Assembly: GCA_965226205.1 (NCBI GenBank)
Contig: CBDDCJ010000012.1
Span: 14,572-78,571 of the forward strand
DNA length: 64,000 nucleotides
DNA from: Opitutales bacterium
Lineage (GTDB): Bacteria > Verrucomicrobiota > Verrucomicrobiia > Opitutales > UBA2987
Reading direction: 5' to 3'
Shown: positions 1-64,000 of the stretch, one piece after another
Layout: each line of letters opens with the position of its first letter
How positions within the stretch are numbered: the stretch's first letter is position 1
The notes under the pieces: generated by a model
Databases searched by the model: none
Seen by the model: the letters and a program-made list of their open reading frames with translations, nothing else
Told to the model about the DNA's origin: nothing
Translations under genes and position numbers: made by a program

Positions 1-1300
1 GGCCAAGTTGGCCCGCCAGTATGGTGTCGATAAGAAAGCTCGCAGTTTCAGTCCATGGAGCCATGTCGTTAGTTTGCTCTATGCTCAGATCACTCATGCT
101 ATTGGGCTTAATGATGTCTGTGACGGACTCGCTCATCACAGAGGGTTGCTGGCCAGTATCCGGGGGGCCAGCGTTCCCAGCCGCAACGGGCTTTCCTACG
201 CCAACAAGCATCGCGATGCCAGTATGGCGGGAGAACTGTTTTGGTCGGTGCTCAAGCACTTGCAGTCGTTGTCTCCGGGGTTTGCGGGTGGTAAATTCAA
301 GGGGTTTCCCCGACGTTTCAAACGTGTTATCAACATCGTCGATTCGTCCACTATCGGTTTGGTCGCCAACTGCATGGATTGGGCTAAACATCGTCGGCGA
401 AAGGCGGCCGCCAAATGTCACTTGCGCCTGGATTTGAAAAGTTTTCTGCCCCGGTTTGCCATCATCGACACGGCCAGGGACAATGACGCCAAACGAGCCC
501 GTGAAATGTGCGCCGCCCTCAAAGCCGGTGAAATCGTATTGTTTGACAAGGCCTACATCGATTTGACCCACCTCTTTGACTTGTCATCGAGGGGCATTTA
601 CTTTGTCACCCGGGCCAAAGAGAACATGGCCTTACGCTGTGTCAAGAGGCTGCTCAAGAAGCCCAAGGGCAATATTTTGCGCGATGATCTGGTGGTCCTT
701 AAGAACAAAAAATCCCGTCAGGATTACCCTCAACCGATGCGCCGGGTAACGGCATGGGTGGAGATTGATGGCCAGTGGCGAGTGATGGAATTTTTGACTA
801 ATAATTTGCAGTGGTCGCCCCATACGATCAGCGAACTGTATCGCTGCCGCTGGTCCATTGAAACCTTCTTCCGCCAAATCAAACAAACGCTCAACTTGTG
901 CGATTTCCTCGGCCATAGCGCCAATGCCGTGCGCTGGCAGATTTGGAGCGCTTTGCTGCTCTATGTGCTGCTCCGCTTCCAGGCCTGGTTGAGCCGCTGG
1001 GAGCATAGTTTTGTCCGCCTGTTCACACTTGTCAGAGGCGTGCTTTGGGATCGCTTTAACCTGCGGGACTTGCTCGATTTCTATGGGACAGCCGGTGGAC
1101 GCTTTAGAATGCGAGCGACTCCCCAACAGGCTTATTTCCCTGGGTTTGGTTGAAAACCTATGGGACAGCACAAGGTGGCAAAAGCAATAAAAGAGAAACA
1201 TGTGATAAAATTTCAAAAATTCGATTCCCCCAAAAGTCAAAAACTCACATTGATTATCAATGGGTTACGAAGCTTGCCTCGCCCCTATGGGATGGTATTG
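1..1300 (+). mobile_element. IS4-family element, copy 1 (left end outside the window)
   Basis: Near-identical to 41072-42531 and 46275-47776; ends in right terminal repeat cctatgggatggtattg (1284-1300). Confidence 0.9.
8..1153 (+). CDS. IS4-family DDE transposase (5'-truncated by window edge)
   Basis: IVDSSTI, LFDKAY and YRCRWSIETFFRQIK (YREK-like) motifs; matches the full 411-aa copy at 46352. Confidence 0.9.
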   Translation: MARQYGVDKKARSFSPWSHVVSLLYAQITHAIGLNDVCDGLAHHRGLLASIRGASVPSRNGLSYANKHRDASMAGELFWSVLKHLQSLSPGFAGGKFKGFPRRFKRVINIVDSSTIGLVANCMDWAKHRRRKAAAKCHLRLDLKSFLPRFAIIDTARDNDAKRAREMCAALKAGEIVLFDKAYIDLTHLFDLSSRGIYFVTRAKENMALRCVKRLLKKPKGNILRDDLVVLKNKKSRQDYPQPMRRVTAWVEIDGQWRVMEFLTNNLQWSPHTISELYRCRWSIETFFRQIKQTLNLCDFLGHSANAVRWQIWSALLLYVLLRFQAWLSRWEHSFVRLFTLVRGVLWDRFNLRDLLDFYGTAGGRFRMRATPQQAYFPGFG

Positions 1301-1340
1301 GTATATATTATATTCTTATCATGAAATGAAAAAAATGCCT

Positions 1341-2162
1341 TCAAATAGCATCTTCCGCGGAAGTGGTTTCCGCCTCCGGCTCGGAACCGTCAAGCCGCCG
1401 CCTCATTTCCTTGGTTTGACTTCCGATAGTTTGCATAAACGATGTGTAATCGCTCGAGTTGATTATCAAATTCGATCCCGCCCGCGCCCATTCGACCTGC
1501 GGTTCAAAGCCATTCGAAAAATGGATGCCGGCCCCAATATTGCGGGCGCGCGCTTTGCCAATAATTTCCCGCACGGCGGCATCGAAATCCGGGTGACCAT
1601 ATTCCTCGGGAATGCCTAAACTAATGGATAAATCGTGGGGGCCAATCAATAAAGCGTCCAGTCCGTCAACATCGAGAATGTCGTCGAGAGCGTCCATGGC
1701 GGTGCGGCTTTCAATATTCACAATGAGCACGTTATGCCGGTTAAAATCATCCAGGTAACGCTTTTGGACGGGTGATAGAACAGACTTGCCAGTGGTTACA
1801 TCGTGGGCCTGCTTGCCTTTAAGGGGACGCAGCCGAACGGCTTCCCAAAGCGAGCGAACCTCATCCGCCGATTCCACATAGGGGAAGATGAGCCCAACCG
1901 CTCCTCCGTCCAGGGCCATACATGCCAAATAAGGGTCGGGAGCCGGCACCCGCACAATGGGAGCCACATTTAAGGCCCGGTAGGCGCGGCACATCCATGA
2001 GAGCTGATGCCGGTCTATAGGGATATGTTCCGTATCGATAAAAACGAAATCCAGTCCGATTCGGGCGACCGCTTCAGGCCACCGCGGTGAGGTAGAAAGG
2101 ATGGCGGTTCCGTAAACACGCCGGCCATCATGCAAAGCTTTTCGAATTTCTTCTCCAGTCAT
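1341..2162 (-). CDS. HpcH/HpaI aldolase/citrate-lyase family protein
   Basis: FVFIDTEH, ALDGGA, NIES and IGPHDLS motifs. Confidence 0.85.
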   Translation of the reverse strand: MTGEEIRKALHDGRRVYGTAILSTSPRWPEAVARIGLDFVFIDTEHIPIDRHQLSWMCRAYRALNVAPIVRVPAPDPYLACMALDGGAVGLIFPYVESADEVRSLWEAVRLRPLKGKQAHDVTTGKSVLSPVQKRYLDDFNRHNVLIVNIESRTAMDALDDILDVDGLDALLIGPHDLSISLGIPEEYGHPDFDAAVREIIGKARARNIGAGIHFSNGFEPQVEWARAGSNLIINSSDYTSFMQTIGSQTKEMRRRLDGSEPEAETTSAEDAI

Positions 2163-2909
2163 AACGCAATCATCTTCAAAAAATCCTTATTAACTGTCAA
2201 AATTAATCCACTATCGGATATTAATTCCCCCCCGATGCATCCTCGAAACCATGCCATTGAGTGAAACTATCAACGGAATCCCGTTCCGTCCGGTAGTTGT
2301 TGACCGGATCGGCTTTATCCGCATAACCCACCGCGATTCCACAAATCAGGCTAAGGTTTTCGGGGATTTCCAGGAGGCCGCGAACGATATCGGGATATTC
2401 CGCCATTGAGGCCTGGGGACAAGTTTCCAAACCACAGCCTCGGGCCGCCAGCATAATATTCTGGATAAACATACCCATATCGGTCCACGATCCCTTGGCA
2501 AAATCTTTATCGATAAAAACAAACAACTCCACCGGAGCGCCGAAGCCATCGTAATTCTTCATCCACTGTTCCTTGCGTTTCTCAACATCTTTACGATCGA
2601 TGCCGAGCGCTCCATATAAGGCCAGCCCGCACTGGAAGCGGCGGGTCCTATAAGGCTCCCAAAATTTATCGCAGTAGTATTGATAATCCGGATTGTGCTT
2701 TTGCCCGGACTCTATCGCCTCCACGATAGCCCTGCCGATACGGACTTTGACCGCCCCGGTGGCCACCGCGACATGCCAGGGCTGCACATTAACCTGAGTT
2801 CGACAGTTGGGGGGGGTAAATCGATTATTTTTAGGGTTTTTCGTGCTGTAGGGCGCATGGTTGTCAGGGTTGGGGTGTGAATATGCCGTGTAGTGCAGGG
2901 TCGGTGTTG

Positions 2910-4689
2910 ATGTATTTGCGTCGCCATCGTCGTCGTAAGAAGGGCCAGGATTATGATTACTGGACGCTGGTGGAGTCGGTGCGCACAGCCAAGGGGCCGC
3001 GCCAGCGCATCGTGGCCCACATTGGCAAGGAGCCGGGGCTCGATGAGGATGAGCGGTTGGGTTGGGAGCAGATCGGTCGGCTCCTCGATGGCGATGATGA
3101 GGCTGCGGGGGCCGAGCAGTTGGATTTATTTGCCGAGGATAAACCGGAGGCTCCGTTGTGGGCGCAGGTGAATCTGGGTCGGATACGGGTGGAGCGGGTG
3201 CGTCAATTTGGCAAAGTGTATGTGGCTCTGGCGCTGTGGCGGCGGCTGGGGCTGGGCCCAGGTGGCCTCGATTCTGGCGGTGGGGCGTTTTTGCGAACAG
3301 GCCTCGGAGCTGGCTCTGGCCGAGCGCTGGTATGGCTCGACGGCGCTGGAGGATTTGATGGCGGTGGATGTGGATGAGGTCTATGACAACCGTTTGTATC
3401 GCGGACTGGATCGTGTCTTGCCCTTGCGCCGGGAACTGTTCAGTCATCTTAAAGGACGCTATGAAAGCTGGTTTGGGACGCGTTTCGAGTTTCTTTTATA
3501 CGACATAACGAGCACCTATTTTGAGGGCCGGTGCGAGGGCAATGCCCAGGCCCAGCGCGGCTACAGCCGGGACCAGCGGCCGGATTGCAAGCAGGTATGT
3601 CTTGGACTGGTGGTGACACCCGAAGGGCTGCCCCTGGCCTATGAGGTTTTCGACGGCAACCGCGCCGATGTGACCACGGTGCAGGAGAGGGTCGAGTTGA
3701 TGGAATCGCATTACGGGGTGGCCGATCGCATCTGGGTGCTGGACCGCGGCATGGTGAGCGAGGCCAACCTCGAATACCTGCGCGGCAAAGGGGCCCGTTA
3801 CATCGTGGGCACGCCCAAGAGCCATCTTAAAAACTTTGCCCTCGATCTGCTCGAGCAAGGCGATTTTTGCGAGGTGCGGGCGGGGGTGGAGGTCAAACTG
3901 GTGAAACATCCCGACTGCCCCCAGATCGAGCAATATGTGCTTTGCCGCAGCCAGGGACGGGGTCAAAAAGAAGCCGCCATGCTGAGCAAGCAAAAGGAGC
4001 GTTTGCGCAAAAAGCTCGACCAGATCGACCTGAGTTTGCGTCGGCGAGCGCAGAAACTCGATCCGGTTGAACGCCGTATCGGCCGCTGGCTGGGCCGCCA
4101 CACCATGGCCGAAAGCCGCTGGCTGGGCCGCCACACCATGGCCGAAAAAATATTCACCGTAGAAGTGCAAATCGACGCCGCCGGACGGGCCTGCGCATTG
4201 CAAATCACCGAAGACGAGAGCAAAGCCGATTGGGCCCAACTGGCCCACGGGACCTATCTGCTGCGAACCAACTGCCAGGAGGAAGACCCACAAAAGCTGT
4301 GGCGGTGGTATATACAACTGACACAGGCCGAGGCAGCCTTTCGTTGCGCCAAAAGCGACTTGGGGCTGCGGCCGGTCTATCACCACAAAGAAAAGCGTGT
4401 GCAAGCGCACATTCTGATCTGTTTTTTGGCTCTGGCGATGTGGCGCGCCCTGGAAAGCTGGCTGCAGGCCAAAGGCCTCGGCACCTGTGCGCGGCAAGTG
4501 TTGCACGAACTGGAAAATCTACGCTCAATGGACGTGGTGGCACCGCTGCGAGGGGGACGCGAAGCGCGTTTACGGCTGGTAGGCAAACCGGAAAAACTCT
4601 GTGCCGACCTCCTCAAGAAAATGGGCCTAAAACTGCCCACCCGCCCCAAAATCATCCAAAATGTAGTGCAGACTAACGGCAAAAATTAA
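2910..4689 (+). pseudogene. IS1634-family transposase, frameshifted near 3250-3258
   Basis: MYLRRH...LVESVRTAKGPRQR N-terminus in one frame; LYDITSTYFEG, GYSRDQRPDCKQV, VLDRGM, EAAFRCAKSDLGLRPVYH in another. Confidence 0.85.
4082..4147. repeat. 33-bp perfect tandem duplication inside the transposase
   Basis: gccgctggctgggccgccacaccatggccgaaa x2 (RWLGRHTMAE repeated). Confidence 0.95.
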
Positions 4690-4880
4690 TCCCGAATCCG
4701 CATAGATAAGCCCTTTAACTTTTTGAACTGTCGAAGATGGGTTAACGCCCGAAGGGGCCCAACGGGAAACATCGAGGATTTTGTGAATCAATTCCCTCGG
4801 CATAGGTTTCTTTAAAAAGGCGCGGATCGATGCCCGGCCCGTGATAGCCTCAAACACATCCATAATCTTTAATTCTGGGT

Positions 4881-5393
4881 TTACTCATTTCCTGACTCCC
4901 GATGAATTTTTTCGAGCAGTTTCGTCGTGCTGTAGCCTTCCAGAAAGGGGAGAAATTCTATTTTAGCGCCAATTTTTTCCAGCGCCCGGCGTTCGTCCGG
5001 GTCGAGGGTATCCAGGGTGTAATCGCCGCCTTTGACGTAAATGTCCGGGCTTAAAGCCTCGATTTCCGCCGCCAGCCTCATGGTCTGAAACGTGATCACA
5101 CCGTCAACAAACTCCAAGGCGGCGAGGGCATAGGCGCGCTCCGCTTCAACTTGCAAGGGCCGGTTGGGCCCCTTGAGCATTTTTACGCTTTCGTCGCCAT
5201 TGAGAAGAATCCATAGCTGGTCCGCCAGGCCGGAAGCCTTCCGCAAATAGTAAAGGTGGCCAGTGTGCAGGAGGTCGAAGGCGCCGTTGGTGATGACCAG
5301 GCTCCGGCCATCCTTTTTTAATTGCCTCCGGCCTTCGACGGCCTCCTCGAGGGTCAGCCATTTGTCGTTGGGAAGATTTTTCACCGGATTCAT
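4881..5393 (-). CDS. RfaE/HldE domain II-type (heptose-1-phosphate) adenylyltransferase
   Basis: TNGAFDLLHTGH (HxGH), KGPNRP, YVKGGDY, YSTT motifs. Confidence 0.85.
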   Translation of the reverse strand: MNPVKNLPNDKWLTLEEAVEGRRQLKKDGRSLVITNGAFDLLHTGHLYYLRKASGLADQLWILLNGDESVKMLKGPNRPLQVEAERAYALAALEFVDGVITFQTMRLAAEIEALSPDIYVKGGDYTLDTLDPDERRALEKIGAKIEFLPFLEGYSTTKLLEKIHRESGNE

Positions 5394-5399
5394 TCGGCA

Positions 5400-6545
5400 T
5401 TAATCAAAAAACCTTTTGGCTTTTTCAAAAAAAGAAGCCCCCACGGGGTTCTCGGCGTCACCGCTGGCCACCGCGAATTCTTCCAGCCGGGCGCGCTGCT
5501 CAGTGGTGAGCTTGGTCGGCACCTCGATATGCACGCGGACGAATTGTTCCCCCTTGCGCCCGCTACGGAGATTGGGCATGCCATGCCCTCGGAGCCGAAA
5601 GGTCGTCCCGCTTTGGGTGCCGGCGGGAATTTTTAAAGAAACCCTGCCTTCCAGCGAAGGCACGTCGATGGCCCCGCCGATGGCCGCGAGAGTAAATTTG
5701 ATGGGGATTTCGCATACCAAATCGTCCCCATGCCGCTCAAATATTTCGTGCTCCTTGAGATGGATAATCACGTATAAATCACCCGCCGAACCGCCCTTTA
5801 TGCCGGCCTCTCCATTGCCCGCCGAACGCAGCTTCGACCCGGTATCGACCCCCTTGGGAATACGCAGCTTGATCTGGCTGTTCTTGGTCAACCGGCCATC
5901 TCCACGGCAATTCTTACAGGGTTTTTCCACCACCACTCCCTGACCGGAGCAGACCGGGCAGGTTTGGCGAACGCTGAAAAACCCTCGCTGTGACATGACC
6001 TGGCCATGCCCGGCGCAAGTCCCGCAAGTGGTCGCCTTGGAACCGGGGCTGGCCCCGGAGCCGCCGCACACATCGCAGGCCACCGCGCGGCGAAAGGAAA
6101 TATTCTTTTCCGCTCCGTTGGCAGCTTCGCTCAATGTTATCTCCAGATCGTAACGCAGGTCGGAACCGCGCCGGGAGCCACCCCGGGAACTTTCTCCGCC
6201 CCCGAAAAATTCTTCGAAAATGCCGCCGCTGCCGGCGCCGCCGGCGCCGCCGAAGACCTCGCGAAAAATATCGAAAGGATCATGGAATCCCCCCGCCCCT
6301 CGGGCCCCCATTCCGCCACGCTGGAACGCGGCCTTGCCATAACGGTCGTAAGTGGCCCGTTTATCCGCATCCTTGAGGACTTCATAAGCCTCGGAAATTT
6401 TCTTGAACATCTCCTCGGCCTCTTTTTTTCCAGGATTTTTATCCGGGTGAAACTGAACCGCTTTTTTGCGGTAAGCCTTTTTAATCTCCTCTGTGGTGGC
6501 GTCTTTGGAAACGCCCAGAAGGTCGTAATAATCATCCGTGGCCAT
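5400..6545 (-). CDS. dnaJ: Chaperone DnaJ
   Basis: J domain with HPD, G/F-rich linker, four CxxCxGxG zinc-finger repeats. Confidence 0.97.
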
Positions 6546-6561
6546 AATAGGGGCGCCTTAA

Positions 6562-7155
6562 TTAAGCTTTAGAGGTTTCCTCGGTTTCAGGCTTGGACCC
6601 CCCGGAGGATACCACAACAGTGGCCGGCCGCAGAAGCCGGTCATGCATTCGGTAACCCATACGGGTAACGGCCATTACTTTGCCTTCTTCCACTTCCTCG
6701 CTCCCATGATGCGCCATGGCTTCATGAAAATGGGGATCGAATTCTTCACCCAAAGGATTGAGTTCGATGACTCCATGCTGTTTGAATAGCGATTGCAACT
6801 GGCTGAATATCATGGAGAAGCCGTCCGCGACCGGTTTGGCTTCGGGATGCTTGCTAGATAATTCCAGGCCCATAGCCAGGCTGTCCAAAATGGGCAGCAT
6901 GTCTTCCAGCAACAGGGCCGCGCCATATTTGCGAAGCTGTTCTTTGTCCCGCACCACCCGTTTGCGAAAATTTTCCTGTTCCGCCACGGCGCGCAAATAA
7001 CGATCCTGATTTTCACGAGCCTCTGCCTGGGCTTCGTCCAGTCTCTTAAGCAACCCGCCATGAAGATCCTCCGCTATTTCCGGAGTTGCTTCAACGGCTT
7101 CCCCGGTTGAGGAATTTTCTGTTTCGACTTGGTTTTCTGTTTTCTCTTCGCACAT
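6562..7155 (-). CDS. grpE: Nucleotide exchange factor GrpE
   Basis: AEQENFRKR, FDPHFHEA, GYRMHDRLLRPATVVV motifs; adjacent to dnaJ. Confidence 0.95.
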   Translation of the reverse strand: MCEEKTENQVETENSSTGEAVEATPEIAEDLHGGLLKRLDEAQAEARENQDRYLRAVAEQENFRKRVVRDKEQLRKYGAALLLEDMLPILDSLAMGLELSSKHPEAKPVADGFSMIFSQLQSLFKQHGVIELNPLGEEFDPHFHEAMAHHGSEEVEEGKVMAVTRMGYRMHDRLLRPATVVVSSGGSKPETEETSKA

Positions 7156-7184
7156 GTCTGGAATAATTAAAACCCGGCCTGTCT

Positions 7185-8003
7185 TTATTTCTTCAACAGT
7201 TTTTCAAATATTTTTTTCAATACCTGGCTCGTTTCATCGGCGCCGTCGATGATAGTTTTAACGCTATCTTCAATAGCTTCGACAGTCCATTGGAGCAACC
7301 CCTTGTAGCTTTCATCCTGGTTCAGAGATTCTAACACTCCTTTGATCACAAAGACCAAGCCCTTATTGGAGAGTTCCGCCACCAGAGGCCTTACGATTTC
7401 TTTAATGGCCGTAACATCGCGCAATTCGATGTCGATGCCGGCATCGTGATTTTGTACGCGCGGCGGCTGCCCGGAGTAGTTGGCCACTTTTACTGAATCC
7501 ACTTTAATCGCCAAACGTTCGATGAGGAACTGAAAAGGTTCTTCCTCCACCTCAATGTCTTTCTCCACCTCCTCGCCATCCCCTTCCTCGGCAGTCGTTT
7601 CCAGCGCCTTGATGAAGGCGGCAATATTATTTTCGGAATCGGACCTGGTAACATAAGCGCCCTCTTTAATCTCCACAATCACCGCCTGAAAGATACAACG
7701 CTCGCCAAAAAGGCTCATGGGACGCAAATCCACTTTTATGCGATTGAAATCGATAAAAACCGGTTCCGGAAAGGAATCTGGGTTTTCAATTTTGGCATCC
7801 CTGATTTCCAGAGCGCCCTCCATGATATCCAGGCTTATATCTCCGAAATCGGCCCGGAACCCGGTTTGGTTTTCCAGCTTGTATTCAAGGTAGGTGGGCA
7901 GCAAGAAATACACGGCCGCGGCCAGGGCGCCCGTTAATATCAAAACGAGGAATAAGAGGCTGAACAGGCAGCCCATTGTTTTTCTGACGATGGTGAATAT
8001 CAT
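7185..8003 (-). CDS. Membrane-anchored AsmA-like hypothetical protein
   Basis: N-terminal TM helix then a beta-rich region (IENPDSF...) resembling AsmA/DUF748 proteins. Confidence 0.55.
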   Translation of the reverse strand: MIFTIVRKTMGCLFSLLFLVLILTGALAAAVYFLLPTYLEYKLENQTGFRADFGDISLDIMEGALEIRDAKIENPDSFPEPVFIDFNRIKVDLRPMSLFGERCIFQAVIVEIKEGAYVTRSDSENNIAAFIKALETTAEEGDGEEVEKDIEVEEEPFQFLIERLAIKVDSVKVANYSGQPPRVQNHDAGIDIELRDVTAIKEIVRPLVAELSNKGLVFVIKGVLESLNQDESYKGLLQWTVEAIEDSVKTIIDGADETSQVLKKIFEKLLKK

Positions 8004-8004
8004 T

Positions 8005-8976
8005 TCAGGAATCGGAAAAGTTGTCGGTTAACAAAGCCACAGTCTCTTCGGCAGGTTGCAAGCAAAAGGATTCTTCGTACGGCAGCAAGGCATTGTCACC
8101 CTTTTTCAACAGTCTGCCCGATTCCATTTCCCGCAGGCAACCGGATACGACATGGATCAACCGGGCCTGTTCCCTGGCCGGTAAAGTGATCGCCTCCTCT
8201 CCAGGCTTCAAGTGGAACAGGCGAATGCGAAAACTGCCGCAATCGGCCAAAGTCTGCTCCCTCCCCTGCTTGCCGGGATGCAGTATTTGCGGTTCAACAT
8301 CGTCCCAATCGATGCATTGCAGAGATTCCTCGATATGGAGCTGCCGCGGTTTCCCGTCCAGTCCGCTACGGTTCCAATCATATACCCGGTAGGTGGAATC
8401 CGAGTTTTCCTGGATTTCAAGAATCAAGTTCCCGGCGTCGATGGCATGAATACGACCGCTTGGCACGAACATGGAATCACCCACCGCAACGCTGATTTTG
8501 TGAACCAGCTCTTCCAGCCCGTCACTGCGAAAAGCGGCCTCAAATTGGGCTCTCGTGACCCCTTTTTTCAGACCGGCCAAAATATTGGCTCCGTCCTCGG
8601 CGGCTGCCATGTACCAGTTTTCCGTTTTGCTCTGGCTGCCCAGGGATGCGGCTGCCTCGGCCGGGGGATGCACTTGCAGGCTGAGCCGTTCGCCGCAATC
8701 GAGCCATTTTACCAATAACGGAAAAGAGCGCCCGGCGCGGTATGCGGGCCCCATCAAATAATGGGCGTATTTATCCCTGGCCAGGGCTTGGCCCAAAGTC
8801 TGACCCTTTAATTTTCCGCTCACCATAACGGAATTGGCTTCAGGACGGTCGCAAATTTCCCAGGATTCTCCAATGCATTTATCTGCCGGCAGGGTCCGGC
8901 CCAGATGTGTTTGCAGTCCATTGCCTCCCCAAACTCGTTCTTGATAAATTGGTTGGAAAAGAGTAACTTCACTCAT
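8005..8976 (-). CDS. manA: Class I mannose-6-phosphate isomerase
   Basis: VWGG, IGESWE, LSLQVHP, KTENW, GRIHAI, EIQENSDSTYRVYDW motifs. Confidence 0.9.
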   Translation of the reverse strand: MSEVTLFQPIYQERVWGGNGLQTHLGRTLPADKCIGESWEICDRPEANSVMVSGKLKGQTLGQALARDKYAHYLMGPAYRAGRSFPLLVKWLDCGERLSLQVHPPAEAAASLGSQSKTENWYMAAAEDGANILAGLKKGVTRAQFEAAFRSDGLEELVHKISVAVGDSMFVPSGRIHAIDAGNLILEIQENSDSTYRVYDWNRSGLDGKPRQLHIEESLQCIDWDDVEPQILHPGKQGREQTLADCGSFRIRLFHLKPGEEAITLPAREQARLIHVVSGCLREMESGRLLKKGDNALLPYEESFCLQPAEETVALLTDNFSDS

Positions 8977-9072
8977 TCACCCGAACTTATTCCCCCTGGA
9001 AAATAGGGTCAACCTGCAATCTGTCTTGTCAACTGCCATTAACCGCTTCATATTAGCCGATTCAACCAACTG

Positions 9073-11568
9073 ATGAAGCGAGCTAAACGAGCTAAAAAAA
9101 AGCGGCCGCCCAAAAAACGACCGCAAAAAAAACCGACCTTTCACGAGAAGGACGCCCGCCCGCGGCCAGTGGTTGGATTTATTTTACTGATCATCGGCGT
9201 GCTAATGCTGGTCTCGCTGCTCGACTATAAGCCGGAACAATACCATGTGGCCTCGAATGATCAGATGGAAAACCTGGTGGGCAAATTCGGCGTTTACTTT
9301 ACCGTTTTTTCCTTTCAACTCCTCGGGGTAATGGCCTGGGTCCTACCTATATACATGATGTGGGGCAGCTACATGTATTTTTTTTCACAACGCCACAAAG
9401 TCGATAAAATAAAGGTGGGCGCAATTGTCCTTGGATTGGTTTCAGGCGCCGGATTCCTGGATGCCCTGGACCTGCAAAACCTCGACCCCAACTATTACAC
9501 CTCAGGTTCCTCCGGCGGATTCTTCGGCGACCTCCTCTTCAGCGGTTTGCTGGAAAATAATATGGGGCATTTCGGGAGCTTTCTAATATTGATCCTCCTC
9601 TTCATATCCAGCGCCGGTGTAATATTAAGCGACAACCTGGGTAAAAATGTTATCTCGCCACGAAAATTTCTCGAAACCTGGAAAACGAGGAAAAAAGAAA
9701 AAGACGAAAAGAAAATAGAAACCGAACAGGCCGGGGAAGCGCAAGCGGCTAAAGAAAAAGAAGCTGACGAAAAGACTGTTTCATCCCCCAAACCGGGACC
9801 CAAGGTGACCGCAAAACCGGCCTCCTCAACGACTAAATTCAAAAAAGGCCCTGATTCGGAATCCAGGCAGAAGGAGGAAGAATTTGAACCCGATATCGGC
9901 GGGGACGATGTTCTGGCTTCTTTCGGCAGTGCCAAAAAATCCGCCCCAAAGAAAAAACTTGAACCCAAAGCCGATACTGGAAATAAGACCGGCGGACTGA
10001 AAATCATAGCCGGGGAAGAACCGAAAAAAGCCAGTGTCAGCCGTCCCGAAAAAAAGGGGGATTATTTGTTCCCGCCCTTGAATCTCCTAAAGGAACCACC
10101 CGGACTTCCCGAATCGGCCGCCGAGGACTTTCAGGCCACAGCCCTTAACCTGGAACGGATTTTGACCGAATTTGGCGTCAAGGTCACTCTTGGAGAAATC
10201 CACACCGGCCCGGTCATCACACGCTACGATGTGCATCCGGCGGCTGGGGTGCGAGTCGAGAAAATCATCAATCTGGACAAAAACATCGCCCTGGGGCTCA
10301 AAGCCACCTCGGTGCGCATCCTCGCCCCCGTCCCCGGCAAAGGCTGCGTGGGCATCGAGGTGCCCAACAAAACAGCCGCCACCGTAACCATGCGGGAAAT
10401 ACTCGAATCAACCAGTTGGGCCGAAAGCAAAGCGAAAATACCGATAGTCCTGGGCCGGGAAGTAAGCGGCAAACCCCTCGTCACCGATCTATCCAAAATG
10501 CCCCACCTGCTCATCGCCGGGGCCACCGGTGCGGGCAAAACGGTCTGCATCAACGCCATCATTACCTCCCTCCTCTTTCACTCCAGTCCGAAAGACCTGC
10601 GCTTCGTCATGGTGGACCCGAAAATCGTCGAAATGCAGTTTTTCAACGACTTGCCCCATATGCTCATACCCGTGGTGACCGATCCCAAAAAAGTGCCCGG
10701 CGCATTGAAATACCTCCTCGGCGAAATGGAAAACCGCTACCAGATTTTCGCCAAAGAAGGAGTCCGCAACATAGCCTCCTTCAATGCCAAAAGGGCCAAG
10801 GACAAAAAAGCCCAGGCCGAAGCCCTATCCCGCGAGGCCGACATGACCCCCGAAGAACGGGCCGCCGTCAGCATGGCCGTCGTGCGCCGGGACAGCGATA
10901 TCGAAATTCCCAACAAACTCCCCTACATCATCTGCATCGTGGACGAGCTGGCCGACCTCATGATGGTCGCCCCGGCAGACATCGAAACCTGTGTCGCGCG
11001 CCTCGCCCAACTGGCCCGGGCGGCCGGCATTCACCTCATCATCGCCACCCAGCGCCCATCCGTAAACGTCATCACCGGCGTCATCAAAGCGAACCTCCCC
11101 AGCCGCATCGCCTTCAAAGTGGCCTCCAAGGTGGACAGCCGCACCATTCTCGACTCCATGGGCGCCGACCAACTCATCGGCAATGGAGACATGCTCTTCC
11201 TGCCCCCAGGATCGGCCGATATGGTGCGCTCCCAGGGAGCCTTTGTGGCCGACGAGGAAATCAAAAACATCGTCGATTTTCTCAAACAAAACGGACCTCC
11301 CAATATGGATGAAAAATTTCACCAAACGGTGGAAGCCGGGGGAGGCGATGAAGAAAAATTCGATGAAGATGTCGATAAACTCATGCCCGACGCCGTCGAC
11401 GTATTGCGCAACACCAAACGGGCCTCCACCTCCATGCTGCAGCGCAAATTAAAAATCGGCTACAACCGGGCCGCCCGCATCATGGAGCAATTGGAGGACA
11501 AAGGGATTGTCGGCCCGGATAACGGTTCCAAGCCGCGGGAGATACTCATCGACCCCGATTTACTTTAA
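9073..11568 (+). CDS. ftsK: DNA translocase FtsK
   Basis: N-terminal TM segments, PHLLIAGATGAGKT Walker A, IVDELADLM Walker B, gamma domain LQRKLKIGYNRAAR. Confidence 0.97.
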   Translation: MKRAKRAKKKRPPKKRPQKKPTFHEKDARPRPVVGFILLIIGVLMLVSLLDYKPEQYHVASNDQMENLVGKFGVYFTVFSFQLLGVMAWVLPIYMMWGSYMYFFSQRHKVDKIKVGAIVLGLVSGAGFLDALDLQNLDPNYYTSGSSGGFFGDLLFSGLLENNMGHFGSFLILILLFISSAGVILSDNLGKNVISPRKFLETWKTRKKEKDEKKIETEQAGEAQAAKEKEADEKTVSSPKPGPKVTAKPASSTTKFKKGPDSESRQKEEEFEPDIGGDDVLASFGSAKKSAPKKKLEPKADTGNKTGGLKIIAGEEPKKASVSRPEKKGDYLFPPLNLLKEPPGLPESAAEDFQATALNLERILTEFGVKVTLGEIHTGPVITRYDVHPAAGVRVEKIINLDKNIALGLKATSVRILAPVPGKGCVGIEVPNKTAATVTMREILESTSWAESKAKIPIVLGREVSGKPLVTDLSKMPHLLIAGATGAGKTVCINAIITSLLFHSSPKDLRFVMVDPKIVEMQFFNDLPHMLIPVVTDPKKVPGALKYLLGEMENRYQIFAKEGVRNIASFNAKRAKDKKAQAEALSREADMTPEERAAVSMAVVRRDSDIEIPNKLPYIICIVDELADLMMVAPADIETCVARLAQLARAAGIHLIIATQRPSVNVITGVIKANLPSRIAFKVASKVDSRTILDSMGADQLIGNGDMLFLPPGSADMVRSQGAFVADEEIKNIVDFLKQNGPPNMDEKFHQTVEAGGGDEEKFDEDVDKLMPDAVDVLRNTKRASTSMLQRKLKIGYNRAARIMEQLEDKGIVGPDNGSKPREILIDPDLL

Positions 11569-11710
11569 ATAAATATAACAGCCAACGGGACAACCGGCCT
11601 TCCCTGCCTGCCCACAAATAATAAAGTGTTGAATTTTTTATAATCCTCATTGAATGCCGGACAAATTTCCTTTATCGCATAATAGAATAAGAAAAGAAGT
11701 GGAATAACGG

Positions 11711-12487
11711 ATGCAGAGCATTGGAGAACGATTGGAAGAAACCCGCAAACGACAGGGCATATCCCTGCGGGAGGCGGCGTATGCCACCAAGATACGAGGT
11801 GAATTTCTGGCGGCCCTCGAAGACGACTCCATGAACATCCCGCTGGAGGAAGTCTATCGGCGCGGCTTCCTCAGCAACTACGCCAAATTCCTGAAAATGG
11901 ACCCGGCGAAATTATTAACCGATTACAATGCCATCCAATTGGGCCGGGGCCAAGGCCAAGGTGGAGGCGCCAAAGAAATGCATCGGGACCTGCTCGGGCG
12001 CATCGAATTGCCGGAAAAGGAATCCCTCAGCGACGCCCCCAACCTAACAGGTAAAAAATTCAGCCAAGCAAAATCCCAGGATGTCGATTGGACGCCTTAC
12101 CTCAAAGTGGCCCTCTTTTTAGGAGGCGCGGTCTTGGTCGTGGCCATCGTGGTATTGATCGTAAAACTCATCCTCCCCGGCGCCACGCCCCAAATCAACC
12201 CCGGCTTGCGCGAAGGCGAGGCCATAACAGCAGAAAACAACCAGGACGGTTACGAGGAAGAACAAATCATCCTCATCGCCCTCGACGACGTCACCGTCAC
12301 GGTCACGCAAACGAGCGACAACAGCCCCCTGTTTTCCGGCACCCTGGCCAAAGGCGAAACCCAAACCCTGACCAAAAAAGGCCCCGTGCGCATCGGCTTC
12401 ACCGAAGGCGACAACCTCATCGTGCAAAAAGGCGGCACAAAATACAAAATGGGCAAACCCGGAGTAGGCTCCAGCACCCTCGAGTGA
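11711..12487 (+). CDS. RodZ-like HTH membrane protein
   Basis: N-terminal Xre HTH (SIGERLEETR...YRRGFLSNYAKFL), single TM, C-terminal beta domain; follows ftsK. Confidence 0.8.
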   Translation: MQSIGERLEETRKRQGISLREAAYATKIRGEFLAALEDDSMNIPLEEVYRRGFLSNYAKFLKMDPAKLLTDYNAIQLGRGQGQGGGAKEMHRDLLGRIELPEKESLSDAPNLTGKKFSQAKSQDVDWTPYLKVALFLGGAVLVVAIVVLIVKLILPGATPQINPGLREGEAITAENNQDGYEEEQIILIALDDVTVTVTQTSDNSPLFSGTLAKGETQTLTKKGPVRIGFTEGDNLIVQKGGTKYKMGKPGVGSSTLE

Positions 12488-12573
12488 ATTGACCGCAAAG
12501 GCCGCAATATACCCTCATCTCGAAATTGAGATTAGTTGGATGGATTTGAAAAAAAGTTATAGAATTGTAATTC

Positions 12574-12733
12574 TATTATGTTCATGTGGAAAGAGAGGAT
12601 AAAGTTGCAAAATTTTGGATGGAACCTGTCAGGTTGAACCGAAGTGGCCGTTTTAGACCAGCGGAATTGCTTGAAATTCGAAGCATTATCTCTAATAATA
12701 ATTGAGAAATGGAATGAGTGCTTTAGCGGTTGA
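12574..12733 (+). pseudogene. DUF4160-family toxin remnant
   Basis: Translates YVHVEREDKVAKFWMEPVRLNRSGRFRPAELLEIRSII, then shifts frame to IIEKWNECFSG*; N-terminus missing; overlaps the DUF2442 start. Confidence 0.7.
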
Positions 12734-13049
12734 GAATTTTACCCCATTGGCGCAAAAAATGTCTTTTTCAGAGGATTCTCTGTCCGTGGATTTAACGGAC
12801 GGGCGCTCTATTTCTGTTCCGTTGTCCTGGTTCCCGCGTTTGCTCTCAGGAACAGTATCGGAGCGGAATAATTGGCGATTTATAGGCCAGGGCGAAGGTT
12901 TTCACTGGGAAGACCTGGATGAGGATATCAGCGTCGAGAGCTTGATCGTGGGTCGTCCATCGCGGGAGAGCCAGAAGTCATTGCAGAAATGGCCATTGCA
13001 GAAATGGCTAAAGCAAAGGCAGGAACAGGACTCGGTTAAAATCCGTTAA
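12714..13049 (+). CDS. DUF2442-family protein (putative antitoxin)
   Basis: VDLTDGRSISVPLSWFPRL...GFHWEDLDEDISVESL signature; 15-bp tandem duplication at 12979-13008. Confidence 0.85.
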   Translation: MSALAVENFTPLAQKMSFSEDSLSVDLTDGRSISVPLSWFPRLLSGTVSERNNWRFIGQGEGFHWEDLDEDISVESLIVGRPSRESQKSLQKWPLQKWLKQRQEQDSVKIR

Positions 13050-13053
13050 ACCC

Positions 13054-13656
13054 CTACCGCTGTTCCCAGAAGTGGAGGAAACCGCTATCCTGGCGGACGC
13101 TGACCGGGGCGCCGAGCACTTCCATGTAAATGATGGCTTTGCGCGGGCCACTGGCATCCCGCAGGGAGTCGATCACTTCGGTCCGAATGTTTTTCCGTCC
13201 CCGTGCGGTTGATTTTCTCGACTTTCCCCAGGATTTGCCCCTTTCAACATGGATTTTAGCTTCCCGCATTTCTTGTAACTGTCTTTCTAGCTGCTGTTGC
13301 TCATCCAATACTTCCTGGGCCGAGAGGGATTGCTCCCACCGGGAATGGGCATGAATAGGCGTTTCAGTTTCAGGTTGGACCTGTGCCGGCTGAAAGGGGG
13401 AAGCTGGAGCCTGGGTTTGGGCCGGCGCCGGCGCCGGCTGTTGGGTCTGCGCCTGCGCTGGCTGTTGGGTCTGCCTTCGCTGGGCTATGCGGCGGCGGAT
13501 TTCCTCCTGTATTTCCCGGGTCCGGTCCCCCTCGACTGGAGGCGAAGAGGAGCCAGGTTCACCCTGTTCCCCTTCCCTCTTTCCCCTGAACATCTTGGAT
13601 AGCGCCCAGATAACAAGAAAAACCAGAGGCATGATCCATTCAGTCACATTTTCCAA
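13054..13656 (-). CDS. Hypothetical membrane-anchored protein downstream of floA
   Basis: N-terminal TM, Q/P-rich linker, C-terminal RKAIIYMEVLGAPV motif reminiscent of floA-associated proteins. Confidence 0.65.
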   Translation of the reverse strand: MENVTEWIMPLVFLVIWALSKMFRGKREGEQGEPGSSSPPVEGDRTREIQEEIRRRIAQRRQTQQPAQAQTQQPAPAPAQTQAPASPFQPAQVQPETETPIHAHSRWEQSLSAQEVLDEQQQLERQLQEMREAKIHVERGKSWGKSRKSTARGRKNIRTEVIDSLRDASGPRKAIIYMEVLGAPVSVRQDSGFLHFWEQR

Positions 13657-13673
13657 AGCTTAACCTTTCTTTC

Positions 13674-13737
13674 TGGATACGTGATAGACGATAAATATTT
13701 CAGGACTCGGAAATCCAGCATCCAGTATCCAGTATCT
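13674..13737. repeat. Intergenic heptamer-periodic repeat
   Basis: atccagc atccagt atccagt atc, preceded by a gatac/gatag-type tract. Confidence 0.55.
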
Positions 13738-13760
13738 TTTAAATTAATTCAAATGGCCGA

Positions 13761-14819
13761 TCAGGCGCCGTCTTCTGTTGTATCTTCATCTTCGGGTTTG
13801 GAGATGGATTGGCGCATTTCGGTGTCGGACTGGATATTCATCATTTTGTAATAGTCCATCACCCCGATGTTGCCGGCCCTGAATGCTTCGGCCATGGCCA
13901 GGGGCACCTCGGCCTGTGCTTCCACCAGTTTGGCCTGCATTTCCTGCACCTTGGCTACGTTTTCCTGTTCCAAAGCCACGGCGGCCGCGCGGCGGATTTC
14001 GGCCTGGGCCTGGGCCATGTTTTTGTTGGCCTCGGCCTGGGATTCCTGCAACGCGGCGCCAATGTTTTGACCCACATCGATATCGGCAATATCGATGGAA
14101 AGAATTTCGAAGGCCGTGCCGGTGTCGAGCCCGCGGGCGAGAACGTTTTTGGAAATGGAGTCGGGGTTTTCCAGCACCCATTTGTAGGTATCGGCCGAGC
14201 CGATGGTGGTCACGATGCCCTCGCCCACACGGGCGATGATGGTTTCTTCCTGGGCGCTGCCGACATAGCGTTCGAGGTTGCTGCGCACCGTCACGCGGCA
14301 GCGGACTTTTACCTGGATGCCGTCCTTGGCCACGCCGTCGATGGTGGCCCGGCCGCTGCTGGCCCCCGGCACGTCGATGACTTTGGGGTTGATGGAGGTG
14401 CGGACGGCTTCCATGATCGATTTTTCCGTCCCCTTGGTGGCCAGGTCGATGGTGCAGGCCCGGTTCCAATCGATATCGATGCCGGCTTTTTTGGCGTTGA
14501 TGAGGCCGAGGGTGGTCTGCATGATGTTTCCCCCGGCCATGTAATGGGTTTCCAGTTCGTCGATTTCCACATTGATGCCGGCTTTGACGGCGGCGATGCG
14601 AGCCTCCACAATCAGGTTATAGGGGAGTTTTCGGAACCACCGCATCACGACGAGGTTCCAAAGCGAAACCGGAGCGCCCGATGACTGGGCCTTCAACCAT
14701 ACGCTGATGAAGGAGAAAATGATGAACCCAAGCACGATAAAGGCAAAGGCTATGCCCAGAGATAAAAGTTGCATGGGGGTTAGAGCCAAGGGGAGATGAG
14801 TGATATTAGTCATATTCAT
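13761..14819 (-). CDS. floA: Flotillin-like protein FloA (YqfA family)
   Basis: [77 protein letters not shown]. Confidence 0.95.
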
Positions 14820-15283
14820 GTCTTTTTAACGATTAATCTAAAGTTATCAACGCGGACCACTTCGACAGGTGTCGCCTCTTCCAGCAGGCCGGACTGGGAG
14901 AAAGCCTCGTATTTTTTCCCATCGACTAAAATCATGCCGGTGGGGGCCATCATTGTCAAGGCTTTCCCCTTTTTTCCAACGATCTCTTCCGCTTTTGCCT
15001 GGGGCTCCAGGCTGGATCCGCTGATCGTCTTATCCAAACGGATGAATTTTCCAAAACGCTTGTGCTGGATAAGCCAGATTTCCACGAAAAACATGATCAG
15101 CGCCAAAGTTCCCGAAAGGCAGAAGATGACCATTGCCGTGGCCCCGCCATAATCGTTATAGCCCTGGACGCAGGCAATTATAAGCAGGATGACGCCGAAT
15201 ATGGCGAGGACTCCACCGGGAACGAAAATTTCCAGAAAAAACAGCAACAGAGCCAGGACGAACAATACTATAATGGAAGTCAT
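14816..15283 (-). CDS. Short NfeD-family protein (TM + OB fold)
   Basis: [10 protein letters not shown] region and [22 protein letters not shown]-fold; overlaps the floA start. Confidence 0.85.
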
Positions 15284-15289
15284 CTCTTC

Positions 15290-16858
15290 TCAACCTTTCT
15301 CTTTTTCCACTTGCAAGGCAAAGTTTTTATAACCCGTCACCCTGACGTTTTCACCTATTTCGATCACATCGAGGGGAGAGGTGGCCTGGAAGCGAATACC
15401 ATCGATCTCGATCTCGCCCAGCGGGTGCAGGTCGGTCATGGCCTTTCCCAGGCATCCAATTTCGGGTAGTTTGCCTCCCGATCCCGTAATCGCTCCACCC
15501 TTGGCGATGACCGGATCGACATCGGCGGTGGCGCCATGCAGGACCAGCTTGTCCCAGATGCTTGTTTTGGGCAAATACCTCCATAGCAAAGCGAAACCGA
15601 CCAACGCTATGACCAGGCCAAAGGTTATATCGTAAACGGGGCCCCAAAGCACCGCCGGATCGAAGGGAATACCCTCGCCCGTATCCTTGAAATCATCCGG
15701 CCAGATGTCGGCCAAGGACCAGAGGAGGGAGCCAAACAGCATTAACATCCCCAGCAGTCCGAAAAAAATAGTGCCGGGCAGAACGAAGAGTTCCAGGCCG
15801 ATAAAGACGATACCCACAAAGAAAACGATCAGTGCCTCGTTACCGGCCAGGCCCGCCACATAATTGCTGGCAAAAACGATCAGCAGCATAACGATGCCGC
15901 TGATCCCCGGGAGCCCGAACCCCGGGGTTTTAAACTCAATCATTAGAAGCAAAAACCCGATGCCCAAAAGCACCGGGGAAATCGTCTCCATATACTGCGC
16001 CAGCAATTCCGACCAGGTGACTTCAAACTTCTTGATGACATGATTTCCAGAGCCATATTTGTGGTCGAGCAACTCCTCCACCGTCTCGGCGATGCCTGCT
16101 CCCAACAATGGCTCGGGAGGGTCGCCGTATTCCTTCATGGCCTCGTTCGCCGTCAAAGAAAGAAGCTCATCCTCATCCTTGAGAACCTCTCCCTCCACCT
16201 TAAAAACGAAATCTGCATCCATCATAGCCCTCAGAACATCCGAACGATAGCGGTATTCGCCCGTCATGCTGCGCACCTTCGCTCTCAGGTAGCTGTTGAT
16301 TTTCAACTTCATTGTCTCGTCGATATCCTCGCCGCTGCCAGACACCACGGCGGCAGCCCCGATCACTCCATAAGGCGCAAAGTAAATATCATCCGTGGCC
16401 ATTGAGATATAAGCCCCCGCTGAGATCGCCTCGTCGTTAACATAGGCAATGGTATCGCCCTCGAAACGCTCCAGCATCTGCATCAACTCCAGCGTTACGT
16501 CCAGGCGCCCGCCAGGTGTTTTGATGTCCAGCACTACCGTGTCGATGTCGTTCTCTATGGCTTCTTTAAGACCGCGCCGGACAATGTAGAGGATGGGTTT
16601 GCCAATTCCCTCCTGAACGGGGACTACATAAACCGAAACCGGCCTGGCGGGACGCTTGGGCTTGGGCTCTTCAATGCCCGGCATTGCCTCATCTTCATCC
16701 TTCGCCACAATGGCTTCAGGTTCATCCATCGGTTCAGCGGGGACAACCTCTTCGGTCTCCGCTGTTTCCACTGGTTCCGGTTCTTCCTCTGAAATTCCCC
16801 CCGAAGCGAAAAGAAGGAGGGAGGCAAACAGTATCCCGATTAAATAACGTTTGAACAT
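15290..16858 (-). CDS. Long NfeD protein (ClpP-class serine protease domain + TM + OB fold)
   Basis: LDIKTPGG and AISAGAYI protease motifs, EFKTPGFG TM segment, TDLHPLGEIEIDG OB fold. Confidence 0.88.
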   Translation of the reverse strand: MFKRYLIGILFASLLLFASGGISEEEPEPVETAETEEVVPAEPMDEPEAIVAKDEDEAMPGIEEPKPKRPARPVSVYVVPVQEGIGKPILYIVRRGLKEAIENDIDTVVLDIKTPGGRLDVTLELMQMLERFEGDTIAYVNDEAISAGAYISMATDDIYFAPYGVIGAAAVVSGSGEDIDETMKLKINSYLRAKVRSMTGEYRYRSDVLRAMMDADFVFKVEGEVLKDEDELLSLTANEAMKEYGDPPEPLLGAGIAETVEELLDHKYGSGNHVIKKFEVTWSELLAQYMETISPVLLGIGFLLLMIEFKTPGFGLPGISGIVMLLIVFASNYVAGLAGNEALIVFFVGIVFIGLELFVLPGTIFFGLLGMLMLFGSLLWSLADIWPDDFKDTGEGIPFDPAVLWGPVYDITFGLVIALVGFALLWRYLPKTSIWDKLVLHGATADVDPVIAKGGAITGSGGKLPEIGCLGKAMTDLHPLGEIEIDGIRFQATSPLDVIEIGENVRVTGYKNFALQVEKEKG

Positions 16859-17012
16859 TTTTCTCCTAAATAATGTTGCATACCTTGGCTAAATGCAAGC
16901 TCACGAACGACTTTCACCAACGGTTCCGTTTATTACGGACACTCTGACCCCGGAATAAGTTCAGTCTAAAGTATTGAATGTTTCCCCATTACGGGAAAAA
17001 TGATGGTTTGTC

Positions 17013-18065
17013 ATGGTTTCGCCAACAACAGCGGGCGTCGATCTGAAAGGAGCTTTTCAACTAGAAGCCGCCCATCTCGGGTTTTCCGTTTGCGGAGTGG
17101 CTCCCGTGCAACCGGAATTGCGCCGGGAATATTACCTCAAATGGATCGCCGAGGGGCGGCATGGCGACATGACCTGGTTGGAAAGGAACACCGAACGGCG
17201 GCTCGATCCCGCAAAAATCCTGCCCGAAGCGCGCAGCATCATTTGCCTGGGCCTCAATTATTACCAATCCGAACCGCAACGCAGGGGGCGCATCGCCAAA
17301 TACGCCCTGGGCCAGGATTACCACAATTTCATGATGAAGCGGTTGAAAAAACTTTGCCATTGGCTCCGGCAAAGGGGCGGGCAGAACAAACCTTATGTCG
17401 ATACCGGACCGGTTCTGGAAAAACCGGTGGCTGTTTTGGCTGGTCTCGGCTGGCAAGCTAAAAACACTATGCTCATCCATCCAAAAATGGGCAACTGGCT
17501 GTTTTTGGGAGAAATTTTCACCACCCTGGAAATGCCCCCCGACGAAAGGATTTCGGACCACTGTGGGGAATGCACGGCCTGCATAAGCGCCTGTCCCACC
17601 GGAGCCATCACCGCCCCCTATCAACTGGATGCCCGCCGCTGCATCGCCTATCTTACCATTGAACACAAGGGCACCATACCGGAAAAATATCGCGAAGCCA
17701 TCGGAGACCGCCTTTTCGGCTGCGACGAATGCCTCGACGTCTGCCCCTGGAACCGCTGGGCCCAGGCCACCCGCGAGGAAAAATTCGCCGCCCGCCAATA
17801 TCCCGATTTGCGCGAAATGCTGGCCTGGAATGATGAAGATTTCCGAAGCTATTTCCGGCAAACCCCAATTTTAAGACTCAAACGCGTCCGTTGGCTGCGC
17901 AATATCTGCGTGGTACTGGGAAACATCGGCGGCCCGGACGATCTACCGGCACTGGAAAAAGCCGCCCAAGATCCCGATCCCCTCATAGCCGAACACGCCC
18001 ATTGGGCTATCAACCAAATCAACAAACGCATCAACCCTGCAAAAAATAACCGCAGGTTAAAATAA
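17013..18065 (+). CDS. queG: Epoxyqueuosine reductase
   Basis: YALGQDYH, VDTGPVLEK, CGECTACISACPTGA, FGCDECLDVCPWN motifs. Confidence 0.95.
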   Translation: MVSPTTAGVDLKGAFQLEAAHLGFSVCGVAPVQPELRREYYLKWIAEGRHGDMTWLERNTERRLDPAKILPEARSIICLGLNYYQSEPQRRGRIAKYALGQDYHNFMMKRLKKLCHWLRQRGGQNKPYVDTGPVLEKPVAVLAGLGWQAKNTMLIHPKMGNWLFLGEIFTTLEMPPDERISDHCGECTACISACPTGAITAPYQLDARRCIAYLTIEHKGTIPEKYREAIGDRLFGCDECLDVCPWNRWAQATREEKFAARQYPDLREMLAWNDEDFRSYFRQTPILRLKRVRWLRNICVVLGNIGGPDDLPALEKAAQDPDPLIAEHAHWAINQINKRINPAKNNRRLK

Positions 18066-18080
18066 TACGCCAGGATCCAA

Positions 18081-19241
18081 TCAAAGACTCCGGAAAATCC
18101 TAATAAGGTCGGCTTTCATTTCGATGCCGATACCGGGGGCATCGGGCATTTCTATGGTGCCTGCCACTGGTTGCGCATTGTCCCCGAAACCGCCGAAGGC
18201 GCCAAATACGCCGGGGTAGGATTCGTTGCCCCCGATTCCCAGACCGGCCGCGATATGGAGTGAAAACTGGTGCCCGCCGTGCGGGATACAGCGTTTGTGC
18301 GACCAACCATGGGCGGTCAGCATTTCCAGGGTGCGGGTGTATTCGACCAGGCCATAGCTGAGGGCGGGATCCATTTGCAAATAATCGCGGTCGGGGCGCA
18401 GCCCGCCGTGGCGGATCAGGTTCCGGGCGTCGATGGTGGAAAAGAGGTTTTCCCCGGTCGCCAGCGGACCCTCATAAACTTTGGCGATCTCGGCATGTCC
18501 GGCGAAGTCGAGCGGGTCAATCGGTTCTTCATACCATTTCAATCCGTAGGGGGCCAGCGCCTGGGCCCACCGAACAGCTTCCCCCACCGTGAATTTTCCG
18601 TTCACATCGACCGCCACCCGCCCGGGGTCGCCCGTTATTTCGGCCACCGCCTCGATCCGGCGGCGATCTTCGTCCAGCGGAACGCCCCCGATTTTGATTT
18701 TCACCGTCTCATAACCAGAATCGAGGTAGCCGCGAATCTCGTCCCGCAGCGACGGCAAATCTTTGCCCGGATAATAATAACCACCGGCGGCGTAAACATA
18801 AACCCGGCGGTTGACCTGCCCGCCCCTAAACCGATTGCCCAATACCTGGTAAAGGGGCAGGTCTTCAATCTTCGCCACAAGGTCCCAAAGGGCCATGTCG
18901 ATCGATCCCACCGCCACCGATCGCTCACCATGCCCTCCCGGTTTTTCATTCCGCATCATGATATTCCAGGCTTTGAAGGGATCGAAATTGCTACCCTCAT
19001 CGTTCAAAAGGTCCGCCCCGGGCGCCTTTAACAAACGCGGGATCAGGCGCTCCTTGACGATGCCCGTGGCCGCATAGCGGCCATTGGAAGTAAATCCATA
19101 ACCAACCAACGGGTTCCCCCGGCGGACGACATCCGATTCGATAGCCACCACCCCGGCCGTCATTTCGGAAAAATCGACAAAGGCATTGCGAATATCCGAG
19201 CGAATGGATTCCGAGGCGCATTTAATAGAAACAATTTTCAT
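18081..19241 (-). CDS. Mandelate racemase/enolase superfamily protein (tartrate dehydratase-like)
   Basis: NEKPGGHGERSVAVG, VKIKIGG, AVDVNG, WYEEP, ATGENLFS, CIPHGGHQ. Confidence 0.88.
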   Translation of the reverse strand: MKIVSIKCASESIRSDIRNAFVDFSEMTAGVVAIESDVVRRGNPLVGYGFTSNGRYAATGIVKERLIPRLLKAPGADLLNDEGSNFDPFKAWNIMMRNEKPGGHGERSVAVGSIDMALWDLVAKIEDLPLYQVLGNRFRGGQVNRRVYVYAAGGYYYPGKDLPSLRDEIRGYLDSGYETVKIKIGGVPLDEDRRRIEAVAEITGDPGRVAVDVNGKFTVGEAVRWAQALAPYGLKWYEEPIDPLDFAGHAEIAKVYEGPLATGENLFSTIDARNLIRHGGLRPDRDYLQMDPALSYGLVEYTRTLEMLTAHGWSHKRCIPHGGHQFSLHIAAGLGIGGNESYPGVFGAFGGFGDNAQPVAGTIEMPDAPGIGIEMKADLIRIFRSL

Positions 19242-19260
19242 GGGAAACTTCGTAAAACGA

Positions 19261-19330
19261 GATTCACGATACAAGATACAGGATTGATCTTTCCATAAAA
19301 TGTCGAGTCCGGTATCCTGATACCCGCATC
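19261..19330. repeat. Intergenic heptamer-periodic repeat
   Basis: gattcac gatacaa gatacag gattgat ... gtatcct gataccc gcatc; shares a 13-mer in inverted orientation with 30153-30165. Confidence 0.55.
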
Positions 19331-20221
19331 ATGGAAAAATTCGTGGCAGGCCCCCAGCTTTGGTTCTTTCCCTGGAAAAACCCCCTCACCGAACGCCTCG
19401 GCAGAGATTTCTTTCTCGGACTGCCCCAAAGTCCGGGCGTATATTTGATACGGGACAGGGCAGGGCGCGTCCTCTATGTGGGCCAATCGAAAAACCTGCG
19501 CCAGCGGCTTTCCTTCTACCGTTACGTCCGTCCGGAGACTGCATCCCGCAAAGTGATCCGCCTCATCGCCCGGCTCTCTGCCATCGAAATAGAGCTATTT
19601 CCCAACCCTACCGCGGCTCGGCTTCGGGAAAATGCCCTCCTGCGTCACCACCGGCCAACTTTTAATTCGGCCAATACCCACCCCGAATCCCATCTTTTTA
19701 TCCAGATCAAATTAACCGATGGCCGCCTGGAAGTGGATTATTCCAATATCGAGGGCGAATTCTCTTCTCAGGGATCCGAAACTCATCTCTTCGGGGCCTT
19801 CAAAAGCTCCCCCGCCCGGCGCGGATTGACGGCCCTTTACCGGCTGTTCTGGCGCCGCATGAACCCCACGGCGGACCGTCATTTGCTACCCATCCATTTG
19901 AGCCGTCAAAAGCCGCCCCGGCCCTACCAGGTGGAGGCAACCTTCAAAAACCGGCGACTGGCGCGCAAAACAATCGATTTTTTTGCCGGCAAATCGGATG
20001 CCCTCATCAACCGGCTATGTGGAAAAGAGGGACACCTGTTGACCGCAATCGGCGACCCCTGGCTGCGGCGCATCCTGGAAGAAGACCGGGCCGCGCTGGT
20101 CCATTTTTATCACGTCGGTCCGGGCCGCAATACTCGTTTGAAAGAAGATTCGCCTCTCTCCCGCAAGCAAATAATCGGCCAGGCTCAGTTGGACGATTTG
20201 CTGGTGGTCGAATTTAACTGA
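19331..20221 (+). CDS. GIY-YIG nuclease family protein (UvrC N-terminal-like)
   Basis: LPQSPGVYLIRD...LYVGQSKNLRQRL...ENALLRHHRPTFN. Confidence 0.85.
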   Translation: MEKFVAGPQLWFFPWKNPLTERLGRDFFLGLPQSPGVYLIRDRAGRVLYVGQSKNLRQRLSFYRYVRPETASRKVIRLIARLSAIEIELFPNPTAARLRENALLRHHRPTFNSANTHPESHLFIQIKLTDGRLEVDYSNIEGEFSSQGSETHLFGAFKSSPARRGLTALYRLFWRRMNPTADRHLLPIHLSRQKPPRPYQVEATFKNRRLARKTIDFFAGKSDALINRLCGKEGHLLTAIGDPWLRRILEEDRAALVHFYHVGPGRNTRLKEDSPLSRKQIIGQAQLDDLLVVEFN

Positions 20222-20227
20222 ATTAAT

Positions 20228-23200
20228 TTACATAACGGCGGCCAGATGCTGCAGGCCAAACCGGAAGAGCGACTTCGGTATATCGGGCGACGGCGGGTGC
20301 GGGACGACTTTGCAAAATCGCGGCACCGATTTCTTCCAACTATCCAGAATTTGGCAAGCTCTCTGGCTGCCGGTCAATTGCTGATAAAGCTCCAAAAGTT
20401 TATATAGGGAGTCGATTTCCTCCTCCACCTCAAGCGATTCGATGCCCACCATATCGGGATTATAACGCCATTTAAAGGTCTCGTCCGAATCGAAGACAAA
20501 GGCCAGCCCCCCGCTCATGCCCGCGCCGAAATTGCGTCCCGTCGGCCCCAGGACCAACACCGTCCCGCCAGTCATGTATTCGCAGCCATGGTCGCCAGCG
20601 CCCTCTACTACCGCGGTGGCTCCGGAATTACGCACCGCAAACCGCTGCCCAGCCCGCCCGGCGGCAAAAAACAATCCACCGGTGGCCCCGTAGAGACAGG
20701 TGTTTCCGACAATGAAATTTTCGTGCCATTCATATTTGGTCTTCTCATCGGGGAAGGCGATGATCTCCCCGCCATGCATTCCCTTGCCCACGTAGTCGTT
20801 GGCTTCCCCGATCAACTTCAAACGTATGCCGGGAACCAGGAAAGCGCCGAAACTCTGACCCGCGCTGCCCTTGAAGGTGAGGTCCAGGGTTCCCGGGGCC
20901 AACCCCCCGTCGCCTTTTAAATAGGCCACTTCACCGGACAGACGGGTGCCGATATTGCGGTGGATATTCCTCACTTTATAAATGCCGGAAAACCGCTTTC
21001 TTTTACCTAAAAGAGCCTCTCGGGCGTCCTGCAAAATGAGGTGGTCGAGTGTGCCCGCATGGCCCGGGCTGTCATTGCTGCCTCGAGTATTGTAACGGGC
21101 ATTTTCACCGCCCGGATCGGGATCGAAAAGCAAATCCGAGAGATCGATGCATTGGCTCTTGGGATTTTCAGGATCGTCAATAGACTTCAGGAGCTCCGTC
21201 CGCCCCACAATTTCGTTAATGGACCGATAACCGAGTTCGGCCAGGAGCAGCCGCACTTCCTCGGCCACGGCGTTGAAATAGTTGACCACATTTTCCGGCT
21301 TGCCTTTGAACTTGGCCCGCAAATCCTCACGTTGGGTGGCCACCCCGACAGGGCAGCTATTGAGGTGACAAACACGAAACATGGCGCATCCCGCCGCCAG
21401 CAGGGCACCCGTGCCGAAATTAAACTCCTCCGCCCCCAGCAAGGCCCCGATGACGACATCGCGCCCGGTTTTGAAACCACCGTCGGTGCGCAGGGTCACG
21501 CGGTCGCGCAGGCCGCTCATGAGGAGCAATTGGTGGGCCTCGGCAATGCCGATCTCCCAGGCCGAACCGGCGTTTTTGATCGAGGAAACGGGGCTGGCTC
21601 CGGTGCCGCCTTCGTGGCCGCATACCAGGATGATGTCGGCGTAGGCTTTGGCCACGCCCACCGCCACCGTGCCGACCCCCGAACTGGCCACCAGTTTAAC
21701 GCATACTTTCGCTCTGGGATTGGCCTCCTTGAGGTCGAAAATGAGCTGGGCGAGGTCTTCGATGGAATAAATATCATGGTGGGGAGGCGGAGAGATGAGG
21801 GTCACGCCGGGCACGCTGTGGCGCAGCCGGGCAATCATTTTAGAGACCTTGTGGCCGGGAAGCTGCCCCCCCTCGCCCGGTTTGGCCCCCTGGGCGATTT
21901 TAATTTCAATTTCACGCGCATTGGCCAAATACTCCGCTGTCACCCCGAATCGTCCGCTGGCCACCTGCTTGATCGCGCTGTTAGCGTTATCCCCGTTTTC
22001 CCGCGGATGGAACCTGCGCGGATCCTCCCCCCCTTCGCCCGAATTGGATTTTCCCCCGATCCTATTCATGGCAATGGCCAGGCATTCGTGGGCCTCCGGA
22101 GAGAGGGCTCCCAGGGACATTCCTGCCGTCGTAAACCTGCGTCGTATGTCCTCGATGGACTCAACTTCTGTTAAAGGCGCCGGTTCCGCCGCCGGGCGCA
22201 GCCGCAAGAGATTTTTCAACCCGGCCGGTGGGTGCTTCTCGGCCGCCTGGTTAAATTTTTCGATATTGCCCGAACGTATAAATCGATTCATGCCGGAGAC
22301 CACTTTCGGGTTCCAACCATGAAATTCTCCACCGCCTCGTTTGTTGACTTTATAATAGCCGTGGGAGCCAATCGCGACTAATTCTGTGGAGGCAAAGGCG
22401 GCCCCATGCCGCCAGAGAACTTCTGCGGCCACCTCGCGGTAGGAAATTCCGCCAATCGGGGATGGAGTGCCGAAAAAGCATTCCTTGACCAGCTCGTGGC
22501 CAAGACCAACAGCCTCGAATACCTGGGCCCCGTGGTAACTGAAAAGCGTACTGATGCCCATTTTGGACATGATTTTGAGAATCCCCTGATCGATCGCCAA
22601 ACGATAATTTTTAAGGGCATTTTCCGGGTCGCGCGGGCTCGCGCCCGACGATTCGCGGCAAAGGCTGCGCACCACCTCCAATGCCACGTAGGGATAAATC
22701 GCATTGGCCCCATAACCAAGCAAGCAGGCAATCTGGTGAACATCCCTGGCCTCCCCCGTCTCCACCACGATGTCGGCATTGAGCCGCAGCCCTGCCCTGG
22801 TGAGAGATTGATTGACCGCTCCCACCGCCAGCAACATGGGAATGGGCGCCCTCTCAGCATTTACCCCCCGGTCGGAGAGTATGATGATGCGGGCTTCCTC
22901 ATCCCGCACCAACCGCCGCGCTTCTCCGCAAAGCGCCCGCACGGCCGTACGCATCCCATCCGCCCCTTGAACGGCGTCGAATAGGCATTCCAGTTTGAAA
23001 ATCCGTTTTTGAAAAAACGGGACATGATGAATTTTCTCAAATTCGTGATCGAAAAGTAGAGGGGACTCCAGCTCGAGAAAATCGCGACTGTGGGTAATTC
23101 CCTCGAACAACCCATACCTGCCGCCCAGATACATAGACAGAGACATGATGATGGATTCCCGGATGGGATCAATGGCCGGATTGGTCACCTGGGCAAAAAG

Positions 23201-24760
23201 CTGCTTGAAATAACTATAGAGCAGGCGGGGGCGGCGCGAAAGGATGGCCAGGGGCGTATCGTCGCCCATCGAACCCAGGGGTTCGGAACCTGTTTCAATC
23301 ATGGGCTGAAGAATGATCTCCTTTTCATCCTGATCGTAGTCGAACACCACTTGCAGGGCCGTCAAATCATCGGAGGCGGTGGAGGCTTTTTCCCAATCCG
23401 CGGGGGTCCCCGCCATCTCTTGCAGATTGTGGATGGATTCCCGGCACCACCATCCATAGTTGGCCAGGTTGCCCAGGTATTCCTTGCGATCCTCGTCTTC
23501 CAGGATACGGCGCACCCGCAGGTCAATCGCCACCATTCGGCCCGGTCCCAGCCGCCCATTGGTCACCACGGGTGAACCCCAGTCCGGCACCACCCCTGTT
23601 TCGGAGGCCATAACCACCGTGCCGTCCTCGTAAACTTTGTAGCGCAAAGGCCGCAGGCCGCTCCGGTCAAGGGCCGCTCCAACATACCGGCCATCGGAAA
23701 AAACCATCGCCGCGGGCCCGTCCCAAGGTTCCATGATGGTCGAGTGAAAACGGTAAAAATCGCGAATATTTTCCTGCAGTCCGACATCCTTTTCCCACGA
23801 GTGGGGCAGCATCATGGAGGCGCTCTGGATGCAGGAACGGCCGGACAGTGTGATGAGCTGGAGGACATTGTCGAAACTGGCCGAATCACTCATTTGAGGC
23901 TGCACAATTGGCTTCAAATCCTTGAACCGCCCCCCCCAGACACCATGAGAGGAGGAGGATTCCCGCGCCCGCATAAGGTTGCGGTTGCCGCCAATGGTAT
24001 TGATTTCCCCATTGTGGGCGACCATCCGGTAGGGCTGCGCCTTCCGCCAGTCGGCCATGGTGTTGGTGGCGAACCGTTGATGAAAAATGGCAAAAGCGCT
24101 GGTGTAGAGAGGCGAGCGCAAATCGGGAAAAAAACGCCTTAATTGGTTCGCGTTGAGAAGTCCTTTATAGGTCAGAGTGCGGCTGGAAAAACTGACAATG
24201 TAGAAATCCTTAACCTTTTCCTCTGCAGCCCGGCTTTCCGCCGATTTCATGGCCAGAAAGCATTTTCGCTCGAACTCCTCACTGGAAATTTCTTCCCTCC
24301 GCGCAGCCAGGGCTTGCAGGATGGCGAGCCGGGTCTCCTCAGCTCTTCTTCCCAGGCAGGAAGGCTTGACCGGGACTTCCCTCCAGGCCAAAAATGAAAG
24401 CCCCTCCGCCAAAATGGCCTCCTCGACAACGCGTTTTCCTGAATTGCGGGCCTCCTCGTCCTCCCGGGCCAGAAACACCATGCAGACGGCCAGGTCGGTG
24501 TTTTTATAAAGAGGCTTTCTCAAAGATTTCAGGTATTCGCCAAAAAGAGGGTAGGGTATTTGCGTGAGCAGGCCGGCCCCGTCGCCGGTAACCGTATCGG
24601 CGTCGATAGCCCCCCGGTGGGCCAGGTTTTTCAAGCCCGTAACCGCTTTTTCAATGATATCGTAGGACCTTTTCCCATCAACATTGGCAACGAATCCAAC
24701 GCCGCAAGCGTCATGATCGTCTTCCGTCCGGTAAAGCGGTGATGGAAATTGTGTGTACAT
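20228..24760 (-). CDS. gltB: Glutamate synthase large subunit
   Basis: HDACGVGF amidotransferase N-terminus, AHNGEINT, IKIAQGAKPGEGGQLPG, GCAMFRVCHLNSCPVGVATQ 3Fe-4S, C-terminal GXGXG repeats. Confidence 0.97.
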   Translation of the reverse strand: MYTQFPSPLYRTEDDHDACGVGFVANVDGKRSYDIIEKAVTGLKNLAHRGAIDADTVTGDGAGLLTQIPYPLFGEYLKSLRKPLYKNTDLAVCMVFLAREDEEARNSGKRVVEEAILAEGLSFLAWREVPVKPSCLGRRAEETRLAILQALAARREEISSEEFERKCFLAMKSAESRAAEEKVKDFYIVSFSSRTLTYKGLLNANQLRRFFPDLRSPLYTSAFAIFHQRFATNTMADWRKAQPYRMVAHNGEINTIGGNRNLMRARESSSSHGVWGGRFKDLKPIVQPQMSDSASFDNVLQLITLSGRSCIQSASMMLPHSWEKDVGLQENIRDFYRFHSTIMEPWDGPAAMVFSDGRYVGAALDRSGLRPLRYKVYEDGTVVMASETGVVPDWGSPVVTNGRLGPGRMVAIDLRVRRILEDEDRKEYLGNLANYGWWCRESIHNLQEMAGTPADWEKASTASDDLTALQVVFDYDQDEKEIILQPMIETGSEPLGSMGDDTPLAILSRRPRLLYSYFKQLFAQVTNPAIDPIRESIIMSLSMYLGGRYGLFEGITHSRDFLELESPLLFDHEFEKIHHVPFFQKRIFKLECLFDAVQGADGMRTAVRALCGEARRLVRDEEARIIILSDRGVNAERAPIPMLLAVGAVNQSLTRAGLRLNADIVVETGEARDVHQIACLLGYGANAIYPYVALEVVRSLCRESSGASPRDPENALKNYRLAIDQGILKIMSKMGISTLFSYHGAQVFEAVGLGHELVKECFFGTPSPIGGISYREVAAEVLWRHGAAFASTELVAIGSHGYYKVNKRGGGEFHGWNPKVVSGMNRFIRSGNIEKFNQAAEKHPPAGLKNLLRLRPAAEPAPLTEVESIEDIRRRFTTAGMSLGALSPEAHECLAIAMNRIGGKSNSGEGGEDPRRFHPRENGDNANSAIKQVASGRFGVTAEYLANAREIEIKIAQGAKPGEGGQLPGHKVSKMIARLRHSVPGVTLISPPPHHDIYSIEDLAQLIFDLKEANPRAKVCVKLVASSGVGTVAVGVAKAYADIILVCGHEGGTGASPVSSIKNAGSAWEIGIAEAHQLLLMSGLRDRVTLRTDGGFKTGRDVVIGALLGAEEFNFGTGALLAAGCAMFRVCHLNSCPVGVATQREDLRAKFKGKPENVVNYFNAVAEEVRLLLAELGYRSINEIVGRTELLKSIDDPENPKSQCIDLSDLLFDPDPGGENARYNTRGSNDSPGHAGTLDHLILQDAREALLGKRKRFSGIYKVRNIHRNIGTRLSGEVAYLKGDGGLAPGTLDLTFKGSAGQSFGAFLVPGIRLKLIGEANDYVGKGMHGGEIIAFPDEKTKYEWHENFIVGNTCLYGATGGLFFAAGRAGQRFAVRNSGATAVVEGAGDHGCEYMTGGTVLVLGPTGRNFGAGMSGGLAFVFDSDETFKWRYNPDMVGIESLEVEEEIDSLYKLLELYQQLTGSQRACQILDSWKKSVPRFCKVVPHPPSPDIPKSLFRFGLQHLAAVM

Positions 24761-24893
24761 TCCTGGTTTCGGGTGTCAGGATTGGAAAATGCAGGGATGG
24801 TTTAAAGACTGTCGAGCCCTGAAACCCGGCGCCTGTAACCTTTTTACGGCTTCCGCTCCCAGGCGGGCCAGCCTATGGGTTGGAATACGGATT

Positions 24894-25229
24894 TTAAAAA
24901 AACCGGATGGTATCCGAACGCATCTTCTCATGCTCCTCGTCGGTGCAGGCCGCATTGAGGGGCACATCGGTATTATTTTCGCTCTGGTTTACCAGTTCAT
25001 TGCTAAGCAAATAACTCTCCACTTCTTCTCCGCTCACATCGGCCAGCATAATGCCGTCGACTTCCACGCACGGAGATAGGGTTTGACCGGATTTATGGAC
25101 CATTTCGGCATAGATTTCCGAATCATTGATAATATCCCGATCCTCATATTCGAGTTCGTATTTGGCCAGGATGGCGCGCACGCCGTTGCTCCATCCGCAT
25201 TGTGGTTTAAGATAGGCTTGGATTTTCAT
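24894..25229 (-). CDS. Monothiol glutaredoxin-like protein
   Basis: MKIQAYLKPQCGWS... and SGQTLSPCVEVDG thioredoxin-fold pattern. Confidence 0.75.
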   Translation of the reverse strand: MKIQAYLKPQCGWSNGVRAILAKYELEYEDRDIINDSEIYAEMVHKSGQTLSPCVEVDGIMLADVSGEEVESYLLSNELVNQSENNTDVPLNAACTDEEHEKMRSDTIRFF

Positions 25230-25326
25230 ATTTTTATTTCTTTCTATAATGGTTCTATAATTCAATTGATTGTCAACTTCGAGCCTCAATCTTTAAATGG
25301 AACCAGCCTTTTGACAATATCTTTTT

Positions 25327-26352
25327 TTAAGACCCAAAGGACACCACTCCTTTTAGCAGGCCGGAGCCCGGTTGCAGCCAGGCCGGAAATCGTTCCATTA
25401 ATTCGTCCTCCCGGCAGCGATGGGTGACCCAGGAATTTACCGTTAATTCACCGGATTCGAGCTTTTCGATAATAAATGGAAAATCGCCCGATGGGGCGTT
25501 GCGGGATGCCAGGATGGTCAGCTCCTTGCGGTGCAACTCTGGGTCGTCCACGCCCACCGAACCATTCCAGACACCCACATAAACAAGGCGTCCTCCCGGA
25601 TTGACGAGGTGCAGCGAAGCCTCCATGCAAGGGCCGTAACCGGTGGCATCGAAGACGACAGTGGGAAGACTTCCACCTAGCATTTCCCTTAATTCTCCTC
25701 CCGGCTCCCCTTTTCCGGCTAAAATGATTCCATTGACCTGCATTTCCCGCCGGCAAAACCCCAGCCGCTCCGAATTGATATCCATGGCATAAACCCGCGC
25801 CCCGGCCAGCCGGGCAAAGGCCATTACGGTCAACCCGATCGGTCCCGCCCCGGCCACGAGGACATTTTCGCCTTCAATTAAACCGGCTCGCTGCGCCGCA
25901 TGGCAACCGATGCCGAGCGTTTCCACCAAAGCCAAATGCTCATAGGACAATTTGCCCGAAGGATGCAGCTTGCGCGCGGGAACATTGATGAGTTCGCGCA
26001 TTCCCCCATCGGTGTGGATGCCGAGGACTTTGAGTTCCGGGCATGCATTGGTGCGCCCAGCCATGCACATATGACAACGCCCGCAGTTCAGGTAGGGTTC
26101 CACCGAACAGCGGTCGCCCACCCGCACATGGGATACGCCGGTTCCCGTGGCAACCACTTCGACGCCCAGTTCGTGCCCCGGAATGACCGGGTAGGTGAAA
26201 TAAGGCATGGTTCCGCCATAGGCATGAATATCGGTGCCGCAGATGCCCACGCGATGGACCCGCACCTGGGCCTCGCCTTCGGCCGGAGGCAGAGGTACTG
26301 GGGTGTCGCTGAGGGAGAATCGGCCCGGCTCTTCCAATGTAATAGTCTTCAT
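25327..26352 (-). CDS. Zn-dependent alcohol dehydrogenase family protein
   Basis: GICGTD, PGHE, CGRCHMC, GAGPIG motifs. Confidence 0.9.
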   Translation of the reverse strand: MKTITLEEPGRFSLSDTPVPLPPAEGEAQVRVHRVGICGTDIHAYGGTMPYFTYPVIPGHELGVEVVATGTGVSHVRVGDRCSVEPYLNCGRCHMCMAGRTNACPELKVLGIHTDGGMRELINVPARKLHPSGKLSYEHLALVETLGIGCHAAQRAGLIEGENVLVAGAGPIGLTVMAFARLAGARVYAMDINSERLGFCRREMQVNGIILAGKGEPGGELREMLGGSLPTVVFDATGYGPCMEASLHLVNPGGRLVYVGVWNGSVGVDDPELHRKELTILASRNAPSGDFPFIIEKLESGELTVNSWVTHRCREDELMERFPAWLQPGSGLLKGVVSFGS

Positions 26353-26389
26353 TTTTAAACAATATTCCGGCTCCTGTTAGAAATGCCTC

Positions 26390-27223
26390 TCAAGAACCGG
26401 ATTTTCCTTTGCGCCGGGCCCAGAAAATCATGCCCAGCCCCCCTGCGGCAAGAAAAAGGGAATAAAACACCCCGCGGCTGAGGCCGAAAATGAGAGAAGC
26501 GTCCGGCTCCCGAAAGGCTTCCCCAAGGATGCGAACGAGGGCATAAGCCAGAAACAACTCGCCGCAAAGCTGCCCTTCGGGCCGCTTTTGCGGTTTGCCG
26601 GTCCAGAAGCGAATCTGGGTGTAAAGGCAAAGCAATAGCCCCTCCAGCAGAGCCTCGTACAATTGGGAAGGGTGCCGGGGGCTCAAGGGATGCGGACTAG
26701 CCGGAAAAAGCGCCGCCCAAGGCACATCCGTTACTTTTCCCCAAAGCTCTCCGTTGATAAAATTGGCAATGCGACCAAAAAAAATTCCCGCCAGAGGCAG
26801 CGTGCAAAATATATCGGCGGTTTTGAGAAAGGGCGTCTTGTTTCGGCGGGCAAACCAGATCCCGGCCAGCAAACTACCAATGAATCCTCCGTGGCTGGCC
26901 ATGCCGCCCTCCCACACGCGGATGATAATGAGGGGGTTGCGCATAAAGTTTCCCCAGTCATAGAAAAGCATATAGCCAAGCCTGCCGCCCAGCACAATCC
27001 CTAGAATAATGGCCCAGAAAGCGGTCGCCTGTTGGTCCGCATCCCAGGGTGAACGCCCCTTTTTGTAGTAAAAAGCGAGCAGCCCATAAGCCGCTAAAAA
27101 CCCCAGCACATAGGCCATACCATACCAGCGTAGCCCAAAATTTTCGCCGAACCGGATGATGAACGGGCTCAGGTCATGCAGCCAGTATTCCGGCCATTGG
27201 TTGTTGGGCGCCTGGGCAAACAT
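26390..27223 (-). CDS. lgt: Prolipoprotein diacylglyceryl transferase
   Basis: LRWYG, LGGRLGY, GGMASHGG, GRIANFINGELWG, RHPSQLYE. Confidence 0.96.
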   Translation of the reverse strand: MFAQAPNNQWPEYWLHDLSPFIIRFGENFGLRWYGMAYVLGFLAAYGLLAFYYKKGRSPWDADQQATAFWAIILGIVLGGRLGYMLFYDWGNFMRNPLIIIRVWEGGMASHGGFIGSLLAGIWFARRNKTPFLKTADIFCTLPLAGIFFGRIANFINGELWGKVTDVPWAALFPASPHPLSPRHPSQLYEALLEGLLLCLYTQIRFWTGKPQKRPEGQLCGELFLAYALVRILGEAFREPDASLIFGLSRGVFYSLFLAAGGLGMIFWARRKGKSGS

Positions 27224-27259
27224 CCCTCAAAGAATACGGTTTTTTGGCGCAATTCCCAC

Positions 27260-28369
27260 TCAGGAGTTGGCCGGTTGGGATTTGGCCCCGGCTTTGACCG
27301 AAGGCTGATTATCTTCATCTTCTTCCGGCAAATAGCTCTCTTCAATGGCTTGCTCCTGGACCCGGGCGCGGGCCAATTCCCGCATATCGACAGCCAGATC
27401 GGTGTCTTCATAAATTTCCTTGCCCAGGATATGTTCCATGATGTCCTCCATCGTAACCACACCGGCCGTGGCCCCGAATTCATCGACCACAATGGCGCAT
27501 TGCTGGTGGGCCTTGAGAAAATGCTGCAATGCGTCGGCCGCGGTGGCTGTTTCGGGCACGAAGATGGCGTCGATCATCATTTCCGAAACCCTTTTCCCAT
27601 CTTCGTCATCGGCCCGCGCCTGCAGTAGATCGCGCCTGCGCACCAGCCCGACAATATTGTCAATATTATCATCGAATACCGGCATCCGCCCGAAAAAAAG
27701 TATCCTGATCTCCTTGAATACTTCGTCCACCGTTAAATGGGATTCGATGGCCTGGACCACCGTGCGCGGGGTCATGATTTCGTGGATTTGCACATCGTCC
27801 AGGCTCAAAGCATTCAAAATCATATCCCTCTCGCTGGTCGAGAGGGCCCCTTCCTTGGCATGTTTCTCAGCCAGGAGTATAATTTCCTCCTCTTCCTCTT
27901 TTTCTTCCTCGATGCTGTCGCGGTCGACCATCAGCCGTATCGAGCGCATGGCCAAATAAGATAGCGGATACATGCCCCAGCGCACCAGTTGCAGTGGATA
28001 TACGAGGTGGGCAAGAAGGGCTTTGCGGTAAATAACCCCCATATTCTTGGGAAGAATTTCGGAAAGAAAAAGAATTCCCATGACCATGCCGAATGTGATC
28101 AGCCCCACCAGATTACCGGCCACTCGTGAAGCCACGGTGGCCACCCACATAGCCCCCAGAGTATTGGCGATGGTGTTGAGGGTCAGGATGGCCGAGCTGG
28201 TCAACTCAATGTCGCGCTTGAATTTTTCCAGCAAAAGCCCCCGCCGGGGCTTACTTTTTACCAAAGATTCTATTTCCGCCGTCGTGATGCTTAGGATAAA
28301 GGCTTCCAGTAGGGAGCAAATGCCCGATACAAAAAGCGTGAAGCAGACGGGAAGTACAAGCGCTGTCAT
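27260..28369 (-). CDS. CNNM (DUF21)-CBS domain protein
   Basis: SEILPK, IMTPR, AIVVDEFGATAGVVTMEDIMEHILG. Confidence 0.9.
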   Translation of the reverse strand: MTALVLPVCFTLFVSGICSLLEAFILSITTAEIESLVKSKPRRGLLLEKFKRDIELTSSAILTLNTIANTLGAMWVATVASRVAGNLVGLITFGMVMGILFLSEILPKNMGVIYRKALLAHLVYPLQLVRWGMYPLSYLAMRSIRLMVDRDSIEEEKEEEEEIILLAEKHAKEGALSTSERDMILNALSLDDVQIHEIMTPRTVVQAIESHLTVDEVFKEIRILFFGRMPVFDDNIDNIVGLVRRRDLLQARADDEDGKRVSEMMIDAIFVPETATAADALQHFLKAHQQCAIVVDEFGATAGVVTMEDIMEHILGKEIYEDTDLAVDMRELARARVQEQAIEESYLPEEDEDNQPSVKAGAKSQPANS

Positions 28370-28632
28370 GAGAACAGGCTGCCGATAAGTTTAGGTGGCA
28401 GCCCGAAAAAACATTACAAAACACTTTTACCTTCAAAACTCAAGAAATTCTTTTTCCAGGGTATTTTCGGGGAGTGAATGTTTCCGCTTCTTTCTTGACG
28501 TATCCTCGATCGGCAGTTCGTTTATCTTTCAAAATTTTTTACCAATTCGATCCGGGCAAAAAAGGAGTTTGTGGAACCTTGGAAATCGGCCTGAAAATTT
28601 TATTCAACTAAAAAACTCCCGAATCAGATAAA

Positions 28633-29721
28633 ATGAGTTCTCCCAGACGCACGGCCCTCTATAACTTTCATCGGGAGCAGGGGGCCCGTTTTGTGGATTT
28701 CGGCGGTTGGGAAATGCCGGTGCAATATGCCGGTATCCTCGAGGAACATCGCATGGTGCGCCGGTTTGCCGGCCTCTTCGACGTCAGCCACATGGGCGAG
28801 GTAAACGTGACCGGTCCGATGGCCGGGAAATTCTTGAATTACTTGGTAACCAACGATGTTTCGAATTTGAAAGTCCGGCAAGCCCTCTACACCGTAATGT
28901 GCAATGAAAACGGCTGCGTGGTGGACGATCTCCTCATTTACCGGTGCGGGAAAAATTCCTACATGCTATGCGTCAATGCCGGCAATACGGAATCCGACTA
29001 CGAATGGATTCGGGAAAATGCCGCCCCCTTCAGTTGCGAGATCGAAAACGTCTCCACCGATTATACCCAACTGGCCCTGCAAGGCCCCCTGGCCCTCTCC
29101 GTGTTGGCCCCCCTGACCGTGGTCAAGCTGGAAGAAATGCCTCCGTTTACTATCATTGACGCCATCGTCGCCGGAGTCCCCGCCATGATCAGCCGGACCG
29201 GTTATACCGGCGAGGAAGGAGTGGAAATTTACTGCCCCTGGGATGTAGGCTCGACCATCGCCCGCAGCATCCTGGACGCCGGGAAATACCTCGGCGTCGG
29301 CCCCTGTGGCCTGGGCGCCCGCGACAGCCTGCGCCTGGAAGCCGGTTTCTCCCTCTACGGGCATGAGATCACGGAGAGCATTTCGCCCCTCGAAGCCGGG
29401 CTGGGCTGGGCGGTTAAACTGCATAAGGAAGGCGACTTTATCGGCAAGGACGCCCTGGCGGCGGAAAAAGCCCGCGGCTCCACACGGCGAATCGTGTTTT
29501 TTCACCTCGACAGCCGCCGCATCGCCCGCCCCGGCGCCCCGGTGGTTTTCAGTGGAAAAAAAGTGGGCGAAGTGGTCTCAGGCAGTTTTTCTCCCATCCT
29601 CAACCAGCCCATCGGCTCCGCTCTGGTTTCGCTTAATGGAACCGATCTCCAGAGCCTGGAGGTGGATTTGCGCGGACATATAGTTCCCCTCCGGGTCAAA
29701 AAACCTCCCTTGCACAAATAG
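28633..29721 (+). CDS. gcvT: Glycine cleavage system aminomethyltransferase T
   Basis: [43 protein letters not shown]. Confidence 0.96.
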
Positions 29722-29757
29722 GCATTTCGTTTTCGAAAAAATGATCAAAAATTCAAG

Positions 29758-30141
29758 ATGAATAAGATACCCATCGACTTGCTCTACACAGAGGACCACG
29801 AATGGGTGCGGCTCATTGATGACGTGGCCACCGTGGGGATCACCGATCACGCCCAGCTGAGCCTGGGCGACATCACCTTTGTGGAACTTCCCCAACCGGG
29901 GGATTCTTTCGACTGCGGCGATACCTTTGGGGTGGTCGAATCGGTCAAGGCCGCCTCCGACCTGTTCATGCCCCTGAGCGGGGAAATCATCGAAATTAAC
30001 GAGGATTTGGAAGAAGCTCCGGAACTGGTCAACGACGACCCCTACGGACGGGCCTGGATGATTAAAATAAAAGTGGAAGAGGCAGTGGCGAGCCAGACCG
30101 CATCCCTTCTCGACTCCGCCAGTTACGCGGAAATCCTTTGA
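29758..30141 (+). CDS. gcvH: Glycine cleavage system H protein
   Basis: HEW, VGITDHAQ, VESVKAASD lipoyl-lysine motif. Confidence 0.96.
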   Translation: MNKIPIDLLYTEDHEWVRLIDDVATVGITDHAQLSLGDITFVELPQPGDSFDCGDTFGVVESVKAASDLFMPLSGEIIEINEDLEEAPELVNDDPYGRAWMIKIKVEEAVASQTASLLDSASYAEIL

Positions 30142-30291
30142 GGCGAATTCCCTGTATCGTGAATCTTGAGCTGCTGCTTATCCACCCATAACGATATGGC
30201 CAACCTGCGGTATGAAAAACCAGGCCATTGACATATTCTTCGTAAATGAGTTCAGGCTGCAAAAATTAAGAAATGTGATTTTTTTTATTCA

Positions 30292-30326
30292 TTATGATTG
30301 ATTTTATGATTTTTATCAGTCATAAT
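30292..30326 (+). promoter_or_regulatory. Putative hicAB promoter with overlapping inverted-repeat operator
   Basis: TTGATT(30298-30303)-17 nt-CATAAT(30321-30326); arms ttatgattgat / atcagtcataa (11 bp, 1 mismatch). Confidence 0.6.
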
Positions 30327-30337
30327 TTAATATATAA

Positions 30338-30583
30338 ATGGGCAAGCCCGACAAAACAAAGGCTCGTATCCTTTCCGGCAGGCATGACAGAAATATCCGG
30401 TTTGATGATGTCGTTTCTCTCTTGCTCAGCATCGGGTTGACTTACAGAATCAGGGGCAGTCATCATATATTTACCCGAAAAGGCGTTCCCGGTAAACTCA
30501 ACTTGCAACCAAAAAAAGACGGAGCCTGCAAACCCTTTCAAATCAAACAAGTACGCCAATACCTAGAATCCCTGGAAAAATGA
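30338..30583 (+). CDS. hicA: HicA-family toxin
   Basis: 81 aa basic protein with NIRFDD...RIRGSHHIF...NLQP...KPFQIKQV. Confidence 0.88.
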   Translation: MGKPDKTKARILSGRHDRNIRFDDVVSLLLSIGLTYRIRGSHHIFTRKGVPGKLNLQPKKDGACKPFQIKQVRQYLESLEK

Positions 30584-31101
30584 CCCAACATTTTAAAGAT
30601 TATTCTATCCACCTCGCTTGGAGTGATGACGACGAAGCCTGGATCGCCAACATCCCGGACGTTCACTTCTGCGCCGCCGATGGCCAGACTCCCCAAAAAG
30701 CTCTCTCCGCACTGGAAGAAACTTTCGAAGTGTTACGTGGCGTATATGATGAAGATGATGAACCATTTCCCGAACCGGCGCAGCACCCGCTTCCTACTTC
30801 TCAATCTCTGCGGGCTGCTTCACAATACCTGAAAATCTCTCGTGTCGCGGAAGCGGTTGGATTAAATCCTCATACAATTCAAACCAAATTGAAACGAGGC
30901 ACTCCATTGAAAGAAGATGAGGCCAAACTTATCAGAGATCAAATAAATAAAGTCGTAGCCTCTGCGATGGCAGAAAACCCCGACGATAAACACACTTTAG
31001 TCTATGCAGACATGGGAGAAAAAAGCGGATATACCTTGATTAAAAGAGGTCCTAAAAAAGAAATCAGGGCGGTTCCGGTCAAAGCTGCGGACATATTATA
31101 A
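30580..31101 (+). CDS. hicB: HicB-family antitoxin with extended C-terminus
   Basis: WSDDDEAWIANIPDV...ADGQTPQKAL...PFPEP N-domain; ATGA overlap with hicA; HTH-like segment ISRVAEAVGLNPHTIQTKL. Confidence 0.8.
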   Translation: MTQHFKDYSIHLAWSDDDEAWIANIPDVHFCAADGQTPQKALSALEETFEVLRGVYDEDDEPFPEPAQHPLPTSQSLRAASQYLKISRVAEAVGLNPHTIQTKLKRGTPLKEDEAKLIRDQINKVVASAMAENPDDKHTLVYADMGEKSGYTLIKRGPKKEIRAVPVKAADIL

Positions 31102-31237
31102 AAGTTTTATTTTGACACTTTTTGATAGAGGGATTTTTCAGGTCGCGCGGAAATCCTTTGAGGTGAGCCCATAGAGGTATTGACTTTGCACATAATGCAC
31201 ATAATATGTGCAGCGTTGGCAGCAAACATTCAAAAGA

Positions 31238-31540
31238 CCCTGAAAGGGTGACATTCGCCAGCCAGGGGTGCAACCCCTGGACACCCGGGCCCATGTATTA
31301 TTATTAAAACCCTGAATGGGTTTCATTCTTTATCTTATAGGTTGGAAATTGCCGCCATACCTCAATCGCCGCTCATTTCATCTTCGGCACGAAAATCCGG
31401 TAACCTGTCGAACACAACAATAGATATGTCAGATTTTTTAATGTAAGGAATAGCACACTTTCAGCGTGCAATATAAGGTGTGTTGGGAATCTGCCCGGGT
31501 TGCACCCGGGGCTATCGAATAGAACACTTTCAGTGTGCAT
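31238..31540. mobile_element. Degenerate REP/RAYT (IS200/IS605-like) non-autonomous element
   Basis: Two oppositely oriented triple-hairpin units flank a relic reading (I)PQS..AHFIFGTKIR*P-VEHNNRYV. Confidence 0.6.
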
Positions 31541-31706
31541 AGCCACATCATGAACTTGATCATTCCTCGTCGCTTGCGGCAGGAAGTAGCATTTTAAAGG
31601 CATCGGGTTCATTTTCTAAACGTCGGGAATCGGTGTTACTGCCTTAACCGAACTTAACTAAATTTACGCTAGACAGATACCGAGTAGGTTGCGCTATTTT
31701 CCAACC

Positions 31707-32453
31707 CTACTCCCAGATGCGGCCCGCTTCCCCGGCTTTAATCCAGCCGGATTTATCGTTATGGTTGTCGATAAAGATGTGAGACTGGTGCTCTTGCTCA
31801 ATCGTGATAATTTCACCGGCCTGGAGGTAGCCATACTCATTGCTTTGCGGCGAGGGGGCCACCCGCAGCGGTGTGTCATCCAGCAATATTACGGCGTCTT
31901 TGCTAATTTTATGATAACCCGCGAGGGCAATCCCGGAGGCGGCCGTAACGAGAATCGCGCCGCATAACAACAGCCGGGGCAATGCCCGCGATCCACCGTA
32001 AAGCCGGGGCAGCAGCAGCAACGCCAGAGATACCCAAAACCCAATGGCGCCCAGCCAACCCCAAATATTGACGGGCAGCTTTTTGCCCAACCGGGTGGCC
32101 AATCCGTAGGAAGGCGCGGGTAGTTCGGCCGCCTCGCGCACGAAACTCAGGTTGGCCGCCGCATCCGGATTGGCGGGTTCGATGGCCAGCGATTTTTCAT
32201 AGTGCAAGACAGCCCGGCCGATATCGCCCAATTCATAATAAGCATTGGCCAAATTGTAGTGCAAGGCGGCGGATTCAGCCAATTGCAGGCATTGCCCGTA
32301 GAGTTCGATGGCTGCCCCAAAGTCCTCCCGGCTATAAGCTTCGTTCGCCTGACTGAAAAGGCGATCCGGCCCAAGCCCCTCCTGCCCGCATACCCCCGGC
32401 AGGCAAATAGCGAACAAGGTCGCGCCTATAATAAAATTTCGTGGCAATCTCAT
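31707..32453 (-). CDS. BatE-like TPR/SH3 protein
   Basis: Signal peptide, TPR (LHYNLANAYY...GRAVLHYEKSL), two TMs, C-terminal SH3-like SGWI. Confidence 0.8.
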   Translation of the reverse strand: MRLPRNFIIGATLFAICLPGVCGQEGLGPDRLFSQANEAYSREDFGAAIELYGQCLQLAESAALHYNLANAYYELGDIGRAVLHYEKSLAIEPANPDAAANLSFVREAAELPAPSYGLATRLGKKLPVNIWGWLGAIGFWVSLALLLLPRLYGGSRALPRLLLCGAILVTAASGIALAGYHKISKDAVILLDDTPLRVAPSPQSNEYGYLQAGEIITIEQEHQSHIFIDNHNDKSGWIKAGEAGRIWE

Positions 32454-34255
32454 TTCACGCCGGTTAGTTGACTGACGAGTTTTGCCAACGATTTTTCCCT
32501 CTCTTTAAGGGAGGGCGAATCGGCTGCGGCGCCTGCAAATTTCAAGGCGTCGGCCGTTTGAAAAAATTGCCCCACCTCCCCCGCCAACTCACTTTCCACC
32601 TCTTTCGAATCCAGGAATTCGAGGATTTCCGACTGCGTCAAGGTATCGGGGCTCTGTTTGAAATGGCGGCTGAGGCTCTCCTGGATGGAACGCTGGGCGG
32701 CCGCGAAGAAAGCCTCCGCATCGTCGGAAGAAGCAGCTTTTTTCGACTTCGCAAGCCACCTGCGCATGGATTTTCCGGCCCGTAAATTGCGCGCGTAATG
32801 AAAGTCTTCCCGCAGCCGGAGCTGCCTTTTGCGAATGTAGATAAAACCCGACAAAAAAATCAACGGGCCCGCCTGCCAGCCTAAAAACTGCGGCCTTAGA
32901 AATACCGGCCGCAGGGTGGCCACCCAGTTTCCCGGAAACAATTCAATGGGCAGCAAGGTTTTTTCCCGGAATCTCTCATTCGATTCGGCCTTGATGGCCG
33001 TAATGGTGGCCGTTCCCACCGGAGCCGGATTCACCGTTATGCTCACGGCGGGAATGGCCATTTCGGCATAACTTTCAAGTTCGGGATCAAAATAACTGAA
33101 ATGGATTTCCGGTGTTTGTTCAATACCCTCATGCTGGGGGATGAGCACATATTCGAACGTTTTCGATCCGCGGAAATTCAAGGAATCCCGGGGGGAAAAC
33201 TCAGCTTTGGGGGTGTAAGTTTTCCAACTTTGCCCCACCTCGATCTCAGGGGCCTGGATGCGCTCGAAATTGCCCTGCCCGGATATTTTCAATGTCAACG
33301 TTAACGGGTCGCCGGCATTCATCTCCTCAGCCGAAAGGCTCTGGGTAGCCTTGAACTTGCCAAGGGCCCCGGAAAAACTCTCCGGCTGGCCCTCCTCCGG
33401 CAGGGGCAGGATATCGAGCGTAATTTCCCGCGTGGTCACGTTCAACTGCTGCCTCTGGCTGCGCGGGTTGAAAAAACTGTCGAAAAAGTCATTGCGGGAA
33501 GAGCGGGACGGGCGGGCGGTCCGGGGCACGGTGATTTCGACCACCATTTGATATTCGATAGTCTGAGGCCCCGATTTGAGGGGAATGAAGGTCACCGGCC
33601 AGCCAACTTTGTTGTAATTGAGATCCTTGATTCTTTCCCCGCTCTGGACTCCTTTTTCATCTACAGCGCCCTGGGCAAAGGCATCGCCCAACTGTGTCGG
33701 CGGAGTATTGCGCGAACCGGAAAAAGCCGTCAGCACATATAAATTAAGGACGCATCGGGCCACCTGCCCGACATAGATGGGCGATTCCGGGCAAACCAGC
33801 TTGAGAAAGGCCGCCTCCTCCAAAGTAACCTGCGTTTTGCCGTCGGGCGGAAGCACGGTGAGGGTGGCGGCGGGCACACTATAGGTTTTCCCCTCTAGCT
33901 TGAGCGAATAGGCGGGCACTTTATAAGTTCCCGTCGCCTGAACCTTGGCTTGAAAAGTAAATGAAGTCTGCACCCTGGTTTCAAATTTATCGTTGGCATA
34001 AATGCTCTGCGAACTCTGGGACGGACCCAGGTAAGTTAATTCCAGCCCGGCCGGCACCGGCGGTTTGAATGTGCGGCTGGATTTCACCGCCAAGGTGACC
34101 ACATACTGGGCGTTTTGACCCAGGGTGATACTGGCGGGATTGAACTGGCTGACCGGCCTGGACTGTTGAGCGGCGGCGACCTGACAAAATGCCGTAAAAC
34201 ATACCGCCCATATCAGGTGGAGAATGGGACTTGTTTTGAAAAACTTCATCACCAA
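32450..34255 (-). CDS. BatD-family protein
   Basis: Signal peptide, Ig-like repeats, LPLPEEGQPESFSGALG, FSYFDP, C-terminal TM; position in the bat cluster. Confidence 0.85.
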   Translation of the reverse strand: MVMKFFKTSPILHLIWAVCFTAFCQVAAAQQSRPVSQFNPASITLGQNAQYVVTLAVKSSRTFKPPVPAGLELTYLGPSQSSQSIYANDKFETRVQTSFTFQAKVQATGTYKVPAYSLKLEGKTYSVPAATLTVLPPDGKTQVTLEEAAFLKLVCPESPIYVGQVARCVLNLYVLTAFSGSRNTPPTQLGDAFAQGAVDEKGVQSGERIKDLNYNKVGWPVTFIPLKSGPQTIEYQMVVEITVPRTARPSRSSRNDFFDSFFNPRSQRQQLNVTTREITLDILPLPEEGQPESFSGALGKFKATQSLSAEEMNAGDPLTLTLKISGQGNFERIQAPEIEVGQSWKTYTPKAEFSPRDSLNFRGSKTFEYVLIPQHEGIEQTPEIHFSYFDPELESYAEMAIPAVSITVNPAPVGTATITAIKAESNERFREKTLLPIELFPGNWVATLRPVFLRPQFLGWQAGPLIFLSGFIYIRKRQLRLREDFHYARNLRAGKSMRRWLAKSKKAASSDDAEAFFAAAQRSIQESLSRHFKQSPDTLTQSEILEFLDSKEVESELAGEVGQFFQTADALKFAGAAADSPSLKEREKSLAKLVSQLTGVK

Positions 34256-36120
34256 TCGCGGAAGGGGGCTTCCCGCTCCTTCCTGTCCGCCTTTTCAAAT
34301 TGAATGACGGGGAGCTTCTTTTCATCATTTCTCATCGCTTCGAGCAATTGTCTGGCTTCTTCGCGGCTCATTCGACCGGCAGCGGCCTGGGCCTGTTCCG
34401 GGTCGGCCTCTTTTTTTTCGTCGCCCTCTGAGGCCTGCGGCTGTTGCTGCTGCCCTTGCTTCTCATCTTCTTTTTCTTCTCCTTTTTGCTCGTCTCCCTG
34501 CTGTTTTTCTCCTTCCTGCTCCTGGTTTTCTCCGTCCTGCTTCTGTTGGTCCTTGTCCTGATTTTGCTCCTGGTCCTGATTCTCCTGCTGGTCCTGGTCC
34601 TGGTCCTGGTCCTGTTGCTGCTGTTGTTCTTGCTGTTGCTGTTTCAATTCCTCGATCCTCTTTTTCAACAGTTCGTAGTTAAACTGGGCGTCCTCATCCT
34701 CGGGATCGATATTGAGGCTGTTTTCGTATTCGGTTAGTCCTCCCTCCCAGATTTCAATGGTTTGCACAGGATCGATGGGCAATGTCGATTCGCCCAGCCG
34801 GTAGAGGGTGTTGCCCAGGTTGTAGTAGGTTTCCTTTTGCAAAATCGGGTCTTCCGTTTGCAGGGCATTGCGCAAGGTGTCCTCGGCATCTTCAAAATGT
34901 CCCAACCGGTATTGGGTGGCGCCCAAATTGTATTGTATTCGCGGATCGTCGGGGGAGTCCTCGGCGGCATTGGAATATTCCTGGCCGGCTTTGTCGAATT
35001 CTCCTTCCTCATAATACTTTTCCCCTTTGCCGGTAGAAGCCCGCAAATCGACCTCCACAATCGTCAAAGCGGCCAGCGCCAGCCCCGCCGTCCAACGCAA
35101 TGGAAGGGGCGAATAAGAGACTTTTCGCTTTCGTGTGCCCAGAAAAGTCTCCGCCATGAGAAAGAGCACGGCCAGGCCCAGCGGCCATTGAAACCGCTCA
35201 TGGGGTATTTGCTGCAAACGCGCCTCCCTTTCCTCCTTGGGTATCGATTGCAGACTCTCGGTATAAACCTGTTCCAACCCCTGCCCGGTGCTGCCCAGCC
35301 GCGTGTAAAACGCATCCGTGGCCTCGACTATGGCCACCAGGGTTCTCTCGTCCAGACGGGTTTTTACGATATTGCCCTGTTCATCGCGTAAAAAATCGAC
35401 GCCTCCATCTTCACCGCGAACGGGAATCAGCTCTCCAGCCAGACTGCCCACGCCGACGGTGTAGATTTTAACTCCCTCCCCGGCCGCCCGCCGGGCTTGT
35501 TCGAGGCCCGCCTCCTGTAAGTCCTCACCATCCGTAATGAGCACCAGAATCTTGAAGTTGTCTTTTTCGGCAAAGGAAACCTGGGCTTCGGCAATGGCCG
35601 CCGCGATGTTGGTCCCCCCCCTCGAGATGATGCTGGTGTCCACCGTTTCCAGAGTTTGGCGAAAGGCGTCGTAATCCAGCGTCAAGGGGCATTGCAAAAA
35701 GGCGCTGCCGGAAAAAGCGATGAGGCCGAGCCGGTCCCCATCGGCCCGTTCGGCCAGATCGAGAATAGCAAGCTTGGCCCGCTCCAGACGGTTGGGCCGG
35801 ATATCCTCGGCCAACATGCTTTTGGAGGTGTCCAGGGCGATGAGGATATCGATCCCCTTGCCCTTGGTCTCCTGCCAAACATAGCCCCACTGCGGCCTGG
35901 CCAAAGCTAGAAGGATGAGAAAAATTCCCGCAACGCTCAAAGTGGCCTTTATATTGCGTTTCACGGGACTGAACGAAGAAGCCAGATCCAACAACAGCTT
36001 GGCGGCGGCGAAATGGGCCAGTTTCCTCGTTTTATTCTTTTCCGACCGGTAATAAAGAAAAGCCAAAGCGGGCAGGGCCAGCAATCCGAGGATCATCCAG
36101 AAATGGGAGGCTAAGGTCAT
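34249..36120 (-). CDS. BatB/BatC-like fusion (VWA + TPR + Q/E-rich tail)
   Basis: ALARPQWG, DTSKSM MIDAS, ITDGED, TPR repeats, Q/D/E-rich tail; likely start MTLASHFW at 36120. Confidence 0.85.
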   Translation of the reverse strand: MTLASHFWMILGLLALPALAFLYYRSEKNKTRKLAHFAAAKLLLDLASSFSPVKRNIKATLSVAGIFLILLALARPQWGYVWQETKGKGIDILIALDTSKSMLAEDIRPNRLERAKLAILDLAERADGDRLGLIAFSGSAFLQCPLTLDYDAFRQTLETVDTSIISRGGTNIAAAIAEAQVSFAEKDNFKILVLITDGEDLQEAGLEQARRAAGEGVKIYTVGVGSLAGELIPVRGEDGGVDFLRDEQGNIVKTRLDERTLVAIVEATDAFYTRLGSTGQGLEQVYTESLQSIPKEEREARLQQIPHERFQWPLGLAVLFLMAETFLGTRKRKVSYSPLPLRWTAGLALAALTIVEVDLRASTGKGEKYYEEGEFDKAGQEYSNAAEDSPDDPRIQYNLGATQYRLGHFEDAEDTLRNALQTEDPILQKETYYNLGNTLYRLGESTLPIDPVQTIEIWEGGLTEYENSLNIDPEDEDAQFNYELLKKRIEELKQQQQEQQQQQDQDQDQDQQENQDQEQNQDKDQQKQDGENQEQEGEKQQGDEQKGEEKEDEKQGQQQQPQASEGDEKKEADPEQAQAAAGRMSREEARQLLEAMRNDEKKLPVIQFEKADRKEREAPFRDW

Positions 36121-36121
36121 C

Positions 36122-37153
36122 TTAGGGCAGTCTTCGGTAGCGGGTTTGGCCCAGCAGCAACTCGGCCAGGAGGATGCCCAGCCCAGCCAGAGCCGGCCAT
36201 TTAAACATATCCGTAAAAGCGGCCAGGTATTTGATTTTAATCTCCGATTTTTCCAGCCGGTCGATCTCTTCGTAAATATCTTCCAAGGTTTCCAAATCCG
36301 TGGCCCGGAAATAGCGCGCCCCGGTCGTTTCGGCGATATTTTGCAGCGATTCGGCATCTATATCGGATAGGCCGGGCCGCAGAACGATCCTGCCCCGCCG
36401 GTCCCGCACCGGGTTGCCCTCGCCGTCAAGACGGATCGGAAAGGGAACCTCGCCCTCTTTGCCCACCCCGATGGTATAGGCTTTAATGCCGTAGGCGGCG
36501 GCCGCTTCGGCGGCGGCCGCGGGGCTTATTTTCCCGCGGTTGTTGGCCCCGTCCGTAAGCAGGATGAGGATGCGGCTTTTCGCTTTTTGAGCCCGCAAAC
36601 GATTCACGCTTATGCCGATGGCCGAGCCGATGGCCGTTCCATCCTCGATCATCCCAATCTTGAGCCGCTCCAGGTTTTGCAGGAGCCATTCGTGGTTCAA
36701 GGTTAGCGGACTGACCAAATAAGGAGCCCCGGCGAAAGCGACCACCCCGATCCGGTCATGGGGTCTTTTTTCGATAAAATCCTCCATCACGTTTTTAACC
36801 ACAGTCAGCCGATCAACCGGCTTGCCCTTGATTTTGAAATCGTGAGCCCACATCGAGGTGGAAAGATCCACGGCCAAAACGATGTCGATGCCGCTTTCCT
36901 CGATTTCGTTGGTTGAACTGTTGCCCATCTGCGGCCGCGCCAGGGCCAGTATCAAAAGGCTCAGGGCGACCAGCCGCATATTTACGAGGAACTTCCCCGG
37001 GCGGCTGCGCACGAAGGCGGAAATCTGACGGGCCAGGGCCGTGGCGGGGAAACGTATGGACGCGGCGCTGCCCCGGCGGCCCTTGAGCAGCGCCAACAGT
37101 GGAACAAAAAGCAGGAGCCAGAGAAATTCGGGAGATTCAAATCGGTAAATCAT
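36122..37153 (-). CDS. BatA-like VWA domain protein
   Basis: ALARPQ, DLSTSM MIDAS, GTAIGSAI, LLTDGANN. Confidence 0.88.
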   Translation of the reverse strand: MIYRFESPEFLWLLLFVPLLALLKGRRGSAASIRFPATALARQISAFVRSRPGKFLVNMRLVALSLLILALARPQMGNSSTNEIEESGIDIVLAVDLSTSMWAHDFKIKGKPVDRLTVVKNVMEDFIEKRPHDRIGVVAFAGAPYLVSPLTLNHEWLLQNLERLKIGMIEDGTAIGSAIGISVNRLRAQKAKSRILILLTDGANNRGKISPAAAAEAAAAYGIKAYTIGVGKEGEVPFPIRLDGEGNPVRDRRGRIVLRPGLSDIDAESLQNIAETTGARYFRATDLETLEDIYEEIDRLEKSEIKIKYLAAFTDMFKWPALAGLGILLAELLLGQTRYRRLP

Positions 37154-37159
37154 ATTATA

Positions 37160-37945
37160 TCATGACTCGGCCATAACGGCTTCCTTTTCGGTCTCTGCCG
37201 GTTTTGGCTCTCCCATGGGCGCGCCTCTTTTTTCGGCTTCAGCCAGGAGCCGCAGGCGCATTTTATGTTTCACGTAGGTTTCTTCAACCAGCTTGCGGCC
37301 CGTTCCCAAAAGGTCCTCCATCCCGGTCAGGCCCAGCGGAAAACGGGCAAATTTGGCCAGGTCGCACATTTGCAAAAAACGGGAAAAATTATCCGCCAGG
37401 GGGCCTTTGATCAGCGGATGGTCATGGATGTCGTGGAGAAACTCCTCAGTAGTGCTCTCCGGCGCGGGCATATCGAATTGACGTTCCAGAAAATAGCGGA
37501 CAGCATCGGAAACCGCGATGGAAAACGCTTTGTCCTGTCCCGATTTCATCAAGTTTCGGGTGGCCTCAAGCTCCTGCAAAGCCTGCTCATAAGGGCTGAT
37601 CGGGATCGGCTCCGATTTTTGACGCAGCTTGCGCGCAATCAGGCGAACGAGAAAAATCAGCAGGCCCAAACCCGCCAGAACCCCAATGGCAATGAGTAAA
37701 GGCATCCAGGGATTGGGAATGGAAACCAGGCCGTGAATATCGCGAATGTCCTCCAACGCTTCCCCTCCCCCCGGTCCCGGAGCAGCTGGCGGCGGAGGAG
37801 AAGACTGGGCGGGATCGTCGTCCAACGGCGGCGGCAGCAAATCCAGGGGCAGGTTGGTTTGCCCTACTGAGACCGTTGCCGCAATCAAGAGAAACCACAG
37901 AACGGTACTCAGATTATTGGGATAATTAAAAGATCGGCGCATCAT
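37160..37945 (-). CDS. DUF4381-like membrane protein of the bat cluster
   Basis: DIRDIHG followed by TM; ESTTEEFL and DLAKFA motifs. Confidence 0.7.
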   Translation of the reverse strand: MMRRSFNYPNNLSTVLWFLLIAATVSVGQTNLPLDLLPPPLDDDPAQSSPPPPAAPGPGGGEALEDIRDIHGLVSIPNPWMPLLIAIGVLAGLGLLIFLVRLIARKLRQKSEPIPISPYEQALQELEATRNLMKSGQDKAFSIAVSDAVRYFLERQFDMPAPESTTEEFLHDIHDHPLIKGPLADNFSRFLQMCDLAKFARFPLGLTGMEDLLGTGRKLVEETYVKHKMRLRLLAEAEKRGAPMGEPKPAETEKEAVMAES

Positions 37946-38874
37946 CGGCGTCTCTCTCGTTTGATGAAAAATTCCCGCAAGGCCGTAATATAAGGCTCCG
38001 AAGTGGAAACGGAAAGGTGGTCCACCCCGCTCGAACGCAGCCCCCGCCGCAGCGATTCATGCCGCTTGGCGTTTTGATGTCGGTAGAGATCGCGCAATTG
38101 ACGGTTGGCCGTGTCGATTTCCACCATCTCACCGGTTTCGGCGTCTTCCAGCGTGACGATGCCCACATTGGGAAGCTCAAATTCGCGCGGATCGGAAAGA
38201 TCGATGCAAATGAGGTCGTGCCTTTTGCTGGTCAGTTCGATGGTTTTGTAAAGCTCGTCTTTTTTCCCCGTGGTGGGCCGGATCCAGGACAGGGATTCCT
38301 CCGTGATGAAGTCGGAGAGCAAAAAAGTGACGGCTCTACGCCGAAGGATTCTGTTGAGGTATCGCAAGGCCAGGGGAATATCCGTGCCCCGGTTTTGCGG
38401 CTCGTAAAAAAGAATATCGCGAATCACCCGCAGGACGTGCTGGCGGCCTTTTTTGGGAAAGATTACTTTTTCCACTTTGTCCGTGAACAGGAGGAGGCCC
38501 ACCTTGTCGTTGTTTCGGGTGGCTGAAAAAGCGAGCACACTGGCCAGCTCGGCCGCCAATTCGCGTTTGCTCTGATCGACCGAGCCGAAATCCCCGGAGG
38601 CGCTCAGATCGACGCACAACATGATGGTCAGCTCGCGCTCCTCCCGGTATTTTTTAACAAAAGGCCGGTCCATCTTGGCCGTTACGTTCCAGTCGATATT
38701 GCGCACATCATCTCCCGGCGCATATTCGCGAACCTCCTCGAAATCCATTCCCTGGCCCTTGAAAACGCTGTGGTAGGCGCCCACCATGGTGTCGGTCACA
38801 AAGCGCCGGCTGCGGATTTCCACCTGGCGCACCTTTTTCAGGATTTGTTTGGTGATTTCAGCAGTTTCTGACAT
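37942..38874 (-). CDS. DUF58 domain protein
   Basis: FKGQGMDFEEVREYAPGDDVRNIDWNVTA, VDLSASG, LSDF. Confidence 0.92.
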   Translation of the reverse strand: MSETAEITKQILKKVRQVEIRSRRFVTDTMVGAYHSVFKGQGMDFEEVREYAPGDDVRNIDWNVTAKMDRPFVKKYREERELTIMLCVDLSASGDFGSVDQSKRELAAELASVLAFSATRNNDKVGLLLFTDKVEKVIFPKKGRQHVLRVIRDILFYEPQNRGTDIPLALRYLNRILRRRAVTFLLSDFITEESLSWIRPTTGKKDELYKTIELTSKRHDLICIDLSDPREFELPNVGIVTLEDAETGEMVEIDTANRQLRDLYRHQNAKRHESLRRGLRSSGVDHLSVSTSEPYITALREFFIKRERRR

Positions 38875-38943
38875 GAAAACAGTTACCCTTGAGGCGAAAG
38901 GTTGAAACGCAAACAATAGATAAATCTAAAACCGCGGCCCGGA

Positions 38944-39936
38944 TTAGGGCACCGGAATTGTTTCAAAAATTTTAGTGACGATATCCTCACTGGTCATGTC
39001 CTCGGCCTCGGCCTCATAACTGATAATAATGCGGTGCCGCAGCACATCCATGCCAATGGTTTTAACATCGTTGGGCGTCACATATCCGCGCCCTTCCAGA
39101 AAAGCCTGCGCCTTGGCCGCCAGGGTCAGGTTGATGGTCGCCCGGGGAGAGGCCCCATACTGTATGAAATCGCGCAAATCGGCCAGGTTGTGCTCCTCCG
39201 GATAGCGCGATGCGAATACAATTTCGACAATGTAATCGCGCACTTTTTCATCGATGTAAATATCGTTGAGGACCTTGCGCGACTCCAGGATTTTGTCCGT
39301 CGTGACGACCGTGTTGACTGATAGATCGGGCGAAGTGGAGGCCATCGCATCGAGGATTTGGCGTTCCTCCTGACGGTTCGGATAGCCAATCTTGAGCTTC
39401 AGCATGAAGCGATCGACCTGGGCTTCCGGCAAAGGGTAGGTGCCCTCCTGATCGATCGGGTTCTCCGTCGCCATAACCAGGAACGGCTCGGGCAGCGGAT
39501 AAGTCGTATCGCTGATCGTCACCTGACGCTCCTGCATGCTTTCGAGCAAGGCGCTCTGCACTTTGGCCGGGGCCCGGTTGATTTCGTCGGCCAGGATCAG
39601 GTTGGCGAAAATAGGGCCCTTCCTGGTCGAAAAATCACCCTTCCGGGGATTGTAAATGAGCGTCCCGATGATGTCGGCGGGAAGCAGATCGGGGATGAAC
39701 TGGATGCGTTGAAAATGCGCGTCCAGAGCCGACGCCAAGGTACGGATGGACAATGTCTTGGCCAGCCCCGGCACACCCTCGAGGAGCACATGCCCATTGG
39801 CCACCAAGCCAATAATGAGGCGGTCCACCAAATATTTCTGGCCCACGATGACGCGGCTGATTTCCTGCCGCAGCAAAGGAACCCACTGCGAGGCCTCCTT
39901 CACACGGTCGTTGATTTCTGAGATATTCGCTTGCAT
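38944..39936 (-). CDS. moxR: MoxR-family AAA+ ATPase
   Basis: LLEGVPGLAKT, LADEINRAPAKVQSALLE, GTYPLPEAQVDRF, YGASPRA. Confidence 0.95.
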   Translation of the reverse strand: MQANISEINDRVKEASQWVPLLRQEISRVIVGQKYLVDRLIIGLVANGHVLLEGVPGLAKTLSIRTLASALDAHFQRIQFIPDLLPADIIGTLIYNPRKGDFSTRKGPIFANLILADEINRAPAKVQSALLESMQERQVTISDTTYPLPEPFLVMATENPIDQEGTYPLPEAQVDRFMLKLKIGYPNRQEERQILDAMASTSPDLSVNTVVTTDKILESRKVLNDIYIDEKVRDYIVEIVFASRYPEEHNLADLRDFIQYGASPRATINLTLAAKAQAFLEGRGYVTPNDVKTIGMDVLRHRIIISYEAEAEDMTSEDIVTKIFETIPVP

Positions 39937-40052
39937 TTAAGAAAAAGGTTTTTTCAGGTTCAAATAAAAGGCACGCTCTATAAAGGTGACAATTCAATTA
40001 AGGCAAGGTTTCATTTTCAACGACCGCCCCCCTCGCCTCCACAATCCAGCCC

Positions 40053-41071
40053 TTAATCGACAAGCAGCCCTGCCGGGACGCTGAAAAAGCTTCCATCGTC
40101 GAGCCTCTGGAAAAAGCGGCTGCCGGGAACATTAGTATCGAAAGTCCAAATCCACCCTGCATTTCCATCAAATATAAACATCCAGCGATAAGTGTTTTCG
40201 TTCAGAAAAAGCCATTCACCTAAGCCGAAGTCCCATACGAAAATTACCTCCTCGGCACTATTCTCGGAAACAAACTGCCAGCCGTGCTCATCGTGGTAAA
40301 TCCAAGGCCAATTATCCACATTGTAGTTGCCGTACCATAAAGAGGAACGCCATGCGGCAAAGCCGTCAATCGGGGTGCCAGCAAAAGGATCGTTCGTTTC
40401 AAGTTCATTCCAGAACATGCTCTCAGCCCAACCTAAGCCATGAGAAGGATTCCTATCTAATCGGGAGTTATTAGGAACAATGTCAATTGACGGATCAGCG
40501 AGCCCTACTGTTTTGGCATAATATTCTATAGGTCCACTGTGACCATAAAACCCGGTCGGAAATAATATAACTCCTTCCCCGACTTCCCTATTTTTATCTT
40601 CTGTTCTCCAATTAAATTCACTGCTCGTTCCGGGTGCACCATCCGAAGTCGCATAATAATTTTCAAGTTTGTTAATACGATTCGATCCGGTCCATTGTGA
40701 TATATTACCGGACCAACTCCATAAATTCACTCCTAAAACTGAATCTGAACCCGCTTGAGAAGGCATGTAAGGATCAAGAAGTGTGACCTGGACCTCAACA
40801 CTAGCATTTCTACTTAACAACTTTCTGGCCGCGGCACGCGCCACCCAATCACCGGCGCTATGCGCAATAAAATGAACCTTTTTCAGCGATTGAGCCAGAC
40901 GGTCGAGGAGATCTCCGAGATGGATTCCGTGCATATGGGAAATGTGTGAAGCCTGAGATGCATTACGTATACCATTTTCATTCGTAAAAAAGGCGGCCCC
41001 TGTGTCGGCATCGGGTTCCCAATGATAAAATATAAGTTTCCAGTCGCTACTTCTAAGTTGAGTAATTAAAT
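40053..41071 (-). pseudogene. 5'-truncated alpha/beta-hydrolase-like protein with Trp-rich C-terminal domain
   Basis: VHFIAHSAG nucleophile elbow and TLLDP; the reading frame runs into the IS4 left end; the first residues in the ORF track come from the IS. Confidence 0.65.
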
Positions 41072-42531
41072 CAATAGCATCCCATAGGAAATAACGCAAA
41101 ACGGCTGGAATTGCTCTTGTTCGCCTGTTTCACTAGAAGCAGGTTACTATGAAAAAACAAAAAGCAAATCCAGCCAAATGCAAGGTGTGCGTTCTGCGAC
41201 AGCTTTGCAATTTTATTCCGGGACATCTGGTGGCCAAGTTGGCCCGCCAGTAGGGTGTCGATAAGAAAGCTCGCAGTTTCAGTCCATGGAGCCATATCGT
41301 TAGTTTGCTCTATGCTCAGATCACTCATGCTATTGGGCTTAATGATGTCTGTGACGGACTCGCTCATCACAGAGGGTTGCTGGCCAGTATCCGGGGGGCC
41401 AGCGCTCCCAGTCGCAACGGGCTTTCCTACGCCAACAAGCATCGCGATGCCGCGATGTCGGGAGAACTGTTTTGGTCGGTGCTCAAGCACTTGCAGTCGT
41501 TGTCTCCGGGGTTTGCGGGTGGTAATTTCAAGGGGTTTCCCCGACGTTTCAAACGCGTTATCAACATCGTCGATTCGTCCACTATCGGTTTGGTCGCCAA
41601 TTGCATGGATTGGGCTAAACATCGTCGGCGAAAGGCGGCCGCCAAATGTCACTTGCGCCTGGATTTGAAAAGTTTTCTGCCCCGGTTTGCCATCATCGAC
41701 ACGGCCAGGGACAATGACGCCAAACGAGCCCGTGAAATGTGCGCCGCCCTCAAAGCCGGTGAAATCGTATTGTTTGACAAGGCCTACATCGATTTGGCCC
41801 ACCTCTTTGACTTGTCCTCGAGGGGCATTTACTTTGTCACCCGGGCCAAAGAGAACATGGCCTTGCGCTGTGTCAAGAGGCTGTTCAAGAAGCCCAAGGG
41901 CAATATTTTGCGCGATGATCTGGTGGTCCTTAAGAACAAAAAATCCCGTCAGGATTACCCTCAACCGATGCGCCGGGTAACGGCATGGGTGGAGATTGAT
42001 GGCCAGTGGCGAGTGATGGAATTTTTGACTAATAATTTGCAGTGGTCGCCCCATACGATCAGCGAACTGTATCGCTGCCGCTGGTCCATTGAAACCTTCT
42101 TCCGCCAGATCAAACAAACGCTCAACTTGTGCGATTTCCTCGGCCATAGCGCCAATGCCGTGCGCTGGCAGATTTGGAGCGCTTTGCTGCTCTATGTGCT
42201 GCTCCGCTTCCAGGCCTGGTTGAGCCGCTGGGAGCATAGTTTTGTCCGCCTGTTCACACTTGTCAGAGGCGTGCTTTGGGATCGCTTTAACCTGCGGGAC
42301 TTGCTCGATTTCTATGGGACAGCCGGTGGACGCTTTAGAATGCGAGCGACTCCCCAGCAGGCTTATTTCCCTGGGTTTGGTTGAAAACCTATGGGACAGC
42401 ACAAGGTGGCAAAAGCAATAAAAGAGAAACATGTGATAAAATTTCAAAAATTCGATTCCCCCAAAAGTCAAAAACTCACATTGATTATCAATGGGTTACG
42501 AAGCTTGCCTCGCCCCTATGGGATGGTATTG
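41072..42531 (+). mobile_element. IS4-family element, copy 2
   Basis: 17-bp IRs caatagcatcccatagg / cctatgggatggtattg; flanks do not form a direct repeat. Confidence 0.93.
41149..42384 (+). pseudogene. IS4 transposase with premature stop
   Basis: TAG at 41251-41253 where copies 1 and 3 have TAT. Confidence 0.85.
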
Positions 42532-42950
42532 ATTCGAATTCCAAGGTTTGAAAGTGCCCCGACTATCCGATCACTTCCCCATTGTGGATTTTCCTCAAGC
42601 ATCCTCAGGACCAGTTGTTCGATATCGCGATCTATTCTGGGTCGGCCCTTTTTTCTTTCTGACTTAAAAGTCAACTTTGCGGCTACGAGGTTGCGGTACC
42701 ATCTGAGCAAGGTGTCCGGCGTCACAATCGGTGAAATCCCCAAGAGAGCTCTTCGTCCCAGCTTTTTCGCTTTCTGAGCAAGCCTTATTCTCTGGGAATT
42801 ATTGAAGGCTTTGGGTTTTCCCCCGAGTTGCTCGATCAAGATATGCCTTTCCTCAGTCAGATACTCGATAACAGCCTGTTGGTGCCGGTTCACCCAGCCC
42901 GCGATCAGATGCACCAAGAAGTGAAATGGTAGATTCATACGTCTGAGCAA
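42532..42950 (-). pseudogene. N-terminal fragment of an integrase-core (rve) type transposase, cut by IS4
   Basis: AGWVNRHQQAVIEYL...IVTPDTLLRWYR...GRPRI...ENPQWGSDRIVGAL; ends at the IS4 right IR before any catalytic domain. Confidence 0.75.
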
Positions 42951-43254
42951 CGCTGAGTCTATCTTTCAGATATTCAATACCTTATTTGATTGGGCTGATT
43001 ATTTTGACAATACAGGGTTTGTGAAGTATATAATTCCGTAAATGAATTCAATCTATACGGCAAGAGATTTGTAAAATAATAGGAATATTTGTTCCAAAAC
43101 ATAACCAACATATGGCATTAGACAAACCCCTTATAGCTGTTTCACTTTTGGCGAGAACGATATCCTTGACAAATCCGAAGATCGGAGTGATTAGGGCAAG
43201 TCAGCTTTAAACATTCGTCCGGCTGGCGAATAGCAGCATCGTCAGCCGTATAGC

Positions 43255-44205
43255 TTGATGTATCAAACTGTTTCAAGAAAAAAAGCCCTCCGTGAGTGGC
43301 GATTGTATTTTTTCGTCCTACCTTCACTAGTGGTTATATTGATATTTGCCTATTTTCCTGTATTCAGTGCATTATATCACAGTTTTTTCGACTGGAGCGG
43401 CGGTAACACAAAAGAATTCATCGGATTCGAAAACTTCAAACGGATTCTCAACGACACGATTTTTTGGCACTCCTTTATTACCATCGCTATCCTTATCGTC
43501 GCTAATATTTTCAAACTGATTCCCTCAATTATCCTAGCGGTTTTGATCCACCGTATGGTGAGCAAAGGGGCTCAGTACTGGTATCGGATGGCGGTTGTCA
43601 TCCCAATGTTGGTTCCGGGTATCGTAATCCTCTTTATTTGGAAATTCTTTTATGATCCTAACCTAGGTGTTCTTAACTATTTACTGGATGCAACTCACCT
43701 CAAAAATGTGTTGGTATGGGTTGATGAGCGTTTCAGTTGGGAAATATTCCATAATAATGTGCCGGTTAGTTGGTTGAGCACACCAGAGCTTATCATACCG
43801 GCACTTATCATCTGGGGGTTCCCGTGGATCGGAGCGGTTGGCGTACTTATTTACCTGGCGGGTCTGCAGAGTATCGACAAACAACTTTACGAAGCGGCGG
43901 ACATCGACGGAGCGGGGCCTTTCCAAAAGTTCTTTTATATCGAGTTCCCGTTGATCCTGACCCAGGTGCGGGTAACCCTGATTCTCCTCATCATCCATAC
44001 ACTGCAGGGTTTTGGGCAACAGTTTCTCCTTCTCGGTGAAAATGGAGGGCCGGCGCGTGCAGGCATGACCCCGGGTCTCTGGATGTTCAATCGCGCTTTC
44101 TTCAATGGTGAGTTTGGATATGCTTGCGCCCTAGGCTTGATCCTCTTCTTCGTGATTTTGGGATTGACTATGATAAGCAACAAATATGTTCGTATAGACT
44201 ACTGA
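43255..44205 (+). CDS. Carbohydrate ABC transporter permease
   Basis: FIGFENF and LAGLQSIDKQLYEAADIDGA (EAA loop). Confidence 0.92.
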   Translation: MMYQTVSRKKALREWRLYFFVLPSLVVILIFAYFPVFSALYHSFFDWSGGNTKEFIGFENFKRILNDTIFWHSFITIAILIVANIFKLIPSIILAVLIHRMVSKGAQYWYRMAVVIPMLVPGIVILFIWKFFYDPNLGVLNYLLDATHLKNVLVWVDERFSWEIFHNNVPVSWLSTPELIIPALIIWGFPWIGAVGVLIYLAGLQSIDKQLYEAADIDGAGPFQKFFYIEFPLILTQVRVTLILLIIHTLQGFGQQFLLLGENGGPARAGMTPGLWMFNRAFFNGEFGYACALGLILFFVILGLTMISNKYVRIDY

Positions 44206-45098
44206 TGGAAACGACCGCCGGCATATCTCACTTTCATCGGAAATATCGAGCTGAATGGGTTAAACACGCCATCGTTATTGCGATCCTTTGCGTCGAGTTA
44301 CTGCCTTTTTATATGATGGTGCAGATCAGCGTTAAGGATAACACCACTTTTATCCAGAATCCCTGGTTACCGCCGAATCCATGGATTCCCGACCAATCAG
44401 CGCTTACGGAGATTGATACCAGCAGTTGGCATTGGAGCAATTACCAATATGGTATCAAACTTATTGCTCCTTACTTAATCAATACGGTCTTTGTTGCCGT
44501 TCTCTCCGTTGTCGGCACGCTCGTACTTGCCGTACTAGGGGCCTATTTCTTCGCACGCTACAAAATGCCATTCTCGAACCTATTCTGGGGCATCTTTCTG
44601 ATTCTGCTTCTCATGCCTGCCATCGCAAATATTGTTCCGCTCTTCAGTCTCCTTAAGAATCTCAACCTACTGAATACTTTGTGGGCGCTTATTGTCGTTC
44701 AAACGGCTGGAGGGCAAGCCTTTAACATCCTAATCTTAAAGAACTTTATCGAGAACATACCGACGGCTCTCTTCGATGCAGCAGAGATTGACGGCGCTTC
44801 CCATTGGCAGCAGGTGTTTTATATAGTGGTACCTCTTTGTGCTCCGATCATTGGTTCCCTTGCCATCTTTATTCTCATCGGTTCATGGAATGAATATTTG
44901 CTGCCGCTGATCGTCATTCGTGACAAGGAATTATTCACCGTCGGCATTGGCCTGATCTACCTTGATGGCGAATTTGTCAAGCGTTGGGGTTTGATCATGT
45001 CCTCCTTTACGATTGCTAGCATTCCCCTTATCATTTTCTTTCTTTTCACCATGAGGCTCTTTATTCGCGGGCTCTCCAGTGGAGCGGTCAAGGGATGA
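44205..45098 (+). CDS. Carbohydrate ABC transporter permease
   Basis: IPTALFDAAEIDGA loop, GSWNEYL, FIRGLSSGAVKG end; ATG overlaps the upstream stop. Confidence 0.92.
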   Translation: METTAGISHFHRKYRAEWVKHAIVIAILCVELLPFYMMVQISVKDNTTFIQNPWLPPNPWIPDQSALTEIDTSSWHWSNYQYGIKLIAPYLINTVFVAVLSVVGTLVLAVLGAYFFARYKMPFSNLFWGIFLILLLMPAIANIVPLFSLLKNLNLLNTLWALIVVQTAGGQAFNILILKNFIENIPTALFDAAEIDGASHWQQVFYIVVPLCAPIIGSLAIFILIGSWNEYLLPLIVIRDKELFTVGIGLIYLDGEFVKRWGLIMSSFTIASIPLIIFFLFTMRLFIRGLSSGAVKG

Positions 45099-45317
45099 GT
45101 TTGCTACCTACACGATTTTCCACAAAGACCATGGCGGAGCCAGAAGAGGAGCAAAGGAAGATTCTGAAAAATTACTCTGTGGATCTGGAAATTCTGGTTC
45201 GTTATGTCCAGATTTTATCGGCAAGTATGTTAGAGCATGTGAGATTCTGACGATCAATATCTGTCATGCTTTTTGAAATTTAACACAAATAATGAAGATA
45301 AAGGAAGGAAAATTACA

Positions 45318-46082
45318 ATGAGTGGCAAATGGTCAATTGAACAGCTTAACGAATATAATGCAAATGGTTATTATTTTGTGAAAGGATTGTTGAATAAAGA
45401 AGAGGTCAATTTACTGAACGAAGCCGTTCCGGAAATACTACATGATGATCAAAAGTACGCCAGTTTACATCGTGTAAAGGAAAAGAGTGGGGCGGTAAGA
45501 GCAGTATTTCTAGCTCATAGATTCGTTGAGCCGTTCAAAGAGATTATTAGAAACCCTAAAATTTTGATGCCTGTTCAGCAGATTTTGAACAACGATGTTT
45601 ATGTGTGGCATTCAAAGATGAACGTTAAGGACGCGTTTGAAGGTACAGTGTGGCTATGGCACCAAGATTATGGATACTGGTTATGGGATGGAGCTAAAAA
45701 GCCTCGGTTTGTTTCTGTAATGATATTATTAGACAAAGCAACACTGAACAATGGGTGTTTGATGGTAGTAGCCAAATCTCATAAATCGGGCCGTCAAGAG
45801 CATTATCTTGATGAAAATACTACAAGCTATAAGCAGTGGTGTCTAAATACCGACTTTCTAAAAGAAAATGTCAAAGATGAAGATATTATTCATGTGATTG
45901 GAGAGCCTGGCGACGTATTATTCTTTGATTGCAATATTGTTCACGGTTCGGGTCACAACATGTCCCCTCTTTCAAGAAATACATTTATAATAGCGTATAA
46001 TGCTATTGATAATATTCCTGAGAATGTTGAAAACCCGCGTCCGGACTGGGTAGTATCAAAAACCCTTGACATTGTGAAATGA
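45318..46082 (+). CDS. PhyH-family Fe(II)/2-oxoglutarate dioxygenase (ectoine/proline hydroxylase-like)
   Basis: WHQDYGYW HxD motif, NGCL, PGDVLFFDCNIVHGS; visibly AT-rich. Confidence 0.88.
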   Translation: MSGKWSIEQLNEYNANGYYFVKGLLNKEEVNLLNEAVPEILHDDQKYASLHRVKEKSGAVRAVFLAHRFVEPFKEIIRNPKILMPVQQILNNDVYVWHSKMNVKDAFEGTVWLWHQDYGYWLWDGAKKPRFVSVMILLDKATLNNGCLMVVAKSHKSGRQEHYLDENTTSYKQWCLNTDFLKENVKDEDIIHVIGEPGDVLFFDCNIVHGSGHNMSPLSRNTFIIAYNAIDNIPENVENPRPDWVVSKTLDIVK

Positions 46083-46351
46083 ATGTTAGTTGATGTCTAT
46101 TAGCTTTAGTTCATTAAATCGATGCGGAGGAGTCGGTTAGCAATGAAGAGTGCGAAAGGTTTTGTGGTCGATAGAAAGATTTTCGATTATTACGTTGCCA
46201 ACGGCGGCAATTTTTTCGATTCGGCGAATGTCTATTCGAGCGGTCGCAGCTGGAAATTATTAGAGAATTCATTCCAATAGCATCCCATAGGAAATAACGC
46301 AAAACGGCTGGAATTGCTCTTGTTCGCCTGTTTCACTAGAAGCAGGTTACT

Positions 46352-47587
46352 ATGAAAAAACAAAAAGCAAATCCAGCCAAATGCAAGGTGTGCGTTCTGC
46401 GACAGCTTTGCAATTTTATTCCGGGACATCTGGTGGCCAAGTTGGCCCGCCAGTATGGTGTCGATAAGAAAGCTCGCAGTTTCAGTCCATGGAGCCATAT
46501 CGCTAGTTTGCTCTATGCTCAGATCACTCATGCTATTGGGCTTAATGATGTCTGTGACGGACTCGCTCATCACAGAGGGTTGCTGGCCAGTATCCGGGGG
46601 GCCAGCGCTCCCAGTCGCAACGGGCTTTCCTACGCCAACAAGCATCGCGATGCCGCGATGTCGGGAGAACTGTTTTGGTCGGTGCTCAAGCACTTGCAGT
46701 CGTTGTCTCCGGGGTTTGCGGGTGGTAAATTCAAGGGGTTTCCCCGACGTTTCAAACGCGTTATCAACATCGTCGATTCGTCCACTATCGGTTTGGTCGC
46801 CAACTGCATGGATTGGGCTAAACATCGTCGGCGAAAGGCGGCTGCCAAATGTCACTTGCGCCTGGATTTGCAAAGTTTTCTGCCCCGGTTTGCCATCATC
46901 GACACGGCCAGGGACAATGACGCCAAACGAGCCCGTGAAATGTGCGCCGCCCTCAAAGCCGGTGAAATCGTATTGTTTGACAAGGCCTACATCGATTTGG
47001 CCCACCTCTTTGACTTGTCATTGAGGGGCATTTACTTTGTCACCCGGGCCAAAGAGAACATGGCCTTGCGCTGTGTCAAGAGGCTGCTCAAGAAGCCCAA
47101 GGGCAATATTTTGCGCGATGATCTGGTGGTCCTTAAGAACAAAAAATCCCGTCAGGATTATCCCCAGCCGATGCGCCGGGTAACGGCATGGGTGGAGATT
47201 GATGGCCAGTGGCGAGTGATGGAATTTTTGACTAATAATTTGCAGTGGTCGCCCCATACGATCAGCGAACTGTATCGCTGCCGCTGGTCCATTGAAACCT
47301 TCTTCCGCCAAATCAAACAAACGCTCAACTTGTGCGATTTCCTCGGCCATAGCGCCAATGCCGTGCGCTGGCAGATTTGGAGCGCTTTGCTGCTCTATGT
47401 GCTGCTCCGCTTCCAGGCCTGGTTGAGCCGCTGGGAGCATAGTTTTGTCCGCCTGTTCACACTTGTCAGAGGCGTGCTTTGGGATCGCTTTAACCTGCGG
47501 GACTTGCTCGATTTCTATGGGACAGCCGGTGGACGCTTTAGAATGCGAGCGACTCCCCAGCAGGCCTATTTCCCTGGGTTTGGTTGA
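46352..47587 (+). CDS. IS4-family transposase, full length
   Basis: 411-aa uninterrupted ORF with DDE and YREK-like motifs. Confidence 0.93.
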   Translation: MKKQKANPAKCKVCVLRQLCNFIPGHLVAKLARQYGVDKKARSFSPWSHIASLLYAQITHAIGLNDVCDGLAHHRGLLASIRGASAPSRNGLSYANKHRDAAMSGELFWSVLKHLQSLSPGFAGGKFKGFPRRFKRVINIVDSSTIGLVANCMDWAKHRRRKAAAKCHLRLDLQSFLPRFAIIDTARDNDAKRAREMCAALKAGEIVLFDKAYIDLAHLFDLSLRGIYFVTRAKENMALRCVKRLLKKPKGNILRDDLVVLKNKKSRQDYPQPMRRVTAWVEIDGQWRVMEFLTNNLQWSPHTISELYRCRWSIETFFRQIKQTLNLCDFLGHSANAVRWQIWSALLLYVLLRFQAWLSRWEHSFVRLFTLVRGVLWDRFNLRDLLDFYGTAGGRFRMRATPQQAYFPGFG

Positions 47588-47696
47588 AAACCTATGGGAC
47601 AGCACAAGGTGGCAAAAGCAATAAAAGAGAAACATGTGATAAAATTTCAAAAATTCGATTCCCCCAAAAGTCAAAAACTCACATTGATTATCAATG

Positions 47697-47759
47697 GGTT
47701 ACGAAGCTTGCCTCGCCGGTTACGAAGCTTGCCTCGCCGGTTACGAAGCTTGCCTCGCC
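47697..47759. repeat. 21-bp unit x3 inside the IS4 right end
   Basis: ggttacgaagcttgcctcgcc three times; single in copies 1 and 2. Confidence 0.95.
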
Positions 47760-47891
47760 CCTATGGGATGGTATTGAATTCATTCAATACAGTTGCAACA
47801 AGTATGTAGTGGCCAACTCATATCCGCAGATCGATTGTGACGCCAGTACGACTATTCTAGTAAAGGAACAATCCATATCCCAATTAATGTT

Positions 47892-48893
47892 ATGAAATAC
47901 CGAAATTTTGGACGTACAGGTGTGAAAGTAAGCCCGTTATGCCTAGGATGCTTGATGTTTGGCAAGAAAACCGAACCGGAGGATGCCTACCGGATCATAG
48001 ATCGCGCGCTCGATGCGGGGATTAATTTTCTGGATACGGCCAACGTTTACAGCCGGGGCCGGAGTGAGGAAATCACGGGCGAGGCGCTCAAGCTTAACGG
48101 GCAGCGCAAACGTGTTTTCCTGGCCACCAAGGTGCATGGAGTGATGGCGGACGATGATCCCAACATGCAGGGGAACTCGCGTCGGCATATCATTGAGCAA
48201 TGCGATGCCAGTTTGAAGCGTTTGCAGACGGACTGGATCGACCTCTACCAGATTCACCGCCCCCAGTCGGATATCCCCATAGATGAGACTTTGCGAGCAC
48301 TGGACGACCTGATCCACGCAGGCAAGGTGCGCTACATCGGAACGAGCACCCATGCGGCGTGGCAAGTAATGGAGTCGCTGTGGGTGGCCAAGGAGCTGGG
48401 ACTGAACCGTTTTGTGTGCGAGCAACCGCCATATAATTTACTCGACCGCCGTATTGAGCGAGAACTCCTGCCCATGGCGCGGACCTATGGTATGGCTATA
48501 ATTCCATGGAGTCCTCTTGCCGGAGGAATTCTTACGGGCAAGTACGCCAAGGGACGGACTCCGCCGGGAGGCTCTCGCTTTGCGAATCCGAATAAAGCTC
48601 ATCTGCCACATTATAACGATGCGGCGTTGGATACGGCCACCGCCATAAAGACCATAGCGGAAGCAAAAGGCGTGCCCTCATCGCAATTTGCCTTGGCCTG
48701 GGTAATGGCGCAGCCTGGTGTGACCAGTCCGATCATCGGGCCGCGCACCATAGAGCAGCTGGAGGACAACCTCAAGGCACTGGACGTGCAGATTACTGAT
48801 GAGGACCGGGCCGGGCTCGATGCGGTCACTACGCCCGGGGGTAGTGTTTCGGCTTTTTATGAGGCCGATTTTGGGCCGCACCTATACCGGTAG
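47892..48893 (+). CDS. Aldo/keto reductase
   Basis: GINFLDTANVY, SLKRLQTDWIDLYQIH, GKVRYIG, PWSPLAGGILTGKY. Confidence 0.93.
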   Translation: MKYRNFGRTGVKVSPLCLGCLMFGKKTEPEDAYRIIDRALDAGINFLDTANVYSRGRSEEITGEALKLNGQRKRVFLATKVHGVMADDDPNMQGNSRRHIIEQCDASLKRLQTDWIDLYQIHRPQSDIPIDETLRALDDLIHAGKVRYIGTSTHAAWQVMESLWVAKELGLNRFVCEQPPYNLLDRRIERELLPMARTYGMAIIPWSPLAGGILTGKYAKGRTPPGGSRFANPNKAHLPHYNDAALDTATAIKTIAEAKGVPSSQFALAWVMAQPGVTSPIIGPRTIEQLEDNLKALDVQITDEDRAGLDAVTTPGGSVSAFYEADFGPHLYR

Positions 48894-49080
48894 GGCGCGT
48901 CATGTCTGTGGCGCGACGCTGATAATCGGATGGAGGATTATAGGCGAGATGCTTGTATTCACGTGTAAAACTCAGGAATTGACCCATCATGTCATTCCGT
49001 AGTTGAAAATGTACCACTTTGAGGGTGAGATTAGCTCGAGGCTGTCCCAAAGTTGTAACCATTTGTTTTACAGTAAGTTA

Positions 49081-50880
49081 GAGGCTGTCCCAAAAATATA
49101 AAGATTTTGTAGTCAACTGGATGACGTTTATAAAAATAGCCGGAAAGAGCATTTTTTTGCTCGATCCGGCTAAAAAAGGGTTCTATAATTGCGTTAGCGA
49201 AAATCAATATAGCCCTTTCTATGAAAAATATAGCCATCCAATGCCTCCTGCGTCCAGCTTTAACTGTGGTCGACCGTTGCCTCGATTACGATAACTTTCG
49301 CGCCACCATCGAGCGTATCGACCGGCTGCTGATCGATTCGGAGGTGGAATCGCAGGGCGTTGATCTGGCCTTGGAAAGAGGCCAGCCAATGAGTGTAAAG
49401 GCCCGGCAAAAGCGGGCTAATTTTGCCCTCAAGGCGTTGCGTATGGAAACGCTGCGTTATCTGCTCGGTGGGATTTCGTTTCGGCATTTGTCGAGGGCTC
49501 TGGGCAGCAGCGATCTGTTGGCTGACTTTTGTCGTGTCCGCCATATCGACGGCATAAGGGGCATCTCCAAGAGCACCCTGGAACGGGCCTCGAAGTTTTT
49601 CAGCGAAGAGCAGTTGAGGGCCTTGCACCGGACCTTGACTGAGGTTGTGGGCGATGCCGATCTGGCCCGGCAGGTGGTGGGATTGGACAAGCCGATAGAC
49701 ACCACCATTTGCCTGATCGACGGCACCTGTTTGGAGGTCAACATTCATTGGCCGACGGACTGGGTGCTGCTCAAAGCGATCCGGCTGATCCGTGAGAAGG
49801 CCGGTTTGCGCCATCGCATGCCGATCGAACCGGAGCCCTTGGCTCGGCAGATGAATCGGCTGTGCATACAGATGACCCACAGCCGGCGGCGAAAGGACAG
49901 CGCGCGGCAACGCAAGGGTATCTTGAGGCAGATGAAAAAGCTGCTCAAACGGATCGGGGAGCATGCCCGCAGTCACCGGGAATTATTGCAAGCCTGCTGG
50001 GAGCAAAGCGATTACAGCGAAAAACAGGTCCAACAGATCCTTACCCGGATGGAGCGCATGAGCGAGCTAATCCCGGTGGTCATCAAGCAAGCGCACGAGC
50101 GAATCATTGGCGGCCGCCAGGTGAAAAACGCAGAGAAAGTTTTGAGTGTTTACGAACCCGATGCGCAGGTGATTGTGCGAGGCAAAGCGGGCCAAGAGGT
50201 TGAGTTTGGCAACACCCTGTTTTTGGGTGAAAGCGTTGAAGGATACCTGCTGGACTGGAAACTCTACGGCAGCCGGACGCCAAGCGAAAATGAACAAATG
50301 CAAGAGAGTTTGCAAAGACAGAACCGCTTCAACCTAGCCGAACCCATAGCGGCCATGTGCGCGGACCGGGGATTCGCCTCCCAGCGGGCCCGCCGGCAGT
50401 TAGCCCAGGAGGGCATCTACGATGCGCTCTGTCCACGCGATCCGAAGCAGTTGAAAAAACGGATGGAGGAACCACACTTCAGGCAATTGCAAAAGCGCCG
50501 GGCCAGCACCGAAGGGCGGATCGGGGTATTGAAGAATCGCTGGCAGGCCGGGCGATTGCGCAGCAAAGGCTTTGCCAACCGCTCGATCAGCGTAGCCTGG
50601 TCGGTCCTCTCGCACAATCTATGGAAAGTGGCCAAGATGCTGGCCCAGCAAGATGAACTAAAAACCAAAGCGGCGGCCTAAATAAAGAGCGGAAAAGCAA
50701 GGACAATACTTTTTCACAGGCCTACTGTCGGCCCATACAAAGAAAACCAGGCAAACGGACCCCAAAACCAGAATCCTAACGTCATAGGAGAGCAAAGTCA
50801 CCCCCTCCCAAAAGAAAATACCACTAAAATGAACACTCTTCAAAATCCCCTCGCAAAAATCACCCTTTTGGGACAGCCTC
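49081..50880 (+). mobile_element. 1.8-kb IS (IS5/ISNCY-like DDE) with 7-bp TSD
   Basis: Perfect 15-bp IRs gaggctgtcccaaaa / ttttgggacagcctc; taagtta at 49074-49080 and 50881-50887. Confidence 0.92.
49221..50681 (+). CDS. DDE transposase (IS5/ISNCY-like)
   Basis: LIDGTCLEVNIHWPTD, RGKAGQEVEFG, ADRGF, RASTEGRIGVLK. Confidence 0.85.
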   Translation: MKNIAIQCLLRPALTVVDRCLDYDNFRATIERIDRLLIDSEVESQGVDLALERGQPMSVKARQKRANFALKALRMETLRYLLGGISFRHLSRALGSSDLLADFCRVRHIDGIRGISKSTLERASKFFSEEQLRALHRTLTEVVGDADLARQVVGLDKPIDTTICLIDGTCLEVNIHWPTDWVLLKAIRLIREKAGLRHRMPIEPEPLARQMNRLCIQMTHSRRRKDSARQRKGILRQMKKLLKRIGEHARSHRELLQACWEQSDYSEKQVQQILTRMERMSELIPVVIKQAHERIIGGRQVKNAEKVLSVYEPDAQVIVRGKAGQEVEFGNTLFLGESVEGYLLDWKLYGSRTPSENEQMQESLQRQNRFNLAEPIAAMCADRGFASQRARRQLAQEGIYDALCPRDPKQLKKRMEEPHFRQLQKRRASTEGRIGVLKNRWQAGRLRSKGFANRSISVAWSVLSHNLWKVAKMLAQQDELKTKAAA

Positions 50881-50965
50881 TAAGTTAATTCGTTTATAAA
50901 ACTGTCATAAAGACCGTTTTTAGGGGATTTTGGGCAAATTCGATGTCTATAACACCGTCAGCCTT

Positions 50966-51143
50966 GATAACGTAGGATATCTTTCGCACATTTTTTGTGG
51001 ATGAAAAGGGAGGTCCAAATTAGAAAGACAAAAGATGGACCAAATATTAATAGAAGAACCTAAAGAAGAGCGGAAGATTATCAGTATCGACGAAGGCTAG
51101 GTGCGGGATCATCTGGACAAGAGAGTGCTGAGCAGCGTGGAAG
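50966..51143 (+). pseudogene. IS256-family left end and transposase N-terminal remnant
   Basis: 51035 onward reads MDQILIEEPKEERKIISIDEG*VRDHLDKRVLSSVE, resembling IS256-type N-termini as I recall them; cut by IS66. Confidence 0.55.
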
Positions 51144-51202
51144 GTAAACGGCCGGTGAACTACCTTGTAGCGGAGGGCGGGTCGATGTGTTAAAATGTTT
51201 GG

Positions 51203-51550
51203 ATGGTTGATAAATCGAAGGGAAAACGGATAGTTCGGCGCAATCGCCGCGAGCGTGTGCGGTTGATCGGCGCTTACCGCCACGGAGATTTGTCGCAGCG
51301 GGCGTTCGCCCAGCGGCATGGGATCAACCTCGGGACTTTTGTCGGCTGGCTACGCAAGGATCGGCAAAATGGCGAGAGCGGGGTCGAGGACATGGCCGTA
51401 GCGACCTTCGCCGAAGTAAAGGTGGCCAGCGGCGGCGAGCCCACCGGTTCGATCGAAGTGTTTTTGAATGACGGGGTGCGTATCCGCCTAAAGGGGTCCG
51501 CGGCGGCAGAACAGGCAGCGGCTCTGGTAAAGGCCCTACGAAAAGCGTAA
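51203..51550 (+). CDS. tnpA: IS66 TnpA (HTH)
   Basis: LSQRAFAQRHGINLGTFVGWLRK and FAEV...IEVFL motifs. Confidence 0.85.
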   Translation: MVDKSKGKRIVRRNRRERVRLIGAYRHGDLSQRAFAQRHGINLGTFVGWLRKDRQNGESGVEDMAVATFAEVKVASGGEPTGSIEVFLNDGVRIRLKGSAAAEQAAALVKALRKA

Positions 51551-51554
51551 TGCT

Positions 51555-51905
51555 ATGCTTAATTTTCCAGCATCGTTGAAGATTTATCTGGCTGTGGGGG
51601 TGACGGACCTGCGCAAGAGTTTTAACGGGCTCTATGCCCTGGCCTCCAATCAACTTAAAGTGGATCCTTTGAGCGGAGCGCTCTTTGTTTTCTGCAATCG
51701 CAAGTGCGACCGGGTGAAGATTCTACACTGGGACGGGAGCGGGTTGTGGGTTTATGCCAAGCGGTTGGAGAAGGGACGGTTCAGTTGGCCGCGGGGCCTC
51801 GCGCTCAAGGATGGCAAGCTGCCTTTGCGAGCGGAGGCCTTGAGCATGCTTTTAAGTGGAATCGACTTGAAGGATGGGGCCATGCGACCGTGGTATCAGC
51901 GTTGA
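51555..51905 (+). CDS. tnpB: IS66 accessory protein TnpB
   Basis: TDLRKSFNGL, LFVFCNR, KILHWDGSG, KRLEKGRFSWP. Confidence 0.93.
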   Translation: MLNFPASLKIYLAVGVTDLRKSFNGLYALASNQLKVDPLSGALFVFCNRKCDRVKILHWDGSGLWVYAKRLEKGRFSWPRGLALKDGKLPLRAEALSMLLSGIDLKDGAMRPWYQR

Positions 51906-51979
51906 GAAAAGCGAAAAAAAGATGATTTAGCGGAAATAATACTTGCTTATCTTATCAGAGTTAGTCTAATCTTCTATGC

Positions 51980-53504
51980 ATGTCTCCCCAAGACATAGCA
52001 TCGCTGCAAAAAGACCACCAACGACTCGAACAGGAGAACCGTTTGTTACGGGCCCGTGTCGATTGGCTGATCAAGCGTTACTTCGGGGGCCGGAAAAGCG
52101 AACAGATCGATCCGAAGCAGTTGGAGCTATTGCTGGCGGGGTTATCGAGCGCCGAAAACGAGCCCATCGCCATTGAGAAGACGACCCCTGAATCGGAACT
52201 AACGGCGGAGTCACCAGAGCGGGAACACCCAAAGCCCCGGCGTCGGCGTCTGCCCGATCACCTGGAAGTGCAGGAGGTCATCATCGAACCCGAAGAGGTC
52301 AAAGCGGAACCGCAAAAATGGCGCTGTATCGGCCAGGAGGTGACGGAGGAACTGGATTTAATACCAGCGAAGTTTATCAAACGCCTTTACATCCGCAAAA
52401 AGTATGTCTCCAAGGAACGTCCCACCGAAGCGCCGGTGATCGGGCCTCTGCCCTCACGGCTGATCGACAAGGGGATTCCCGGAGCGGGGCTTTTGGTGCA
52501 CATTTTATTGAGCAAGTACGCCGACCATTTGCCGCTGTATCGGCAGCAGCGCATCTACCAGGAACGCTACGGGGTGAAACTGGCGCGCCAGAGCATGCTC
52601 GGTTGGATGAACCAGGTGGCCGAATGGCTCAAGCCGATTTATAACTACATGCGAGGGCAACTATTAACAGGCGGTTATCTGCAGGTTGATGAAACGCCCA
52701 TTCGCTATCTCGAACCCGATGTGGGAAAGAAAAACGGCAGCCGCAAAGGATACCTTTGGGTTTACGGCCGGCCCGGCGGAGAGGTGGTCTTCGATTGGCA
52801 TACCGGCCGGGGGCTGGAATACCTGCAAAGCTTCCTTAACGGTTACCAAGGGCTGGTGCAAAGTGACGGTTATGGCGTCTACGAAAGCTTTGCCCGAAAA
52901 AACGCCACCGAAGTGACCCTGATCGGCTGTTGGGCTCACCTGCGGCGCAAGTTCGTCGAAGCGCTCGAAGAGAGCCCGAAACTGGATGGCTGGGTGGTGC
53001 GCCAAATCGCCGCCCTTTACCGCCACGAGCGATATCTGCGGGAGCATCGGGCCGGTCCTGCGTTACGCCAAGCCTATCGCCAAAGCCACAGCGCGATGAC
53101 CGTCCAATTGCTGCGCAAAGCCCTGCCGGTGCTAAAACGGAGGGCCCTGCCACGGAGCAAACTAGGCGAGGCCGTGGGCTACGCTTTAAACCAATGGCCG
53201 AGCCTCTGCCGCTACCTCGAACACGGCCAAGTTGAGATCGACAACAACCTGATCGAGAACGCCATTCGCCCGACCGCCCTGGGCAAGAAAAACTGGCTCT
53301 TCATCGGCCACCCCAAGGCCGGATGGCGAAGCGCGGTAATCTACTCGATCATCGAGAGTTGCCGCAGGCACGGCCACGAACCGTCCGAATACCTCACCGA
53401 CGTGCTCAAACGCCTACCCCGACATGATGATTACCGAAATCGGCCAACTAGCGCCGGCCAACTGGAAGCCCGCTCAAGCCATCAAGGACACCATTCCGTC
53501 CTGA
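51980..53504 (+). CDS. tnpC: IS66 transposase TnpC, apparent +1 frameshift near the C-terminus
   Basis: LQVDETP, GCWAHLRRKF, IDNNLIENAIRP; removing one C from cccc (53417-53420) gives RLPDMMITEIGQLAPANWK...PS* ending inside the IS. Confidence 0.88.
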
Positions 53505-53578
53505 TAGCCAAAACCTCCCGAACCCACCAGCAACCCACCAGCATACCCTGTCAACAAGGCAGTTCACCGACCGTTCAC

Positions 53579-53906
53579 ATTCATCAGCATCATCGTTGCT
53601 TTCAGGCCGTCGTTATACTCGTAGCGATATACCACGGGTTCCGCGACCATTTCGCGCATTTGCTCGGGATTGGGATAGCGGTGGCTGAAGGAGTTTGCCT
53701 GCTAGAGCGTTTGACTACGGCAATGACGGGCGTGGAACAGTTCCGGGGGCCCAGCAGTTCTTTGCGAAATGTGCCTCCACTGGGGGTGATAATGATGGCC
53801 AACCGTTTCGGTTTGACGGGGTTCCACAGGCCGAGAGAGGTGACAGCATCCCCCCACACAGTGTGCTCAAAAAGGTGCGTCTGTTGATTTTGGTTTCTTT
53901 TATCAT
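53579..53906 (-). pseudogene. Truncated copy of a decayed Tat-signal protein gene
   Basis: Same as 60399-60726; cut by IS66. Confidence 0.65.
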
Positions 53907-54026
53907 GGATAATTTGCCTTCCACGTCAACATTATGACACCTCCATCTCAGTTACGCTACAAGGTTGTTTTCCCGGACGCTTTAGCCGAAATTACCAATC
54001 CCTGGCGACTTGGCGGTGCGATGATT

Positions 54027-55631
54027 TCAAACCAGATTATACCGTACCTGAATCTCAACATGATCCAGACGCGGAGTGCCTTCGATGCCCGGATTGAGGT
54101 GTTTGACGTCGACTTTCAACTCGTTTTCGCCATTGTTGAGTATCTCCGGGAGCAAGGGGTAGGTGATCCATGTGAAGTTGTCCATTATGTACTGGGCCTG
54201 GGCGGTGCGCGTTTCGGTCGGCAGGAGTTGGTCGTTGACGAACACATCGAACTCATCGGGTTGAGTGTAGTTGTGCAACTTCAGGCGTATTGTGACTTTG
54301 GGCGACAAGATTTGTTGGCGGGCGCTTTCAATATCCTCTGCAAAGCCGAAAGGGATAATGTGCGAACCGATACTTAGATCAATCGGTAGGACGATCGCGT
54401 CGATGGCACGGTAGAAGCGATGATTTTGGCCACGACGGGCACCTATGTTCGACTCGCGTGGGTGGGAATCGAACTTGTAATCGCAGTCGAGGTACCTCAA
54501 TACTTTCGGATCGTGGATTTCGTGCAGGACGCGGAAGTAGTCCGGGTGCAAGTCGTCTAGCCAGACGGTTCTACGGTGTTCTTGGGTTGGTGGTGGTGTA
54601 TTTTTATCGTGGCCGTAGAGCATGTTACCGTAGTTAAAAAGTTGAAGGCCGTGGGCTCCGCGCTGGTACATGAGCTTAGCCCATGCGCGTGTTACCTCTG
54701 TGCGTTTCCACTGGTTGGAACAGGGGTAAATCCAGCAATCATGCCCATCGACTAATTCTAGCCAAGGCTGCAGATCAAGGGTTAATGTCATGTCGCCGAC
54801 ACCGGGGCAGACGGCGTCGACTAAGCCTTCGTTAACCCATGCGCGCACGTCCAGGCCACGTTGCCAGCAGGTGTTTAAGTCAGGCAACACGCGCACATGC
54901 AGATACATCGGTCGCCCACGCTGCTTGGATATGCGGTCGAGCACCTGGCGGGTCTGGCGGACCATGTCGGTGATCAGCTTGAGATTGTCCTCGTTGCCGA
55001 ACTGTTTGAAGTAGCGGGGTTCACGCTCGAAATCGAGAGCCATGCCGTCGTTATCGAAGCGCGTGATGAACTCCTCAATGATCGCCATCTTGTGGTCACG
55101 GACTTCCTTGTGGGCGAAATCGAACATTCCCCAGTTGATAGCATCTATACTCTCGGGGTGCGAATGTCCGCGAAACCCTGTGCCCCACGGTGGCTGCCAG
55201 TCCGGGCCTGTGTAGCCGAGTAGTAGATGCGGGTTGGCCATTTTGAATTTGCTGGCCTCATACTTGAACATTTGGTCGTGATGATCGTTCATGCGAACGA
55301 TGGGGATGACTTTCAGGCCAAGGCGGTGGCCGTATTCGCACGCGAGCTTTGGCGGGTTGGCGTCGGCGTCGATGAGTTTTTTGGTGTTCTCGCGGTAACG
55401 CCAGACCCAGGCGTCGGACACTATATCGAACTCATCGCAGAGGATCTCGCCGCTTTCCAGGCCGCAGCAGTACGCATCGGAGGAGCAGAGGTTGTAGAGA
55501 AGAGTGTCAACCTTTGTGCCAACCAGCGGGCGGATACTTTCGTCAATCCATATTTTAGGTGTAAGCGGATAGTCGGCGCAGACAATGTCGTTCCACTCCG
55601 CTTCCCAGATGAGTTTAAAGGGTTGTTTCAT
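54027..55631 (-). CDS. Putative glycoside-hydrolase-like TIM-barrel protein, copy A
   Basis: VRMND, FDFAHKEVRDH, DGMALDFER, GAHGLQLFNY motifs typical of GHL10-like barrels; probable start MKQPFK at 55631. Confidence 0.7.
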   Translation of the reverse strand: MKQPFKLIWEAEWNDIVCADYPLTPKIWIDESIRPLVGTKVDTLLYNLCSSDAYCCGLESGEILCDEFDIVSDAWVWRYRENTKKLIDADANPPKLACEYGHRLGLKVIPIVRMNDHHDQMFKYEASKFKMANPHLLLGYTGPDWQPPWGTGFRGHSHPESIDAINWGMFDFAHKEVRDHKMAIIEEFITRFDNDGMALDFEREPRYFKQFGNEDNLKLITDMVRQTRQVLDRISKQRGRPMYLHVRVLPDLNTCWQRGLDVRAWVNEGLVDAVCPGVGDMTLTLDLQPWLELVDGHDCWIYPCSNQWKRTEVTRAWAKLMYQRGAHGLQLFNYGNMLYGHDKNTPPPTQEHRRTVWLDDLHPDYFRVLHEIHDPKVLRYLDCDYKFDSHPRESNIGARRGQNHRFYRAIDAIVLPIDLSIGSHIIPFGFAEDIESARQQILSPKVTIRLKLHNYTQPDEFDVFVNDQLLPTETRTAQAQYIMDNFTWITYPLLPEILNNGENELKVDVKHLNPGIEGTPRLDHVEIQVRYNLV

Positions 55632-55687
55632 AATATATTTTCTTTTATTATCAGGGTTAAAAGATTGAACCAACTTCAGTAGCGCCT

Positions 55688-57160
55688 TCAGTAGCGCCCA
55701 ATTCGCCGCGGCCCCAAGTCAATCGAAAGGGCAAGTGAGTCAAACGCCGCTCGAATCAGGCTTTCGCGGATTGAGAGATGCCGCTCGCTCTCCCAAAGGT
55801 TATGATGCTCCCATGGATCTTCATCAAGATCGTAGAGTTCTCCATAGTCAAGGCCATGGTAGGTATTGCACTTGTATCGGCGACCACGGATCATGGTTCC
55901 ATAGCTGCCATTCAATATACTTTCGGTTATGAAATTATCGACGGTATTGTAGTATTCACACCGTACGAAGTCTCGATGGTGATCAGGGGATTTTTTCCCT
56001 TCGAGAATCGGCAACAGCGAACGGCCTTGCATGCGCTCAGGCAAAGGAACACCCACTAGTTCCAGTATCGTTGGCGCCACATCGATGAGTTCCACCAATG
56101 CATTGCTGCGCAAACCGCTTTGAAAATGCCCCGGCAGGCTCATGATCAAGGGTACGCGCACCAGCCCCTCGTAAAAACGGCAGCCTATTCCCGTCAACCC
56201 GTGGTCACCTATTAACTCACCGTGATCGCTCATGAAAATAACCAGCGTATTCTCGCGCTGCCCTGTTTCTTCGAGCAGCTTCAACAACCGACCCACATTA
56301 TGATCAATCAATTCAATCATGGCGTAGTAGGCCGTCGTATTCTCTTTAGTCTCTATTTCGTCGATCTTTCTAGTCTCTATTTCGTCGATCTTTCGCGCCT
56401 GACGACCGCAAAAATCGATGTCGCTCAAGCGTTTTTCATGGTCGAGGTCGCTCTCCCTGAAATGCGGGTTGGGCATTTCATTGGCTTTGTATTTTTCTTT
56501 ATACTCTTGCGGCGGATCAAAAGGTCCATGTGGATCGAACGGATTGACGCTCATTAACCAGGGCCGATCCTTGTTATCCTGAATGAATTCGATGGCCTGG
56601 TCCGTGCACCAGGTGGTTTGATGTAACTGAGGGGGCACCGTGGGCAGGTAGGCGCCATAATCGGTATCCAAACCAGGGGCCTTTTTTTCAAAAATCGATT
56701 CGAGAGGCATGCCTTGCTCGATCAGCCATTTCATGTAATCGTTTCCCTGCTCTACTCGACTGTGTGGGGCATGACTGTAACGGAAAAAGCTATAGCCATC
56801 GTCCACGCGCTTTTCAGGACCTGTGAAGACGGCGGCCAGATGGAGCTTACCGGACAAGCCGCAAACGTAGCCATTATCCGCCAGCAACTTGGGTAATAGA
56901 GGCGCGGCATCGGAAAACGTCTCGTGCCCATTCATACAGGCGCGGATGCTACTGGGATACCTTCCTGTGAGAAAGCTAGACCGGCTGGGTGTGCAGACTG
57001 GGTTCTGGCAAAAAGTATGCGTAAAGGCAACTCCATCCGAGCACAGTCGATCCAAGTTCGGCGTGTGGATACATGGGTTGTTCAAACAATGAATTGTGTC
57101 AAACCGTTGCATATCTGAGGTAAACCACAGAATATTTTTATACTTTATATTTTTTTCCAT
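55688..57160 (-). CDS. Formylglycine-type sulfatase, copy A
   Basis: CTPSRSSFLTG (CxPxR), GKLH, FMSDHG, ELYDL; 24-bp tandem duplication at 56347-56394. Confidence 0.93.
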   Translation of the reverse strand: MEKNIKYKNILWFTSDMQRFDTIHCLNNPCIHTPNLDRLCSDGVAFTHTFCQNPVCTPSRSSFLTGRYPSSIRACMNGHETFSDAAPLLPKLLADNGYVCGLSGKLHLAAVFTGPEKRVDDGYSFFRYSHAPHSRVEQGNDYMKWLIEQGMPLESIFEKKAPGLDTDYGAYLPTVPPQLHQTTWCTDQAIEFIQDNKDRPWLMSVNPFDPHGPFDPPQEYKEKYKANEMPNPHFRESDLDHEKRLSDIDFCGRQARKIDEIETRKIDEIETKENTTAYYAMIELIDHNVGRLLKLLEETGQRENTLVIFMSDHGELIGDHGLTGIGCRFYEGLVRVPLIMSLPGHFQSGLRSNALVELIDVAPTILELVGVPLPERMQGRSLLPILEGKKSPDHHRDFVRCEYYNTVDNFITESILNGSYGTMIRGRRYKCNTYHGLDYGELYDLDEDPWEHHNLWESERHLSIRESLIRAAFDSLALSIDLGPRRIGRY

Positions 57161-57264
57161 TGTTTATTAAATTAAATAAAGTGATTATGGGGGGCATGTC
57201 TAGTGTCTTCATTTGGTCATGTTTAGGAACAAGCTTGAAGATAAGGTGAAAAATACCTATAATA

Positions 57265-57563
57265 GAGGCTATCGCAAAGTTGTAACCAATTGTTTTACAG
57301 TAAGTTAATTCGTTTATAAAACTGTCATAAAGACCGTTTTTAGGGGATTTTGGGCAAATTCGATGTCTATAACACCGTCAGCCTTTCTCTAGTTTTGCAT
57401 ATTCAAATACAATTTCTACCATAGACCTCTATCTGACGCGATTATATTTATTACGAATAGAGGCCTTATTCAGCGTTTTTAACGGAATTGAATGACTTAC
57501 GTGCCCTTACAGTTCTGGGTCGAATATCTCAATTCGCAAAATTCGGGTTTTTGGGACAGCCTC
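57265..57563 (+). mobile_element. 299-bp MITE, complete, with 7-bp TSD
   Basis: Ends gaggctatcgcaaa / tttgggacagcctc; tataata at 57258-57264 and 57564-57570; no credible ORF. Confidence 0.9.
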
Positions 57564-57595
57564 TATAATAGGGTTTCTAACTTGGAACTTTCACA

Positions 57596-59932
57596 TCACT
57601 CATTCGGTCGTATTGACGGGATGGTATCGCCCAGGCTCCAAAGGCACACGACCAGAAAGGTTTTTCGTGTATTCAGAGGCAGTCTATCGGCGGCACATTT
57701 CAGGAAAGTGTTTACGGCGAGTACGATCGCACTGATCCGAAATGCCGCCTCTTCCCCTAGTGCCATCACGGATCGTTGCCCGATTTTGGCCTCGAGATCG
57801 ACCATTAAACGGCGGACCGCTTCGGTGAACCTCTCGGGATCATCCACCTCGTAGGCGTGAAGGATTTCCGTGAGATCTTTAAGAGACGCAGATTTTGCTT
57901 CCTCGTCGATGGTACGGTTGCGCCGAAATCTGCGAAGCGTCTCCTTGATCAAGGTTTCGATGCCCTCCGCCCGCGAGAGTTCATCCTGAGATATCAACTG
58001 ATAGAATCTACCATCTGCGCCGAGGGCTAAACAGACACTGTTGAGAAGCTGTAGCTGATTTGGGGTTGATCGGAAACGTTGCAGGCATTCGAGCGTGGGC
58101 CGAACCATGCGATGGTCGCGCGTGCGGCCGAGAACGCCCGCGAGGGTAGGAAATGTGACTCGGTCGAAGCCCGATGCGAATTTTTGAAAAAGGAGTTCGT
58201 TGACCTGTTCACTGCCAATTTCTGAAAGGGCTGAAATGGCGCTGATCTGCACTCTTCCGTCGAAATCATCGAGCGCATCGACAAGGGGACCGATAACAGC
58301 CGGATCGCCGATCTTTCCAAGTGCTTCAGCAGCTTCACTTCGGACATCGGATTCCTCGTCCGCCAACTTCCCGGCCAGGGGAAGGATGGCTTCAAGGGTC
58401 CGTGCTTCCCCGAGTCCGTGAGCGGCATTGCGACGCACCTCGGGACTGGCATCGGCCAAGGCTGCAACAAGGCGGTCGAGAGCCATGGGGCTCCTGGATC
58501 GACCCATTCGCCGAAGGGCGCGTGCCCGTGTGCGCACGCTGAATGTCCGATCAAAAGTAAACGAACCGAAGATATAACTGAGGAGATTGCCGCGACCGAT
58601 ATGCGCAAACAAGCGGCCCGGTGTTGTATCCTTGGAGTCTTCAACGTTTCTGAGAAGAATTATCGGCACAGTGAACGCAGCTGCGCTTATGAAAAATACC
58701 ATTTGCAGATTTCCAATGGTATAACCTAACAGGTGCATCTCAAAGTCCGCCAGTATCTTGACCAGTATGCTCCCGAGAATGGGTGACAGGAATAAGGCGA
58801 ATTGGATAGAGGAAGACCAGGTAGCAAAATGAGTGGTCTTGCTTTCGCGATCCGGCAACAGCGAATAAAGGAGCGGGATGATGGAGACAAGAATCCCGGC
58901 CTGGAGGAAGCCGTTTAAAAACATCGCCGCAGCGATCGGTAGGTAATTGCCGGGAGTATTAAAAATCCATAGCAACGGAATAAGCACTGTAGGGGCGACC
59001 GTAATCCGGAGAACCGCCTTTCCTCCATACCTATCCACAAGACCGCCCCATGCTTTGTAACCGATTACCAGTGAAGCCATGAAGATACTGTTCAGCAGGG
59101 CGACTATTCCGTAGTCAATATCGAGCATTTTGAGCAAGAAAATACTGTAAAACGGTCCCGCGATACCCAGTGCGAAATTCCATGACAGAAAGAAGAACAG
59201 GAGATTGCGAAAGCCCTTGTGGCGAAGTGGATCGAATAGATTTCCTACCGACTGGTTCGATGTAGATTGCCGGTAGGGAATACGCATCAGGTTAAAATAC
59301 CCGGTCAGGCCTAGTATCGTGGCAACTGCGAATACGATGAGAAATCCTGAGTATTGCTCGTCATGCGCAAACAGATCCAGATACCAACCGACTGCAAAGG
59401 CGGTCACTATGCCCGGTATCAATTGAGCGGTCGCCTGCCGGCCGGTGAATCGTCCGCGGATATCGTTGGGAACCGTGTTGGCAATCCATTCGTTGTAGAG
59501 CGGAGCCTTCAACTGACCGCAGATCAATCCCACCGCAAGAACAACACCCATAGCAAAGACAAGATTCTCTCCAAACATGAAGAAGGGAATAAGAACGATT
59601 GCGGAACGAAGCAGGATTTCCCCGCTCCCCAGCAAAAGAATAAACACTTTCCTCCGGACAACCCGCGCTGTGAGAGCAGGTGAAGCGATCTGAACCAGGC
59701 CCGTGAGGTGGACTATGGCCACTAACAAAGCGATCTGCGCATCTGACGCCCCCAGCCAGATCACATAGCCCGTGAAGGGCGCAGTTCCGATGCCGACGAT
59801 GCGCGCCCAGGCGCCCCACGCCCCGCTGGTCAAAAGAAAAGTACGCAAAGCCCGGGCAGTCTCGCTCGATGATAAGGGGCGAGTGTCATCAGCGGTTTCG
59901 TCAGTTAAGGTTTGGGCTTCAATCGAAAACAT
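57596..59932 (-). CDS. MFS transporter fused to a C-terminal HEAT-repeat domain
   Basis: About 12 hydrophobic segments with WGGLVDRYGGK motif, then EVRRNAAHGLG / DVRSEAAEALGKIG repeats. Confidence 0.85.
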   Translation of the reverse strand: MFSIEAQTLTDETADDTRPLSSSETARALRTFLLTSGAWGAWARIVGIGTAPFTGYVIWLGASDAQIALLVAIVHLTGLVQIASPALTARVVRRKVFILLLGSGEILLRSAIVLIPFFMFGENLVFAMGVVLAVGLICGQLKAPLYNEWIANTVPNDIRGRFTGRQATAQLIPGIVTAFAVGWYLDLFAHDEQYSGFLIVFAVATILGLTGYFNLMRIPYRQSTSNQSVGNLFDPLRHKGFRNLLFFFLSWNFALGIAGPFYSIFLLKMLDIDYGIVALLNSIFMASLVIGYKAWGGLVDRYGGKAVLRITVAPTVLIPLLWIFNTPGNYLPIAAAMFLNGFLQAGILVSIIPLLYSLLPDRESKTTHFATWSSSIQFALFLSPILGSILVKILADFEMHLLGYTIGNLQMVFFISAAAFTVPIILLRNVEDSKDTTPGRLFAHIGRGNLLSYIFGSFTFDRTFSVRTRARALRRMGRSRSPMALDRLVAALADASPEVRRNAAHGLGEARTLEAILPLAGKLADEESDVRSEAAEALGKIGDPAVIGPLVDALDDFDGRVQISAISALSEIGSEQVNELLFQKFASGFDRVTFPTLAGVLGRTRDHRMVRPTLECLQRFRSTPNQLQLLNSVCLALGADGRFYQLISQDELSRAEGIETLIKETLRRFRRNRTIDEEAKSASLKDLTEILHAYEVDDPERFTEAVRRLMVDLEAKIGQRSVMALGEEAAFRISAIVLAVNTFLKCAADRLPLNTRKTFLVVCLWSLGDTIPSIRPNE

Positions 59933-60083
59933 GTGGACGGTTAGAACTACGGATTTAGAAAGTCAAGTCGATCAGGTTCCCAACTCATTAAATTCTGAAT
60001 ACTGTCTGTCAGGGTTGTCCAACCTGAGTGCTTAAGTTGAGACAGTTCATTGGTCCTCTCAATCCCTGCCGTCTCTGGTCCTT

Positions 60084-60726
60084 TCAACGGGCAAGACAAA
60101 GTTGGTTACATGCGCCAAAATTGTGACTCTTGCGGGCTTGATAGCGTACGCCCAGGTGCGGTGTTTCCAGTCGCTTGCCAATGGTTAGGGATTGGAGACC
60201 GGCTTCCACCAGGCCGCTAGTCAGCAGTGTGCTCTCGACGGGATAGGGTGCCTTGCCGGTGAGGAACATATCTTCAACCTTGGACATTAATGCGGCAGAG
60301 TATACGACGTTGGGACCTGGCGGCAGGTAGAAGAGGGTCGACAGTGGATCGGGCTTTCCTTTCAACTTTGCGGCGAAGGTGAAATCGCTGACAAGACCAT
60401 TCATCAGCATCATCGTTGCTTTCAGGCCGTCGTTATACTCGTAGCGATATACCACGGGTTCCGCGACCATTTCGCGCATTTGCTCGGGATTGGGATAGCG
60501 GTGGCTGAAGGAGTTTGCCTGCTAGAGCGTTTGACTACGGCAATGACGGGCGTGGAACAGTTCCGGGGGCCCAGCAGTTCTTTGCGAAATGTGCCTCCAC
60601 TGGGGGTGATAATGATGGCCAACCGTTTCGGTTTGACGAGGTTCCACAGGCCGAGAGAGGTGACAGCATCCCCCCACACAGTGTGCTCAAAAAGGTGCGT
60701 CTGTTGATTTTGGTTTCTTTTATCAT
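60084..60726 (-). pseudogene. Decayed gene for a Tat-exported conserved hypothetical protein
   Basis: MIKETKINRRTFL...SAC signal, frameshift to PKRLAIIIT, in-frame stop (CRSQTL*QANSFSHRYP), intact-looking C-terminus ...GKAPYPVESTLLTSG...RLETPHL. Confidence 0.65.
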
Positions 60727-60846
60727 GGATAATTTGCCTTCCACGTCAACATTATGACACCTCCATCTCAGTTACGCTACAAGGTTGTTTTCCCGGACGC
60801 TTTAGCCGAAATTACCAATCCCTGGCGACTTGGCGGTGCGATGATT

Positions 60847-62454
60847 TCAAACCAGATTATACCGTACCTGAATCTCAACATGATCCAGACGCGGAGTGCC
60901 TTCGATGCCCGGATTGAGGTGTTTGACGTCGACTTTCAACTCGTTTTCGCCATTGTTGAGTATCTCCGGGAGCAAGGGGTAGGTGATCCATGTGAAGTTG
61001 TCCATTATGTACTGGGCCTGGGCGGTGCGCGTTTCGGTCGGCAGGAGTTGGTCGTTGACGAACACATCGAACTCATCGGGTTGAGTGTAGTTGTGCAACT
61101 TCAGGCGTATTGTGACTTTGGGCGACAAGATTTGTTGGCGGGCGCTTTCAATATCCTCTGCAAAGCCGAAAGGGATAATGTGCGAACCGATACTTAGATC
61201 AATCGGTAGGACGATCGCGTCGATGGCACGGTAGAAGCGATGATTTTGGCCACGACGGGCACCTATGTTCGACTCGCGTGGGTGGGAATCGAACTTGTAA
61301 TCGCAGTCGAGGTACCTCAATACTTTCGGATCGTGGATTTCGTGCAGGACGCGGAAGTAGTCCGGGTGCAAGTCGTCTAGCCAGACGGTACCAGAGCGAT
61401 CTTGGGTTGGTGGTGGTGTATTTTTATCGTGGCCGTAGAGCATGTTACCGTAGTTAAAAAGTTGAAGGCCGTGGGCTCCGCGCTGGTACATGAGCTTAGC
61501 CCATGCGCGTGTTACCTCTGTGCGTTTCCAGTGGTTGGAACAGGGGTAAATCCAGCAATCATGCCCATCGACTAGTTCTAGCCAAGGCTGCAGATCAAGG
61601 GTTAACATCATGTAGCCGGCGCCGGGGCAGACGGCGTCGACTAAGCCTTCGTTAACCCATGCGCGCACGTCCAGGCCACGTTGCCAGCAGGTGTTTAAGT
61701 CAGGCAATACGCGCACATGCAGATACATCGGTCGCCCACGCTGCTTGGATACGCGGTCGAGCAACTGGCGGGTCTGGCGGACCATGTCGGTGATCAGCTT
61801 GAGATTGTCCTCGTTGCCGAACTGTTTGAAGTAGCGGGGGTCACGCTCGAAATCGAGAGCCATGCCGTCGTTATCGAAGCGCGTGATGAACTCCTCAATG
61901 ATCGCCATCTTGTGGTCACGGACTTCCTTGTGGGCGAAATCGAACATTCCCCAGTTGGTAGCATCTATACTCTCGGGGTGCGGATGTTCGCGAAACCCTG
62001 TGCCCCACGGTGGCTGCCAGTCCGGGCCTGTGTAGCCGAGTAGTAGATGCGGGTTGGCCATTTTGAATTTGCTGGCCTCATACTTGTGGTTTTGGTCGTG
62101 CGGATCGTTCATGCGAACGATGGGGATGACTTTCAGGCCAAGGCGGTGGCCGTATTCGCACGCGAGCTTTGGCGGGTTGGCGTCGGCGTCGATGAGTTTT
62201 TTGGTGTTCTCGCGGTAACGCCAGACCCAGGCGTCGGACACTATATCGAACTCATCGCAGAGGATCTCGCCGCTTTCCAGGCCGCAGCAGTACGCATCGG
62301 AGGAGCAGAGGTTGTAGAGAAGGGTGTCAACCTTTGTGCCAACCAGCGGGCGGATACTTTCGTCAATCCATATTTTAGGTGTAAGCGGATAGTCGGCGCA
62401 GACAATGTCATTCCACTCCGCTTCCCAGATGAGTTTAAAGGGTTGTTCGCTCAT
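60847..62454 (-). CDS. Putative glycoside-hydrolase-like TIM-barrel protein, copy B
   Basis: Paralog of 54027-55631 with 17 internal amino-acid differences by my count. Confidence 0.7.
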   Translation of the reverse strand: MSEQPFKLIWEAEWNDIVCADYPLTPKIWIDESIRPLVGTKVDTLLYNLCSSDAYCCGLESGEILCDEFDIVSDAWVWRYRENTKKLIDADANPPKLACEYGHRLGLKVIPIVRMNDPHDQNHKYEASKFKMANPHLLLGYTGPDWQPPWGTGFREHPHPESIDATNWGMFDFAHKEVRDHKMAIIEEFITRFDNDGMALDFERDPRYFKQFGNEDNLKLITDMVRQTRQLLDRVSKQRGRPMYLHVRVLPDLNTCWQRGLDVRAWVNEGLVDAVCPGAGYMMLTLDLQPWLELVDGHDCWIYPCSNHWKRTEVTRAWAKLMYQRGAHGLQLFNYGNMLYGHDKNTPPPTQDRSGTVWLDDLHPDYFRVLHEIHDPKVLRYLDCDYKFDSHPRESNIGARRGQNHRFYRAIDAIVLPIDLSIGSHIIPFGFAEDIESARQQILSPKVTIRLKLHNYTQPDEFDVFVNDQLLPTETRTAQAQYIMDNFTWITYPLLPEILNNGENELKVDVKHLNPGIEGTPRLDHVEIQVRYNLV

Positions 62455-62536
62455 TTAATGTGCTCTGGCTGAAAGTTCATAATAAATTTTCTTTCATTAT
62501 CAGGGTTAAAAGATTGAACCAACTTCAGTAGCGCCT

Positions 62537-63985
62537 TCAGTAGCGCCCAATTCGCCGCGGCCCCAGATCAATCGAAAGGGCAAGTGAGTCAAACGCCGCT
62601 CGAATCAGGCTTTCGCGGATTGAGAGATGCCGCTCGCTCTCCCAAAGGTTATGATGCTCCCATGGATCTTCATCAAGATCGTAGAGTTCTCCATAGTCAA
62701 GGCCATGGTAGGTATTGCACTTGTATCGGCGACCACGGATCATGGTTCCATAGCTGCCATTCAATATACTTTCGGTTATGAAATTATCGACGGTATTGTA
62801 GTATTCACACCGTACGAAGTCTCGATGGTGATCAGGGGATTTTTTCCCTTCGAGAATCGGCAACAGCGAACGGCCTTGCATGCGCTCAGGCAAAGGAACA
62901 CCCACTAGTTCCAGTATCGTTGGCGCCACATCGATGAGTTCCACCAATGCATTGCTGCGCAAACCGCTTTGAAAATGCCCCGGCAGGCTCATGATCAGAG
63001 GTACGCGCACCAGCCCCTCGTAAAAACGGCAGCCTATTCCCGTCAACCCGTGGTCACCTATTAACTCACCGTGATCGCTCATGAAAATAACCAGCGTATT
63101 CTCGCGCTGCCCTGTTTCTTCGAGCAGCTTCAACAACCGACCCACATTATGATCAATCAATTCAATCATGGCGTAGTAGGCCGTCGTATTCTCTTTAGTC
63201 TCTATTTCGTCGATTTTTCGCGCCTGACGATCGCAAAAATCGATGTCGCTCAAGCGTTTTTCATGGTCGAGGTCGCTCTCCCTGAAATGCGGGTTGGGCA
63301 TTTCATTGGCTTTGTATTTTTCTTTATACTCTTGCGGCGGATCAAAAGGTCCATGTGGATCGAACGGATTGACGCTCATTAACCAGGGCCGATCCTTGTT
63401 ATCCTGAATGAATTCGATGGCCTGGTCCGTGCACCAGGTGGTTTGATGTAACTGAGGGGGCACCGTGGGCAGGTAGGCGCCATAATCGGTATCCAAACCA
63501 GGGGCCTTTTTTTCAAAAATCGATTCGAGAGGCATGCCTTGCTCGATCAGCCATTTCATGTAATCGTTTCCCTGCTCTACTCGACTGTGTGGGGCATGAC
63601 TGTAACGGAAAAAGCTATAGCCATCGTCCACGCGCTTTTCAGGACCTGTGAAGACGGCGGCCAGATGGAGCTTACCGGACAAGCCGCAAACGTAGCCATT
63701 ATCCGCCAGCAACTTGGGTAATAGAGGCGCGGCATCGGAAAACGTCTCGTGCCCATTCATACAGGCGCGGATGCTACTGGGATACCTTCCTGTGAGAAAG
63801 CTAGACCGGCTGGGTGTGCAGACTGGGTTCTGGCAAAAAGTATGCGTAAAGGCAACTCCATCCGAGCACAGTCGATCCAAGTTCGGCGTGTGGATACATG
63901 GGTTGTTCAAACAATGAATTGTGTCAAACCGTTGCATATCTGAGGTAAACCACAGAATATTTTTATACTTTATATTTTTTTCCAT
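62537..63985 (-). CDS. Formylglycine-type sulfatase, copy B
   Basis: Same motifs as copy A; lacks the 8-aa duplication. Confidence 0.93.
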   Translation of the reverse strand: MEKNIKYKNILWFTSDMQRFDTIHCLNNPCIHTPNLDRLCSDGVAFTHTFCQNPVCTPSRSSFLTGRYPSSIRACMNGHETFSDAAPLLPKLLADNGYVCGLSGKLHLAAVFTGPEKRVDDGYSFFRYSHAPHSRVEQGNDYMKWLIEQGMPLESIFEKKAPGLDTDYGAYLPTVPPQLHQTTWCTDQAIEFIQDNKDRPWLMSVNPFDPHGPFDPPQEYKEKYKANEMPNPHFRESDLDHEKRLSDIDFCDRQARKIDEIETKENTTAYYAMIELIDHNVGRLLKLLEETGQRENTLVIFMSDHGELIGDHGLTGIGCRFYEGLVRVPLIMSLPGHFQSGLRSNALVELIDVAPTILELVGVPLPERMQGRSLLPILEGKKSPDHHRDFVRCEYYNTVDNFITESILNGSYGTMIRGRRYKCNTYHGLDYGELYDLDEDPWEHHNLWESERHLSIRESLIRAAFDSLALSIDLGPRRIGRY

Positions 63986-64000
63986 TGTTTATTAAATTAA

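Follow-up and report, generated by a model that had tools for sequence, protein, structure and literature searches.

The locus described here raises the question of why two neighbouring hydrolase genes that are 96% identical (copies A and B) differ mostly by amino acid replacements gathered in tight clusters, when the sulfatase genes duplicated along with them show the opposite pattern. Both pairs lie in a 64,000-nucleotide stretch (the window) of contig C12 from the genome assembly of a marine Opitutales bacterium. The original prediction, made by eye from the sequence, offered two answers: recent neofunctionalisation under positive selection, or patchwise gene conversion from a third paralogue.

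Tandem organization of the locus

Self-BLAST and a three-way alignment revealed a head-to-tail array of a 6.8-kb unit, with two full units and a third one ended by the contig end (Table 1). The unit, whose first copy starts exactly at 53578, is made up of a gene for an MFS transporter fused to HEAT repeats, a MITE, a sulfatase and the hydrolase. The unit 1/unit 2 and unit 2/unit 3 junction sequences are identical, and contigs from four runs in three studies stop 30 nt past both the flank/unit and the unit/unit junctions, which is the behaviour expected at a branch point. Two occurrences of the unit/unit junction in the contig, and further ones in the contigs of these runs, show that the array exists, and a cytoplasmic catabolic cassette has indeed been amplified in tandem in this genome. 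Judged from the assembled contigs alone, the A and B alleles appear to share one chromosome. The IS66-family element adjoining the array is not repeated at the unit junctions.

Units 1 and 2 differ by 38 substitutions, 26 of them within 713 bp (54570-55282). Outside the diverged stretch the units are nearly identical: there are 37 substitutions in 54570-57373 versus none in 57374-60397, and a single difference (at 53819) in 53578-54569. The contig ends 60 bp ahead of the variable region of unit 3.

Table 1. Features of the array and its left flank (window coordinates, except where contig C12 is named)
Feature	Position	Strand	Remarks
IS66-family element	51203..53451	+	immediately left of the array
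Unit 1	53578..60397 (6,820 bp)	-	hydrolase A, sulfatase A, MITE, MFS-HEAT gene; self-BLAST and three-way alignment
Hydrolase copy A, GH156-like	54027..55631	-	534 aa from ATG (MKQPF...); longest ORF from TTG at 55673
Hydrolase A stretch with all 28 internal substitutions	54570..55590	-	dense clusters at 54570-54579, 54786-54801 and 55267-55282
Sulfatase copy A	55688..57160	-	PF00884, 490 aa, CTPSR formylglycine motif
MITE	57263..57565	.	303 bp; between MFS gene and sulfatase in both units
Tract without unit 1/unit 2 difference	57374..60397 (3,024 bp)	.	continues via 53578-54569, bar the one difference
MFS transporter fused to HEAT repeats	57596..59932	-	778 aa; no difference between units
Unit 2	60398..64000, beyond the window end to C12 81793	-	alignment, common junction
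Hydrolase copy B, GH156-like	60847..62454	-	535 aa (MSEQPF...); GH156 match, model pLDDT 93.5
29 bp found in unit 2 only	62447..62475	-	contains the hydrolase B start codon; makes the N-termini differ
Sulfatase copy B	62537..63985	-	482 aa
Unit 3	C12 81794-82726		directly after unit 2; cut short by the contig end

The sulfatase pair behaves as originally described, with five silent changes and one replacement (G252D); copy A has, in addition, an in-frame duplication of 24 bp (56347-56370). Sulfatase copy A has no signal peptide. A further, 90%-identical sulfatase copy on contig C21 is broken and has no adjoining hydrolase. MITE copies of at least 280 nt number 143 and are spread over 25 of 29 contigs; the genome abounds in IS elements, MITEs and pseudogenes, so that purifying selection may be weak in general. 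Rfam gave no match in 50000-64000, and promoter-like and terminator-like signals were no more frequent than in shuffled sequences. A common synteny with an Acidimicrobiia homologue of the hydrolase was considered and rejected, the PhyH gene at 45273-46082 being only 29% identical to the PhyH gene adjoining that homologue.

Substitutions and evolutionary rates in the hydrolase pair

Codon by codon (54027-55634 versus 60847-62454, minus strand, the first three codons shifted by the 29-bp indel being left out), the hydrolase copies differ by 28 substitutions in 22 codons, with 17 replacement and five silent codons (15, 44, 249, 278 and 294). These are exactly the figures counted by eye, and the six codons listed there as carrying double substitutions (CAT/CCG, ATG/AAC, TTC/CAC, ACA/ATG, CGT/TCT and AGA/GGT) are exactly those found. 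When 28 substitutions were placed at random over 357 codons, at least six multi-hit codons arose in none of 50,000 simulations, so the pattern exceeds chance. The 3' end, taken earlier to be identical over ~530 bp, is the same in both copies over 543 nt (54027-54569). Both reading frames are intact. The 29-bp insertion also occurs in contigs of runs X12, X14 and X15, and the start methionine of hydrolase A is shared with the homologous proteins P0118 and P0115. In several of the double hits the two bases are adjacent and derived in the same copy; single multi-nucleotide mutations could account for these.

The hydrolase pair shows Nd 21.5, Sd 6.5 and an omega of 0.90, against Nd 1, Sd 5 and an omega of 0.055 for the sulfatase pair, whose dS is alike (0.016 vs 0.019). 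Compared with the outgroup locus L014, the hydrolase has an omega of 0.19-0.22. The replacement excess is apparent both against the sulfatase pair (Fisher P=0.008, with only six changes on the sulfatase side) and against the gene's own long-term pattern relative to the outgroup (Fisher P=0.005); at an omega of 0.2, the Poisson probability of at least 21 replacements is 6e-8. The expectation that the hydrolase ratio would exceed that of the sulfatase is thus borne out, and the excess of replacements is clear, yet dN/dS is not above 1. For this reason any claim of positive selection has to draw solely on site heterogeneity and recurrent hits, and neutrality is not rejected for the A or B branch taken singly (N:S of about 11:3 and 11:2 in the polarised list). 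Some of the codons in question also vary within the outgroup.

The hydrolase as a distant relative of GH156

Pfam and NCBIfam models assign no family to the hydrolase. The original suggestion of a TIM-barrel fold is nevertheless supported, since both the structural model and a sequence profile point to a GH156-like glycosidase. The AF2 model (pLDDT 93.5) matches EnvSia156 in Foldseek with E 1.9e-34 (TM 0.75/0.81), and in VIA residues 6-532 of the model superimpose on chain residues 7-502 with Z 35.8 and an rmsd of 2.5 A over 452 residues, spanning both domains. A profile built from 68 homologues matches 6rzd_A with E 2.1e-30 over residues 163-337. On the predicted structure and the profile, the hydrolase is a distant relative of this enzyme, with a sequence identity of only 18-20%. 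EnvSia156 (PDB 6RZD, 6S00, 6S04) is described as a GH156 inverting exo-sialidase with an Asp14 base and a His134 acid as catalytic dyad, a carboxylate-coordinating triad of Arg129, Arg202 and Asn346, and an aromatic +1 leaving-group platform of Trp164, Phe203, Phe278 and Trp279 (PMC6811678).

Both proteins have a (beta/alpha)8 barrel followed by a C-terminal beta-sandwich (452/497 residues aligned), and four active-centre positions are aligned between them. Hydrolase R204, R248 and N334 align to R202, R246 and N346 of EnvSia156; all three are invariant, R204 and N334 across the 68 sequences, and these two are aligned at high posterior. The invariant R114-M-N-D117-x-H119 of the hydrolase repeats the R-x-x-D-x-H spacing of R129/D132/H134, a match of motif spacing only. 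For the equivalent of the base Asp14, E13 and D16 (each at least 90% conserved) are candidates. With the N-terminal 160 residues, phmmer found no match to EnvSia156, and a five-sequence profile aligned 168-200 only. The loop following the histidine is 17 residues longer than in EnvSia156. The aromatic +1 pocket is replaced in the hydrolase by Thr/Ile166 (Phe in the family), Asp/Glu205, Gly278 and Ala/Val279 (Cys in the family), although the aromatic platform is a feature of EnvSia156 and not a stated criterion of the GH156 family. The leaving group therefore probably differs from that of EnvSia156. Going by these residues, the clade would have kept sialidase-type carboxylate binding with a different leaving-group pocket, and the sugar removed is most likely a carboxylated keto-sugar of the sialic-acid or ulosonic-acid type.

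GHL10 (PF02638) is a more remote relation. It is borne by P0105, the most distant match of the homologue search, and by 14-24% of the members of clusters neighbouring the hydrolase by language model; the next structural match is a Cwp19-type protein (Z 26.8). The hydrolase stays under every Pfam threshold, GHL10 included, and GH156 is a far closer relative than either. Of the 105 proteins obtained in the homologue search, most full-length ones are 47-76% identical, and marine metagenomes are the main source; apart from the most distant one, none carries a Pfam model. Among 40 related genomes there was no close orthologue, and paralogue-level matches reached at most 47% local identity in eight of them, the long and strong ones being 24-35% identical. 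The genome_contigs search gave one locus, 59% identical, and the metagenome_contigs search five, L014 being the only close full-length relative; a 59%-identical homologue has two BNR_2 genes and one gene of the YhcH family as neighbours. The cluster of hydrolase relatives has 26 members, about 16 of which were covered here, and a second cluster look-up added only the frameshifted P0120. We know of no activity for this clade.

Variable sites and the predicted pocket

As had been predicted, the replacements gather in the loops that follow the barrel strands: 15 of the 17 sites lie there (loops cover 158 of 357 positions; P=1.7e-4); sites 231 and 235 lie in an outer helix. Three variable sites align to three of the four leaving-group-pocket residues of EnvSia156, namely 205 to F203 and 279 to W279 (posterior about 0.9 or better) and 166 to W164 (posterior about 0.45), and codon 278, aligned to F278, has changed only silently. 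The residues aligned to the sugar-binding (-1) site are unchanged in both copies. From alignment and topology, the variable sites are predicted to line the pocket, where they would adjoin His119, the presumed acid, and Arg204, the carboxylate-binding residue. The strand-end motifs pointed out earlier had been read correctly; their adjacency to conserved columns, on the other hand, is not distinctive, as the protein is highly conserved. Variable sites lie within one residue of an invariant column in 5/17 cases versus 111/218 for the other non-conserved positions, and within two residues in 11/17 versus 151/218, so that there is no enrichment.

Polarity of the changes and traces of recombination

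Of the polarised differences, A has the derived state in 14 and B in 13, one is three-way, and they are interleaved inside the same clusters. Codon 123, originally Y, became F in A and H in B. In the sister lineage variation recurs at these same codons, and among close alleles codon 355 encodes R, G, T or S and codon 156 G, E or K. Copy B agrees with the distant homologues at sites 166, 279 and 281, where copy A matches the sister lineage. Adjacent changes derived in a single copy form runs, such as those at nt 365-367 (B) and 848-849 (A). At well-conserved columns copy A carries residues other than those of the family consensus, including Y281D (Y in 59/65), H308Q (H in 56/65), D205E (D in 54/65), P158S and G355R, which could mean decay.

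Recombination among the alleles leaves its traces in mosaic alleles and in the sharp border between the diverged and the identical tract. An intact A-type allele occurs in two other assemblies (P0118, P0119), and P0119 is a natural mosaic, B-type at the N-terminus and L231 and otherwise A-type in the pocket. Contigs from X11 and X14, two runs of one sample, show differing mosaics of A and B letters, and those of run X15 break at two variant clusters.

Competing explanations

At a probability of roughly 0.55, we favour diversifying selection that acts on leaving-group specificity, while recombination homogenises the remainder of the tandem-amplified unit. An importer (MFS-HEAT), a formylglycine-type sulfatase and a two-domain GH156-like glycosidase would have been amplified together; selection would then diversify the partner sugar or aglycone accepted by the glycosidase, while recombination or gene conversion would keep the alleles otherwise identical, leaving islands of divergence in a homogenised array. 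Of the claim of neofunctionalisation under positive selection, the replacement excess and the concentration at the pocket hold good, and the ratio of 0.90, not being above 1, does not support it as stated; selection on the pair appears probable. The less likely, though most serious, rival is relaxed constraint with clustered mutation: redundant copies would collect neutral replacements and multi-nucleotide events, with A decaying and no adaptive meaning. An omega close to the neutral value would suit this, as would the non-consensus residues of copy A, the runs of adjacent changes, and a genome with many IS elements and MITEs and one broken sulfatase paralogue. It accounts poorly for an equally duplicated sulfatase held at 0.055, for the gathering of 15 of 17 sites on the catalytic face, for the fully unchanged -1 site, and for an even split of changes between A and B within the same small windows; nor would it predict two intact frames, an A-type allele intact in two other assemblies, or renewed variation of the same codons in the sister lineage.

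A different history is conceivable, though doubtful, in which A and B are strain alleles that the assembly put in adjoining units, or in which a 2.8-kb foreign allele replaced part of a unit by homologous recombination, so that the replacement excess would reflect allelic diversity between strains instead of divergence after duplication. The diverged tract (54570-57373) has a dS of about 0.02 in both genes, against one difference in the other ~4 kb, which fits an imported segment; given a dS of 0.017, the probability of no silent change in the MFS gene is about 1e-4. The X11 and X14 mosaics, P0119 and the contig break before the variable part of unit 3 agree with this history as well. However, the array itself exists, popping of bubbles between two alleles of one genome would also yield mosaic contigs, and the history, if so altered, leaves the concentration of replacements at the pocket as it is. 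Patchwise conversion with a more diverged third paralogue or a silent cassette as donor, in the manner of antigenic-variation systems, is improbable. It draws on the short dense patches (six changes in 10 nt, five in 16 nt, six in 16 nt) and on the affinities of sites 166, 279 and 281. The donor that it demands was not found: tblastn of both proteins against the 91%-complete assembly gave the array copies and one 28%-identical gene on contig C14 (an unassembled donor being compatible with that completeness), and 11-mers of the six patch versions gave 4-30 scattered matches each, about the chance rate (by hand estimate roughly 2 per 11-mer in 8.6 Mb, both strands). Moreover, a donor under purifying selection would have left mostly silent differences, and only 5 of 22 codons are silent. 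Dense clusters in a ligand-binding region also recall targeted hypermutation driven by a diversity-generating retroelement, or site-specific inversion acting as a switch, both highly improbable here and rejected. Adenine is present in either copy (coding strand) at only 12 of 28 differences by hand tally, with no one-sided A-to-N pattern; tblastn and 11-mers revealed no template-like second copy in the assembly; and 53400-64000 holds no inverted repeats of at least 18 nt.

Diversifying selection with homogenising recombination could also be taken a speculative step further. In an array with at least three hydrolase alleles, intra-array conversion might reshuffle short pocket patches (118-123, 156-166, 205, 279-284, 308 and 352-355). 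For a sulfated acidic sugar, one lineage would then maintain and continually rearrange a small combinatorial set of leaving-group specificities, which, if true, would parallel cassette-based antigenic variation in catabolism. Hints of this kind are the X11/X14 mosaics, the X15 breaks at two clusters, P0119 and the contig end ahead of the variable part of unit 3.

Significance and comparison with known systems

The pair, with 17 changes around a predicted pocket, would offer a natural snapshot of duplicates being retuned, and few wild bacterial genomes show amplification, homogenisation and active-site divergence together. The solved structure of a relative, in which the -1 and +1 subsites are defined, provides a structural handle, which yields 15 candidate specificity residues. 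The locus also points to a large GH156-related clade, linked here to a sulfatase and an importer, whose substrate could reveal the use of sulfated acidic sugars by marine Verrucomicrobia and others.

Two known kinds of system come closest to this array: mosaic tandem paralogues diverging under interlocus gene conversion with selection, of which a preprint (bioRxiv 10.1101/2025.10.29.685298) gives an example, and innovation-amplification-divergence, a model of the evolution of new genes. Common features are the head-to-tail arrangement, kilobase-long identity with divergence limited to a short stretch, the amplification of the whole cassette and the intactness of both copies. Unlike these systems, the present case concerns a bacterial catabolic cassette, comes from environmental or host-associated sequence, and has its conversion deduced from mosaic alleles.

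Organization of the tandem array

Self-comparison revealed a head-to-tail repeat, in which 60398-62447 matches 53578-55627 (29 mismatches in 2,050 positions) and a second block, 62476-64000, matches 55627-57175. The repeated unit carries on the minus strand an MFS_1 + HEAT_2 fusion gene (with an extra ~190-aa tail in the protein, and identical in units 1 and 2), a MITE, a PF00884 sulfatase gene and a gene for a 534/535-aa hydrolase. The unit 1/unit 2 and unit 2/unit 3 junctions are identical over 50 nt on either side, and the left flank joins the array at the same first unit base, with no obvious repeat or mobile element at that junction. An IS66-family element adjoins the array on the left; its transposase ORF passes the end of IS66 similarity (~53451) and reaches 310 nt into unit 1. 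The MITE occurs in 143 copies of at least 280 nt (87-100% identical) on 25 of the 29 contigs of the 4.29-Mb genome, some of them head to tail.

The array was compared with contigs (not raw reads) of four public sequencing runs (X11, X12, X14 and X15, from three studies, X11 and X14 representing one sample). Contigs from each of the runs stop at 53607 and at 60427, which is 30 nt beyond the flank/unit and the unit/unit junction, respectively, with another contig starting at 53578. This 30-nt overlap is one letter under the bridging criterion used; the ends past both junctions together with the restart form a branch-point pattern, which argues that both junctions are present. Overall, the tandem array is real.

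Features of the array and its surroundings (window coordinates unless contig C12 is named), with substitutions between units 1 and 2
Feature	Position (strand)	Size or remark	Substitutions
Array unit 1	53578-60397	6,820 bp
Array unit 2	60398 to C12 81793
Array unit 3	from C12 81794	933 bp, then cut by contig end
Single position	53819		1
Hydrolase copy A	54027-55631 (-)	unit 1
Hydrolase copy B	60847-62454 (-)	unit 2
Hydrolase, variable part	54570-55590	26 inside 54570-55282	28
Intergenic			2
Sulfatase			6
24-bp tandem duplication, sulfatase copy A	56347-56370	RKIDEIET twice
MITE	57263-57565	303 bp	1
Invariant stretch	57374-60397		0
MFS_1-HEAT_2 fusion gene	57596-59932 (-)	778 aa
IS66 transposase ORF	51980-53887 (+)	635 aa
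MITE piece	50881-50965	85 bp
PhyH gene	45273-46082

Divergence between the units

In a three-way alignment, units 1 and 2 differ by 38 substitutions and two indels, one of 29 bp that alters the hydrolase start and one of 24 bp, in frame, in the sulfatase. Both hydrolase copies are intact. The codon comparison reproduced exactly the figures of the original prediction, made by eye, for copies A and B (replacements in 17 codons, silent changes in 5 and double changes in 6), and their 3' 543 nt, expected to be identical, indeed show no difference. Six multi-hit codons were reached in none of 50,000 random placements of the substitutions. The opposite pattern claimed for the sulfatase was likewise recovered, with 1 replacement, 5 silent changes and the in-frame indel. 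The latter is a perfect tandem duplication in copy A; copy B lacks it, and contigs of run X12 have the short form. The sulfatase pair also shows, twice, AG in unit 1 vs GA in unit 2 on the plus strand (55717-55718 and 56149-56150; 62566-62567 and 62998-62999 in unit 2), each swap amounting to two silent changes in adjacent codons (xxC TTG / xxT CTG). The unit-2 form is present in contigs from all four runs, and the swaps may reflect either recurrent dinucleotide mutation or an assembly error in unit 1.

By Nei-Gojobori counts, the hydrolase pair has Sd 6.5 and Nd 21.5 (dS 0.019, dN 0.017, omega 0.90), vs Sd 5 and Nd 1 (dS 0.016, omega 0.055) for the sulfatase pair. Comparison of the hydrolase with the sole DNA outgroup, L014 (a 1,786-bp metagenome contig encoding a 95% identical protein), gave a dS of about 0.11 and an omega of 0.19-0.22. 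The excess of hydrolase replacements is significant relative to the sulfatase (Fisher P=0.008) and to the B-outgroup comparison (P=0.005), and under an omega of 0.2 the probability of at least 21 replacements would be 6e-8. Polarisation by L014 places 14 of the 28 differences on the A side and 13 on the B side, with one three-way; A- and B-derived changes interleave in the same small clusters, with replacement to silent ratios, read from the polarised list, of about 11:3 and 11:2, respectively. For example, the outgroup, A and B read TAC, TTC and CAC at codon 123 and ACT, AGA and GGT at codon 355. Replacements are several-fold above the long-term ratio of the gene, and both copies have them. 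Since omega does not exceed 1, the positive selection originally proposed is not borne out at the level of the whole gene; the replacement excess itself stands.

The hydrolase and sulfatase pairs each show ~2% silent divergence, whereas the MFS gene shows none, an outcome with a P of about 1e-4 at a dS of 0.017. The unit is therefore made up of one diverged tract (54570-57373) and a ~4-kb identical tract. This is compatible either with an older duplication that conversion has homogenised in part, or with a recent one into which a foreign allele was recombined.

Related alleles were assessed in the 90% protein cluster of the hydrolase (16 of its 26 members examined). P0118 and P0119, from other assemblies, are A-type alleles, the latter carrying a B-type N-terminus and L231. 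Sites that differ between A and B are also variable in a sister lineage, represented by P0001 and others (118 P/H, 122 M/F, 281 D/N, 283 T/M, 355 S/T); one of its alleles, the 418-aa P0120, loses the frame after residue 381, owing either to breakage of that copy or to an error of sequencing in the source assembly. P0111 and P0113 represent one of each N-terminus type and have longest contigs of equal length (55,621), which suggests two hydrolase copies in their lineage as well. The consensus of 65 more remote homologues is mostly matched by copy B, which departs from it at 122, 123 and 283; copy A departs at P118, P158, D205, Y281, H308, R353 and G355. Mean family entropy is 1.52 at the variable sites vs 1.07 elsewhere (P=0.013).

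Fold of the hydrolase and location of the variable sites

Pfam and NCBIfam offered no family for the hydrolase. Its predicted structure (68 homologues, pLDDT 93.5) is an eight-stranded barrel from residue 1 to ~380 followed by a beta-sandwich, and the top structural match by a wide margin is EnvSia156, the GH156 inverting exo-sialidase (Foldseek E 1.9e-34), in agreement with the TIM barrel assumed originally. The VIA comparison gave Z 35.8 and rmsd 2.5 A over 452 residues of both domains (next, Cwp19, Z 26.8), and the family profile matched the EnvSia156 sequence with E 2.1e-30. The EnvSia156 report (PMC6811678) describes a base Asp14 and an acid His134, a carboxylate triad of Arg129, Arg202 and Asn346, a buried Arg246, glycerol-chain contacts by Asp132 and Cys53, and a leaving-group (+1) pocket of Trp164, Phe203, Phe278 and Trp279; a 2022 preprint gives the same dyad and triad as family criteria (10.1101/2022.06.28.497753). 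The profile alignment pairs R204, R248 and N334, each invariant or close to it, with Arg202, Arg246 and Asn346. The alignment gave no residue-level match to EnvSia156 for the N-terminal third; there, R114, D117 and H119 of the invariant motif R114-M-N-D117-x-H119 are spaced like Arg129, Asp132 and His134 and, on this spacing, are their candidate equivalents.

Variable site 118 lies between D117 and H119, with 122 and 123 directly after. Site 205 follows R204 and is aligned to Phe203, and 279, which 281 and 283 adjoin, is aligned to Trp279 at a posterior of about 0.9; 166 is aligned to Trp164 at a low posterior (about 0.45), and codon 278, aligned to Phe278, has a silent change only. Sites 156 and 158 fall in the long post-strand-3 loop, 308 after strand 7 and 352-355 in the post-strand-8 loop; 231 and 235 are conservative changes on an outer helix. 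No A/B difference was found at any residue aligned with the sugar-binding (-1) subsite, and variable sites are not enriched next to invariant columns. Beta-to-alpha loops make up 158 of 357 positions yet hold 15 of the 17 variable sites (hypergeometric P=1.7e-4; 7 of 8 when counted as clusters, roughly P=0.02 by hand arithmetic), which by alignment and topology upholds the predicted placement in pocket loops. Overall, the replacements, which recur at the same codons in close lineages, appear to ring the conserved catalytic centre, including positions matching the EnvSia156 leaving-group pocket.

Proposed selection and alternative explanations

The most economical account, to which we assign a probability of roughly 0.55, is that selection diversifies leaving-group specificity and that differences elsewhere are removed by recombination or conversion. 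Selection would retune the hydrolase at its pocket sites, and exchange between copies would erase differences over the rest of the unit. Neutral relaxation together with clustered mutation, which an omega of 0.90 would fit, is unlikely, if the strongest of the alternatives; the concentration of the changes in the loops speaks against it.

Somewhat less probable still are strain alleles joined by the assembly or by recent recombination. The mosaic of A and B letters differs in each run's contig: of the two runs sharing a sample, X11 gives 13 B letters and X14 gives 20 together with the 29-bp insertion; X15 contigs break beside variant sites (54403-54465, 54785-54802) and the X12 B letters at 54570-54579 and 54711 derive solely from the run's change-type tallies. 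Such mosaics could come from the contig builder choosing one branch per variant; A and B letters are both real, found in samples from three studies, and the mosaics do not give the linkage between them. A hidden donor cassette could deliver clustered changes as well, but we consider it improbable, as the third paralogue originally proposed as donor found no support in this assembly. Targeted hypermutation, which might likewise cluster changes, is very improbable.

Comparison with known GH156 systems

Distant GH156-like paralogues (24-47% local identity) occur in genomes of relatives, with 14 matches in the 8.3-Mb G008, five in G039 and four each in G004, G005 and G007; they are absent from three of the four same-genus genomes searched. 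A sulfatase paralogue of about 89% protein identity at 139278-140713 of C21, another contig of the assembly, is probably a pseudogene, its coding sequence being spread across two or more frames; it adjoins a MITE and a transposase resembling 49221-50681, with no hydrolase gene after it.

No signal peptide was apparent by eye in the hydrolase or the sulfatase, so that by sequence the cassette looks like one of import, then desulfation, then hydrolysis, all intracellular; some hydrolase homologues do have a twin-arginine leader. A limited search of titles and abstract openings found no link of GH156 to sulfatase cassettes in marine bacteria. In an Acidimicrobiia MAG, a 59% identical homologue (L016 1871-3628, locus 284-7136) lies among genes for two sialidase-type BNR_2 propellers, a YhcH/YjgK protein (DUF386) and a PhyH dioxygenase. 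Shared PhyH synteny was rejected, the PhyH of the window being only 29% identical. The BNR_2 and YhcH/YjgK neighbourhood fits a sialic-acid-like substrate.
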